Of a stretch of 64,000 nucleotides of DNA, positions 1-64,000 are shown piece by piece. The stretch covers positions 34,534,001-34,598,000 of the forward strand of contig NC_083292.1 in assembly GCF_963506605.1 (NCBI RefSeq), in the 5' to 3' direction. How positions within the stretch are numbered: the first letter of the stretch is position 1; the number at the start of each line of letters is the position of its first letter. The notes beneath the pieces are model-generated. The model was not told the DNA's origin. It did no database searches and saw nothing but the letters and a program-made list of their open reading frames with translations. This DNA is from Zootoca vivipara (taxonomy: Eukaryota). A program made the position numbers and the translations under genes.

Positions 1-1792
1 GCTTGTAATTATATTGCAGTAGCACCATACTTCGCAGCGAGTCCAAGGATAAGTTGCCTCTCTCTTTGCTCAGAGAGAAAATGCACCCTGCGTTTGCATA
101 ATGTGAGGCAAGGGCAAAGAAACCCTGTGCCATCTTCAAAAGTTCCGAGTGGCACATAATGTTTTTGGAAGTCTCAAAGTACTTGGTCCACTTCTGATGT
201 GCCTGGAGCTTAATGAACTCGTCGTCGCCTTTAAATTGATCCACAAACTTCTCGAGGTTGCAGAATTGATCGAAGCACTTCCCCTCATCTATGGACACCT
301 CCCTGTCCAGGAGAAACTTTATGGAAGGTCCTACCTTGTCCCACTCTAGTGACTCACTAAGGGACATCCACATGAAGCATGAAAACTCCTTCATGGGCTC
401 CATCCGTTTCTCCAGATACTCTATGCAGCTGTCATAGAAGCGGTTGACCTCTGCGCAGAATTTGTCGCACTCCGCGCCGAGACCCTCCTCGCGCTTTTCT
501 TTCAGAAGGCTCTTGACCTTGAGGGACATGAAGCTGTGGCTCCTGCGTTCAGCGAGCATGTTCTGGACACAAAGCAGAACTTGGAGAATCTCCACCACCG
601 AATTGTTTTCCCTTTCGAGTTCTAAAACATACGAGTGAAACATACTCATGAGAGACTGCAAGTGCAATAAATAAGCCTCGCTGAGCTCATGCTCAAAAAA
701 CTCTTGCAACACTGTCGGCGGTTTATTCTGGGAGAGGAAAAATGCCTTGACGGCTGGAAACGCGTGAATGAGTCTGGTGATGCCCGGAAAGGACGACAAC
801 CACCGTGTCTTGCTGCGAGACAGCAACTTGTTGTATTCAGTGTCCACAAATTCACAGTACTCCTTTAACTGCTCCGTTCGGACTCTATAGATATGAAAGT
901 ACTGGTATATCTTGAAAATGACGCTCTCAACGTCGACGTCCAACGTGTCCGCTGCTTGATGGACACAGTTATTCAAAATGTGCGCTGGACATCCCACACC
1001 GATTGAAGTTTTGTTATCCAGCTCACTCTTCAACTTTGCAAACACATTTCTTCCTTCTGAATCCTGCTGTATCCCTCCAAACACTGTGTTGCAGTTGTCA
1101 CCTGTGAATGCTATGCATTTCTTTAACAGTCCTTTACTGTCAAGGGTTTCCTTCACGTACGAAAAGATTGTATCTGCAGTCTCATTGGGTTGGCTTTGCA
1201 TTTCAATTATTTTGGACTGCAAACCACCACTTTTCCAGTCAAAATACTGAATAACTATTGCAACCACCTTGACCGGACCATGGTTACTCGCATCTGTAGA
1301 AACGCCGCAATAACCTATTTCATTTTCTTCAAGGCTTTTCAGAACATTTTCCAAACAATCGGGCGCCAATACAGAATTTACAATTGCCTCTGTCTTGGTT
1401 TTTGCACTTGAAAACTTCCTTGCAATATCGGAATCCGGGAACATCGTCTTCAGGAGGCCTGATGTGCACGTCATCACGTTATAACTGTGGTGGTGTTTGA
1501 CGGTGTGAAAAGCGAAAGTTCCTTCTGCTGCGGTTACTTCATCTTCCCATTTGCTACAGGATTTTACGAAAACGTTTGCTAATTTTGCTGAAGAAGCTTC
1601 TCCTCGACTTGCTATTTTGTGTTTCTCAGAGTCCATGTGCGATTGCAGGTCACGCCCTCCTTTATGTGCCACAGAGACAAACGTACCCGGTCTACATACC
1701 AGGCATTCACCTTCAAAGTCATCTCTACCTCTTCTGAAACAGGTATACTTCCTCTGTAGCTGGACAGAAAATCTACATTTTCTTTTCGGCAT
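1..1792 (-). CDS. hAT-transposase-derived protein (>=597 aa, 3' end beyond window start); candidate domesticated gene
   Basis: Manual translation of the - strand from ATG at 1792 (gccaaaATG; in-frame TAA 13 codons upstream) is open to position 1. It begins MPKRKCRF... and contains a C30-x2-C33...H52-x5-H58 zinc finger, STD167ASN, FTGD232NCN, GVGC268PAH271ILNN and SKTRW331LS, with C-terminal dimerisation-like LLKMAQGFFALASHYANAGCIFSL. Candidate splice acceptor ttttctgtcttgtattcttttgtag at 1916-1940. Confidence 0.85.
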   Translation of the reverse strand, partial: MPKRKCRFSVQLQRKYTCFRRGRDDFEGECLVCRPGTFVSVAHKGGRDLQSHMDSEKHKIASRGEASSAKLANVFVKSCSKWEDEVTAAEGTFAFHTVKHHHSYNVMTCTSGLLKTMFPDSDIARKFSSAKTKTEAIVNSVLAPDCLENVLKSLEENEIGYCGVSTDASNHGPVKVVAIVIQYFDWKSGGLQSKIIEMQSQPNETADTIFSYVKETLDSKGLLKKCIAFTGDNCNTVFGGIQQDSEGRNVFAKLKSELDNKTSIGVGCPAHILNNCVHQAADTLDVDVESVIFKIYQYFHIYRVRTEQLKEYCEFVDTEYNKLLSRSKTRWLSSFPGITRLIHAFPAVKAFFLSQNKPPTVLQEFFEHELSEAYLLHLQSLMSMFHSYVLELERENNSVVEILQVLLCVQNMLAERRSHSFMSLKVKSLLKEKREEGLGAECDKFCAEVNRFYDSCIEYLEKRMEPMKEFSCFMWMSLSESLEWDKVGPSIKFLLDREVSIDEGKCFDQFCNLEKFVDQFKGDDEFIKLQAHQKWTKYFETSKNIMCHSELLKMAQGFFALASHYANAGCIFSLSKERGNLSLDSLRSMVLLQYNYK

Positions 1793-2783
1793 TTTGGCAC
1801 GTAGAAGCACAGCACGTAGAAAAAACCGTTAAGAAAGGTGGCAAAAGACTAAACGGAACTTGGAACTGGAAGTTAACACCATACAGCACTGCCTCCTATA
1901 GCAGAGCAAAGAGCCCTACAAAAGAATACAAGACAGAAAATTACTTACTGAACAATTCATGTATTCTTCAGGAAAAAGACTAGAACCCTCTATTGGGTAC
2001 CTTCATAAAGAATTCAGATGTCTATAAAAACCTATAAAACAGCAATAGAAAGGCACATACAATCAAACAAAAGAGAGATCCAGAGGGTTCACACATGTAA
2101 AACAGGGTCCAATCTTATGGGTCTGGGAAAGCCTGGCCAAAAAGAAAAGCTTTCACAAGACATGCGAACCAAATGATGGCTGTGAACCAAATGAATGGTG
2201 ACAACAGCATAAAAAACACGCCCTGTCACAACAATGATAAAGGGCTCCATTCAGCTAAAGGGCATGCACCACAGCTTTCCTGTGGAACACCCTCCCACCA
2301 GATGTCAAAGAGGAAAACAACTACCAGACTTTTAGAAGACATCTGAAGGCAGCCCTGTTCAGGGAGGCTTTTAATGTTTAATAGATTACTGTACACAACT
2401 TCAGGTGCAATGTTATGGACCTAACTTGCCTTGCTACACACTTATCTTGGTCAACAATGAGGCAACGCATCATCAGAATATAAGGCCGTCTGCCACTGGG
2501 TGGCAAAACATAGGCATGCATCCCCCAACTCCTCCCCAACTACTGATGAACCCCCTTAAAAGTTATAGCTGTCCTCTGTGCAATGCCACACATAGGGGCA
2601 AGCCCCATTCTACTGCCAACCCCTCTCTTGCTATCAATGCATGCCCACCCACCCCCCAAGAGCAAGCTTTTGAACACCACCCGTCTTGGCCATGCTGTTC
2701 TTAGCACCCTAGCCATCACCCTCCCAGTTCCCAAGTGGAGAGGTGCTGGCGGAGGGGAGGGCAAAGAAACCCACCTCCCTCTC

Positions 2784-3030
2784 TACAGTTGCCACCTGTC
2801 CTGTGTAATACAGGATTGTCCCGTATTTCAATGTAAAACGCTGTGTCCTGTATGGATAATTTTGTCCTGCATTTCAGCTTTCCTCTCTCTGCCAAGTTAG
2901 GGATCCCCTCCAAATGCACGTGTCAGCACCATCACGTCAGCACCAGGTTTTTTTTGGGGGGGGGAAGAGATCTTCCCCCCCCCCACTGCACCTCCCTGTC
3001 CTGTATTTTTCCAGAACAGTGGCAACCCTA
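2784..3030. mobile_element. short hAT (Blackjack-like) non-autonomous element
   Basis: Imperfect TIRs tacagttgccac / gtggcaacccta with subterminal tgtcctgta repeats; only an approximate TSD. Confidence 0.5.
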
Positions 3031-3199
3031 CCCTCCTCCTTCTCGGGACCCCACCACCGCCCTCCACCTCTTCATCGCCCCCGCCACGCATGATTTTAGC
3101 CAGGATTTGGGGGGGGGAGAGAACCTCAGTCTGCTATGTATTTTTATTGATCTTTATTGATTTGGGGGGAGGGGCAGCTGCCTCCTCCCAGTCCCGGCT

Positions 3200-3500
3200 C
3201 CCCAGCAAACCCGGGGCTCCAGTCCGCCCTTCTTCACAACCAGCCCCCCCCCCAGGCCCTACGCAGACCCACCGACCTGCCCACCTCCGCCACCCGCCAT
3301 TAGAGGCGCCATTGTCACCCCTCTGCTGCCGCCTCCGCCGCCACGTGCAACATCCCCGCGCGCTCGCAGCGCCGCCTCTCGGATACGTCATTTCAGCGCG
3401 ACTCCAGACGCGCAGCGTCCGCCTCGACGTCGGAAGAGGGGAAGGGAACGCGGCGAGAAATAAATCGCGGACGGAGTGAGAAAAGTCCCCGGCGGAAGAA
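3200..3500 (-). promoter_or_regulatory. CpG island; probable promoter/non-coding first exon of the transposase-derived gene
   Basis: GC/CpG-rich, with CRE-like TACGTCA and CGACGTCG, E-box CACGTG and ETS-like CGGAAG. Several candidate minus-strand donors (GTGGGT, GTCGGT) near 3265-3285. Confidence 0.5.
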
Positions 3501-4379
3501 TGGCCATTGCTGCAACAGCAGCACAGCTTGCAGAACGTGATGGGCCCAATGGAAACAACGCCTAACCATGGTTTGTTTCCCTTACCTCTATATGCAATCC
3601 CCTTTAGCGGTGTCTAAAAGGGTGGATTTACAACCCCCAGCTTCTAGGCTTCACAAGTACTGGATGTGAAATAAAATATTTCTGGGCCCAAAATAGGGGT
3701 CTCAGCCTCGAATGGAGGACTGGACCCACGCAAAGAGCACGTTTGAGAGGCTCTAAGCCGGTCGGGAAAGACAGAGACCACAGCAGGACTTACAGAAAGC
3801 AAGGCGGCTACGGAAGCCTGATCTCTATTCTTTGAAGTATAAAGACTGTTGGTAACAGGGTTCCCCCTCACGCAACAAAATGACGAAGAGAGAACCCCGA
3901 ACCTGAAGCGTCTGTAACCTGAAGCGCCTGCGGTACCCCGAGGTACCACTGTATTGTCCAATCTTTACTCGCTTTCTGGTTTGAGTTTCCTCTTATTCTC
4001 CCATTAATTTTCGCAAGTTCTAAATATTCTATCCTCTTCCCTTGCCAGTCAATTTTTGTGGAGATTGAGTCACCTTTCCAGTTTTTTTGCTATTAAAATT
4101 CTAGCTGCTGTGGTTGCGTAAACTGCTAAAGTTTTTAAGCTCGCTAGGCGCAAGGCTAGAGGACCTGATTTTTTGAAACCACCGCAGCAAAAGAAAGTGT
4201 CTCGTCCTCGTCACACTAATCATTTCACTTCCCAACCGTTTCTTGCAAACTCCCAATAGCCACTCTTTGCCCCGCACATGGCGGCTCCTCCCAGCTGCGT
4301 CAGAGGACCAGAAATCACCTTGGATGCATCATAGAGACTGTGGGCTGAAACCCCCTTTGAGGCAGAACTGAACTCCTCC

Positions 4380-4700
4380 ACTCCACCGAGTCGGCCCGCG
4401 CGTGCGCAGTGCGTGCGCAAGGGAAAAAAAACCCCAACAACCTTCTTCCCGGAATGCCCCACGTGAGCGTTATGAGTGAGGTGGAAATAGATGCGAGGAA
4501 GCCCCGCCTCATAACAATGATGGGGCCAAGATGGCGCCTGGCGATAGCTGCGCTTGTGGGCTTCGTCGTTCCTGTCCCTGGGTAAGTTATGAGGGGCTCA
4601 CGGTGGGTGGAGGACCTCGGGCATTTTGGGAAAGGGGAAAGTGGGGGCTTCCAAGTGAATGATGGTCGCCTGAGCGCCGCAAGGGTGAGTCCACACTGTG
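4380..4700 (+). promoter_or_regulatory. JTB CpG-island promoter
   Basis: NRF1-like GCGCGTGCGCA/GTGCGTGCGCA (~4397-4419), ETS-like CCGGAA, YY1 motif CAAGATGGCG (4527-4536). Confidence 0.6.
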
Positions 4701-7700
4701 CCTTTAAAGCGCTTTTATACCCCTTGGAACAGTCATGGCTTCCTCGCAAAGAAGTCTGGGAGATGTGGTTTGTTTGTTAAGGGTGCTGAGAGTCGTTAGG
4801 TTACTCGCCTATCCCCCACCCCCACCCCAAGCTGCAATTCTCGGAGTGGTTTAACAAGCACTCTCTCTTCTTTGGGAGCTCTGGAAAATGCATAGCTGTC
4901 AAGTTTTCCCTTTTCTCGTGTGGAAGCCTATTCAGCATAAGGGAATTTCTCTTTAAAAAAGGGAGAACCTGACAGCTATGAAAATGTAATTCTGGGAGAG
5001 GAATTTGATAAACAAATAATAATAGGTTAATCTCGGGAAATTAGAATATCGTCAAAAAGTGCATTGATTTACAAATGCTTTCTTTTGGAGATTCCACAGT
5101 AATAAAGCAAATAGTTACAATAATACAAAAACAAAAATAAACATCGCTATTGCATTTCATTAATTACATTCCATTTATAATTGACCCGCCTAATGACAAA
5201 TAATTACAATTACAACAAATAAAGGCTTTACATATCTTGCTTTGCATGTCATGCATCTATCTCATATATTGGTTTCACCTTTTAAGTTGCATTACTGAAA
5301 TAAATGCACTTTTCGGCGATATTCTAATTTTCCGAGTTTCACCTGTAGAGTTGGAAGGGTCCCTGAGGGTCATCTAGTCCAATCCCTGGCAATGCAGGAA
5401 TCTTTTGCCCAATGTGGGACTCGAACCCATGACCTTAAGATTAAGAGTCCTATGCTCTGCTGCAAGTCATGTCTAAGAAACAAAACATGAGAGGAAAATG
5501 ACTCCCATCTGCTCCTGACAAGAGAGATTTTATCTTAGGTACATCACTGAAGGCAGCAACCAATGCTGAAGATTTGTCTAAATATATTTGCCTGGGACCA
5601 TGTTCACATCCTACATTGAAAACATTGGAATATCACTTTAAAAAGTCATGCCTCCCCCCCTCACTTCCCCCCTCTAAGCTATAAAGCAGGCATCCCCAAA
5701 CTGTTGGCCCTCCAGATTTTTGGCCTACAACTCCCATGATCCCTCACTAACAGGACCAGTGGTCGGGGAAGATGGGAATTGTAGTCCAAAACATCTGGAG
5801 GGCCGAAGTTTGGGGATGCCTGCTATAAAGTCTCAAGCCTTGTGCTTCTGTGGAAGCTGTTTGATTCTTCTTCACCAAGATTTGTTCTTCTTTGTGTCTT
5901 GCAACGTGATCTTTAATTAATTTTTCCACCAATTTAACTGGAGCCTAAAAGGTAAAGGTAAAGGGACCCCTGACCATTAGGTCCAGTCGTGACCGACTCT
6001 GGGGTTGCGCGCTCATCTCGCATTATTGGCCGAAGGAGCCGGTGTATAGCTTCCAGGTCATGTGGCCAGCATGACAAAGCTGCTTCTGGCAAACCAGAGC
6101 AGCACATGGAAACGCCGTTTACCTTCCCGCTGTAGCGGTTCCTATTTATCTACTTGCATTTTGACGTGCTTTCGAACTGCTAGGTTGGCAGGAGCTGGGA
6201 CCGAGCAACGGGAGCTCACCCCGTCACAGGAATTCGAACCGCCGACCTTCTGATCAGCAAGCCCTAGGCTCAGTGATTTAACCACAGCGCCACCTGGGTC
6301 CCAACTGGAGCCTACACTTAAGTTAATCAGATGATGGGGACAAACTTGTGGGAGAGCTGTGGCTTTTATGCCCTACCTGTGGACTTCCTGGGAGGAACAG
6401 ATTGGTCACTGTGAGAAATGGCACTAGATGGGCTTTTGGTTTTATTCACCAGGACTACCCACAATTGTCTTTAAGGTGACAAATTAGCCTGTTGCCCCCA
6501 TTGTCTCTCATTTTAATCATTTTAATCTCTCTGCAATGTTCTCTCTCTCTTTTTCTGTCCTGTTTCCAGGTTGGCTGAAGTGGCTTTGGAAAGTGATGGG
6601 AAAAACCCAGGTGAGAGAGGACAATTGTATCTGTTTTGGCTATGTGAGTTTGTGTTGTATAGTTTGATTTCTAGCTTTTTTTTGTCTGGAAGAACCGAGA
6701 TGGAGTGGAGGGCAGAGAGGTACTGTATGAGAAAATGGTGCTGCAAAAGATTTGAATGCATGTCATTTCCCTGGCTGCGTGGCCCTTAATTTTCTCAAAA
6801 CACCCTTGAGTATGATGCTCAACAGAATGTAAGGAGAGAGCCCTATGGCTGGATCAGGCCAGTGATCCATCTAGTCCATCATCCTGTTCTCACAGTAGCT
6901 AACCAGATGTCTGGGAAGCCTGACCAGTAGTTCTCTGCCTACATTAAAAATCCTTAGCATCTAGTACTCCAAAGTATTGCTGCCTCTGATAGTGAATACA
7001 GAACGTTGCCATTGTGGCTGGTAGCCGTTGATAGCCTTATCCGTCGTGAATGTGTGTACCTCTTTTGAGACCATCTAAATTGATGGCTATCTGCTTCGTG
7101 CGGGAACGAGTTCCGCAGGTTGCCAGTAACTCTGCACTGTGGATCGGCCCTGAATCTTCCAATGTTCAGCTTTATTGGATGTCTACGAGTTCTAATGTTA
7201 TGATAGGGGGAGAAAACTAAGAGCAGTTCTGCCGGGTCAGGCCAATGGCATATCTAGCCAGTAAAACCACTGATAACATTTTCCTTCATGGATTTGTCTA
7301 ATCCCCTTTTAAAGCCATCCAGGTTAGTTCCCGTTGCTGCCTCTTGCGGGGGGTGAGTTCCGTAGCTTAACTCTGCGCTGCATAAAGAGCTGTGTGTGTT
7401 TGTTTTGTTGAAGCTGACTCCTGATCTCCTCTTTGGCTTCCTGCAGCCAGTTTGCCTGGGGTCACGCCGTGTTGGCAAAGCGAGGATTTCGTGGTGACCC
7501 AGCAGTGCGCTCCCTGCCAGAGTTTTCAGGCGGTAAGTGAACCTCCCGACAGGAACAAAACGTTGGGCAAGGGTAAAAATGAAACGCCTTAACCGCTGCT
7601 AAAATATGTGCAAGAGAGACTGATGTTCCCACTTTCAAACATATCTTATCCACCGTGGTGTTTAATGCCACAAAATAAGATAACGGACTCAGAAGCTTTA

Positions 7701-9757
7701 GTACAATAATAACACAGAAGGTAGAATTATGTCCTATGCTGAGTCAAGGCCAGTACTGAGCTCAGTATGGTTTACACTGACAGGCCACGGTTCTCCAGGG
7801 TATCAGATGGAGAATCTTTGCTAGCCCTACAGGCAGATCTCAGGGGCTGAGCCTGGGACCTTACGCATACAAACCAGATGCTCTTATCATTGATCTACAG
7901 TGGTACCTCTACTTACGAATAACTCTATTTACGAATGTTTCTACTTACGAATGGAGCTCCGTCCGCCATCTTCGATGCGGTTTAGATACGACTTTTTCTA
8001 CTTACGAATTTTTAGATAGGGTTGCTTCGACTTACGATTTTTTTCTCCCAATGCATTCCTATGGGATTCGCCTTACAATTTTTTCCGACTTACGAATGTG
8101 CGTTCGGAACGCATTAAATTCGTAAGTAGAGGTACCACTGTATATTCCTTCCTTTAAAAATATAGATGCTAGTCCTCAAGGTTCTGAATAAAAGGCTAAC
8201 TTAAATAGGAAGCTACCTTAACACTGATTCAGACCAGTGTCCATCAAGCTCATTATTGTCTTCAAACTGACTGGCAGGAGCAATCCAGGGATTCAGGGCT
8301 CTCTTTCAGTCCCAGAGATGCCATTGGGGGTTGAACCCGGGTCCTTTGTGTGATGCAAAGCCAATGTTCTACTATAGCAGAATGGGGAAGGGGTGGGTTC
8401 CCCATGTCCGTTTCAGAAGTGAGCATCTCCTGGGTTGATGATTGCAACAGCTTTTCCGAAGGACTGAATCGCAAGCGCTTGGCAGCAGTGTTATTTAATG
8501 AAACGTGTGCTCTCGGTTGTAGAAAACGATGCCAGAATGCAGCGTGACGGGCTTCGTTGAGCAGATCAACTGCAGCGCTTCCAAGAAGGGCGAATACAAG
8601 AGGTGAGCTCACTGTGAGGATAAGAGCAGTGGGCCTTGCCACCCCAGGGTGCTGCTTCTGACAGTGGCCAGCGGCAGATCCTGCTGGAGCAAGGGGTGCT
8701 GACTAATGTCACAGATCAGTTACACAGGATGGCGGTGAAGGCGAGCCTCTGGCAGTGAGAGACGGCCCTCCAAACCTCTCTTATGCTGCCCTTAAGGCTC
8801 TCTGCAGGCCACACACCTCACCAGCCCTGATTCATAGCCTCCTTGGCTGTGCCTGGCTGGGATGTGTCCCTGAAGTCTCTGGTCATGACTCTTGCCTGAA
8901 ATCCCACTGCCCTGCAACCCCATACCGTAACTGATCTGTCATGGATGCTTTAGCTGAGATTCCCGCATTGCAGGGGGTTGGACTCAATGGCCCTCGGGGA
9001 CCCCTTCCAAATCTACGATTCTATAATTTGCTGCTAACCATTTCTTACTGAAGCAGGAAAGGGCCCTGTAAGCCTCTGGGTTAAAGAGGGGGAATCATGG
9101 CAGTCTGAAAGCTGAGAAGCAAGAATGTTTTTCTTCTTCTCTTCCTTTTTGAATACAGTACCCCTGCCCTGTAACAGCCAACCATCTCTCCCGTTTGTCA
9201 GGAATACTCCCTTCCATTCCTACCCTCCCGCTGGTTTTCTGTTCCTCCTGACAGACAGCATTCCATGGCCACTGAACAGGCTTGTTTTGCAGGGGGAACT
9301 AATCCCTGAAGATCCCACCCAATATCTGTTCTTCTGCAAACGTTCAGAGTTTCTATGAGCTTTCTTTCATCTCGTTTCTCAGTCCCCCTGCCCCTCTTCA
9401 GTTTGCCACTAGAGGGAGCAACCAACCCGTTTTAGCTCGCCTCCCTGTTGCGTTCTGTGCTTTGGCAGGCAGGTGAAGGGCCTAACCAAGACCCCTTTCC
9501 AGCCATCCCTGTTTCCCTTACACACCGCTCCCTTCTGCATGCTCCCTCCTTGGTGTGTCCATCAGCAGAGGGTTGCGCTCACCTTGCCTTCTCCTTGCAG
9601 CTGCCGTTCCATGGAGATGGAAGCTCGCATCTTCTGGAAGTTCGAGGGCGCCATGCTTGGCGTGGCGGCCGTCTTCGCCCTGCTGGTGGTGTGTCGGCAG
9701 CGCATGCTCGACCGCAGAGCCTTGGAGAAAGTGCGCAAGCAGATAGAATCCATCTAG
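4517..9757 (+). CDS. JTB: Protein JTB (jumping translocation breakpoint); exons 4517-4581, 6570-6610, 7447-7532, 8523-8602, 9601-9757
   Basis: All introns are GT-AG with consistent phases (429 nt, 142 aa). Signal-peptide-like N-terminus, PCWQSEDFVVTQQCAPC, KTMPECSVTGFVEQINC, a TM segment and the C-terminus RQRMLDRRALEKVRKQIESI typical of JTB. In-frame upstream ATGs at 4454 and 4472 are alternative starts. Confidence 0.93.
4891..4980. mobile_element. 90-bp hAT MITE (copy 1 of 3)
   Basis: TIR catagctgtca.../...tgacagctatg; near-identical to 25392-25481 and 42265-42354. Confidence 0.8.
5030..5346. mobile_element. Tc1/mariner-type MITE
   Basis: Long TIR (ctcggaaaattagaatatcgtc...gatattctaattttccgagtttcacctg|ta); same family as 34592-34946 and ~49704-50000. 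Confidence 0.75.
5687..5822. mobile_element. URR1-like hAT MITE
   Basis: Palindromic cagggcatccccaaact...agtttggggatgcctg with a perfect 8-bp TSD ctataaag. Confidence 0.85.
5948..6302 (-). mobile_element. Sauria SINE
   Basis: tRNA-like head, acgactggacctaatggtcaggggtccc and an (acctt)n-like tail; 12-bp TSD aactggagccta (5936-5947, 6303-6314). Confidence 0.88.
7898..8140. mobile_element. Tc1/mariner (Tigger/pogo-like) MITE
   Basis: TIR cagtggtacctctacttacgaat / attcgtaagtagaggtaccactg, TA TSD, internal acttacga repeats. Confidence 0.85.
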
Positions 9758-12023
9758 TCGCGCCGGGGTCTCTCGCCGCACTTTTCGGAACAGAACCTAG
9801 CGACAGCGGTTGCGGGGCAGCGGCGGGAGTGAATCTTCCATTGGACTGTTTGGAGGAGGGAACGAGCACCCTGTGCTCATTGGAAAGCATTTCCCCCCCC
9901 CTTCACTTCTGGCCACTAGGGAATGCTGCTTCCCACACCTGGGACCTAAAGGCACTTGGACTGAAACTGTTGCATTGAAATGCTGGCAACTTGCATCGTT
10001 TTTTGAACATCCTGGGCACTTGTACGAAGAACCGTCTTGCACCCCACATTGTCTGTGGTGCATCCTGACTTGGTTTCCTGCATGGTCTCGATCTGTTGCA
10101 AACTCTTCTGCCTCTCTAGCCTGTGTTGGATTCAAAGGAGCAAGCCCAGCATCTCCCTGGTCATACCACTGTTTTATTAAAGACCAGAAAACCCCGGTGA
10201 GCATCTCTAAATCTTGTAAGGAAAGTGACTGATCTCTGCCCTTATTCATGCAACGCCCTTTCTTTTTGGGGGTGCGGAAAATGTAGCTCTATTTTGGCTT
10301 TTTTAAAAAGCCGCCCTGCGTATAGTCTGGGTGTGTGTGTGCGCGCTGTCAGAACTTTACTGTGGCTTATTTTAAACAGCCGTCCCTACTGGATTCCTCT
10401 GTAAGAAACCTCAATGTGATTAAAAGCACGATGAAGCTTTCCAAACGCACATGCTCTGCTTTGTATCCGGTGCTGGCAAATAGATTTTTCTTTCTTTCGT
10501 GCTGGCAGATTTGTGTGGCCCAGCAGAAGCCAAATGGGACAGAGCTGGATCTGTTAAGCTTGGTGGAACTGAAGCCAGAGCAGGCAGAATGATGCATTTG
10601 GGGAAAAAAACTGGGGAGCAGAGATGGTAAGGGGAGGAATGGGGCAGCTTGGTGAAACCTCTATGCCTTGAATGGCTACAACTTTTGCATTTTGTCAGCT
10701 TGGCCTGCATACACACCACAAATTTAATGCACAGGGCTCCCCCAAAGCATCCTGGGAGATGTAGTTTACCCACCACAGTTACCCTTAAAAAACTACAGTT
10801 CCCAGGATTCTTTTTTGGGGGTGGGGGTGGGTCATTGAAAGTGTTGTGTGCACAGAGCCCTGGGCTTGAGAGGGCAGGGAATTTAGGCATTCCATTGTCT
10901 TGGAGTGGGGCAGTTTGTGAGTGGGCAAGACTGACAAAAAGCCCAGTGCCTCAAGCCCACCTCTTTCTGATTTTTGTGTGTGGAACACCCATGAAATCAA
11001 AAGCAATGTGTGAAAATTTGCAGGCTGCACACTCGTTTTTGAGTGCAGAAGCTCTCGGGCTCAACGTCTGGCATCGCTAGGTAGGGCTGAGAGAGACCTG
11101 GAGGGTCTTTACTGAGCTAGATGGAGCAATCTTCTGACTCGAAATAAGGTGGCTTTCTATGTTCTTCTGTGTTAAGAGATGTGCTGGGATTTCCCGGCAC
11201 AAGAGCCCCAAATATTTGAAACCCAAAGAAGGGTGGGAGTAGCTAGAAGCAAACTCCCAAGGGTTGTTTGCATTGTTAGGTTACTGATCCCCACTGGATG
11301 AAACCAAAGGCCTCTGTGTCACGCATAGCATCCTATTGCTTCCACTGACCAGCCAGAAGGTACCAAATACCCAATACACAGGGCAGGAATTCAGTAGCCC
11401 TCTTCTGGGAAAGCGCATGGGCACTGAGGGGATGTGAGCCTACATGATTAGGGTGGCTGGGCGGTTTGCAAGCAGCTGCAAGCCTGGCCAGGGCATCTCA
11501 ACACCAACCTGACAGTCTAGCATTTCATAAAATCATGAAATGATTGTGAAGCACCTCTTGTTTTTTGCTGCTGCTAGTGATGTGCCGTGCATTCCTTGTG
11601 CTAATGTTCATCGTGTTAATTGTAGCTGGAGAAATGTACCTCTGCCGTCTAGGATCTCAGCGCCAGGCAGGCTCCCTTGCTATTGGGATACATCTGAATC
11701 TTTTGGGTTTTAAATATATGCTTTCCCTTTTCCAGGCCTTCCAGCCATTCAGGCTGTGTCACCCACCTGCTTTAACCCGAATTATTGCCCCCCTCCCTTT
11801 AGCACCCACCCATAGATTTCCAGGAAAAAAACCCCACTTTGCACATGCTCAGAAGCTCCCTTTTATTTCTTCCCCAACCCGGCTCCAGGGTTCCGTTGAA
11901 GCTTGCCCACTTCCCCGGATCATAACCTGCTCCCTCATGGAGCTGGTGCGTTGCAATGAGGCAGGAAGCAGGAAGTTGCTGACACAGGTGGGGAGGGGAA
12001 ATGTGGCGCGCAATCCCATAATT

Positions 12024-15000
12024 TCACAAGCACTTGAGGAGGAAAGCATTGCAGGCTGATCCGCGGGGGCAGTTGCAGAGCTTGCCAATCCGGGCGCCTT
12101 TCCTGACGGCACACAGGTCACCGAAGGAACACTGTGAGAAAGGGGGGGGGGGAGGATGGTTGAAAAAGTCAATCCCTCTTCCCAGGGGACTCTGGGAATT
12201 GTAGTTCTGGGGTGGAAGAGCAGGGCACCTCTGGGAGGTCCACAGACTCTCCATGACCTGCAGTTCCTCTCTTGACCCCCTCCTCCTTTCCCCCTTGGCT
12301 CTGGCTGCATGGTCTTCCTGATCCTGACCCCCTTCTTCCTCCCCTGATGGCAGCTGCCTCACGGGGGGTGGGGCACAGAACACCACTTCTCCCAAATCAT
12401 CCTCCCTCTCTGTCTCCTCTGGCTGCACATTCCTGCCCTCCTCAGGCTCCTGCCCATCCTGGACATCAGGAGTCTTGTGGGGGGAGGGGAGAGCCATAAC
12501 TCTTTAAACCAGGCTTCCTCAACCTCGGCCCTCCAGATGTTTTTGGCCTGCAACTCCCATGATCCCTAGCTAGCAGGACCAGTGGTCAGGGATGTTGGGA
12601 ATTGTAGCCTCAAAACATCTGGAGGGCCGAGGTTGAGGAAGCCCGCTTTACACTTTGCCCACTGCTTTAATTCGTGCTGCCTTTGTCAAGGAAGGAGGAG
12701 AAGAGAAGAGCCAGGATTACTTGCCCCAAGGTGGCTCTAGTTCCGTCAGCCATTTGCTCTGGCGCCACCTGCTGTTGGGCTCCCAGCTACGTGCCCTATC
12801 AAGCCCAATGGGCCCACCGGCCTGCCCTGGGTCTTTGTACAAGGGATGCACCAATGTAAGCGTGAGGGGGGGGGGACTAGTTTTGCTATTAATCCCTCTT
12901 CTCAGGGAACTCTGGGAATTGTATTTCTGTGAGGGGGATAAGGTTTTTTCCCCTCACAACCCTCAGGGCTCTTAACAAACCACAGTTCCCAGAATCCTTT
13001 GGGGGAAGCCATGCCTGTGTGAAGTGGGATGATACTGGTCCAACATTCACACAGCACCAACCCCCCCCCCCCGGCCCTCGTGGCACTGTCCCCTGCATCC
13101 ATCGGCAACTATCTAGGCAGCGCCCGGTACCTTGGGAACTTGGTTGAATTTCTTCTCCCAAGTGGAGACCTTCTTATGTTGTAGCTTCTCCAGCACCTCC
13201 TGAAGTTCATCCAGCTAGAGAGGAAAGGAAGAGGTTGAGGAATTATTAAGGTGTGAGAAGAGCACCTGGCGTGTCTGGCGTGATTCCTGCTTCCATAAGA
13301 GGCCAAATTATGACCGACTGTATTCTTGGCTCTCACTATTGCAGGGGTGGGGTGGGCGACCTGTGGCCCTCCAGGTGTTATTGGACTACATCCCCCATCA
13401 TCCCTGAGCATTGGCCATGCTGGCTAGGGCTGATGGGAAGTGGAGTCCAGCGACATCTAGAGTTGCCAGAGGCTCCCCAACTTCTGCTGTTAGTAATGAG
13501 CACACATTATGGTCAAGAACTTGTCGGTTCCAATTGCTGTATGACCAACAATGTCTGGAGGACACAAGTTTTCCTAAGGACTAGAAACTTGATGGTTTTG
13601 AAAAGAAAGAAATGCACTTAACTTTGTTCGGTGGAGGGTTGGATCTTTCATAGATCCATTTCTATGCATTTTTTAAAAAAGAATTTCGTCCTCAAGTAGA
13701 TGCCTTCTGCACATTGTTGAGACTCTAACTCCCATCAGCCCCAACCAGCACAGCCAGGGATCAGGGATGATGGGAGTTGTAGTCCAGCAACATTTGGAGG
13801 GTCAAAGGCTCCCTAAGCCTGGCCTAATGGACTGCCTTCATCCCACCTAGTAAGAACTTGCATCTTCCCCCAACATTTTTTCTCCTAATCATAAGATATT
13901 TAGGTGATTAATGAGCTCGGTTTCCATAAGAGTGGGGGGGGGGGGAGAGAGAAGCATTCCAAAGGCAAGGAAACACATACACTTTGTTCTGGAGAGACAC
14001 AGGGCATGTTTTTTCACAGAGTGTAGAATTAGCAGTGCAGTTAGGTAATGTTTTCCCCTCACAGTAATGTTTGGACTTAATGGTCTTGTGGGGGGGGGGC
14101 TCTTTAGATAGTAATGTGCATTACATTACCTCCTCCAAAATGTGCTCAGCCAGGCCTGGTGCATCAGGGGACCCCTGGCTGCCCACTCCACTGAGTGGGG
14201 CCCTGGACTTCTGCCCTGTATGGCGCCAGTGTGGGGGAAGTACCCTCCACCTATGGGGGAAATTGTCTTTTGCAATGGATGTCTGCCCTGTCAGCATCGC
14301 TGAGCATAATAACTGTATTCCACTCACTGTCACAACATCTGCTGTGATGGCCACTCACGTAAATGGAAAAATAAAATGAATAATCCATGAATTTGCCTGT
14401 CGACCGATGCTGCCCATGAACGCTAGCTCTATGGAACCTGCTTCTGAATACCACTTCCAGGGAGGCAAGAGCTGGAGAAGGGCTGTTTCTTTATTGCCCT
14501 GCTTGCAGACTTCTTGAAGGCTTCTGATTGGCTGCTGTGGTCACTGAAATGCTGGGCTAGCTAGAATGTTGGTCTGATGAGGAAGGGCTTCTTGGAGGCT
14601 TCTGATTGGCTGCTGTGGCAGCAGAATGCTGGGCTAGTCAGAATGTTGGTCTGATGTGGAAGGGCTTCTCGAAGGCTTCTGATTGGCTGCTGTGGTCACT
14701 GGAAAGCTGGACTAGCTAGAATGTTGGTCTGGTGCGGAAGGGTGTTTTGGAGGCTTCTAATTGGTTGCTGTGGTCAGTGGAATGCTGCACTAAATGGAAT
14801 GTTGGGTCTGATGCGGAAGGGCTTCTCGGAGGCTTCTGATTGGCTGCTGTGGCAGCGGAATGCTGGGCTAGATGGAATGTTGCTCTAATGTGGAAGGGCT
14901 TCTCGGAGGCTTCTGATTGGCTGCTGTGGTCAGTGGAATGCTGGTCTAGCTGGAATATTGGTCTGATAGGGAAGGGCTTCTCGAAGGCTTCTGATTGGCT

Positions 15001-17089
15001 GCTGTGACAGCAGAATGCTGGGCTAGATGGAATGTTGGTCTGATAGGCAAGGGCTTCATCGAAGGGCTTCTGATTGGCTGCTGTGGTCACTGGAATACAG
15101 TACTGGACTAGCTAGAATGTTGGTCTGATGTGGAAGGGTGTTTTGGAGGCTTCTGATTGGTTAATGTGGTCAGTGGAATGCTGGCCTAGCTAGAATTTGA
15201 TCTAGCTTCTTGGAGGCTTCTGATTGGCTGCTGCAGGCAGCAGAATGCTGGAATGGATGGAATGTTGGTCAGATGGGGAATGTCCAGAGGTGGATTACCC
15301 CAGAGATAAAGTCCTATGAGAAAAGGTCTGTGGCGTTTGATGCACATAGCCTAGAGAAGGGACAACTGGAGAAAAGGGCGTGGCTCATTGGTAGAGCATC
15401 CATATTGTATGCAGAAGCTCCCAGGATGGACCAATGATCTTCTTTGGTATAAAGGAGCATCCTCTGTTCTCATTACAGTCCAGCACCATCTTCAGATATT
15501 TGTTTTTTAGTTCAGAGCAAACTTGTTCTGTTTNNNNNNNNNNNNNNNNNNNNNNNNNNNNNNNNNNNNNNNNNNNNNNNNNNNNNNNNNNNNNNNNNNN
15601 NNNNNNNNNNNNNNNNNNNNNNNNNNNNNNNNNNNNNNNNNNNNNNNNNNNNNNNNNNNNNNNNNNNNNNNNNNNNNNNNNNNNNNNNNNNNNNNNNNNN
15701 NNNNNNNNNNNNNNNNNNNNNNNNNNNNNNNNNCCAAAGGCCTGGTTAAAGAGTAACATTTTCACCTGGCACTTAATGAAGGCGCCAGCTGAGCCTCCCT
15801 GGGGAGAGCATTCCACGTGCGGGGAGCCACAGTAGAAAAGGTCCATTTTTGGGTTGCAGAGGTAGACTGCCTCCGAGATTGGAGGCTCCATTCTTAACAA
15901 TCATAGCTATCGGCCTAAGAAGTGCTTTGCTGGAGCGGACCAAAGGTACACAGACTCCATCCTGGAGGGCTTGAAGCTGAGTGGTAGAAGTTCCCACTTC
16001 AATCCCTGGCATTTTCTGGTAAGGTTGGGATTGTTGCCTGCCTAAAACCCTGGAGAGCTGCTGCCGGTCAGTGTAGACAATACTGAGCTAGATGCACCGA
16101 TGCCTGGACTCAGTATAATACCGGTACATGTTCTTTTTACATTCAGCCCTTTATCCAGAACAATGGAGACGGAAATCTCACTTGATTCTTTAGGAGAAGG
16201 ACTGTGGAGCAGTTGCTTTGCATGCAGAAGGTTCCAGGTTCAAATCTCCGGCACCTCTAGGGAGAGCTTGGGATGCCCCATGCCTCGAACCTTGGAGAGC
16301 TGCTGCCAGTCAGTGTAGGCAATACTAACCTAGTTGGACCACTGGTCTGACTCTGTATAAGGCAGTTTCCTACATTCTATGAGAAAGGTCCTTCTTCTTA
16401 TTGTTATTATTATTATTTGCATTTTTATCCCACCTTCTCCCTAATATAGGGATGTGCAACCCATCCCACTGCTTCTGCTCTATATCACAAAATCCATTGA
16501 GCGGACATCTGTTTTGCCCTGGCGGTGGATATCCTTGGGTGCCACCCTTTGGGCGTTGGTGTCATGGGATAGTCACCTCCAAATATCTCGAAGGGCTGCT
16601 GCATGGGTGGAAGACAGAGCAAGCTTGTTTCCTGGAACATTCAGGGGGGGACTTTCTGACGGGAAGAGCCGTTCGACAGGGGAACGAGCTAACTGAGAAC
16701 TCTACTTGGAGGTTTTCAAATTCTTTTAAGCTGCGCTTCCCGCATGGCAGAGGGGGTTCGACTTAGATGACCCTCCCCACGCTACAATTATGCCGGGGAG
16801 GGTTGCCCGTGGGGCTCTCAAATCCCTCTGCGCATCCTGCCCACCGGGTGCAATTGATCCGCTGCCCCCCTGCACCGTGGCGGGCAGCCCACGGACGGGG
16901 ACCACCCCGCGTGGCGCTTTTGCGGCGCAGACCAACGCCTCTTTTACTCACCAGCTCCTTCTCGTGCGCCTGGTAGGCGTGCTTGAAAGGGAACTCCTGG
17001 GGTGCCCGGCTAGCTGTGGCGAGGCTTCTGTGTGCCGCCAAAATCAGGCAGAGCAGGAAGGCCACCGAGCCCAATTGGGAGCGGTCCAT
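12024..17089 (-). CDS. Cocaine- and amphetamine-regulated transcript (CART) prepropeptide-like paralogue; exons 17089-16952, 13214-13131, 12131-12024
   Basis: Three phase-0 GT-AG exons give 109 aa: signal peptide [20 protein letters not shown]..., EKEL|[28 protein letters not shown]|[35 protein letters not shown], with all six CART cysteines. AATAAA on the - strand at 11862-11867. Confidence 0.93.
12510..12645. mobile_element. URR1-like hAT MITE
   Basis: Palindromic; TSD ctttaaac/ctttacac. Confidence 0.8.
14515..15275. repeat. ~77-bp minisatellite, ~10 copies, in CART-like intron 1
   Basis: Unit is approximately aggcttctgattggctgctgtggcagcagaatgctgggctagatggaatgttggtctgatgtggaagggcttctcga. 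Confidence 0.9.
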
Positions 17090-17135
17090 TGTGGACAGGG
17101 ATCCAAAAGAGCAAGCGGAAAGCTCAGGGCTGGAG

Positions 17136-17203
<68 letters not shown>

Positions 17204-17205
17204 GA
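17136..17205. repeat. compound (AG)n(ACAG)n microsatellite just upstream of the CART-like ATG
   Basis: Seen directly in the sequence. Confidence 0.95.
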
Positions 17206-17227
17206 GAAGAGTGAGCTCAAAGCCACA

Positions 17228-17248
17228 GGAGCTGTCCTCAGTGCTGAA
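17228..17248 (-). promoter_or_regulatory. RE1/NRSE (REST-binding) element
   Basis: The - strand reads TTCAGCACTGAGGACAGCTCC versus consensus TTCAGCACCACGGACAGCGCC; 140 bp upstream of the CART-like ATG. Confidence 0.7.
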
Positions 17249-18094
17249 GCCTGATGCCTTCCTTCCTCTGGCTTAGCAGGAGAAAGCGCCAGCCTGTCAG
17301 TTTCCCTCTGGCTGGCGAGGCAGGCAGAGATGGGGGTGGGTGTCTTGGGAAGAGAGGGGAGTGAGGTGCCCCCCCCCCACCAGCCTGTGTCCCCACAGGA
17401 TGGGGGGAGGCATGTGGAAGTGGTGGGTGGGTGTGGGGAAGAGAGCTAGGCACACAGCTGGGTGCAAAATTGCTGTTGGCAGCCCCCATGGGTGGGTGGG
17501 TGCGTGGGGTGCTTAAGCGGCAGGGAGGGGGCCTCTGGCTGACTATTTATCAGAGGTTTTACTCTGCAAATTGCAATTTTGGCAAGCGGCGGGAGGCATT
17601 AGATCGAGCAGAGAGCCTCATCCATCATCTTGGCCGGGGGCCCAGCGCTTTGCTGGGAGCAGAATGGGCTGGGAATTAGCTCGTTCCCCCGCCCAATAAC
17701 CGTTGATTCTGATGTGCCTCCCTGAGCATCTCTGAGCCTAATGATCTGCTATTATTCTGTCCTGTTATTATTAGAATTAATCATTGCGTGTAAGTATGGT
17801 GAGAGCGTCACTGTGTCCAAAAGCGCTTCGAAATCATGGGCTTGTTTATCTGTCTTCATTCTCCCTCCCTCCCTATGCCGAACATCTAGAACACTTGCAT
17901 GGCATACAAAAGGGCCTGGGTTCAATCCTTAGCTAGAGCTAGGAGAGGCCCCTTGTCTGAAGCCTTGGAGAGCTGCTGCCAGTCAGCGTAGGTAATTCTG
18001 AGCTAGATGGATCAATGGTCTACTTCAGTATGAAGCAACTACCTATGTCCCTCTGTAAATCAGCCCTTTATTCAGAACCATGAGGACTAGAACT

Positions 18095-18540
18095 TAGAGT
18101 CATAGAATTGTAGAGTTGGAAGGGAGCCAGAGGGTCATTTAGTCCTACCCTCAGCTAAAGCATCCATGACAGATGGCCATCCAACCATCTGTCATCCTTT
18201 GAGAGCCCACCACCTCCCGAGGGAGTCCATTCCACTGTCAAAGTTGTCAGAAAGTTTTTTCTCCTGTTTAGTTGGAATCTCCTTTGTTGTACCTGGAGGC
18301 CATTGGTTCAAGTCCTACCCTCCAGAGCAGGAGAAAACAAGCTTGCTCCATCTTCCATGGGACAGCCCTTGAGATATTTGAAGACGGCTCTCATATCTCC
18401 TCTCAGTCTCCTCTTTTCCAGGCTAAACATGCCCAGCTCCTTCAACAGTTCCTCATAAGGCTTGGTTTCCAGATTTTTGGCCAATCTTGGTTACCCTCCT
18501 CTGCACACCTTCCAGCTTATCTATATCCTTCTTTAATTCT
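18095..18540 (-). mobile_element. CR1 LINE 3' fragment
   Basis: Begins catagaattgtagagttggaaggg, the reverse of the CR1 3' end; aggctaaacatgcccagctccttcaac follows. Confidence 0.65.
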
Positions 18541-18881
18541 TAAGGAAAGGGCCGTGGGTCAGTGCCAGAGCCACTGTTTTTTATATGTAGAAGGTTTCAG
18601 GTTCAATCCCAAATGGCATTTCCAGGTAGGGGTGAGAATGTATGCTGCCCCAAGCAGCTCACTGGTTGGTTTCTGTCTCTGAAGCAGCAATTAAAAGGCA
18701 AGAAAAGAGAAGATCTGTTTGTCATCCATTCACCTACCTGTCCTGCTCCCCCCCCCTCCTGCTCTGCCTTAAGTTTCCCTCTGGCTAAACTCCCTTGCCT
18801 TGTACGTTAATCTCTATCCATTTATCTTTTTGACAATTTGATCTTTGCTTTCTTCAGAAAACATTTAAAGATGTTCCAAGG

Positions 18882-18886
<5 letters not shown>

Positions 18887-18954
<68 letters not shown>
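18887..18954. repeat. (TC)n microsatellite
   Basis: Seen directly in the sequence. Confidence 0.95.
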
Positions 18955-18957
<3 letters not shown>

Positions 18958-21900
18958 GAAGCAAAGTAAGCAGTGTTACTGGGAGGGAGGTGGAAATCAG
19001 GGATCAAGCTCCTGCCTTTTGCCAGTTAAGGTTGCCATGTTAAATGAGCCAGTTTGACCCTCTGTCAAGTTAATTGCCATATTAAATGAACCAGTCTGTT
19101 GTTCTGCCAGTTAAGCTTGTCAATTTACCCATCAGTGACTTAACTACAGGAGTTTGGGGCACAGAGAAAAACAGGCCGCCCTTTCCGATGGATCCTGTAC
19201 TATTGAAATTCTGTCCTGCGAGAGAGATGGGCATCTCAGCCCCTTCCTCACCCACTTTTCAGCAGGCCTTGAAAATCCCTCCTAGTTCAAGGAGGGCTGG
19301 GGTAACTTTCCGCAGCATGAAGGCCACATTTTCCTCATGGAAAACATTCGGGGGGGGCTGCATGTTTGTGGTGGGATGGGCCAGGGTCAAAAAGTGGGGT
19401 GTCCTTAGGATGTCCCTATTTTCATTGGAGAAATGTTGGAGGGTATGGAGTTATCCGACCCCCGAGCCGTCTGAAGGCAATCCTGTATAGGGAAGCTTTT
19501 AAAAAAAGCTTAATGTTTTATTATATTTTTATATATGTTGGAAGCCACCCAGAGTGGCTCAGGCAACCTAGTAAGATGTGTGGGGTATAAAGAGTAAAAT
19601 TATCATTATGGAATGGGACGTCCCAGTTTTCATCGGAGAAATGTTGGAGGGTATACAAGTGCCGTTGTCACAGTTCAAGGATAAAGTCCAGGCAGCAAAA
19701 AAAACACCTGAGGAGTATGTGAAGCAGGTTTGATCTAGGAGAGTCCCCAAGGCCTGATTAAAAGGATTTTTTTGGGGGGGGGGACACATTTGCCCCACCA
19801 CAGCGCCTGAGGCTCTTCAACCCCGAGTTAAAAGTTGCTGTTGTGGCTCTGCTATTGATTTTGCTGTTGCTTTCTCTGTTTTAAATTGTTTGGAATTGTT
19901 TCTACTGGACTTGCTGTGCCAGGCTCTAGAGTGTTGTTAAGTTCATTATCCTTTTAATGAATTGAATTCATCTTCACTTTGTGTCTTAAAAGCTGGCTTG
20001 GGAGGGCCTCGTCTCTGAGAGAACCACAAGCACTCTGGCAGGAAGCAAGTACCATATGTTCAACCATCAGATCTGTTTCAATGCTCTGAAATCTTGCTCT
20101 CTGGACACATCAAGCCACTTGTTCAAGGCACAAGAAGGTTGATCAGCAACTCTCCTGGTGGTTTTGTTTTGTTTTGTGAGATGGGAAAAGGAAAAAAAAA
20201 CGGTTGTTAGCTTTGTCCTTTCACAGCAGGACCAGTGTCTTTTAAAGGCTGCCTGGCAGGCGGAAATGCAAGTGGGGACACTTCATTAATCAGTGTGACT
20301 CTGTGCTGTGGAGGTGGAAAGCCTGACCTGTTGAATTTCTGCCTCGCTTGCTTGCAGGTGTGTGAAAGGAGGAGCAAAAGATGGCAAAATGACTGCTAGC
20401 TTTGGGCCAGGAAGCAAGGATGCAGATCGTCAGAATAACTGAGATGGTTTAGTGCCACTATCAATTTGGCAGTTGATATGGCAAAAAAATGGCACATGGC
20501 TGTCTTTTCCCTACGTAATGATCCAAAATCCTGAAAGCGCAGGTCCAAGCAAGGATGTTTTATAGGACATATTAGAGGGGCAGGCAGGAGAATTTATGAT
20601 GTTCTGGAATTTAGCTGTGATTCCTGCTTTGCAGGAGGTTGGACTAACACTAAATGAACTTTGGAATCCCTTCCAACTCTACAATTCTATGAGTCTATGT
20701 AAATGTCCCAAAGAAAAGGCCTGGACTGAGCAAATCCTGCCGGCTTTATAGGATTTAGTATTTCTGAAAGCCATTGGTTTATGCTATTGTCTGTTTTTTT
20801 AAAATCCACAGAAGTTTTCCCCACCCTGTTTATATGAAATCCAGTAGGTCATTGTTTTAAAGTATTTTTTGTTGGTGTAGGTAGGGAGATTAATTTAACA
20901 ACAACAACCCCCCCAACTACCATCACCTCTAAGTAAATCTTGCCTCATTTCTACGAGTCGTTCTGTTGTCCCCCACCCCCCATTCCTCACACACTGTTCC
21001 CTGACCTATTTACTCTGCCTCCCTCTGCCAAGGGCAGGCTTCTGACATGTGGGTGGTTACATAAGGGATGGACAAAACCATAATCATGGATTCCTCCAGA
21101 GGATTAGGATTAATCACATCCTGCCAGAAGCAGGAAATTCATCCAGATTACAGGACCTTCAGCTCTGCTGCTGCAGGCTGGGTAGCTCTCTAGAGCACCC
21201 CCTGCAGCTAGGAATGAAAAGAGAGGGCCTCCTTGGTGGTGGCTCCGCAGATATGGAATTCCCTCCCCCAGGAGTGCAGATGGCTCCTTCCACGCAGGCT
21301 TCTGAATGGGCACTGAAGACACACTTGTTCCAGATGCCCTTTGAGGAAAGATGCAGTGGACATTCAAACTCATGGGGTCCTCCCCACGGACTACAAATCC
21401 CATCATCCCTGACGATTGGGTCATACTGGCGAGGGCTGATATTCCAGCAACATCTGGAGGGCTGCAACTTCCCCATCTCTCTATAGGATTTTAACTGGCC
21501 AAAAGGATTTGTTTGTTTGTTTGTTTTAATAACTGTTTTTTAATTGCTTTGATGATGAAATGGTTTGATTTGGTTCTTGGTTATAATCGAATTTATATTT
21601 CCACCCACCACGTGTTGGTCTGCAATTTCTCTAACTCGGTTGTTGTTATGTTGCCTTTGGCATTTTTAATATTGTACGGAAATTTCCTTATAAACCAAGG
21701 ATGGGGGAACCTGCAGCCCTCCAGATGTTGTGGACTCTCCCTCCTTGGAGGTTTCTAAGCAGAGGTTGGATGGCCATCTGTCATGGATGCTTCAGTTGAC
21801 ATTCCTGCCTTTCAGGGGGTTGGACTGGGCAACTCTGTCCTTGGGCCAACTCTGGCAACACGGTTACCAGATCTCAGCATGTCATCCATAGGGGCAAAGG

Positions 21901-23789
21901 TTCATTCCCCCCCCCTTGGCATACAATGAGATTGATGCCCTCCCCTGCCATGAACCACCTTCTGCCTCCTCAACAGAGCAAAGAGGATGGTCTGTACGCA
22001 ACAGGAGAAATGGACAAGTGGATCTGACCTCAGAAATGTCAACATTCCAATGCCGGTTTTGGAACATTTCAACCTCTCAGGACCTCTGTCACTGACCTCG
22101 TTGTCCCTGTTCTTAAAAAAAATTGACCTTTTAGTGCAAATTTCTCCTAATATACACATTCGTTCTGCATGCAATCTTGCCAAATGCACAGAAATTTCCA
22201 CTAGGCAGTTTTCTGCAATATAACGTGTTTCTGTATCCTGTTTTCAGTATTATATGCATTCTTAGGCACGCTTTACTCCAGTATATGCTTCTTTGTATAC
22301 CTGACTCGGCTGGAGGATGGCACTACAAAATTCAGATTTTGAAGGACGGCTGTGTTTCTGTTTGCACACTGTTTCGGAAAGCGTGAATGAGTCAAGATTC
22401 GCGAGCCAGATCAGATTTCTGCCCCCTACCCTGGATCTTCCTGAACAGGTTGTCAGGAGATCCACCCCCTGAATGAGATCACCCATCGCCACTTCCACCC
22501 TCATTAAAATGTTCCGCCACAAATGTGGGGCTCATGGATCAATGTCCTCGTAGTGGAGAGATTTGATCGATTCCTCCTCCACCCTGATCTTGAAAATGAG
22601 TCAAGTCCTTTGCAGCCGCAACTAATGAGGACTCCTACGCCTCTCTCGGCCAAGAGTTTGGGAGCAAGCGATGCAAGACGTCAGGCGCAAGCAGCTTTTT
22701 ATTATTGCCTGCCATGCTTGACATTTGTCTTCGTGAGATAATAAGGACCCGTCAGATCTATACGACAATTACACGATATGGCAGCACAATGGTGATGTCG
22801 TTGTGGGGGCGAGGAGGGGGAGATGCGTCAAGAAACTTCTGCAATAAACCAGGGGGCGGGGGCAGGTGAGTACACATTGTAAAATGGAAACACAGCCCGA
22901 AAGAATCAATCAAGCTTTGTTATCGATTTTATTTGCATGAAGACAACGTTGCGGCGTCTCTGCAGAGTTGCCAACTGACCAGGAAGTAAACCTGACTGGT
23001 TTGCTCCTGTGTCTTTAATAGAGGCTGGGCCGAAGCTGATCACAGGCATGGAGCTCACATGGGTTTTTTTTTTTTTAACACGGTGGGAGCAGAGGAGCAG
23101 CGGCTGGCTTATAAGATGGCAACCCTGCTTGTCAGAGCACACACACACACACGAGTACGAGAGAGTTCCTCGCAAGGAGAAACCAGTGCTGAGCCAGATT
23201 GGTGTGTGTGTCTGAAAATGGATAAGAAGCTTTTTCAGCTGGGGGGGGGGGGGACATTCCCTCCTGGACAACTTTCCTAAGAGCCACATGCCTCGGTGAT
23301 CCATTTGAATACAGCTAGTTTCTACAGACAACTCACACCTATCTCCGAGATTCAGGATGGGTAATAGAAAGTCCTTCTTCACACAGCCCCATAGTTAAGC
23401 TATGGAACTCCCTGCCACAGGAGGCAGGGATAACCACCAATTTAGATGGCTGTGGAGGAGGATTGGACAAATTTGTGGAAAAGGTTATCAAGGACCACTA
23501 GCCACGATGGCTCTGATCTGCCTCCACGGTTGGGGGCAGTAATGCTTCTGAATGCCAGTTGTTGGAAACCTCAGGAGGGGAGAGGGATCTTGGGTTCGAA
23601 TCCTGATTGTAGGCTTCCCTTTGGGGCACCTGGGTGGCCGCTGAGAGAACAGGAAGCTGGCCTCATCTATCAGGAATTTCTTTTGGTTCTTATCTCCCCA
23701 GCCGGGCAAAAACATTCAAGGAGGATACGAAGGAAGATGGGTGGAGAAGGAGGGTAGTTTTGGGAAGAGGTGGGAGTGGATGGGGACTG

Positions 23790-24698
23790 TGGGCCAGAAA
23801 TATTGGCTCTGGAGGGAGCTGTGCATGTTTAGCCTGGAAAAGATGAGACTGAAAGGAGATAGTATAGCTATCTTCAAATCTCAAGGACTGCCCCATGGAA
23901 GAGGAAATAAGGTTGTTTTCTCTTGCTCCGGAGTGTAGGACTCGAACCAGTGGCTTCAAGTTGCAAGAAAGGAGATTCCAGCTGTCAGGAATGAGCCAGC
24001 TCCCAGCGAAGGTTTGCAGCCAACGGCAGAAAGCAGCCAGGAACAGAGAGGCCTTGATGTTAGTCAGGCAGGGGAGAGCCAGCAGCTGCAGACTTCGGCT
24101 CTTTCTGACCTTGACAGGCAGGCTGATAAAGCAGTAGCTGAGAGCAGGCTAGAACACAGCCAAAGTTTGCCGGAAGCACAATCTGGTGCAAATAAACTCA
24201 GAGGCAGCCTCTCAAAGCCAGAAGAAGTTGGAGCTGCTCCAATAAGTCTGAGAAGTCGGCGAATGGGAGGGTTGTTAGACAGGAAGCAAAACAAGAGAAG
24301 TAAGGGTCGTAAGTTCAATATCTGCTAGAGAAGCCAGAGGGAGTCTTCAGAAGGGTCATCTTGAGTGATGATGCCGGAGGCTTTGTTAGAGCCGTCCAGA
24401 GCTATCTGTTTGTTTTTGCAAGAAATCCTCCTTTTTAATTAGCTATGCTTACTGCGTTATCAAGCTGGGAACCTGGACTCCTGATACCGGCTAAACATCA
24501 GGAAGAGCTTTCTGACAGTAAGAGCAGTTTGACAGTGGAAGGGTCTCCCTCGGGAGGCTGTGGACTCTCCTTCCTTGGAGGTTTTTAAGCAGAGGTTGGA
24601 TGGCCACCTATCATGGACGCTTTAGCCGAGATTCCTGCAGTGCAGGGGGTTGGACTAGATGACCCTTGGGGTCCCTCCCAACTCGACGATTCTATGAT
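23790..24698 (+). mobile_element. CR1 LINE 3' fragment interrupted by a solo LTR
   Basis: CR1 sequence tggcttcaagttgcaagaaaggagattcc resumes at 24487 with ggctaaacatcaggaag and ends ccaactcgacgattctatgatt. Confidence 0.75.
23983..24486. mobile_element. solo LTR (~504 bp)
   Basis: Ends tgtcagga...tcctgata (degenerate TG..CA inverted termini), 5-bp TSD ccagc/ccggc; splits a CR1 cleanly. Confidence 0.7.
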
Positions 24699-25059
24699 TT
24701 GTCCTCTGGGGCCAAGGCCTGAGCATCAGAAATTGGCGAGGGCTCCCCGAGTGGTTCAGTAATATACGTTTGGCTCACTGGAAAGGGATGAGCTCATTTC
24801 AAGAGTGGGAGATGATTCTGTAAACCAGACATTCTGCACTCCTGTTCACCTGCCGCCGCCTAAAAAACAGAGATTGTCTCTTATTTGTCTTGCCACATCC
24901 TTTTGAGTGCCTTCCACAATATTCTCCTGGGATATGACTTCATCTTTGACTCAGGCTTCGTCTGCCATCCTCTTTCATCCACCCTGTTCTCTCCCCCCCC
25001 CCTCTCCAAAAAACAACCACCACCACCTTAGTGCTGAGTTGTCTGGGTAGACTTAAGAA

Positions 25060-25294
25060 CATGGGTAGGCAAACTAAGACCCGGGGGCCGGATCCAGCCC
25101 AATTACCGTCTAAATCCAACCCGTGGACGGTCCGGGAATCAGCGTGTTTTTACATGAGTAGAATGTGCGCTTTTATTTAAAATGCATCTCTGGGTTATTT
25201 GTGGGGCATAGGAATTCGTTCACCCCCCCCCCCAAAAAAATAGTCTAGCCACCCACAAGGTCAGAGGGACAGTGAAAAAGTTTGCTGCCCCCTG
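25060..25294. mobile_element. hAT MITE
   Basis: TIR catgggtaggcaaact / agtttgctgccccctg; 8-bp TSD cttaagaa. Confidence 0.75.
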
Positions 25295-25391
25295 CTTAAG
25301 AACATAACATAAGAACATCAGAAGAGGCCTACTAGATCTTGCCAACTAGTCCAGCATCCTGTTCTCACAGTGGCCAACCAGATGCCTCTAG

Positions 25392-25481
25392 CATAGCTGT
25401 CAAGTTTTCCCTTTTCTCGCGAGGAAGCCTATTCAGCATAAGGGAATTTCCCTTAAAAAGGGGGAGAACTTGACAGATATG
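25392..25481. mobile_element. 90-bp hAT MITE (copy 2)
   Basis: TIR as in copy 1; TSD gcctctag/gcctatag. Confidence 0.8.
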
Positions 25482-25513
25482 GCCTATAGGAAACCATCAA
25501 GCAGCAATGAAGC

Positions 25514-25846
25514 TGAAATATACTCAGAGTCAAAAGTGAATTTCATGCTCTTTATTCAGCCCGTAGTCATCAAGGAGAAGAAGAGAAGAATGCCCTTTTC
25601 CCAAAACCATCTGCTTATATACATTATTTACACAATGGGCTTTGAGTGATTGGCTACTTCAGGGCTACACCTGTGGGCCAATCAGTTTGTGGATTGACTT
25701 CTGCCAGCAGCCTGATTGGCTGCTCCTGCAGGCCAATCAGGTTGCGGATTCACTTCCACCTGGAGTTGGATTGGGTGGCTCCTGCGGACCAATCAGACTG
25801 CTGATTCTGGATCCTATTGTTCTATGATTCAGCTCAGTACATAACA
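25514..25846 (-). mobile_element. solo LTR (333 bp)
   Basis: TG...CA ends and a perfect 5-bp TSD gaagc. On the - strand: repeated CCAAT boxes, TATATAA (25615-25621), AATAAA (25551-25556). Confidence 0.85.
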
Positions 25847-26526
25847 GAAGCCCTCTGGTTTGCCTGGATTGGGGGTGATTTGCATGCATCATTGCTGCAC
25901 TGCACCGATTCTTGATTCTTGCCTCCGGTTGCACGTATCATTGGCATGCAGCCCCCAAAGGATTACTCACAGGGCACTGTGTCTCCCTTTGGCCGAAAAC
26001 AGCGCCCTATCCCCAGTTTAAAGGCACAAGAACATGGGAGAACCAACAGCAGAACGCAGCGCCCTCTTCTTCCAGCCCTGTCCTTCCTAAAACGCCACGC
26101 TCCAAATCTCCAATGTTTTAAGAAAGAGAGAGAGGATAGACACCCTGCGGGGCTCACAGATGCTCCTAAACTCCACGCGGCAACTTCTCTGATCCTGTGC
26201 TTGTTGCATTTAACTTGGCAAGAAGAGGGGAGTGGGAATCCACTCTGCGCATGCTCTGTGGCTCTCCTGGATTGCTTCCCCGTACATCCCGGGGGCTCAG
26301 CCAAAACTGGCATGAAAAGTCCCTAATTCTAGCCCTCCCTAGAACAGCCAGGGAGCTTCCTCAAAATCTGTTCCCCTGCTAGAGATCTTAGGCTGCTTGT
26401 GCCATCCTGGAGGGGATCCCGTCTGGATCATGAAACGGGATAGTGTGTCCCAGAAAACAGCGCCAAGATGGATTCTTGGATGCCCTGCTGTGACTTCTGC
26501 CTGGTGGAGCCAATCCCCAGTCTTTG

Positions 26527-27474
26527 CTACATCTCGTCTGCGTGCATTTGCTTTGTAGGGTCTTTCTCTGGCTTGGGCTTCCTGGCATTAGCTTCCTTGA
26601 CCTCGCTCGGTGACCCTGGATCAGACGTGTTGGCAATCATGGTCTCCCTGATGGTGTCAGGGTTACCGGCGGCTGCTGGGTCCCAGTCGCTGGCGCCGGG
26701 GTCCTCTTCCATTTGAACCCGGGGCGATTCTGGGCTGCGGGTGGTGGGAGACTCGTCCGGATCAGAAAAGCTGCCCTTGGTCAAGATGTGTCGGGAAATC
26801 ACTAAAGGAGATGAAAAAAAAGTGTGTTAGGAGTCTAAACCACTGAGCCTCTTGGGCTTGCCAATTGGGCTTGTCGGTGGTTTGAATCCCCGCAACGGAG
26901 TGAGCTTCTGTTGCTCTGTCCCAGCTCCTGCCAACCTAGCAATCCTAAAACAGTAGATAAATAGGTACCACTGTGGTGGGAAGGTAAAAGGTGTTTCCGT
27001 GCACTCTGGCTTCTGTCACGGTGTCCCGTTGCACCAGAAGCAGTTTAGTCATGCCGGCCACATGACCTGGAAAGCTGTCTGCGGGCAAACTCTGGCTCCC
27101 TTGGCCTGAAAGTGAGATGAGCGCCGCAACCCCATAGTCGCCTTTGACTGGACTTAACTGCCCAGGGGTCCTTTACCTTTTTACCCTATCTTATCAGAGA
27201 CACCATAGAATCATAGATTGCCTAGGTAGAAGAAGTGATTGACATTTTCCAACACTACACCATTGAGTTGGATTACTCCCGCCCGGGAACCAATGTCCCC
27301 ACTGTGGAGGGACGTGCGGGTCCAGAATTGGCCTCCACAGTCACTTACGAACTCATTGTTAAAACCGTGTTTATGGAAGACAATCTAACTCGGCTACGAG
27401 TGATCGCCAAAGAAGAAGAAGAATCATAGAATTGTGGAGTTGGAAGGGACCCCGATGATCATCTCTGTCCTCTC

Positions 27475-27533
<59 letters not shown>

Positions 27534-30500
27534 GTTCTTCCTCTCTCTGACACCCCCATCCCACTTTGCCCCCTTCCCAATGGTTACCTCCAGACGGCTT
27601 GTAGTCAGCCCGGCTAACCTGGGTCCCCCCAAGGAAGGAGCTGCAGTTGGGCAGGATGAGAAGCCCAAGGGAGAAGATGAGGATCTGGAAGCAGAAGGAG
27701 AGAAGGTCAATTTAAGCGCTGAAGAAGCCACATGGGTGTAAAAGCAGGGATACATAGCCTTTGGCCTTCTAGGTGGCTGTTATTGGACTACAGCTCCCAT
27801 CATGCCTCACCACTGCCCATGCTGGGAGCTGTTGCTGCTGGGAGATGGAGTGCATCTGGAGGGTAAACTGAGCGATCGTCACCATCAAATTCATTCATAA
27901 CGATTACTTGCTTCCCTCGCCAAAGTGACCCGAAGCAACTCCAGGACACAACATAAACATTAAAACCAATTTACAATAAAGACCCGTCTATAAGTGTAAC
28001 TGTAACTATAACTGTCCCATCACCTCCTGGCAAATAGAAGGGGAAGAAATGGAGGCAGTGAGAGATTTTACTTTCTTGGGTTCCATGATCACTGCAGATA
28101 GGGAAAGCAGTCACGAAATTAAAAGACGCCTGCTTCTTGGGAGAAAAGCAATGACAAATCTAGGCAGCATCTTAAAAAGCAGAGACATCACCTTGCCGAC
28201 AAAGGTCCGTATAGTTAAAGCTATGGTTTTCCCAGTAGTGATGTATGGAAGTGAGAGCTGGACCATAAAGAAGGCTGATCGTCGAAGAATTGATGCTTTT
28301 GAATTATGGTGCTGGAGGAGACTCTTGAGAGTCCCATGGACTGCAAGAAGATCAAACCTATCTATTCTTAAGGAAATCAGCCCTGAGTGCTCACTGGAAG
28401 GACAGATCCTGAAGCTGAGGCTCCACCACTCTGGCCACCTCATGAGAAGAGAAGACTCCCTGGAAAAGACCCTGATGTTGGGAAAGATTGAGGGCACAAG
28501 GAGAAGGGGATGACAGAGGACAAGATGGTTGGACAGTGTTCTCGAGGCTACCAACATGAGTTTGACCAAACTGTGGGAGGCAGTGGAAGACAGGAGTGCC
28601 TGTCATGCTCTGGTCCATGGGGGTAACGAAGAGTCGGACACGAATAAACAACTAAACAACAACAGCATACGTGTAAATACAAGACAGGCCTTGGGGATCC
28701 TGTCTCGACAAAGCCACATTCAAACCGAACCACGCCTTTATAAAGCCACCTTGAGCAGTCATGGCTTCCCCCAAAGGATTCTGGGAGCTGTCATTTCGTT
28801 AAGGGGGCTAAGAGCGGTTAAGGAGACACCCCACCTCCATTCCCCTCCCAGAGCAACAATTCTTAGAGTTCCCTGGGGAGAAGAGGGGTTGGTTCCCCCC
28901 CTTTTTAAACCACTCCAGGGAGGGGGAACACTGAAAAGGGCCTCCCACCCCTGTATTCTCTCTCTCCCCCAGAATTTTTGACACCCCCTCCAAGATTCAT
29001 CACTCCAAATCTGCACATCCACTGCAGTTCTCTTTTGAAAAATGATTTTGCCGCTGTTGAGTTTTATCGCCACTCATGACCACCCCCACTTTGCTCTCTC
29101 TCTCGCCCCCCCCCCATTTACCACGAGGCAAGTGCTGGTCTGGGCTGCCTTTGTGGACGTCTGTTTAATGAGTCCTTGTAGCTTCTGAAGCTGACCCAGC
29201 AGGGACCTGTAAGAAGAAATGTGTTTGAGTTCCCCATGTCCAGATCTGGAGCCGGAATGTTTGCCACATGCTGTGTGTGAAATCATTGCAGAATAGACAG
29301 GTCTATTGTCTATTGCTGCTGGCTAAATGGAACCTTCCCATCCAGAGGCAGTCAACCCTTTTTTTCCCCCAGCAGCGTTTTTGCTACTCTTGAACTCTGA
29401 CAATGCCTCTTACTACTTACTTGCCTGGAGGAAAGAGCTGTGTGTGACTAACCTTTACATTTCTCCACCTACTTTTGCCTCTGGCGCCCCAAAAACTGGC
29501 ATGTGGCCCCTGGAAGGTTGTGCATAAGGAAATGTGGCCCTTGGCTTGTGAGAAGGGTTCACAAACTCAGATATAAAATGCCAATGATGCTTTGCGCCTT
29601 TTATAAACAGAAATGCATTTACTGGTCTTCTGCCAATTGACTTTCGAGTGCAACTTTCCCAATGGACACTATCCTCTTGCCCGCTGGTGGCAAAAGGAAG
29701 GACCTTGCTTTCAGCAGGGCAGTGACAGACTTACATGTTGTGGGTCTCTAGTTCCTGTACTTTCTTCCGCAGTTCCTGGTTCTGCACGGAACAAGCTGCC
29801 ACCCTACCGAAGAAGGAACAAGGGGGAAAGCGGTTACATTTCCTCATCTATACATTTGTATTTTATCATATTTTTGTAAAACACACACAACCAAACAGCT
29901 CTCACGCACTGGGAAACTGTGCCACGGATTGCAAAGAGAGGTGAGTTGGTGATGTCACGGATGCTAGCCAATAGGCACCTTTCATGGTGGAGAAGATTCT
30001 CCCAACGTCGTTGAACCTCACCTCCCACAAGTCTCAGCAAAACATAGCCAATGGCCAGGGATAATGGGAGCTGGAGTCCAGCAACCTCCGGAGAACCACA
30101 AGTCCCATTATCCCTGACCTAGACACATGTCCCAGCCTATCAGGGATCATGTTAAATGCATTTGCAGAGATGTAAAGATGGGATGGAGAGGATGAAGGAT
30201 TTGATGCCCTTCCATGTCACCCAAAATTAGCTGCCTAAGGCCATGGCCTCACTCTGCCTCAAGGTAGTGCCGGCTGTCTTTATAGGCACATGTTGTGCTA
30301 GTACCAGCATATGGGTTTTTGTTAACCCGGCTGGAGAACCACATTGCAGACTTTAGAGAAATTTATTTTTATTAAAGATTTCTTGGTTTACAAAAGTATG
30401 TGCAATGTCTCTCTTTTCAAGTTACATTTTCTACAGATCAGTTCATTTGCTGAGACATTAGTGTTACGTTAGGAAGAAAAGGGGGGGAAGAGGTGGAGGG

Positions 30501-30691
30501 GGGAAATGGTGAGTGGGGTGGGGTTGGGTGGCAATGCTTCTATTCTACTTAGTGTATGTGTGGGGTTTTGTGTCAGCGTCACTTGTGTGGGTTCTCTTTA
30601 CTACAGTGGTACCTCCGATTACAAACACCTTGGATTACAAACACTTCGGGTTACAGACTCTGCTAACCCAGAAGTAGTAGTAGTAGTAGTA

Positions 30692-30723
<32 letters not shown>

Positions 30724-33700
30724 TGTTATTTATTTATTCCCCGCCCTCCCCGGTGAGAACAGGGCTCAGGGCGGCTGACATCAATAAAATTACAATAAAA
30801 CGTAAAAGAAAGAAAAACAATTGATTAAAATGCAGATTAAAATACAATTTAGATTTTTTTTCTTTTAAATGCAACCTCATTTTAAAATGGCCCAAATCAA
30901 AACCATAAGGGAGGAAAAACATAGGGGTCAGACTGGGTCCAGCCCAAAGGCCAGGCGGAACAGCTCTGTCTTGCAGGCCCTGCGGAAAGATGTCAAATCC
31001 TGCAGGGTCCTGGTCTCCTGTGAGAGAGCATTCCACCAAGTCGGGGCCAATACTGAAAAGGCCCTGGGCCCTCGTTGAGACCAATCTAGCCACCTTATGG
31101 CTCGAGATCTCCAAAATGTTGTTATTTGTGGACCTTAAGGTCCTCCGCGGGGCATACCAGGAGAGGCGGTCTGATAGGTACGAGGGTCCCAAGCCGCATA
31201 GGGCTTTTTAAAGGTCAAAACCAGCACCTTAAATCTGATCCTGTACTCTACCGGGAGCCAGTGCAGCTGGTAAAGCACTGGATGAATGCGATCCCACGGC
31301 AGGGACCCCGTAAGGAGCCTCGCCGCGGCATTCTGCACCCGCTGGAGTTTCTGGGTCAGCTTCAGGGGCAGCCCTGCGTAAAGCGAGTTTAAACCGGTTT
31401 AAAAACTTTACTTCAGGATGAGAACAGAAAAGCTAAAGTGGTACCTCAGGCTAAGAGCGATTTCAGGTTAAGAACGGACCTCCGGAACGAATTAAGTTCG
31501 TAACCAGAGGTACCACTGTATTCACTTGTATTCCTTTGGTGGTGAGAGAGGTTGGGGGTGGCTGTCTTTGATTGGCTGTGGTGAACTTTGTTTTCGTGTG
31601 CGAATTTCCTGAGTGGCTGGGAGTACAGGAAGGGGAATCTGGGATGCAAAATGGACATGGATCCCCAAGCCACAGACCCTGCTCTCACCGGCTCTCCAGC
31701 CCATCAATATATTCTTTCTTGCGTCGTCGGCTGTCCTGCGCCGACTGCTTGTTCCGGATTTTCCTCCGCACTTTTTTCAGGATCCGTTCCTCCGCCTGTT
31801 GAAGAAGGTGAGGGGCAAGAGAACCTTTTAGGTGCTCACAGAGCTTTGGCGCGAGCTTGAAGGTCACAGAATATAGTTCAGAAATCCCCAAACTATTTGC
31901 TGAGGAAAATATGCTTTTGAATTATATACCCAATACGTGGAACCTAACAAAGGGACAATATGAATGGACTCTCCGCACCCATACTGCAGCCAAAAGGACA
32001 GGTATTGATGAACTGGGAAAATAAATCTGCAGCTCCCTTCAACGATTGGATAGAATAGGCATCCCCAAACTGCGGCCCTCCAGATGTTTTGGCCTACAGC
32101 TCCCATGATCCCTAGCCAACAGGACCAGTGGTCAGGCATGATGGGAATTGTAGTCCAAAACATCTGGAGGGCCGAAGTTTGGGGATGCCTGGGATAGAAG
32201 GTATGTACATACTCACAGCACATGAACATATTTCATATACACATAGACAAATGTAATGATGTTTGGAATCCATTTCTATAAACATTGTATTAGGGTTGGA
32301 TCTACACACAGGAAAACCCCCATTATAAATAAGTCAGAAACTAAATTGTTATAACAAAAGAAAAAAACACTATGGAAAACCGCAAATGTTTTTTACTCTC
32401 CAGCGCCACCTGGTGTTGCATTTTTATAATGCATTCCAAACGCTGGTTTTTTTTTTTTTTTACTAATGTAGCTGAGTCCTAGGTTAAATGTAAGGTAACT
32501 ACAATAACAATCTAGTAATATCAATAAGTTCTGTTTTTGTTTTGTATAGGTGTTATCTCTCTCTTTTTCCTTTTCCTTCCCCCTCCCCTTTTCATGTCTT
32601 ATTTTACACTTACAATTGTATACACATTACTTTTGATCTTTCAGTAATCTATCTATATGTCCCTGAACTACACCTGAAAGTCATTGCTGGGCAAACATGA
32701 GTTAAGTGGGGTGACTGGGTGAGCCAGTGTGTCATGGCGGTTAGAATGTCAGACTTGGACCGGGGAGAGACCAGGGTTCAAATCCCCACTCGGCCATGAA
32801 CCTGGCTGGGTGTGACCTTGGGCCCAGCTACCGCCCATTGGCCTAACATACCTCTCAGGTTTGTTGTGGAAATTTAATGAGGAGGGGGGAGAACCAGGTA
32901 CACACCGCCACCGAGCTCCTTGGAGGAAAATGACGGGATATAAATGCAACAAATAAATAAAATTTGGGGTAGAACTTTGCACGATTCTTAGTGCACCTTT
33001 GAGCTCAGATTTTGTGGTTTTCACATTTTAGACACTTGTCAGGGAGGAGGATGGGGACAAGACTCCCATTGCTTGGCTCCGCCTCTCATTGATTCTAGCC
33101 CTGCCTCCCGGGAGTCTCCATGCCTTCCACTCCCCAGTCCCAATGGGTGACAGTGCCTGGTGGCTAAAGAAATCTTAATGTAGCATTAAAAAGAGATAAA
33201 AGCCACATGCACTTATTATTATTTTTTAAAAAAATAAAAAATAACCCAATGAAAGCTACCACACTGGATGAAATCCGTGCACATCACGACTGGTTTCCAT
33301 TCCTTCTGGGATGGGGGAAATGTCTCTGCTGGCTTCTCCAGCCACGTACCTTGGTGAGGGGGAGGTCAGAGCACAACAAGACCCCTTCCTCGCTCAGGAG
33401 CCGCTTCTCCTCCTCTGTCAAGTAGAGGCCCTGGAGCCGCAGTGACTCGAAAGGATCCTGCCCCGCCGCAGAGGAAGAGAGTGTTAGCTGCCTTGTGGCC
33501 ACCACTTTGCAAATCACCCTCTCTTGGGGAGATACTTCTTTGGGGACCTGCTTCGTTTCACAAATGGGGCCCTATTGCCTCATCAGCCAGGATTCTCGTC
33601 TGCTGTCTGGATTGGCCGGAAAAGAGGGCCCCTAAGCATGTGCAGAGTGTGCCATGATGGCATTTTGGGTGTCAATGTGGAAACAGCACAGGACTCATCA

Positions 33701-36700
33701 ACAGGCCTTGCGTGATTTAGGAGTTATGAATAGGGGTCAGGCTCCATTCTGCTATCCCTGCTAAACTGGTGGTGGTGGTTAGAGGGAGGTAGCGGGCTAT
33801 GTGCTAGCGCCCCCCTGTGGCAAAAGGAAGGAGCCAACTAGCCGAATATGGAAGCTGAATAAGAGCTGTCATGTAACAGTCCCCGAGCCCTATAAAAACT
33901 TCTAGTATGCTCATGGCTCTCAACAATGCTTGTGCTGTCATACATCCACTCTTGTCCCTTGATATGACATCATCTGTGTGCGACAGCTGGCATTTTGCAG
34001 AGTCTAGTAGAGTCTAGCAGTGAGTCAGAGGCTGCAGAGTTGCCAGCTAAGGAGCCATGGCAGATATCTGACTCCAAACCTGATGTTGGAGACCTGAGCC
34101 CCATTAAGCCCATGGCTGCCAGATCAAGGCCCTCTGGACCAGATCCCATGGGCCCCAGGACCCGTGTGGTCACATCCAGGACCCTTGCAGGTGATTCCCC
34201 CTAGGCCTGAGGAACCGTCTGCCTCCCAATCAACCTCATAGGTCTGGGTGAGAGCCCAGAAGATGTGCCAGTCTGGAGGAATATGGTACCTCTCACAAAG
34301 GGAGAAAGGTACTCAAAAGGCCTCAGGCCACCTCTTTCCTTTGTGAGAGCCAAGTGGCTCACTCAGAGCTGTCTGCGGTGCTGAAAGCCATGTGGGTACA
34401 GCCTAGGAGAGGTGGATGGGAGGAAGTGGCTCAAAAGGCCTCTGTCTACTTCTAGCCTTTGTGGGAGCCAAGTATGTCTCTTGGAGCTGTCTGTGGTGCT
34501 GAAACACCTAACCTGCATTTTTTTTCCACATGCGCCTCTGGAAGGCCAGGCCAGACCAGAGCTCCATCCACACTATACATGCAAAGCTGTACAGTTGAAA
34601 CTCGGAAAATTAGAATATCGTCAAAAAGTGCATTTATTTCAGTAAAGCAATTTAAAAGGTGAAACCAATATATGAGATAGATGCATGATATGCAAAGCAA
34701 GATATGTCAAGCCTTTATTTGTTGTAATTGTAATTATTTGTCTTTAGGTGGGTGAATTATAAATGGAATGTAATTAATGAAATGTAATAGCGATGTTTAT
34801 TTTTGTATTATTGCAACTATTTGTTTTATTACTGTGGAATTTCCAAAAGAAAGCATTTGTAAAAAAATAAAATAAAAAAATAATAAGTTGCATTACTGAA
34901 ATAAATGCACTTTTTGACGATATTCTAATTTTCCGAGTTTCACCTGTATCATCCCACTTTAAACAATCACGGTTTCCCCCAAAGAATATTGGGAAGTGTA
35001 GTTTGTTAAGGGTGATGAGAGTTGTTAGGAGACTCCTATTCCCTCCAGTGTGGTTTAACAATCAGGGAATTGTAGATGTGAGGAGCCTCTTAACAACTCA
35101 CAGCACCCTTAACAAACTACACTTCCCAATGTTCTTTGGGGGAAAAGCACGACTGTTTAAAGTGGGATGAAACAGCTTTGCACGCATAGTGCAAATTGGG
35201 CCCTGGACAGGACACCCCAGAAGATCAGTTCCGCTATTACTTACCTGGGGCATAGGAATGTCTTCCACGTTGGATCTGGTAACATTCTCCAAGAGCTCGA
35301 GTGACACTTCGCTCATAACACAGGCCTCAGGGAGTGTTGCTGGAGGTGTCCAGTTTTCTGGTGGGGAGGAACGAAAGAGGCCCGGGGCCAGTCAGAAAGG
35401 GGACAAGTTTGGCAGACGGACCTAGTCTAAATACCTCTAACGCTTTGCCCCAAACAGGGCTGCCTTTAGGTATTTTCTAAATGTCAGGTAGTTGTTTATC
35501 ACCTCTGATGGGAGGGTGTTCCACAGGGCGGGTGCCACTACTGAGAAGGCCCTCTGCCTGGTTCCCTGTAGCTTTGCTTCTCGCAATGAGGGAACCACCA
35601 GAAGGCCCTCAGCACTGGACCTCAGTGTCCGGGCAGAACGATGGGGGTGGAGACGCTCCTTCAGGTATACTGGACTGAGGCCGTTTAGGGCTTTAAAGGT
35701 CAGCACCAACACTTTGAATTGTGCTCGGAAACGTACTGGGAGCCAATGCAGGTCTTTCAAGACCGGTGTTATGTGGTCTTGTCAGCTGTTCCCAGTCACC
35801 AGTCTAGCTGCTGCATTCTGGATTAATTGTAGTTTCCGGGTCGCCTGCAAAGGTAGCCCCACATAGAGCGCATTGCAGTAGTCCAAGCGGGAGATAACCA
35901 GAGCATGCACCACTCTGGTGAGACAGTTCGCGGGCAGGTAGGGTCTCAGCCTGCGTACCAGATGGAGCTGATAGACAGCTGCCCTGGACACAGAATTGAC
36001 CTGCACCTCCATGGACAGCTGTGAGTCCAAAATGACTCCCAGGCTGCGCACCTGGTCTTTCAGGGGCACAGTTACCCTATTCAGGACCAGGGAGTCCTTC
36101 ACACCTGCCCGCCTCCTTGTCCCCCACAAACAGTACTTCTGTCTTGTCAGGATTCACTCTCATAATACTCATTCCGTCTTTATAAGAAATCAATCTTTCA
36201 GTGTGGCAGCACCAGCACTTTGCCTGGTGCCTTCTTTGCTGTACTCTTTTCAGTGCCTGCTAAAAACATTGTTCAGGCCAGCCTTTCTGGACATGCAGAA
36301 CACTGACATGTGTTTTCACCTGGTTTTTTAGCTTATTGTTGATTTTAATTATGTTAAATTGTTTTAAATCGGTTTTCTTGAGTACTAATTTCATTGTTTA
36401 ATTATTTTGCGAACCCCTTTGAGGTTTCCCTTTCACAGTCGAGCGGTATATCATTTTTTAATGAAATAAATAAATCGGGACCTGAGCCCATCAAAAACTC
36501 TCCCCAGTTGTAATTCCTGGCAACTGGCAGAGGTGGAACATAGCCACCGAAGAGCAGAGGTGGAACACAGCCACCGTGGCTAGCAGCCATTGATATAGCT
36601 TCATCCTCCTTGAATTTCTTGAATACAGCAGTGTGGTGTAGCGGTTAGAGCGTCAGACTAGGACCCGGGAGACCAGGGTTCGAATCACGACCTGTCCATG

Positions 36701-38065
36701 AAGCTCACCGGCTGTGATCTTGGGCCAGTTGCCACTTCTCAGCCTAACCTACCCCGCAGGGTTGCTATGGGCATTAAATGAGGAAGAGGAGGAGAGCCAA
36801 TGAACGCCATCTTTAGCTCCTTGGGGAAAGGGCGGGGAAAGAATGTAACGCAATGCAGTAAATGATAGAATCCTGCACACTTACCTAAGGGGTTGGAGAA
36901 GACAGGATCAGGCCCGGTCGCCTCCTCCACCATACCCATGTCACAAATAACCTCATAGATGACGGTGGCCGATAAGTCCGGGGGGCCGAGCTCACTCTGC
37001 ACAGGGGGGTCCGCGTGGGGATCGTCTGAGATCCCGCTGTCACTCTCTGGCGAGGCGACAGGGCTCCTCGATTCGTAGATGTCGTTTGGGTTAATCAGGA
37101 ATTGCAAAAGATCTTCTGTGTCGCTGCTACTCGGACGACCCTGCAGCACGAAAGGGGTTGGGTTGCTAGTACCTGCTTTGGAGTGCTTGTGTGTATCTGT
37201 CTCCCTTGGGGGTGTCAGGAGGGATGTTTGAACGAGAAATTTCAACCAGGGGTGGGGAGCTCTATCCTCCCCATTCCCCCCCCCCACACACCTGAGAAAG
37301 CTCAGTCAGTAGAACTGCCCCACATTGGGCATAGGATTCCTGCATTGCAGGGGTTGGCAACCCTTGCTGTCCCTTCCAATTCTATGATTCCCATCGGCCA
37401 ACTCCTGACAGATGATTGAGGCCACCCAGCTGTCTGTCGCCTGGCCTGTCCATCACAGCTCTGAAGTTGGAACATAAGCAGAGCCTGTTGGATCAGGGCA
37501 AAGGGGCCCATCGAGTCCAGCACCACTGTTCTCACAGTGGCCAACCCAATGGTAAACCACAAGCAGGATTCGAACCCAAGATCCCTCTCCCCTCCTGCGG
37601 CTTCCAGCAACTGGTATTCAGAAGCACTGCGGCCTCCAACTGTGGTTGGTAGCCATCAGTAGCCCTATCTCCCATGAAGGTTAGAATTTTTCTAGGTTTT
37701 AGTTAAATTTTTTATTTATACTTTTCAAGTTGATACATTTCACTAATTTTACCATCATTTTGACATTTCAAAACTTGACTTCCTTCCCCCTCTTTCTGTG
37801 GTCCCTTAAATTTATTACATCTTCTGCATATCCAAATTAACTTAAATTTGCTCATTTATTCATCTTCTTTAAATATGCACTCTTATGAAACTGCAGGTTT
37901 ATTACAATAGCCCTGACAATGTTTTTATCTGTTTACAATTTATCTGTAACTATTCAATAAACCATCTCTCTCTCTCTATATATATAGTTAAATATATATA
38001 GTTATATACATATATTATATATATAGCTATATATATATTAATATACCGTATATAGTAATATATAG

Positions 38066-38127
<62 letters not shown>

Positions 38128-39117
38128 ATGTTGTTGTTTAGTCGTTTAGTGACCCCATGGACATAGTATATAGTTANNNNNNNNNNNNNNNNNNNNNNNN
38201 NNNNNNNNNNNNNNNNNNNNNNNNNNNNNNNNNNNNNNNNNNNNNNNNNNNNNNNNNNNNNNNNNNNNNNNNNNNNNNNNNNNNNNNNNNNNNNNNNNNN
38301 NNNNNNNNNNNNNNNNATATCTAGTTATATATGTGGTTATATTGATTTCTTATTCTTCCGTTAAGTTTCACCATTTCTGCATATTCTGTAAGCTGGTATC
38401 TGTTCTTCCTCTGCTGGGACTTCTGCTTCTTTCCATTTTTAGAAAAATGGCCATGAAGGTTAGAATTATAGGGGATGCGGGTGGCGCTGTGGTCTAAACC
38501 ACAGAGCCTAGGGCTTGCCGATCAGAAGGTCGACGGTTCGAATCCCCGCGATGGGGTGAGCTCCCGTTGCTCAGTCCCTGCTCCTGCCAACCTAGCAGTT
38601 CGAAAGCACATCAAAGTGCGAGTAGATAAATAGGTGCTGCTCTGGCGGGAAGGTAAATGGCGTTTCCGTGCGCTGCTCTGGTTCGCCAGAAGCGGCTTTG
38701 GCCACATGACCCGGAAACGCTGGCTCCCACAGCCAGTAAAGTGAGATGAGCACAACAACCCCAGAGTCGTCCGCGGCTGGACTTAAGGGGTCTTTTGCCT
38801 TTACCTTTTTAGAGCTGGCAGTGACCCCCTGGGGGCCCCCAAGGGCCATCTAGTCCAGCCCCTGCAATACAGGGGTTCCCTGTCCCCTTTACAAACAGAC
38901 AAATAAAACATTTTTATCCATGTAGTTTGCCCTGACTCACCAGCATTCCACCGGCTGCCCAGGCCTCGTAAACTTTTTCTGAAACTCGCCCATAGGCGTG
39001 GTCTTGAAGTGAGAAGCTGGGTTTGGACATTGCTGCAGAGAAGGCGCCGCTGGGCACCAACCCTTCCTGCCCTTCGAAGAGGAGGACATCTGGGAGAGTA
39101 GGGTTGTTGGATTCCAT
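26527..39117 (-). CDS. CREB3L4: cAMP-responsive element-binding protein 3-like 4; exons 39117-38941, 37140-36885, 35357-35245, 33457-33350, 31795-31689, 29803-29735, 29206-29122, 27684-27588, 26801-26527
   Basis: Phases are consistent (1287 nt, 428 aa). SPESDSGIS motif, [11 protein letters not shown]...LPLTK, b[61 protein letters not shown]1P site RHIL and C-terminal HADEM. Synteny with JTB and SLC39A1. Confidence 0.92.
26830..27186 (+). mobile_element. Sauria SINE
   Basis: Homologous to 5948-6302 and 49103-49462; tail ctttacctttttacc. Confidence 0.8.
27218..27419 (+). mobile_element. 5'-truncated RTE-clade LINE 3' end
   Basis: Encodes C-terminal C2H2 finger [22 protein letters not shown]; (GAA)n tail; 11-bp TSD agaatcataga. 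Confidence 0.75.
27477..27526. repeat. (CA)n microsatellite
   Basis: Seen directly in the sequence. Confidence 0.95.
28008..28663 (+). mobile_element. BovB (RTE) LINE 3' fragment
   Basis: [18 protein letters not shown]...[38 protein letters not shown]; end gaagagtcggacacga...aacaacaac. Short BovB tails also at ~38130-38160 and ~41853-41960 (-). Confidence 0.92.
30604..31518. mobile_element. Tigger-like MITE with a nested L2 insertion (~30675-31390, - strand)
   Basis: Outer TIRs ta|cagtggtacctc and gaggtaccactg|ta. The inner segment translates to [10 protein letters not shown]...[20 protein letters not shown] and has an (ATT)n tail. Confidence 0.8.
32056..32191. mobile_element. URR1-like hAT MITE inserted in a probable L1 fragment (~31860-32350)
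   Basis: Palindromic; 8-bp TSD ggatagaa. Confidence 0.8.
32720..32962 (+). mobile_element. tRNA-derived SINE (related copies ~36628-36860, ~46590-46800(-), ~48800-48985, ~63340-63490(-))
   Basis: A box tggcggttag, B box ggttcaaatcc, A-rich aaataaataaa tail. Confidence 0.7.
34592..34946. mobile_element. Tc1/mariner-type MITE, full length
   Basis: ~50-bp TIRs cagttgaaactcggaaaattagaatatcgtcaaaaagtgcatttatttc; TA TSD. Confidence 0.88.
35447..36155 (-). mobile_element. L2 LINE ORF2 3' fragment
   Basis: [14 protein letters not shown]...[14 protein letters not shown]...[11 protein letters not shown]...[25 protein letters not shown]. Confidence 0.88.
38470..38810 (+). mobile_element. Sauria SINE
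   Basis: Head gggatgcgggtggcgctgtggtctaaaccacagagcc; tail cctttaccttt. Confidence 0.85.
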
Positions 39118-39222
39118 GGCCTGAGATGAGCAGACAGCATGTTAGTGGCTGAGAAATCTGCAAAGTCCCTGGTTCAAATCCTGACCTTGTTTGGTAGCCT
39201 TAGGCAAGCTACCCTCTCTAGG

Positions 39223-40173
39223 TAGCAGTGCATCATCAGTACAGCGCAGCGCATCATCAGAGATCTACAACCTCTCCTAGACAATGTTCTCTTTCTCAAG
39301 CTCTGGGAGGAAGACCTTTCATTGCCTACAGACAGCCACTCAATCTTAAACAACTCCTCACCCGCAATAAAATCACCACCAGACTTAACATGGACACTGG
39401 TACCAGAGCCTGCAATAAACCCAGATGCCAACTTTGCTGCCACATACACCCGGACAACACCATCACTGGCCCCAACAACATCCAACATACCATCTCAGGA
39501 CTATTTAATTGCTCATCTTCTAACATTGTGTATGCCATCAAATGCCAACAGTGCCCTTCAGCTCTCTATATTGGACAAACAGGCCAAACCCTACGCCAAA
39601 GGATAAATGGACATAAATCTGACATCAGGAATCACAAGACAGAGAAACCAGTAGGAGAACACTTCAATCTCCCAGGACATTCTATACAACATCTCAAAGT
39701 AGCTGTCTTATTACAGAAAAATTTCAGAAACAGACTGGAAAGAGAAGTTGCTGAATTGCAACTCATTACCAAGCTTAAAACCATGGAGAGACCTGGTCTG
39801 AATAAAGACATCGGATTCTTATCTCATTATACATGATAAAGCTTTCTTTAGCCATTTCACCCCTTGCTTTTTCCTGCAAGACCAATTGCAGTCGTTAACA
39901 GTCATCAACAGGTTTACCACTCCTATCAGCCAATCACCCATTTCCACCACCCTTCTGAGTAATACCCCTCCCCACCCTCTGTCTATATATAAGGGTCTGG
40001 TGACTTCTGTTTCAGTGTATCTGAAGAAGTGTGCATGCACACGAAAGCTCATACCTATGACAAACTTAGTTGGTCTCTAAGGTGCTACTGGAAGGAAAGG
40101 TGCTACTGGAAGGAATTTCTTATTTTATTTTTTGTTTTGACTATGTCAGGCCAACACGGCTACCTACCTGTAA
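39223..40173 (+). mobile_element. Penelope-like retroelement (5'-truncated; GIY-YIG endonuclease end plus pLTR)
   Basis: ORF 39228-39836 contains CNKPRCQLC...NIVYAIKCQQCPSALYIGQTGQTLRQRINGH...E...GLN. Flanked by a 14-bp direct repeat ctaccctctctagg (39209-39222, 40174-40187). Confidence 0.9.
40017..40054 (+). ncRNA. minimal type I hammerhead ribozyme in the Penelope pLTR
   Basis: GUAU-CUGAAGA-A-GUGUGC-AU-GCACAC-GAA-AGCU-C-AUAC: stem I GUAU/AUAC, CUGANGA and GAAA core, palindromic stem III. Confidence 0.75.
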
Positions 40174-42264
40174 CTACCCTCTCTAGGGTTTCAGTCAGAA
40201 AGCAGGGGGGCACTGAGGTTGGTGGGACAGTCTCTGCCCTGACAGACCAGCTTGCACAGCCATGAGCTTTAAGCCTACAAAAAGTTCGCTTAACCACTGG
40301 TTTGTTCGCCTTGAAAAGCATGACTGTCCGGTGGAATTTTCTGCAGTGGATTAGCCTGTGCTGAAATTTAAGCTGCGTTATCAATTGATCTCCTGCTCGG
40401 GAGTCCTCGCCTCTTCCCCCCCCCCAACCTCTTACCTTGCTCCTGCCTGCTTCAAATATCTCTCTGTGTGCCCCGCTGCCTGTAACCGACCTGCAGACTT
40501 GCAGCCAGCCTGCCTCAAGCAAGGTAGTATTTCTTCCGCCTTCTTCTTCTTCCGTACAGGATCCTGGCATCCTGGAACTGCCTTGCCAAGGCCCACCCCC
40601 AGGCCTTAAACCAATTAAAAGGGGTCAGGTACACAAATTCACCTGTTCAGGAAGAGCTCAATTGGAGGAGGAGAACTCTTCACCGTGTGGCCCGGAGTGT
40701 GTGCCTTTTAAAAGAAAAGAAAACAAGGCGAAATCCTGATCACATTTATTCAGGTTGTGCTCATTGAAAGCACTCCTCGTAATAACACTGGGAACTGTAG
40801 TATGCTAAGGTTGCTGGAAATTGCAGTTCTGTGAGGGATTAACTACAGAAGCCGTGTGTTTGAAATGTAATTAAAATGACAAATCCCCTTGAATTTGGTA
40901 GTGTTTGCTTCTGAGTAAATAAGGTTGCCAGAAATCTGGGACTGCAGCCCATTCATTTCTATTCAGGGCAGACCTCTTGAAATCAATGGTCCTAAGTTAG
41001 GCTTGCCAGGAGCCACATAATATCCCTTCCTGCGCTGCTAAGAAATCAATATTTTAGTGTGGCAGCACCTGCACTTTGAAACTCCCTGCATTTTATTATT
41101 TATTCATTTACCACCCTTTATCCGTAGCTCTCAGGATCACAACATAAAACCGCAATATTAAAAAAAAACAGGAAATACATAACAAAAATAAGAACAAAAC
41201 TGAACAAATAATCCCAGCTCCCAAAGCACATTGAAAAGGGCATAAGATGTCAATCAGCCAAAGGCCTGGCTGAAGAGAAACATTTTTGCCTGGCACCTAG
41301 AGGTGTATTATGAAGGTGCCAGGCAAACTTTCCTGGGGGGGAGCATTCGGCAAACGTGGAGCCACTGCAGAAAAGGCCCCGATATCATGTTGTCAACCTA
41401 TGGCGCTCTCGTGGAGGAGGCACATAAGAAGGGCCTCAGAGGATGATCTCAGGATACCAGCTTGGGCAGATGGCTGTCGAGAGCGTTTCAGGCGGTCTAC
41501 TCTTGAGTGTGGTTTCACAATCAACCCCTTTCCCCGGGGGGGGGGCGCTCTGGGAACTGTAGCTCTGAGAGGGGAAGAGGGGGCTTCCTAACAACTCTCA
41601 TCTTAACAAACTACATTTCCCAAGATTCTCTGGAGAAAGCCATGGCTGTTTAAAGTGGTATGATGCTGGTTTAAATTTATAGTGCAGATGGGGCCTTGGT
41701 TGGAAAGGCACCACTCCTACTTTATGCCAGTTTTTGCCAACCTTTTGCTCTCCAGGTGTTTAGAACTACAACTCCCATCAGCCCAATCACATCTGCCCAA
41801 TTATTTTATCTTAATCTTAAAGTGCAAGGCGCCGTAAAGTGGAAATGTAAAATTGTTGTTGTTAAGTCGTTTAGTCGTGTCTGACTCTTTGTGACCCCAT
41901 GGAGCAGAGCACGCCAGGCACTCCTGTCTGGCACCGTCCCGCAATTTGAGCAAACTCATGTTAGTGGAAATATAAAATATATACAATACCTCAATATTGT
42001 CTACACTGACTGGCACCCTTCCCTTAAAAATTAAAAATTAAAAATTAAAAATTAAAAATTAAGATTCTAGTCCTTATGGAACTTAGCAAATAGGAAACTG
42101 CCTTAGTATGACAATTGTGTATATATAGCTGAGTATTGCCATTATTGCCACGTGTGTATCTAATGCTAGTCCTGCTCTGAGTAGACCCATTCAGCCTAAG
42201 TCAGTCGTGTACATTAGCTTCAATGGGTCTACTCTGAGGAGGAGCACTGGATCAAACTAGATAT

Positions 42265-42354
42265 CATAGCTGCCAAGTTCTCCCTTTTTTAAAGGGAAAT
42301 TCCCTTATGCTGAATAGGCTTCCTCGCGAGAAAAGGGAATACTTGGCAGCTATG
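42265..42354. mobile_element. 90-bp hAT MITE (copy 3, inverted)
   Basis: TIR catagctgccaagt / acttggcagctatg; perfect 8-bp TSD ctagatat. Confidence 0.88.
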
Positions 42355-42599
42355 CTAGATATAGATTTAGATATGGATATATACTGTAGATTACTTTATG
42401 TGAATGTATAGCAAAACAAAACAAAAACCAGACTTTTAGAAGACACCTGAAGGCAGCCCTGTTTAGGGAAGCTTTTAATGTTTAATAGATTATTTTATTT
42501 TAATATTCTGTTGGAAGCCGCCAACCCAGCCAGATGGGTGGGGTATAAATAATAATAATAATTGTTGTTGTTGTTGTTGTTGTTGTTGTCCGGGAAAGG

Positions 42600-43070
42600 G
42601 AAAACTTGAAAGCCAACGCTTGCCTCCTTCTCATTGGCTCAAATCATATGGCTCTGCCCGCCTTCCTCAAGTTCCCGTTGGTTGAGAAGAGCGCTACACA
42701 GGACCTCTTCTCCCCCCCCCGCCCACTTTCGAACGCCCAGACACCGGAGAAGCGTCACCGGGGCTCCCATTGGCCGACCGGGCTCCTTTTCCTCTTCCGC
42801 GCCCCGCCCTTTCGAATGTTCCTGTGACACGGCCGCCTGGGCCGACGTTCCCATTGGCCGAGCGGTGGTGGTGGTGGACTTCTCTTGTTTTCATCGCCCC
42901 GCCTTTTGGAACGTCCCGACTCCCACGGAGCTTGTGTTGAGTTGGGAGGCGACGGGGCCGGAGGAGGTGAGTTGAGCGTCGCGGAGCAAGGCCGAGAGGG
43001 CTGGAGCGGGACTTCGGGGGCTGCCCGGGCAGAGTTTTCCGCTTCCAGAGGCTGGCGAGATACGGGTCTA
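42600..43070. promoter_or_regulatory. bidirectional CpG-island promoter of CREB3L4 (-) and SLC39A1 (+); SLC39A1 non-coding exon 1 ends at 42966
   Basis: CpG-rich, with three ATTGG/CCAAT boxes, GC boxes (ccccgccc) and donor GAG|GTGAGT at 42966/42967. The same head-to-head layout exists in human. Confidence 0.7.
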
Positions 43071-45067
43071 TAGACAGGTCTCTGCCCCTTAGCCTCCTAT
43101 TTTTGGGGGGTGGTTGATGATGGTAGTTGTGTAAGATTTCTGCATCGCCCCATCTTGCACCGGCCCATTTAGCTCTGTATTGTCTGCTCTGACTGGCAGC
43201 GGGCTCTCCAGGGTTTCAGGGAAGGAGCCTTTCCCCCGCTCTACCTGGGTTGGAATTGGGACTTGATGCCAAGCGTACAGAACTATCCCCCTCCCTTAAA
43301 AATAATTGTAAGATTCCAGTCCTCATGGTACAAAATAGGAGTATAAGAAGCAGTCTTAATATGGCCATTGGTCTATCTAGCTCAGTATTGTCCAACACGG
43401 ACTGGCAGCAGTTCTCCAGGGTTTTAGGAAGGGAGCCTTTCCTAGCTGTAACAGAATTGAGCTGGGGATTTAACCTGAGACCTACTGTGTACAAAGTAGC
43501 TGCTCTACCGTTGAGCTACAGGCCTTTCTCTTTCAAACATGTACTTTGAAGTAAAGCCTGTTGAATTCAATGGGGCTTACTCCCAGGTATGTGTGTATAC
43601 ACACCAAATTTTAGTCTAAAATTCAATTAATCCTTATAAAGCCTGTACTGTATTCAGTGTTAGCCCTGCTTTGAGTTAGACTCCTTGATATTACTAGACA
43701 TGACATATGTTTGGTCCATTAATGGCTGTACTCCTTGTGAACTGTCGTTAAGGGTACTGGGTACTGGGAATCACAGCTCCGTAAGGGGTAAACTACAGTT
43801 CCCAGGATCATTTTATTCTGGATTGGTTTTATTTGATGTTTTAATGTGTTGTGAATGGCTTTGAGATTTTTTTCCTTTAAAATATAAAGTGGCATAGAAA
43901 TGAAACGAATAATACCGTAACAATAACAATATTTCGAAAAAATGCACCTAGACATTCTGCTGTGGCAACCATAATCTGGGTTTAAGGTGCCATTTGGCGA
44001 TTAATATATCTCAGCCACGAAGCATACTGAGATCTTCAGCCTTTCTTGCATCTAGCTCTATCTGACTTTGGGATATACCTGCCGAAATAAGAAGAGATTA
44101 TAGTGATACCTCGTGTTACGTAGTTAATCCGTTCCAGAGGTTCATTCATAACCGGAAACTGCTTGAAACTGCTTTCGCTAATGGCGCCTCCCGCTGCTGC
44201 CACGCCGCCGGAGCGCAATTTCCGCTCGCATCATGGGGCAAAGTTCGCAACAAGGGGCATCTACTTCCGGGTTAGTGGAGCACGTAACCCGAAACATTCG
44301 TAACATACGTACGTAACACGAGGTACCACTGTACTAATTTCAATCCGTTAAATTCAGGATTTAGGTCGCACTCATACTGCACATTCAAAGCACTTTGATG
44401 CTGCTTTAAGCAGCCATGGCTTCCCCCAAGGAATCCTGGGAGCTGTAGTTTGCTAAAGGTGATGCGAGTTTTTAGGACACCCTCCTTTCCCCTTCATAGA
44501 GCTACAGTTTTCAGAGTACTCTGGGAAGAGGGATTGATCAGGAAACCTCTCTGGGAATTGCAAGTACAGTATGGGAAGGAATAGAGATCTCTTAGCAACT
44601 CTTAGCACCCTTAAACTACAGCTCCCAGGATTTTTTAGGGGAAACCCTGACCTAAGGGGGCTGAGAGTTGGTAGGAGGACCCCCCCCCCCGGAGCTACAA
44701 TTCCCAATTTATTTCTCTATTGCATTTATGTCCCACTTTCCTCCCCTCCCCCCAAGGAGTACATGGTTCTCCTCCTCTACTACCCACAACAGCCCTGTGA
44801 GGTAGGTTTGGTTGAGAGGCAGTGACGGTCCTAGTGTGCTGCTCTAACCACTGCACCACAATGACTTTTGCTGAAGAAGGATTGATTGTTAAACCACTCT
44901 GGGAATTAGTGCTGTGCACCTCTGCCCCACACCTGGCAGAATCTGGCCAAGCATCATGCATGCTGGCTTGTTGGAAAGGATCTGCCCCAGTTTGGATCAC
45001 GTTTCCATTTATTTGGACTACAGTCCATAAATGCTAAATGCAGTGGCAGGGTTATCTACCGGTATGT

Positions 45068-45587
45068 GGGGCTCTACGTGGGGCTACCTTTGAAGGTGAC
45101 CCGGAAACTACAACTAATCCAGAATGCGGCAGCTAGACTGGTGACTGGGAGCGGCCGCCAAGACCATGTAACACCGGTCTTGAAACGACCTCCATTGGCT
45201 CCCAGTGTGTTTCTGAGCACAATTCAAAGTGTTGGTGCTGACCTTTAAAGCCCTCAGAGGCCCTGTATACCTGAAGGAGCGTCTCCACCCCCATCGTCCT
45301 GCCCGGACACTGAGGTCCAGCTCCGAGGCCCTTCTGGCGGCTCCCTCACTGCGAGAAACCAAGTTACAGGGAACCAGGCAGAGGGCCTTCTCAGTAGTGG
45401 CACCCGTCCTGTGGAACGCCTTCCCAGCAGATGTCAATGAGAAAAACAACTACCAGACTTTTAGGAGACATCCGAAGGCAGCCCTGTTTAGGGAAGCTTT
45501 TAATGTTTAATAGATTATTGTATTTTAATGTTCTGTTGGAAGCCGCCCAGAGTGGCTGGGGAAACCCAGCCAGATGGGCAGGGTATA

Positions 45588-45630
<43 letters not shown>
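45068..45630 (+). mobile_element. L2 LINE 3' end with (AAT)n tail
   Basis: [26 protein letters not shown]...[12 protein letters not shown]...ALFREAFNV*. Related fragments at ~2270-2390, ~41100-41460(-), ~42427-42560, ~51560-51866(-). Confidence 0.85.
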
Positions 45631-47534
45631 GTAGTAGTAGTTGTTGTTACTTGCTCAGCCAACACGCATGGTCAGGGATGGTGGGAAGTTGTGGTCCAAA
45701 ACACCTGAATTGTTGGTAAGGTTGGCTTAGACTCGAGGCAGAATTACAGTAACTTTCCCCCTTCCTCTTTTGATGACTGTGGTCTGTGCAGCCAGACAGC
45801 TGATAAGAGATGAGGAAAAAGTGAATCTGGCAATTTCAGTATTTGTTTTTCCAATCTTAAATTCACAGCTCTACATTTCCATTTCAGTTTGGGATATTAT
45901 TTTTTAGGTCCTTATATTAACTCACCAACATTTTAGTTTGAATTATTATTATTTTTGTATAAAATCTTTGCCTGACAATGCACACTTTGCAAGTCATTTC
46001 CCTTGATATAATGCTTGTTTGGAATATTGTATTTTTACTAGTAAATGCACTTATTATTATTTACTTAACAGGGTTTGTTTGTTTATTTATGCTATGTTGA
46101 CAATTTATACACATACCGCTTTATCGCAATTCCCTCTGAAGGGGTACATCAAGTTCAGCAAAGACAATAATGAGCAAGCCTGTTTAAAAACGAACCGTAA
46201 AAATCAGAAATGGTTTAAAATCTCTCCTGGAATAAAAAGTTAAGCACCAGAAGTATAACATTTCAATGTGGTGGTTAGTTTGCTGGGCCTAACCTGGGAA
46301 AAACCTGGGTTCGAATCCCCACTCGGATCAGGTAGAGATATAAGGAACCAGGGAGGTCCTTGAGGAACCCTGAACCCAAGTTGTTAAGGGCCTTGCAAAT
46401 TAATGCAATTAATTTATATACTTCTTCATCGTAAACAAAAACTCCTCTAAGTGTTTTCTAGAAAGCAACACATTTTCTTTGGTTTAATGCATTATTTTTC
46501 TTATGCAATATTAACAGTGGTGTGTGTGATGCATTGCTGATAGTGAGTGGTGTATAATTATACTCCAAGTAGACCCTCTGGTGCTTATGATTATTAATTG
46601 CATTTATATCCTACTTTTTCTTCCAAGGAGCTCAAAGTGGCATGCCTGGCTCCCCCTCTCCTCCTTCAATATGCACAACAACCTTGTGAGGCAGTGACTA
46701 GCCTCTCCAAGATTACCCTGTGAGCTTCATGGCCAAGTGGGGATTCGAACCCTGGTCTCCCAGGTCATAATCCCGCACTCTAACCACTACACCACTCTGG
46801 CTATCACTGAGCCAGATTCAGCTAACTGGCCTCTCTGGAATTTGATTTACTACCTGCCCTTCACCCTAAGGTCCCAGGGCGGGTCTCCATAATTTAATAC
46901 TGTATTATTACCGTATTGGCCAGAATATAAGCAGCACCTTTAAAATTAAAGGAAAAAAAAGGGATAATACCCAAATATAAGCCGCTCCCTTAAAATTCCG
47001 CAGGCACTCACACCCGTTCCATTTTACCTTATGTCTGTTTCAGCAGCAATATTGTAAAAGCCAATTTTTGTAAGGTCGCAAATTTAAGCCACACTTAAAC
47101 TTTTCATGGTCGGAATTTAGGGGAAAAAAAGTGAGGCTTATATTCAGGCCAATATGGTATTGTTGCTGCTGCTGCTATTTCATTTCTATGCTGCTTTATA
47201 TCTTAAAGGAAAACTCTCAAAGTGGTTTTACAACACATTGAAACATCAAACGAAACAATCCAGAATAGAACATTACTGAAGAACGTCCTATATATACCGT
47301 ACACCCACAAAGCAGCATAATTAACAGGAAAATAAAATGTTGTAAAGATTTCAAAATATTACAAAGGGGTTCAGTTCCAGAATGCACATTTAATACAGCA
47401 GAGAATAGAATTTGAGATATTTGAGAAACTTTAAAAGCACTGTATGCAAATATATCTTAGAAGCATTACATACGAACAAGCATATTCTATTGTATGTATG
47501 ATGTACGATTCACACCCCGGCCAGCACCTCTTTA

Positions 47535-47736
47535 CAGTGGTACCTCGACATCCGAATGACTCGACTTCCGAAGGTTTCGACTTCCGAAGTCGGCAAACCC
47601 AGAAGTCTTGTTGTTGCGCGTGTTCCGCACAAGCGCAAAATCGCGCATGCGCAGAACAGGCGCTTTGACAACCGAAGACTTCGACTTATGAAGAGTGCCG
47701 CCGAACGGATCGTCTTCATAAGTCGAGGTACCACTG
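47535..47736. mobile_element. Tigger-like MITE
   Basis: ta|cagtggtacctcgac...gtcgaggtaccactg|ta. Confidence 0.8.
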
Positions 47737-49102
47737 TAATCTTCTACCCTCGGGCAGGAGAAAAAGAAGTATAATCAGTCATACCAACAGGCTGAAAAGC
47801 AGTTTCTATCCGTGGGCTATTAGGCTGCTAAACGGAAAATAATATACTGTAGTGCAACTGACTTTTGGGGTTGGTGTGTTGTGTGACAAGCACACAGAGT
47901 GCAATGAGATTGAATGTTTGTGGGGGGGGGGGTCGGTTAATTTCATTGCACACAGGTTGCACATTGACAATAAAGGTATTTATTATTAGTTTAGTGTGTG
48001 CCTTTTTGTACACTTGTCTAGGCTGGATGGAGCACTGCATTGTAAAAAAATCCAGAGAAGGGTTAGTTTGGGAGGCTGGCTGCTTTCTTTATTGACACGG
48101 GACTGTTGCATCTGACCTCTGGAAAAGTTCCCTGTTCTCCCCAGTTTGTAGGCAGGAGACTCTCTTTCCGAGACACCGTTTCCCGGGGGAACTGGGTTCC
48201 CTGGGGGGGCTCTGCTGTCCTCTTGAACCGGCCAGAGTCCTGGCGCTGTGCAACTTTTGCAGCAGTAGCAGCAGTCAACGCATCTCGGAGTCCGAAAGCT
48301 GCTCCCCCCCCCCCCCCGTTTGGGCAGGAGAAACATTACCGGAATATGTCGGCCTCATGACTCACTTACAGCAACAGAGGCCAGGAAGTTCCCAGAATAC
48401 GGTTTAGGATCTGCTGATCCATAATCTGCCCTTTCTAGTGCCAGCAAGGGAGACGCTGGAAAAAGATCTCTCTCCCTCCTCCCCCTGTTGTTTGGGTTTT
48501 TAGTTTTTAGTACCCCCCCCCCATTGTGGACAGCAGAAGGGGAAAAGGGGAATCCATTTTCTTTCCTGGAATGCCTGTTGATGGTGGGAGATGGCTAATT
48601 TTAAAAGCATGGTTTGTTTTTTTACAGAGAGCAACTCTAGAGCTGGGGGGGGTCATCAGTTCAGCTTGACATCTTTTCTTTTTTCCAATTGAATTCCAGT
48701 AACAACTAATGAGTTACAGAAAAGAAAACGAAATAAAAATTGTTTTAAGCAGTCACAGCTGCTAATAAGGAAGTGTAGGATACAGCTCAGAGATTTGTAG
48801 AGTCGACCAGGGTTCAAATCCCCCAAAGTCGGCCACGTGGCTTGCTTGGGCCAGTCTCTGCCTCTCAGCCCAACCTACCTCACAGGGCTGTTGGGATTAA
48901 ATGAGGAGCTGGGAGAACCATGTCGGCTACCTTGAGCTCCTCGGAGAAAAAAGGTGGGGAGATAATTGCAATAAGGAAATAAATTTCAACAGGGCTTCTC
49001 TGGGCAGGACTTTGTTGAACGTATCTCCATTGTCTTGCGCTGGTTAAGAATCTCAACACAATTCCTCTTGGAGGGCTGTTTTGGTGTAGTGTAGGGGTGT
49101 AA

Positions 49103-49462
49103 GGGACCCAGGTGGCGCTGTGGTTAAACCACTGAGCCTAGGGCTTGCTGATCAGAAGGTTGGCGGTTCGAATCCCTGTGACGGGGTGAGCTCCCGTTGC
49201 TTGGTCCCAGCTCCTGCCAACCTAGCAGTTCGAAAGCACGTCAAAATGCAAGTAGATAAATAGGTAAGTATATTTATAAATAGGAAGGTAAACGGCGTTT
49301 CCATGTGCTGCTCTGGTTTGCCAGAAGCGGCTTTGTCATGCTGGCCACATGACCTGGAAGCTGTACACCGGCTCTCTCGGCCAATAATGCGAGATGAGCG
49401 CGCAACCCCAGAGTCGGTCATGACTGGACCTAATGGTCAGGGGTCCCTTTACCTTTTACCTT
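49103..49462 (+). mobile_element. Sauria SINE
   Basis: Full head to tail; flanking repeat taggggtg. Confidence 0.88.
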
Positions 49463-50689
49463 TAGGGGTGACTTATTATTTACAGTATTAAGAATTGGAT
49501 TTGGCAACCGCCCTTCACCCTTAGGTTCCAGGGTGGTTCAGCACGGTTTAAGATACAAACATTGACAACAATTGCAAGGATAGGGTGTACCTTAACAATA
49601 GACACCTCAAGTGTCAAGAGGCCATGAAAAAGAGATGCATGTCTTGTGCCCCATGAGTTTTTCATGACCACCCCCTCCCAAAATGGTGTGCACACACACA
49701 CACGAAACTCGGAAAATTAGAATATCGTCGAAAAGTGCATTTATTTCAGTAATGCAACTTGTTATTTTTTAATTTTCTTTTAATTTTTACAAATGCTTTC
49801 TTTTGGAAATTCCATAGTAATAAAACAAATAGTTACAGTAATACAAAAATAAACATCGCTATTACATTTCATATTTACAATTACAACAAATAAAGGCTTG
49901 ACATATCTTGCTTTGCATGTCATGCATCTATCTCATGTATTGGTTTCACCTTTTAAGTTGCGTAACTGAAATAAATGCACCTTTCGACAATATTCTACCG
50001 TAATTTTCTGACTGCCCTGCAACAATGCCATGAGGTCAAATAGTTTTTGTGCCCCTCTAAAATCCTTTCCACTTTTTTCCTTCTTTAAAAAAAATGTCCT
50101 GTTGCCTGAACCCCTGGAGAGCTGCTGCCTGTCAGTGGAGACATTACTGAGCTAGATAGAACCATGGCCTGACTTGGTGCAAGGCCGCTTTCCTCAGTGC
50201 CTGTGATGCTCCTGGAGTGGGGAGGAAATAAAACTTTGGTTGTCACACCACACAGCTCCTATTTTTAGGACCCACCTTGTTTCTGTGTCGTCAGTTGTTT
50301 TAAACCAGTGGTGGGATTACCTAGTGGGGGGGTGCTAAGAGGCAAGGGGGACGCAGAGGGGCAGCTGAAGACTTTGCAAAGCTGGTATCACTGGATCATC
50401 AGTTTGGTTGAATTGATTAACAAAATAGTTGTAACTGGCTTTTGAGTACAGTAATTGTGCAAGTAATTGTTCCTGTTTCAAGTTTTATTGTGCTCTTATC
50501 TTCCTTAGTGGGTTGTGGAAACCGCTATTCTGAATAATGCTTTTTGTGCAGGGCAGGGAGCGCTGGGGGTGAGTTTATGGAACCAAGGGGGGCAGTGACC
50601 CCAAAAAGTTTGAGTGCCCCTGTTTTGAACTGTTTTCACATTGTGTTTTAACTGTTGTGACCCACCCTGGCCCCTTAGGGTGAAGGGTG

Positions 50690-50747
<58 letters not shown>

Positions 50748-51052
50748 AACAGCAATGGCTTTCAAAATGAGTGTTTCTGTTCCCTGCTGGTGCCCCTTGA
50801 AACTGCTTCCCCCCCTGCCAATGCGTTCAATCCCAGCTCAGTTTGGTTCCTAGCGCCACTTCACTGTCTTTTCTTCCTCCTTGCAGGACGACACCTCCTG
50901 AACCCAAATCCCTCGGGGGTGTCCAAAAACCGGCGGGGAATGAAGATGATGGTAGCAGCTTGAGGGATCCCTCCGCTGACTTGCACGGTGGTTAAGCACA
51001 AGGGCTTTGTGGGCACAGCCTGGAGTTGGCTCGGAAGCCCTGCACCGGAGCG

Positions 51053-54000
51053 ATGGCCGCCGAGTTGAGGCCCGAGACGCAGCTGGAAGAGATGGTGTGG
51101 GAGCCTTACGCCCATGTGGTGGCTCTCCGCTCCGCCACGGGTTTGGAGGTGAAGCTGGGCTCTTTGGCTCTGCTGCTGGTGGTCACCCTCTTGTGTGGGT
51201 TCCTTCCTCTGTGGGTCTTCCGGCGGCCGGGAGCCACAACCAGCTCCTCAGGTAACAGGATGGTGAATTAGCCTTTGCGGACTCCTGTTTCAGTAGCGTG
51301 TGGGATGTAGGAATGACCCCCCCCCATGGCTAGTTAAGGCATGGAGAGGTCTTCTTGTAATCCGAGGGCCGCATTTCTTTCTGGGCGACCTTGCAGGGGC
51401 CACCTATCAATGGTGGGTGGAGCCAGAGGCAACAGTGTGGGGAGCAGTGAATGCAAATCTTACCTTTGTACAGTAGGCGATTTTCTACACTTTGGGGGCA
51501 CTGCTGTGCTAACCTTCCTCTTACCCCAGCCAGCCAAACAACATCTGCCTGCCTTTAATAGTAATAATAATAATAATAAAAATATTATTTATATTCCGTC
51601 CATCTGGCCGGGCCCCCCAGACACTTGGGCGGCTCCCAACAGAATTAAAAGCACAATAAAACATCAGACATTAAAAACTTCCCTAAACAGGGTTGCCTTC
51701 AGATGTCTTCTAAAAATCAGATAGTTGTTTGTTTCCTTGACATCTGATGGGAGGGCGTTCCACAGGGCGGGCGCCACCGCCGAGAAGGCCCTCTGCCTGG
51801 TTCCCTGTAACCTCGTTTCTCGCTGGGAGGGAACTGCCAGAAGGCCCTCGGAGCTGGACCTCAGTACTTAAAACCTGTCCACTGCCTCTCAGCTTCTTCC
51901 TCAGGCCATACATTGAAAGCGCCATGAAGCCGCTTTAAACAGTCATGGCTTCCCCCAAAGAATTCTGGGAGTTGCAATTTGTTACGGGAGCTGAGCGTTC
52001 TAAGGAGCCCGCTGTTCCCCTCCCGGAGCTAAAGTTCCCAGAGTAGTTTAGCAGCCATAGTGGGGTAGGAGAGCTGAAAATAATGCCAATATATTTCACA
52101 CCTGGGAACCAATGCGTCCCTTTGTTTTCAGATAGTACACAAGTCTAAAAAGCCTGGGGCACAAATCTCCACGGCCCTTTAGCTGGGGATGGAACCGAGA
52201 GACTCTTGCAAGCGCTCCATCACTGACCTATGGCCCTCTCCTTGGAAATAAAGTTCCTGGTCCTCATGGGTTCTGAGCAAATGGCTGGTTTTAAATATCA
52301 ACAGAAGAAGCTGTCTTATATTACGCTAGAGCAGGCATAGGCAAACTCGGCCCTCCTGATGTTTTTGGGACTACAATTCCCATCATCCCTGACCACTGGT
52401 CTTGTTAGCTAGGGATGATGGGAGTTGTAGTCCCCAAACATCTGGAGGGCCGAGTTTGCCTATGCCTGCGCTAGAGCATGGCTCCATTTAGCTCAGTATT
52501 GTGGGTTTTAGCCAGGGAGTCTTTCTCAACCATATCTGGAGTTCCCGGGGATTGAACCTTGGGCTCTGCCGCTCGGCTACAGCTCTTTCCCCCAGCTGTT
52601 TTGCAATTCTTAGGCTTGGGGACTGGCACTTCCGCTTTATACATCCTAATTATTCCTTCTGTGTTTTAATTTGTTGGATGCTGCCCAGGGTGCCTGGGGC
52701 AACTTTTTTTATTTTCACAATAAATAATAATAATAATTAGTACTGCTAAGGCCACACCTTTAGCCCTTTAAATCTCTTTAAACAGTCATGGCTCCCTCTG
52801 AAGAACCCTGGGAAGTGTAGTTTGTTAAGGGTGCCGAGTGTTCTTAGGAGACTTCCTTATTCCCCTTACGGACCAACACTTCCCACAGCGTTTTCACAAT
52901 CGATCCCTCTTCCCGGGGAACTTGGAACTGTAGTTCTGGGTGGGGAATTAGGGGTGTCCCCTATCGGCTCTCCCTTAACAAACTACGCTTCCCAAGATTC
53001 TTTGGGGAAGCCATCATAGATTTGTAGAGTTGGAAGGGACCGCAAGGGCAATCTAGACAAGCCCCCTGCAATTTAGGAATCTTTTTGTCCCAACATGGGG
53101 CTTGAATCCATGACCCTGAGATTAAGAGTCTCCTGATACTGTTTTAAAAAGCATAGCCTTGTCAGATAGCTGTTGCCTGCGGCTTTCCGTAGCCCGATAT
53201 GAAGCAAGGCTAGGCTTGGCGATTTCAGACCAGCACTAAAATATTATTCTTCCCACTCGCCCCCAACCCCGGTATCTTTTCCTCTCTCCTATATCCTGCT
53301 CTGATGCTTCTTGCTCTCTCAACAGATTCCCGAAGGAAGGTTTTAAGCCTGGTGAGCTGTTTCGCTGGAGGTGTCTTCCTGGCTACGTGTCTCCTGGACT
53401 TGATCCCTGATTACCTGGCCGGTATTAATGAGGCCTTCAACAACTTGAGAGTCACGGTGAGCGAAGGCCCAGATTTTGCCACCAGTTATTTGTCTATTAT
53501 GAAAAGGATTTATATTGCGTTTACTCATCAAAAACGCTGAGTCTTTTACTGTTTGTTAGGGCTGGGTGATACCTGGTTTTCAACTTCATATCACCGGCTA
53601 AACATCGCGATATATTGATTTATGGTGCTGTTTTTCTATTATTATTATTATTTATATCCCGCCCATCTGGCTGGGTTTCCCCCACCACTCTGGGCGGCTT
53701 CCAACAAATAGCAAAATACATTAAAATATCACAGATTAAAAACAGTTACATAAACAGTTTTGATCTCCCTTTGGTATCTCTTCCCCCACTATATCCAACA
53801 TAAAGGCTTCCGTTTTTTTAAAACAAAGGTGTTTTTATACATTTTCTTTAACTCATTATATATCATTTCCCAGTAAGCTTTTACCTCTCTGCAAGTCCAC
53901 CACATATGATAGAAACTCCCTTCTTTTTCTTTACATTTCCAACACTCCTTATTTCTTGCTCTATACATTTTTGCAAGCTTAGTTGGTGTTAGATACCATC

Positions 54001-54832
54001 TATACATAATTTTCATCACATTTTCTTCTAGGGCACTGTAAGTTATCGCTGTACTTTGAATGTTTGGCATGCAAGTAAGTGTCCCCCATAGCAAACCTAT
54101 GCCTCCAACTCCGTGCTCACACCTATCCCTTCCTTTCCACAGCTCCATTTCCCCCTGCAAGAGTTCATCTTGGCCATGGGCTTCTTCCTAGTCCTGGTCC
54201 TGGAGCAGATCGTCCTGGCCTACAAAGACCCGGCGGGATCCCTGGAAGAGAACCAGGCCCTCCTTGGCTCGGCCGCGAACCCCTCTGCCTCCATCCAGGA
54301 CCACAGCTGGCCTGACGGGCCGCTGTTGCACCAGCACGGCCGGGACCGCCCCCACGTCCACGTAGACTTCAACGCCCACTCGGCCATCCGCTCGGTCGTC
54401 CTCCTCCTGGCCCTCTCGCTGCACTCCGTCTTCGAGGGGCTGGCTGTGGGGCTGCAGGAGGAGGGGGCCCAGGCGCTGGAGATCTGCCTGGCCCTGCTGA
54501 TCCACAAGGGCGTCATCGCCTTCAGCCTCAGCCTCAAGCTCCTGCAGGGGCGGCTACGCCCCCGCGTGGTGGCGGCCTGCCTTGTCCTCTTCGCCATCAT
54601 GTCCCCCCTGGGCATCGGGCTGGGCGTGGTGCTGACGGAGACCCCCGTGGCAGCCCTCCACCAGCTGTCACGCTGCGTCCTCGAGGGCCTGGCCACCGGC
54701 ACCTTTGTGTACATCACCTTCCTGGAGATCCTGCCCCACGAGCTCAACTCCTCTGAGCAGCGCATCCTCAAAGTCATTGTCCTCCTGGCAGGTTTTGCAC
54801 TCGTCACCAGCATCCTGTTCATCAAGATCTGA
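51053..54832 (+). CDS. SLC39A1: Zinc transporter ZIP1; coding exons 51053-51251, 53326-53456, 54143-54832
   Basis: Phases are consistent (1020 nt, 339 aa). GLEVKLGSL, LSLVSCFAGGVFLATCLLDL, FPLQEFILAMGFF, dileucine ENQALL, ZIP signature ALSLHSVFEGLAVGLQ, IHKG and TFVYITFLEILPHEL. Exon acceptor at 50886/50887. Lies between CREB3L4 and CRTC2 as in human. Confidence 0.93.
52332..52468. mobile_element. URR1-like hAT MITE
   Basis: Palindromic; perfect TSD cgctagag. Confidence 0.85.
53790..54070 (-). mobile_element. L1 ORF2 C-terminal fragment
   Basis: KIMYRWYLTPTKLAKMY...CWKCKEKEGSFYHMWWTC (CCHC knuckle). Confidence 0.8.
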
Positions 54833-57800
54833 GGAGGAGGAGGAGGAGCATGGGTATGGTTGGGTGGGTGAAGAGATGCCCTCGATCTGTGTCCTAAGTT
54901 CACTCACGGATCCCTTCGGACCCAAACCGCGCAGGGCTTTGACTTTCAGAAACTCGAGGGAGGAGGTTGAACCCAAGGCAGGCAAGCAATAATTTTAACA
55001 GACATCCCCAACGCTCTCCATTCAGAGGCAAAAATAGCAGAAAACAGAGACAGTCCGGTGACATGGAGAGGGCGACAACACACACACGCTATTCCTGTTA
55101 TGTTATCCCCTCCAGAATTCATCCTACTCTGTGGATTTCCCCCTGCTGTGGGGTTCCTATACGTTAGAACCCAGGTCCAAAACTTGAGATAGACAGGCTT
55201 ATCTCCTTTTTAAAGATTCTACCCCCTTCCTCTGAAAATAGGAACGCTGTTTTAGACCTGCCCTCTGACTGCTCCCACAATCTCAGGCTGTGCTCTAGTC
55301 CTGCTTGCCTGGGGCAACTGCAGTTGGGCGCAAGGTCAGAGTGGTCTGGTGGGGTGTTAAGTGCTCACACCCTCTTGTGAGTACATAGCTATGAAAATAT
55401 AACCATGGCCAAATTTGGCGTGGGGGTGGCGGCTTGATAATCCTTCCCTGGGTTTTAAGAATTTAAGCAGGTCTCTGAAACGGGCAGTCTGGCTTTATCT
55501 GTCGTCCTCTGCATGCTGGAGCAAGGGGGGAGAGTTCGAATGCTGTGCCCTGGGGGAATAACAACACAACTGTTGTGCGATTGGAATATCGTTGCACCGG
55601 CTGGTCGCATGGTCTTTCGAGCAACTGAGTGGTCACCACCCCTCCTTATGCGTTTCCTTGCACAACAACACCCTTTCTGGTGTGGTTGATACCGCAAAGT
55701 TAATGTACCCAGGACTCTTGCTGTATGCAACCCTTTGCCATGTTTCACAAATCAGTGTGTGTATCTTTTAAAAACAAAAACAAATCTGGTTTTCTGGTGC
55801 CAAAATACCTCTCTGCCACCTCCACAGCTTGTTAACCGTCTTGCCTTAAAATGTTGGTGCCTTGACTGTTTCAAAAGGGCTCACCAACCGTAGTGTGTGT
55901 GTGTGTGTGTGTTTTGTACCGTGTGGTTGGTTGGGTTGAGTGAGTCAAACACTTTTTACATTTTGGTTGCCTCCTTTCCTTGACCAGCCAAGCACTTTGC
56001 AGGGGAACATTTCGGGGCCACCTTTGGTGTTGTTTTTTTTTGGGGGGGGCGACTCTTGCAATTCCTGTCTTAAGTGCCAAAGGTTTTTTTTTCTCACCTG
56101 CCCGGGGTGGGGTGGGGCAATTCTGTGGATTTTGCTCAAGTGAAAGTTGTGCAAAACGAGTGTTGTGGATCAACTGACGCAGACACAGCTTTTATTGGGG
56201 AAATGATTCTCTTCCATTGAAGCATGTGAGGCTGAGAGAGACAAATGTAAAATAGCTGTGTTCGTGAATCTGCTGTAAGCTTGCTTGATGCAGAGAGAAT
56301 CATCTAGGAGGTATCTTTCATTAAACTGACATGTTTTAGAATCAACCTGCTGGCGTCTATATTTTTGAGTTGCGCAGAAGCATTTTGCCAGGCCAAAGTG
56401 CAGAACGTTGGTTGTGTGTCTGTGAATCTTGTTCTGTTAATCAGGGATGAGGAATCTTTGATCCATGCAAGTTTTTGCACTGCAACTTACGTCAGTTCTA
56501 GTCGGGGATGACGGGTGTTGTATCCAGCAAGACCTTGCGAACTGCAGGTTCCCTGTTCCTGTATTAACAGGAGGTTAAACTCATGGGCCTGATGTAAACA
56601 GAACATAGACCTATGTTTGGTGCATGAGAAATTGGGCAAAAGACTCTTGCATTGCATTGGGTTGGCATACCTGGGTGGGGTGGGGTGGTGGTGGTCTATG
56701 ATTATGTTAGCCAGCAACTGTAAATTTCCATAGGGGTCCGCCCCTGTTGAATTTCAGAACCGGGTCGTTTCTGGGCTAGTGTAAGGGCCCCAAGCTCTGG
56801 AATTACCACAAGTGTGGAGCTGCAGCCACAGGCCTTTGCAGGGTCCAGTTGAGATGACTACAGACAAAAAACAACTGAGACGTTGAACTCGGAACAAATT
56901 TCCCCAGGCATAAAATAGGTTATGTTTTCATTTTAAAAGTGGAACTTCAGTGATCAGACCACCTCCCTTGATTGCATTAAGGCGTTTGCGAATGCTCGGT
57001 ACCGATTGCTTGTTGACTTGAGCAGCTTTTGTTTTTAAACCGTTTCCTGTCTCTCGGAGGCTGGCGGGCACTTGAGACGCCCACGACCCAAGCCGTTTTT
57101 GCTGGCTGGAAAATACTCGGGGGCGGCGGGTGGAAACGAAAGCAGCTTCGACATCCAGAGCGGTTTTTAAACGGAGGTTCCGCATACAGTTTCTTAACTT
57201 GGCGTATAGCAGTCGCCGTCCCGTTTCCCCCCCCAAAATATCCACCGCTCTGGACCCTCCTTCCCATGTGCACAGCACTGCAAGGGATTTTGGAAGGGTG
57301 AGAATGAGAAACGGATGTCTCGTATATGCCTTGAAAATGCCCTCCCTTCCCTGTGGCTATTTTTTGGCGAAGATGACAGGCCGGCTCCATCAGGTCTCCT
57401 CTCCCTTCAGTCAGTAGAGCATCAAATCTCGGAATCATAGAGTTGGAAGGTACCCCCAAGGGTCATCTAGTCCAACCCCCTGGGATGCAGGAATATCAAC
57501 TAAAGCATCCAGGACAGATGGCCATCCAACCTCTGCTTAGAAACCTCCAAGGAGTCCACAACCTCTCATGGGCAGTGACAGAAACTGAGAAACGAAAGCT
57601 AGGAGCTAAATGGCACCTTAAACCTGGAATATCTAGGCACTTTTTTATAACAAGAATACAAAGCTGAAAATGAATGAACTGTAGCTAAAGCATGTTCATT
57701 TTTCATATGGTCTAGTCCAGGGGTGCCCAAACTTTTTCCAAAGACGGCCAGATTTGATGAAGTGAACATGCGTGAGATATACTGCCACGGGGGCCGGATT

Positions 57801-60800
57801 AGGCCCTCGAAATGGACTTTGGACATGCCTGGTCTAGTCCTTCCCCTGCCCACCCCCTAATATTCTTAAGAGGGTCTCTTCTCCAGTCTTCAGAGAGTAG
57901 CTAGAAGTGGGGAGGCAGAAAAAAGTCCTCCCCTTCCACCATGCAGTTTTAATCTGAAATCTCAGGCGCAGTACTGTGTCCAGAGCTCAGAAACGGCTTA
58001 TGCTGATGACATTCCCTGTCGCAAAATGCGCCTAGAACAATGGGAGTTTCGAACACTGTTCACGGGAGTCTATTCCACTGTCAAACAGCTCTTAGTGTCA
58101 GCCCTTCCTGTTTAGTCAGAATCTCCTTTCTTGTAACTTGAACGTTGGCTGAAGTCCAGTCCTCCAGAGCAGAAGCTTGCTCCATGGGATTTTTAATCTC
58201 AGCATCATGGGTTTGAGTCCCACATTGGGCGAAAAATTTCTACATTGCAGGGGGTTGGACTAGATGACCCTTGGGGGTCCCTTTCCAACTTTACAATTCC
58301 ATGATTCAGGAGAGCTGAGGAGAGTTCGTCCCATCAGCTTTCCCAAAAGAGCAGCTGCACCAGGCACCTCCTAGCCTTCAACAGTAGAAGCTGGCCTTCA
58401 TGAGAACAACTGTTTAAGAATTGGTGCCCAAGTTTGATAATTCTTGTTTTGTTTAAAAATGTTAAGCCTGCAGGGCAGGACTGTTTTGTTATAACTGGTT
58501 GAACACAAGCCACTCGGGGAGCCTTTCTGGCTGAAGAACGGAATACAAATACTCAGAATAAATAAGATGGGTTGACCAATCTCCCGGGGAAGGAATCCCC
58601 ATTTTAAGTTTCCAAGGATGCTGTGGTTCTGCCAAGATGCCGTTTCCAAAGCCGCATTTACGCTATCCAACAAGGCTGGCTCTTTGGTTGGGTTTGACCT
58701 GTGAAGAATGGGATGGGTTGGGTGGCTTGCAGCAATTATTTTGCCTTCTCCGTTTTGCCATTGGCCAAGCACCACCAGTTGGCTGCTTTGACGTTCTTTC
58801 TTTGCGGCAGTTTTTGGGATTTTTCTACGCAGAGGGTCTTGATGAAAGGATGTGGGCGGCGGGCAAGCGGAATCCTTCCTTCGCACGGAGCCCTTGGAAT
58901 AAATGCTCCCTTGCATTCCTTTCTCGCCAGATGAAAACACGGATGGGTCTGACCGTGCCAAATTGCTTAATGAGATGGGAATGGAGCGGCCCAAAGAAAA
59001 GGCTTTTTACTCCACCCACAGTGTGTCTGTTTCTCCCATGCTGCCTTCATTAAAACACAGCTTTCTTCTGTGAAATTTCTGTTGAGTCCATGGACTTGGT
59101 AGTGAGAAAGCAGAACGGCCTGTAAAGGAGTGAGCGGGTTGGTGGTGCTAAAATCTCTTCTAGGGAAGAAACTGAAGGCTTGTATCCAATGGTAATCCTA
59201 CTTGGAGCAAGTCAAATTAATGGGCTTGACCATGTGTGTTAGATCGTAGAATCTGAAGGGACCCCATGGGTCATCTAGTCCAACCCTCTGCGATGTAGGA
59301 ATCTCAGCTAAATCATCCATGACAGATGGCAATCCAACCTCTGCTTTTAAAAAGTTTAAAGCAGTGTCATGTCACTTTAAAGTCAGGGCTCCCCCCCCCA
59401 AAAAAATTGGGCACCGTACTGTATTTTGCTATAAGTGTTAGGAGAACCTATTCCCGTGTTACAATTCTGTGGGTTTCCTGGGAAGTGTTGAACCACTCTG
59501 GGAAATGCAGCCCTAAAAACACTCAGCACCCGCAGCAAACTACAATTCCCAGGATTCTTTGGTGGAAGCCATGACAGTGGTATAGTACAGATGGTGCCTT
59601 GGTCATGTCTACTAATTTCAGTGGGACTACTCTGGGTAGGACTCACATTAGATAAAATGCTATAGGTCCACTTAGCTGGATCCAACCCTTGTTACGCAGG
59701 GGTGAATGTGGAATTCATTTTGGGTGTAGAACTGGGCATCTCTGAACACCGCGCCATCCGCTTGTGTTGTGGCTTTCTGTTTCGTTAAAAACACACACAC
59801 AAAGAGGTGAAGTTCCCAGTCCTTAAGATTTTGGGAAATATGTTTAGGCTCCAGCCCGAAGGAAATTGAACAGGGCCCCTGAGGTGGCGCTTCAGAACTC
59901 AGCTGAGCTCCTTGTTCCTGATCACCTTCCCAAAGAATGGTAGAACAAAGTATTACTATTTTTTTGCTATGATGAAAATCTATCTCATTTTGGGAGTGGG
60001 GGCATAGCCATTGAGTGAGATGGCTATGCCCCCACTGTGGCCACTGTCTTCAGGGTGCTCACTTTCCTCTTCACAACAATCCTGCATGGTAGACTTAAGC
60101 TTGGAGACGGTGACCAGCCCCCAAACTTCCCTGGGAGTTTTCCAAATTGCCAAGGAAGGGTTTTGGCAGCATGTCCTGGCTGCTGCTCCTCTGCACGGGC
60201 CGTCCTGTCCTCCTCCTGCACTTTCCTAGGTCGTCTGCCGCACAATCAGATACGTGCCTTGTTTGGCTTGCAATGTTCCAGTTCGTGTACTCTCTGGCGC
60301 GTCCTGGCCTTGGGGCAGATGCTGTTCCTGCCGTCCCTGGCTTTTCGGCTGCTCTCGCCTCTGCAAGCAGGATCTGTGCTGATCCCCTTTGCCTTTGCAA
60401 TCTGCTCGTTTTCCAGCTTCCCTTTGAGCGAAATCCCCTCTGATTTTTAATCCTTTAATGCTGTTTGCAAGCACGTTTCTGCGAGGTTCCTCCTCCCCCT
60501 CCTTTATATAAAGTTCTGCTGGGTGGGGAACCCCAGGCCCAGTGAGCCAAGGGTGGCCCTCCGAGCCTTTCTATCTGGCCCTTGGAATATTTCCCAGGCC
60601 ACACCCCCTCTTCCCAAGCCATGCCCCTCACTGGCCCTGCTTCCTATCTCAAAGTGTGTTTGCCTGTCCTTGAAATCTGATCTTACCTCTTGTACAGAAA
60701 AGTACAAGTTTTTTGTGCCAAAATGCATCACTTTACACTTGTTGAAGGCATCTCTGATGAAGGAACAGAAAGCAATAGTGCCTAAGGGTGATGTGGTTTG

Positions 60801-61080
60801 CAACGTAGGTGGAATTTTGACATTTCCATTTCTCTCTGCCTTATATTTATACGTATCTACTGTATATGTATCCACAAGTGATACAGAATAACAGCCACAA
60901 TGCCATTGTGATGTGAGACTACAACTTCCATCAGCGCCCACCAAGATCTTCAGGGGTAAGCGTTGTAGTTTGGCAACACCTGGAGCTCACCTTGTTGGCA
61001 ATGCCAGCTTTAAAGTAATATTTGTGAGCCACCCCAAAAACTCAAAAAAAGGCTAACTCCAAAACCCGCACTTGGCGATA

Positions 61081-61288
61081 CAGTGGTACCTCAGGTTACA
61101 AACGCTTCAGGTTACAGGCTAACCCAGAAATAGTACCTCGGGTTAAGAAGTTTGCTTCAGGGTGAGAACAGAAATCGCACAGTGGAGGAGCGGCAGCAGC
61201 AGGAGGCCCCATTAGCTAAAGTGGTGCTTCAGGTTAAGAACAGTTTCAGGTTAAGAACGGACCTCCAGAACAAATTAAGGTACCACTG
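61081..61288. mobile_element. Tigger-like MITE
   Basis: ta|cagtggtacct...aggtaccactg|ta; same family as 30604-31518. Confidence 0.78.
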
Positions 61289-62039
61289 TAGTTCTGAAGC
61301 TGGATGTTGTACTTTTCTGGTTTTTTAAATAAAAAATTAAAAAAGCTTGTGACACTGGTTGGTCCTAATATAGGTATTGCCCACCTGTGGATTTAGGTAA
61401 GTCAAGTGTCTAGAACTGCAGCCAGTGTTAGAAACTCGGATATATAAGCTAGGCACCAAATCGCACCTTAGCTCTAGGTTACAGTTGACACAACGGAATG
61501 TTTATTTGCTATGGGGATGGACTAGATGACCCTGGGGTCCCTTACAATGCGACAATGCTTGACTATAGCTTACTCTTACATTTCATTTGTCCCAACATGC
61601 AAGAAAAAGCAGCACACACAATGGAAATTGAATTAACTATGGACAAAGGCAGAGGTTTTTACACTGTGGTCGCCAACCCGGCGCCCAAAAATCTTCATGT
61701 AATTGCAACTGGATCCGTGCCAGTAGCGAAACCCGCCTGCGGAATTTCGAACACCGATTGCAGCCTGTGTCTATAAGTCTCTACTTGTTGTTTGGGACTT
61801 GTTTCGTTAGATGGGTATACAGAAGTGAAAAAAGAAAACCAATTATTTAAGAAAAACGCACTTTGCACATGCTCAGCGGCACGCCCGCGTCATTTCTTTG
61901 AAATTGACCTCACAAATGTAATCTGTGATAATAATTTATACAGCACTTACATGCCCAAAGGAGCTTCTAAATCGGCCCAAAGGAGCTTCTAAAATCAATA
62001 TCATTACGTTTCTAACCCCGCACCAAATTAAAGTATGCG

Positions 62040-62420
62040 CCAATCTCCTCAGGAGGGGCGGGGGCACCCAAAGCCGAGTCCGCGCGGCGCATGGCGGGAG
62101 AGGTAGTTCCCGCTGCCCCTGTTTGGGCCGGCGCCTTATGGCCGAAAGGACTCCACTTCCCGTCGTCCCTTGCGGCGGAGCGTTCTCACCCCTTCCATCG
62201 CCCGCGAGGGGCGCGCCGGGAACCGTAGTCTCGCCGCCTTTCCTCGGCCGCGCGCGCCCCATGTCGGTGAGGCAAGTAAACAAACTCGCTCTCCCGTCGT
62301 GCCCCGCGGCCGAGCGCAGAGAGGGAGGGAAGGCCGCGGCCCCGCCGCTCCTCTCACGGGCCAGGGAGGGTTGTGAGGAGGAGGAGGCGGAGGAGGCGGC
62401 GGCGGAGGACCAAGATGGCG
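62040..62420 (+). promoter_or_regulatory. CRTC2 CpG-island promoter/5'UTR
   Basis: CCAAT, GC box ggggcgggg, ETS-like cacttcc, and YY1 CAAGATGGCGGC over the start codon. Confidence 0.65.
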
Positions 62421-62657
62421 GCATCGGGCTCCGGGGCCGCGGCGGCGGCGGCTGCGGGAGCCGGACCGGGCTCCTCCTCCTCGTCGTCGGGCGGCGCTGC
62501 GGCCGCGGGGGGCGTCGTGGGTGCGTCGGCCGCGGCAGCCGCCGCCGCGGCGTCCAACCCCCGCAAGTTCAGCGAGAAGATCGCGCTGCAGAAGCAGCGG
62601 CAGGCCGAGGAGACGGCGGCCTTCGAGGAGGTGATGATGGAGCTGGGCACCACACGG
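62415..62657 (+). CDS. CRTC2: CREB-regulated transcription coactivator 2, first coding exon (gene continues beyond window)
   Basis: MAASGSG...[36 protein letters not shown] followed by donor GTAAGG. The ALQKQRQ variant and synteny indicate CRTC2. Confidence 0.92.
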
Positions 62658-64000
62658 GTAAGGAGGACGAGGAGGGAGAACGGAACGGGGGGCGGGGAAT
62701 GTGAGGGCAAAAGGCCGCCTCCCTGCCCGCCTGCCCCTCGGCCGGTCCGTCCCTGAGGGGGCGCTGCGGAGGAATGGGGGAACCGACTTCCGGTGAGGGG
62801 CAGATATACGGGGGAAGCGACATCCGGTCTTGGGGGGGGGAGAGAACGGGGTGGGAAGGGAGCCAATGACGGGGCACCGACTTGGGAAGGGGAGGGCGTG
62901 GATTGGTTGAGGTCCTGGGGTGCAGCATCAGTTAAGGATGGGTGTGAAGATGGGGCGAGGGGGGAACCGGGGTGGTGGGGAGCCAATGGCAGAGTTGGAG
63001 AGCGTGGATTGGACTAGGCGGGTGTGAGGTCATGGGGGGCACCCTCAGTTGAAGATGGGTGTGTGAGATAGGAGGGTGGTGGTAATGACATTGGGTCTCT
63101 TGGTTGAAGAGTTGGGGTGGAAGTGTGTAAATGGGTGAAAGGGAGAGGTGGGGGGGCTTTTTTGGGGGTCATGGGGGTCATAAAGGGAGGGGGTGCTGAG
63201 AGGAGGTCATGGAAGCGCCTTGGGGGAGATGGTGGTGGCTGTAAGGATGTGAATTGGAGAACAGAGTGTGTTGGGTGCTGTCTTATTTATCTACCAGTAT
63301 TTTCTAATAGATAAATAAGGATCTCAGGGAGGCCTGCGTGGGTCTCTTCCTCCACAATAACCCTGTGAGTTACCGGTAGGTTAGGCGGAGAGGCAGTGAC
63401 TGGCCCAAAATTACACAGTGAGCTTCATGGCCAAGTGGGGATTCACACCCTGGTCTCCCAAGTCTTAGTCTAACCCCTGCACCAGACTCCTTGCCTCAGT
63501 TCACACACTCCACCAACTGCATGCAACCTACCCACCCCCTGGAAGGTTACCCACTATATTTCTTATAGTGTATTCTCTTGCATTACAATTTGAATTCTGT
63601 GGAATCTCCAGTTCATTGCCCGATCGATGGAGTTCTGTGGAATTCAAATTGCAATATGATAAAATTTGTAAGAAATACTATTAAGGAATCATCCAGCATC
63701 CAGCATAGCACATTACAATTGCCACAACACGCAAGAAAGCCATTAAGTGGTCTGCTGAGACCCTGAGCCATTTTTAAGTGGTCTGCTGGGATGAAATGTT
63801 TGGAAACTGCTGGCTTAGGATGTAAATGAGGGTGGAACTGTCTGTAGGAGAGCAATGGCTTGAGAGTGGGTTGTGAATGAATCAGGTCATGGAGGGACCT
63901 TATCTAGGGGTATGGCCTACTGTATTTGAGGTGGGTGTCATTAGTGGGCTAACACAGTGTAGGGGAATTGTGGAAGAGTAGTATTCTCAGGGCTGAGGGT

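Follow-up and report, generated by a model that had tools for sequence, protein, structure and literature searches.

A hAT transposase-derived gene beside JTB in the lacertid lizard Zootoca vivipara, probably domesticated and without a complete catalytic triad

INTRODUCTION

Domesticated transposases are a recurring origin of new DNA-binding regulators and, to our knowledge, the cases that have been studied are nearly all mammalian or plant. A long transposase-like open reading frame (ORF) lying beside JTB, at the left end of a 64-kb stretch of the Zootoca vivipara genome (the window, i.e. the whole stretch of DNA that was analysed), raises the question of whether such an ORF belongs to a host gene or to a transposon. 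A sequence-only reading had proposed a domesticated hAT gene, a proposal now supported by copy number, shared lesions, selection and expression. We consider it probable (roughly 80%) that a FAM200/ZBED5/GTF2IRD2-like hAT transposase gave rise to a domesticated host gene, with this ORF as its main coding exon, and that lacertids have at least three such paralogues, this gene included. No published work on these lacertid genes, or on their LOC identifiers, was found in a literature search.

THE OPEN READING FRAME AND ITS PRODUCT

On the minus strand, translation of positions 1-1792 yields a frame of 597 codons that opens at an ATG (1792-1790), begins MPKRKC and runs without a stop to the left end of the window, while stops are abundant in the other two frames. 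Its product matches residues 1-597 of P0123 at 100% identity. P0123 is a 656-residue protein that public annotation had already predicted, and together with the Hermes-like fold described below this identity marks 1-1792 as exon 2 coding sequence, covering codons 1-597 out of 656. The remaining 59 codons (598-656) and the stop codon sit to the left of the window, which holds a single copy of the ORF. Translation thus bears out the earlier claim of at least 597 codons free of stops and frameshifts. The ORF had also been said to be missing from the program-made ORF list, which is correct and is explained by the fact that it leaves the window. The residues that had been singled out are all present, namely MPKRKC, C30/C33/H52/H58, D167, D232, C268-P-A-H271, R330-W331 and ANAG569C-IFS.

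The domain profiles named in the sequence-only reading (zf-BED and Dimer_Tnp_hAT, PF05699) fared less well, with no Pfam match to either in the window protein. Searches with the window ORF, the full-length protein and its paralogues returned only sub-threshold noise (ATG17_like, DUF4144). PF05699 was matched in two relatives, P0074 and P0063, unlike in the window protein, whose C-terminal hAT motif is altered (ANAGCIFSL, together with a five-residue deletion). The AlphaFold model of the protein (mean pLDDT 82, pTM 0.74) was compared with the PDB using Foldseek, and Hermes transposase accounts for all ten of its best matches (E 7e-9 to 9e-8, probability 1.00, TM 0.55-0.63 on the target). The protein is thus predicted to have a hAT transposase fold, in which, as in Hermes, a large all-alpha insertion domain breaks up the RNase-H-like core.

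Close to the N-terminus, family conservation and the model outline a BED-like zinc finger (C30, C33 ... H52, H58; 1619-1705, minus strand). These four residues are almost invariant in a 75-member family, with C30 found in 71, C33 in 73 and both H52 and H58 in all 75 members. In the model, the finger consists of strands 19-21, 27-30 and 38-40 and helices 46-53 and 56-62 (pLDDT 77-91), a beta-beta-alpha-like arrangement.

The ancestral DDE triad is incomplete, since D167 and D232 are present and the third residue is G569. The codon of the first catalytic Asp, D167 (1292-1294, minus strand), is kept, as it is in 73/75 family members, and Gly is found at this position solely in lacertid paralogue group C (see below). 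The second Asp, D232 (1097-1099, minus strand), is shared by 74/75 members, and the CxxH and RW motifs are retained as well. The loss of the DDE glutamate, already read from the letters, is upheld by alignment of the family profile to Hermes, in which the C-terminal hAT region falls on Hermes residues ~549-607 and the column of G569 (86-88, minus strand) falls on catalytic E572 in the SAASERTFSL motif. This column contains Glu in 69/75 members and Gly solely in the orthologue group of the window gene (group A), and C570 replaces the family Arg directly after it. Slightly further on, L574 and S575 (68-73, minus strand) flank a five-residue in-frame deletion (MQSQW in the family) that, according to the alignments, is common to all of group A.

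TRANSCRIPT AND PROMOTER

Splicing of the gene was anticipated from sequence, with an acceptor placed 123 nt ahead of the ATG, and RNA data agree. The acceptor AG lies at 1917-1916, which puts the first base of exon 2 at 1915 and leaves exactly 123 nt before the ATG. Contigs of three species (X13, X19 and X20, presumed to be RNA) follow the genome as far as 1914-1917, beyond which 83, 135 and 11 letters, respectively, are no longer collinear with it. The mRNA is spliced into this acceptor. Sequence and the contig breaks define a 5' untranslated part of exon 2 of 123 nt (1793-1915, minus strand), containing an upstream ATG whose frame closes at a TAA ahead of the main ATG. Stranded X21 RNA reads have their first mates on the plus strand over the ORF and on the minus strand over JTB exon 1, and therefore represent sense transcripts of the hAT-derived gene and of JTB. 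Their depth is 2-17 on the ORF, 0 in 2001-2200 and ~0 in 2401-2800, i.e. within the intron (1916-3276, minus strand), which is delimited by the acceptor AG and this near-zero depth. A dispersed repeat occupies 2278-2393 inside the intron.

The other end of the intron is placed less directly, and the donor is a prediction. Two candidates are CAG|GTCGGT (3277|3276) and GAG|GTGGGC (3285|3284), the first of which would end a putative non-coding exon 1 with approximate limits at 3277-3360 (minus strand). This exon is placed in the CpG island because depth arithmetic fits: the stretch of 83 letters beyond the acceptor in X13 contig 5, multiplied by the contig depth of 6.06, gives the same total as X13 shows in bin 3201-3400 (2.51 x 200). 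The X19 and X20 contigs remain collinear as far as 1917, which would be expected of an exon 1 with AG at its end. The island itself (3201-3600; GC 0.56-0.71, CpG o/e 1.02-1.09) is the probable promoter of the hAT-derived gene. First exon and promoter would thus be located at ~3277-3600, in a divergent orientation relative to JTB. The sequence-only reading had likewise seen a separate upstream island divergent from JTB; the island is there, JTB is on the plus strand, and sense reads cover the ORF with splicing at the predicted acceptor.

JTB starts ~1.1 kb away from exon 1. It is identified by two stop-free plus-strand segments within 3501-19730 that match Pfam JTB (best E 1.9e-12). The coding part of its exon 1 (4517-4581, plus strand) opens at ATG 4517 with a signal-peptide-like sequence and ends at a donor 4581|4582 (GT at 4582), and X21 depth in 4401-4600 is 12, with the first mate on the minus strand. 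Weak plus-strand transcription also begins at the right edge of the island, at ~3580, where X13 contigs cover 3580-4431 and X21 first mates are on the minus strand.

ORTHOLOGUES AND PARALOGUES

Group A has a single gene in each of five species, Lacerta agilis, Podarcis muralis, P. raffonei, P. lilfordi and Z. vivipara, and the products of these genes are 94-95% identical. The gene is annotated as LOC117038958 in L. agilis, LOC114586650 in P. muralis and LOC128403691 in P. raffonei. In all five species the gene is on a chromosome of 40-43 Mb. The clade is supported at 100%, the Podarcis members cluster together with 98%, and the tree follows the species tree, as would be the case for orthologues. 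Orthology is suggested by the tree, by the one-per-species pattern and by the similar chromosome sizes. The chromosome sizes, and the acceptor break common to contigs of three species, may be indirect signs of a shared locus. The Glu-to-Gly change at 569 and the five-residue deletion are found in all five orthologues, and are therefore older than the split of these species. The 656-codon ORF is intact in each of them and every observed indel is in-frame. In the window and among annotated proteins clustered at 90%, there is one copy and one group A protein per species, respectively, rather than many near-identical ones; copy number had been put forward as a test of domestication.

The gene had been described as lineage-specific. 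This is true of the orthologue group, which is confined to lacertids, but lacertids have at least three paralogue groups, A among them. Group B, which has kept D, D and E, is conserved in Zootoca and Podarcis alike, with Zootoca branching outside Podarcis, while group C, present in Podarcis species only, has lost the first Asp. A further lacertid group, D, was found in Logan only. Outside lizards, a snake set (e.g. Candoia LOC134506400/416/547, Liasis PHA67_000747-749 and Vipera M6D78_016129/130) is at least 90% conserved from python and boa to elapids and forms one well-supported clade.

It is tempting to suppose a single ancient domestication in squamates as the source of all these genes, i.e. 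lacertid groups A-D as well as the snake genes, which are tandem and C-terminally truncated. This would have been followed by subfunctionalisation in lacertids, where B would have kept the DDE triad. A and C would have lost different catalytic residues independently and would now act as DNA-binding partners or regulators, themselves non-catalytic, of either B or residual hAT elements. An AU test of the monophyly of lacertid and snake genes (p=0.095) neither rejected a common origin nor supported one. We regard this scenario as doubtful. If true, it would define an undescribed gene family.

SELECTION ON THE PROTEIN

Comparison of sequences shows that both the reading frame and the amino-acid sequence are kept by purifying selection. 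The dN/dS values, which had been suggested as a check, are based on 40 of 257 difference rows rather than on full codon alignments. In this subset there are 7 nonsynonymous and 18 synonymous differences to organism B, and 5 and 11, respectively, to organism C, resulting in an omega of ~0.10-0.17 and a probability under neutrality of 4e-8 to 6e-4 (<1e-5 for organism B, <6e-4 for organism C). Within the species, X21 reads show 0 nonsynonymous and 8 synonymous differences. Persistence of the frame points in the same direction: 3.5-4.2% of random substitutions create stops, and the probability of five intact 656-codon ORFs under neutrality would be ~1e-3 to 1e-8 (indels ignored).

Constraint is unevenly distributed along the protein. 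The BED and N-terminal helical region varies at 6/139 positions in group A, versus 60/517 elsewhere (Fisher p=0.010), and residues 1-62, the BED/N-terminal part, are variable at only three positions (3/62). The overall rate is not low, with a protein divergence between genera of ~5-6% in group A, and changes do not avoid family-conserved columns (15/169 versus 41/451, Fisher p=1.0), which they do in group B (p=9e-4). Constraint on the old catalytic core thus looks relaxed in group A, since changes there do not spare family-conserved columns, and relaxation of the core is preferred over neutrality because of the synonymous excess.

ALTERNATIVE EXPLANATIONS AND PROPOSED ROLE

Could the ORF nevertheless be an intact copy of a still or recently mobile autonomous hAT transposon, the proteins of other lizards being independent insertions of the same family? 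The wider family certainly looks transposon-like, since matches of 40-65% identity are scattered patchily over fishes, a caecilian, turtles, insects and a scorpion, and since it also occurs as multi-copy, fragmentary clusters on single ENA contigs. However, the single copy in the window, the one group A protein per species, the identical Glu loss and deletion in all five, the fully supported clade in which Podarcis members cluster as orthologues would, the preference of substitutions for synonymous sites and an mRNA that is spliced and probably starts in a CpG-island exon outside the ORF block make such an explanation extremely unlikely. An old immobile relic drifting towards a pseudogene, transcribed merely from the neighbourhood of the JTB CpG island and annotated because its ORF is still unbroken, would account for the fairly high divergence between genera, the unspared family-conserved columns, the decay of catalytic and adjoining residues and the failure of Pfam to recognise a domain. 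It is difficult to reconcile with the synonymous excess (omega ~0.1-0.17), with five intact ORFs in which indels are in-frame only (P<=1e-3 under neutrality), with the significantly better conservation of the N-terminal DNA-binding part or with the similar maintenance of two sister paralogue groups, and we judge it very improbable.

An alternative of a different kind accepts domestication and supposes that the protein is still a nuclease or recombinase, either alone, by means of a substitute acidic residue, or as a non-catalytic partner of group B. The retention of D167, D232, CxxH and RW throughout group A would be in accord with this idea, as would the conservation of the whole triad in group B from Zootoca to Podarcis and the fact that hAT transposases work as multimers (Hermes structures being among the fold matches). 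Yet Gly occupies the Glu column in every group A member, the adjacent helix carries the five-residue deletion, and several changes on the stem of the group fall at conserved columns near active-site elements (177, 178, 334 and 569), so that continued activity seems improbable.

Transposase domestication is a known process, and the lacertid gene is a fresh example of it, not a dying transposon copy. The domesticated protein would no longer be able to cut or join DNA and would act through its best-kept parts, the N-terminal BED-like zinc finger and the helical DNA-binding region that follows. Because these parts are kept best, the most likely role would be that of a sequence-specific DNA-binding factor, either a transcriptional or chromatin regulator or a binder/repressor of related hAT ends. 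By analogy with other hAT proteins, it would probably be multimeric.

On this reading, the locus would be a young, clade-restricted case of domestication in which three paralogues have been conserved in parallel, two of them having independently lost different catalytic residues, with a snake set from the same transposon family conserved separately. Lacertid and snake genes would therefore offer a natural series showing which functions (DNA binding, multimerisation, catalysis) stay or go after domestication. For genome annotation, the 'uncharacterized LOC' models found here would represent real genes under selection and not transposon noise.

COMPARISON WITH KNOWN SYSTEMS

The closest parallels are vertebrate genes of the FAM200, ZBED5, GTF2IRD2 and ZMYM1-6 type, which are also host genes derived from a full-length transposase and encoded mostly by one exon. 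Their products combine a zinc finger at the N-terminus with an RNase-H-like core and, at the C-terminus, a hAT region, the last of which is altered in the window protein. Relatives of the window protein are annotated as FAM200B-like, SCAND3-like or DUF4371, and the nearest Atlas clusters (score 0.94-0.97) carry PF05699, PF14291, PF27073 (FAM200-ZBED5_RNase-like) and PF27046 (FAM200-GTF2IRD2-like). PF14291 (DUF4371) had no Pfam match in the window protein. Several relatives bear precomputed PF27046, PF27041 and PF27073, and as the Pfam scan showed no PF27xxx even on these relatives, the copy of Pfam that was used may lack these families. Despite the similar layout, the window gene is an orthologue of none of the named genes. 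Its orthologues are limited to lacertids, the best 120 matches include no protein from a mammal or bird and, unlike this comparison set, its product has no fused host domain.

Hermes from Musca domestica (PDB 2BW3, 4D1Q, 6DWW, 8SJD) shares the predicted fold, and its C-terminal motif and CxxH align with those of the window protein. The two are only 12-14% identical, however, and the lacertid protein has Gly at the equivalent of E572 and lacks five residues after the motif. Unlike Hermes, the window gene shows no sign of mobility.

Exon capture provides another point of comparison. Cosby et al. (bioRxiv 10.1101/2020.05.07.082677) describe host-transposase genes that arise when promoters or exons are captured through a splice acceptor preceding the transposase ORF. 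They report purifying selection on every one of the 81 transposase domains tested and the use of acceptors that the transposon already contained, and no lacertid gene was found in the parts of the work that were searched. As in the genes described there, the ORF of the window gene is linked to a host-side exon by an acceptor that closely precedes the ATG. The captured exon of the window gene differs in being, as predicted, a non-coding 5' UTR from the CpG island, and no host-domain fusion protein is made because the captured exon is non-coding.

The snake set comes from the same transposase family. Its proteins, of 570-580 residues, are 50-56% identical to the window protein and end right after the catalytic-Glu motif; as in lacertids the ORFs are intact, and several isoforms are annotated in snakes.

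Identity of the frame and loss of the catalytic glutamate

The hAT-transposase-derived frame occupies 1-1792 of the window on the minus strand, where translation from an ATG at 1792-1790 gives 597 stop-free codons and continues past the left window end; both alternative frames of this interval contain many stops. The unbroken ORF of at least 597 codons claimed in the sequence-only reading is thus borne out, as is its absence from the window's ORF listing, the sole reason for which is that the frame exits the window. The RAB13 side and the final 59 codons of the gene lie outside the window, within whose 64 kb the ORF is single-copy. A cluster look-up retrieved a 656-aa protein from public annotation (P0123) whose residues 1-597 are the window ORF; RefSeq-type annotation already contains a model of this gene, under the label 'uncharacterized LOC'.

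A Pfam scan, suggested earlier as a way to find Dimer_Tnp_hAT and zf-BED, returned no significant domain in either the ORF or the full-length protein. A search of 5.8 billion proteins found 187 relatives, and a profile of 16 of them matches the Hermes hAT transposase. The NANVERIFSL motif of the relatives aligns onto SAASERTFSL in Hermes, where its Glu, counting from the chain numbering, is E572, established for Hermes as the third catalytic residue. An AlphaFold model of the window protein (75 relatives as input; mean pLDDT 82, pTM 0.74) has Hermes transposase as all ten of its best PDB matches (E 7e-9 to 9e-8). All residues named beforehand are present (the MPKRKC start, C30/C33/H52/H58, D167, D232, C268-P-A-H271, R330-W331 and ANAG569CIFS), and the proposed loss of the DDE glutamate is real: the corresponding column is Glu in 69/75 relatives and Gly only in the window protein and its closest kin, while the following residue, Arg in 63/75 relatives, is Cys in the window protein.

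Neighbours in the protein atlas carry Dimer_Tnp_hAT, DUF4371, FAM200-ZBED5_RNase-like and FAM200-GTF2IRD2-like domains, which is a lead, not proof, that the family belongs to the FAM200/ZBED5/GTF2IRD2-like hAT branch. Outside squamates, the family comes closest to fish proteins and to ENA clusters, multi-copy and fragmentary, that look transposon-like, and no bird or mammal proteins were among the best 120 matches of the protein search.

Transcription, splicing and the JTB side

JTB is indeed arranged head-to-head with the ORF: two stop-free plus-strand segments between 3501 and 19730 match Pfam JTB (best E 1.9e-12), and the ATG at 4517 (+), which opens a signal-peptide-like sequence, has a GTAAGT donor downstream at 4582. 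In X21, a run of stranded raw reads of which ~6% was read, first mates lie on the minus strand over JTB exon 1 (depth 12) and on the plus strand across the ORF (depth 2-17, uneven). Because JTB is encoded on the plus strand, first mates in this library are antisense to their transcripts, and those over the ORF come from sense transcription of it.

The strong splice acceptor predicted upstream of the ATG was found as an AG at 1917-1916 (-), so that exon 2 begins at 1915, exactly 123 nt ahead of the ATG. Within the intron, X21 leaves 2001-2200 uncovered (depth 0) and 2401-2800 nearly so (about 0). Contigs of organism A (run X13) are collinear with the window to 1914 and then continue with 83 letters foreign to the adjacent DNA, those of organism B (X19) to 1917 with 135 such letters, and those of organism C (X20) to 1917 with 11, a pattern that splicing into the predicted acceptor would be expected to leave. 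X13, X19 and X20 were assigned to RNA by guess, and the break of their contigs at the acceptor argues that this is what they are. The separate CpG island that had been described upstream lies at 3201-3600 (GC 0.56-0.71, CpG o/e 1.02-1.09), and exon 1 probably lies inside it, since the product of these 83 letters and the contig's depth, 6.06, matches the X13 total for bin 3201-3400 (2.51 x 200). There are two plausible candidate donors on the minus strand, CAG/GTCGGT at 3277/3276 and GAG/GTGGGC at 3285/3284. Of the proposed junction from ~3270 to 1915, the acceptor side is therefore seen as contig breaks at 1914-1917 in three organisms, and the probable position of exon 1 comes from depth.

The 5' UTR in exon 2 (1793-1915, -) contains an upstream ATG in the frame of the main ORF; its frame closes at a TAA lying 12 codons short of the main ATG, making a short uORF. 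Isoform X1 of Podarcis paralogue C (see below) reads through the homologous stretch as an N-terminal extension (…GVLLRVKM vs AVLLRAKM in the window).

On the JTB side, there is low-level plus-strand transcription at 3580-4522, ahead of the JTB start codon, seen as X13 contigs (3580-3982, 4011-4234 and 4214-4431) and as X21 first mates on the minus strand (depth 0.7-2.9, climbing to 12 at 4401-4600). It may reflect, for example, a second JTB start lying further upstream, or be a promoter-upstream transcript, and with plus-strand transcription from 3580 the CpG island may fire both ways. Within 1-3600, only the intronic interval 2278-2393 recurs elsewhere in the window (four further copies); its summed contig depth of 4,000-27,000 in all four runs makes it look like a SINE- or MITE-like element abundant in transcriptomes. 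The repeat-rich 4800-6000 interval has RNA depth of up to ~1,100 raw reads and ~1e5 contig depth, many opposite-strand and backward joints, and loose ends at 5718, 5822 and 5948-5953, suggesting abundant sharp-edged interspersed repeats, possibly with nested insertions.

Lacertid paralogues and a snake gene set

At 90% identity, P0123 clusters with exactly one protein per species from Lacerta agilis (LOC117038958), Podarcis muralis (LOC114586650), P. raffonei (LOC128403691) and P. lilfordi, not with many near-identical copies. These orthologues (group A) are all encoded on chromosomes of 40-43 Mb, and in 5/5 the motif Glu is replaced by Gly and 5 residues just past the motif are deleted in frame, two lesions that are therefore older than the split of these genera. 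Two paralogue sets show similar conservation: group B (Zootoca and three Podarcis, on a chromosome of 85-97 Mb) retains the full D, D, E triad, and group C, from three Podarcis and on the same chromosome as A, retains the Glu and has Gly for the first Asp. A fourth set within the lacertid clade, group D (P0004 and P0134-P0146, in Logan/ENA only), also retains the triad. One exact 648-aa group D sequence occurs on 136 transcript-sized contigs of ~2.5-3.7 kb, and group D could be the orthologue in a relative that has been sequenced heavily, or an element that is still active.

In the tree, lacertid sequences form one clade (support 100) that resolves A, B and C as monophyletic groups. Branching within A and B fits the expected species relationships (Podarcis together, Zootoca outside them), so the duplications are older than the divergence of Lacerta, Podarcis and Zootoca. 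Groups A and C have stems (~0.095) twice the length of that of B (0.043).

Snakes (python, boa, vipers, colubrids and elapids) have two or three genes of this family each, with consecutive locus tags (P0012, P0021 and P0168-P0183) and hence likely adjacent. Their proteins (570-580 aa) end directly after the catalytic-Glu motif and share at least 90% identity over the whole cluster, from python to elapids; the genes have many annotated isoforms and look like a separate, strongly conserved domesticated set. Snakes and lacertids may or may not share one domestication (AU test of lacertid plus snake monophyly, p=0.095). The three-paralogue pattern and this parallel snake set add to the interest of the locus.

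Selection on the group A gene

Relative to the ORF, contigs of organism B differ at 60/1478 letters (4.1%) and those of organism C at 99/1694 (5.8%). Codon classification, covering ORF-internal sites among 40 of 257 differences, gave 7 nonsynonymous and 18 synonymous changes for organism B, 5 and 11 for organism C, and 0 and 8 for the same-species raw RNA reads (X21), where random changes would be 73-80% nonsynonymous. On this subset omega is ~0.10-0.17, and neutrality is rejected (P 4e-8 to 6e-4). The group A ORFs are intact in 5/5 species and all three indels observed are in-frame. If 3.5-4.2% of substitutions introduce a stop and the neutral tree length is taken as 0.10-0.22 (our own estimate), neutrality predicts 7-18 stops in the five ORFs (P(0) 1e-3 down to 1e-8). 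The window ORF is under purifying selection.

As a caveat, amino-acid changes in group A do not avoid the columns conserved in the transposon family (15/169 vs 41/451, p=1.0), those in group B do (p=9e-4), and in group A the BED finger and next helical region vary at 6/139 positions vs 60/517 elsewhere (p=0.010). Because the N-terminal part varies less and changes do not spare family-conserved columns, we read constraint in group A as having moved towards the putative DNA-binding N-terminus, with relaxation of the old catalytic core.

X13 and X21, both labelled as coming from the same organism, depart from the window at about 1% of ORF positions. Several window alleles (R326, A344, E498, and those at synonymous sites 119 and 1580) occur in the assembly and in none of the four runs, which suggests deeply split lineages within the species or an assembled individual from a divergent population.

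Proposed function

The gene encodes a protein with a hAT fold that keeps the finger and lacks the Glu; it is under purifying selection, and its sense transcript is spliced. We infer that its product is catalytically inert and would act as a DNA-binding factor, probably multimeric. Its targets may be host genes under its regulation or the ends of related hAT elements, among which MITE ends were suggested earlier. A possible but unsupported role for the group A protein is that of a non-catalytic partner to paralogue B, which retains DDE. A literature search found no paper on these genes. Capture of transposases via acceptors upstream of their ORF has been described as a general route (Cosby et al., bioRxiv 10.1101/2020.05.07.082677), and we read this gene as a further case of a known process, transposase domestication.
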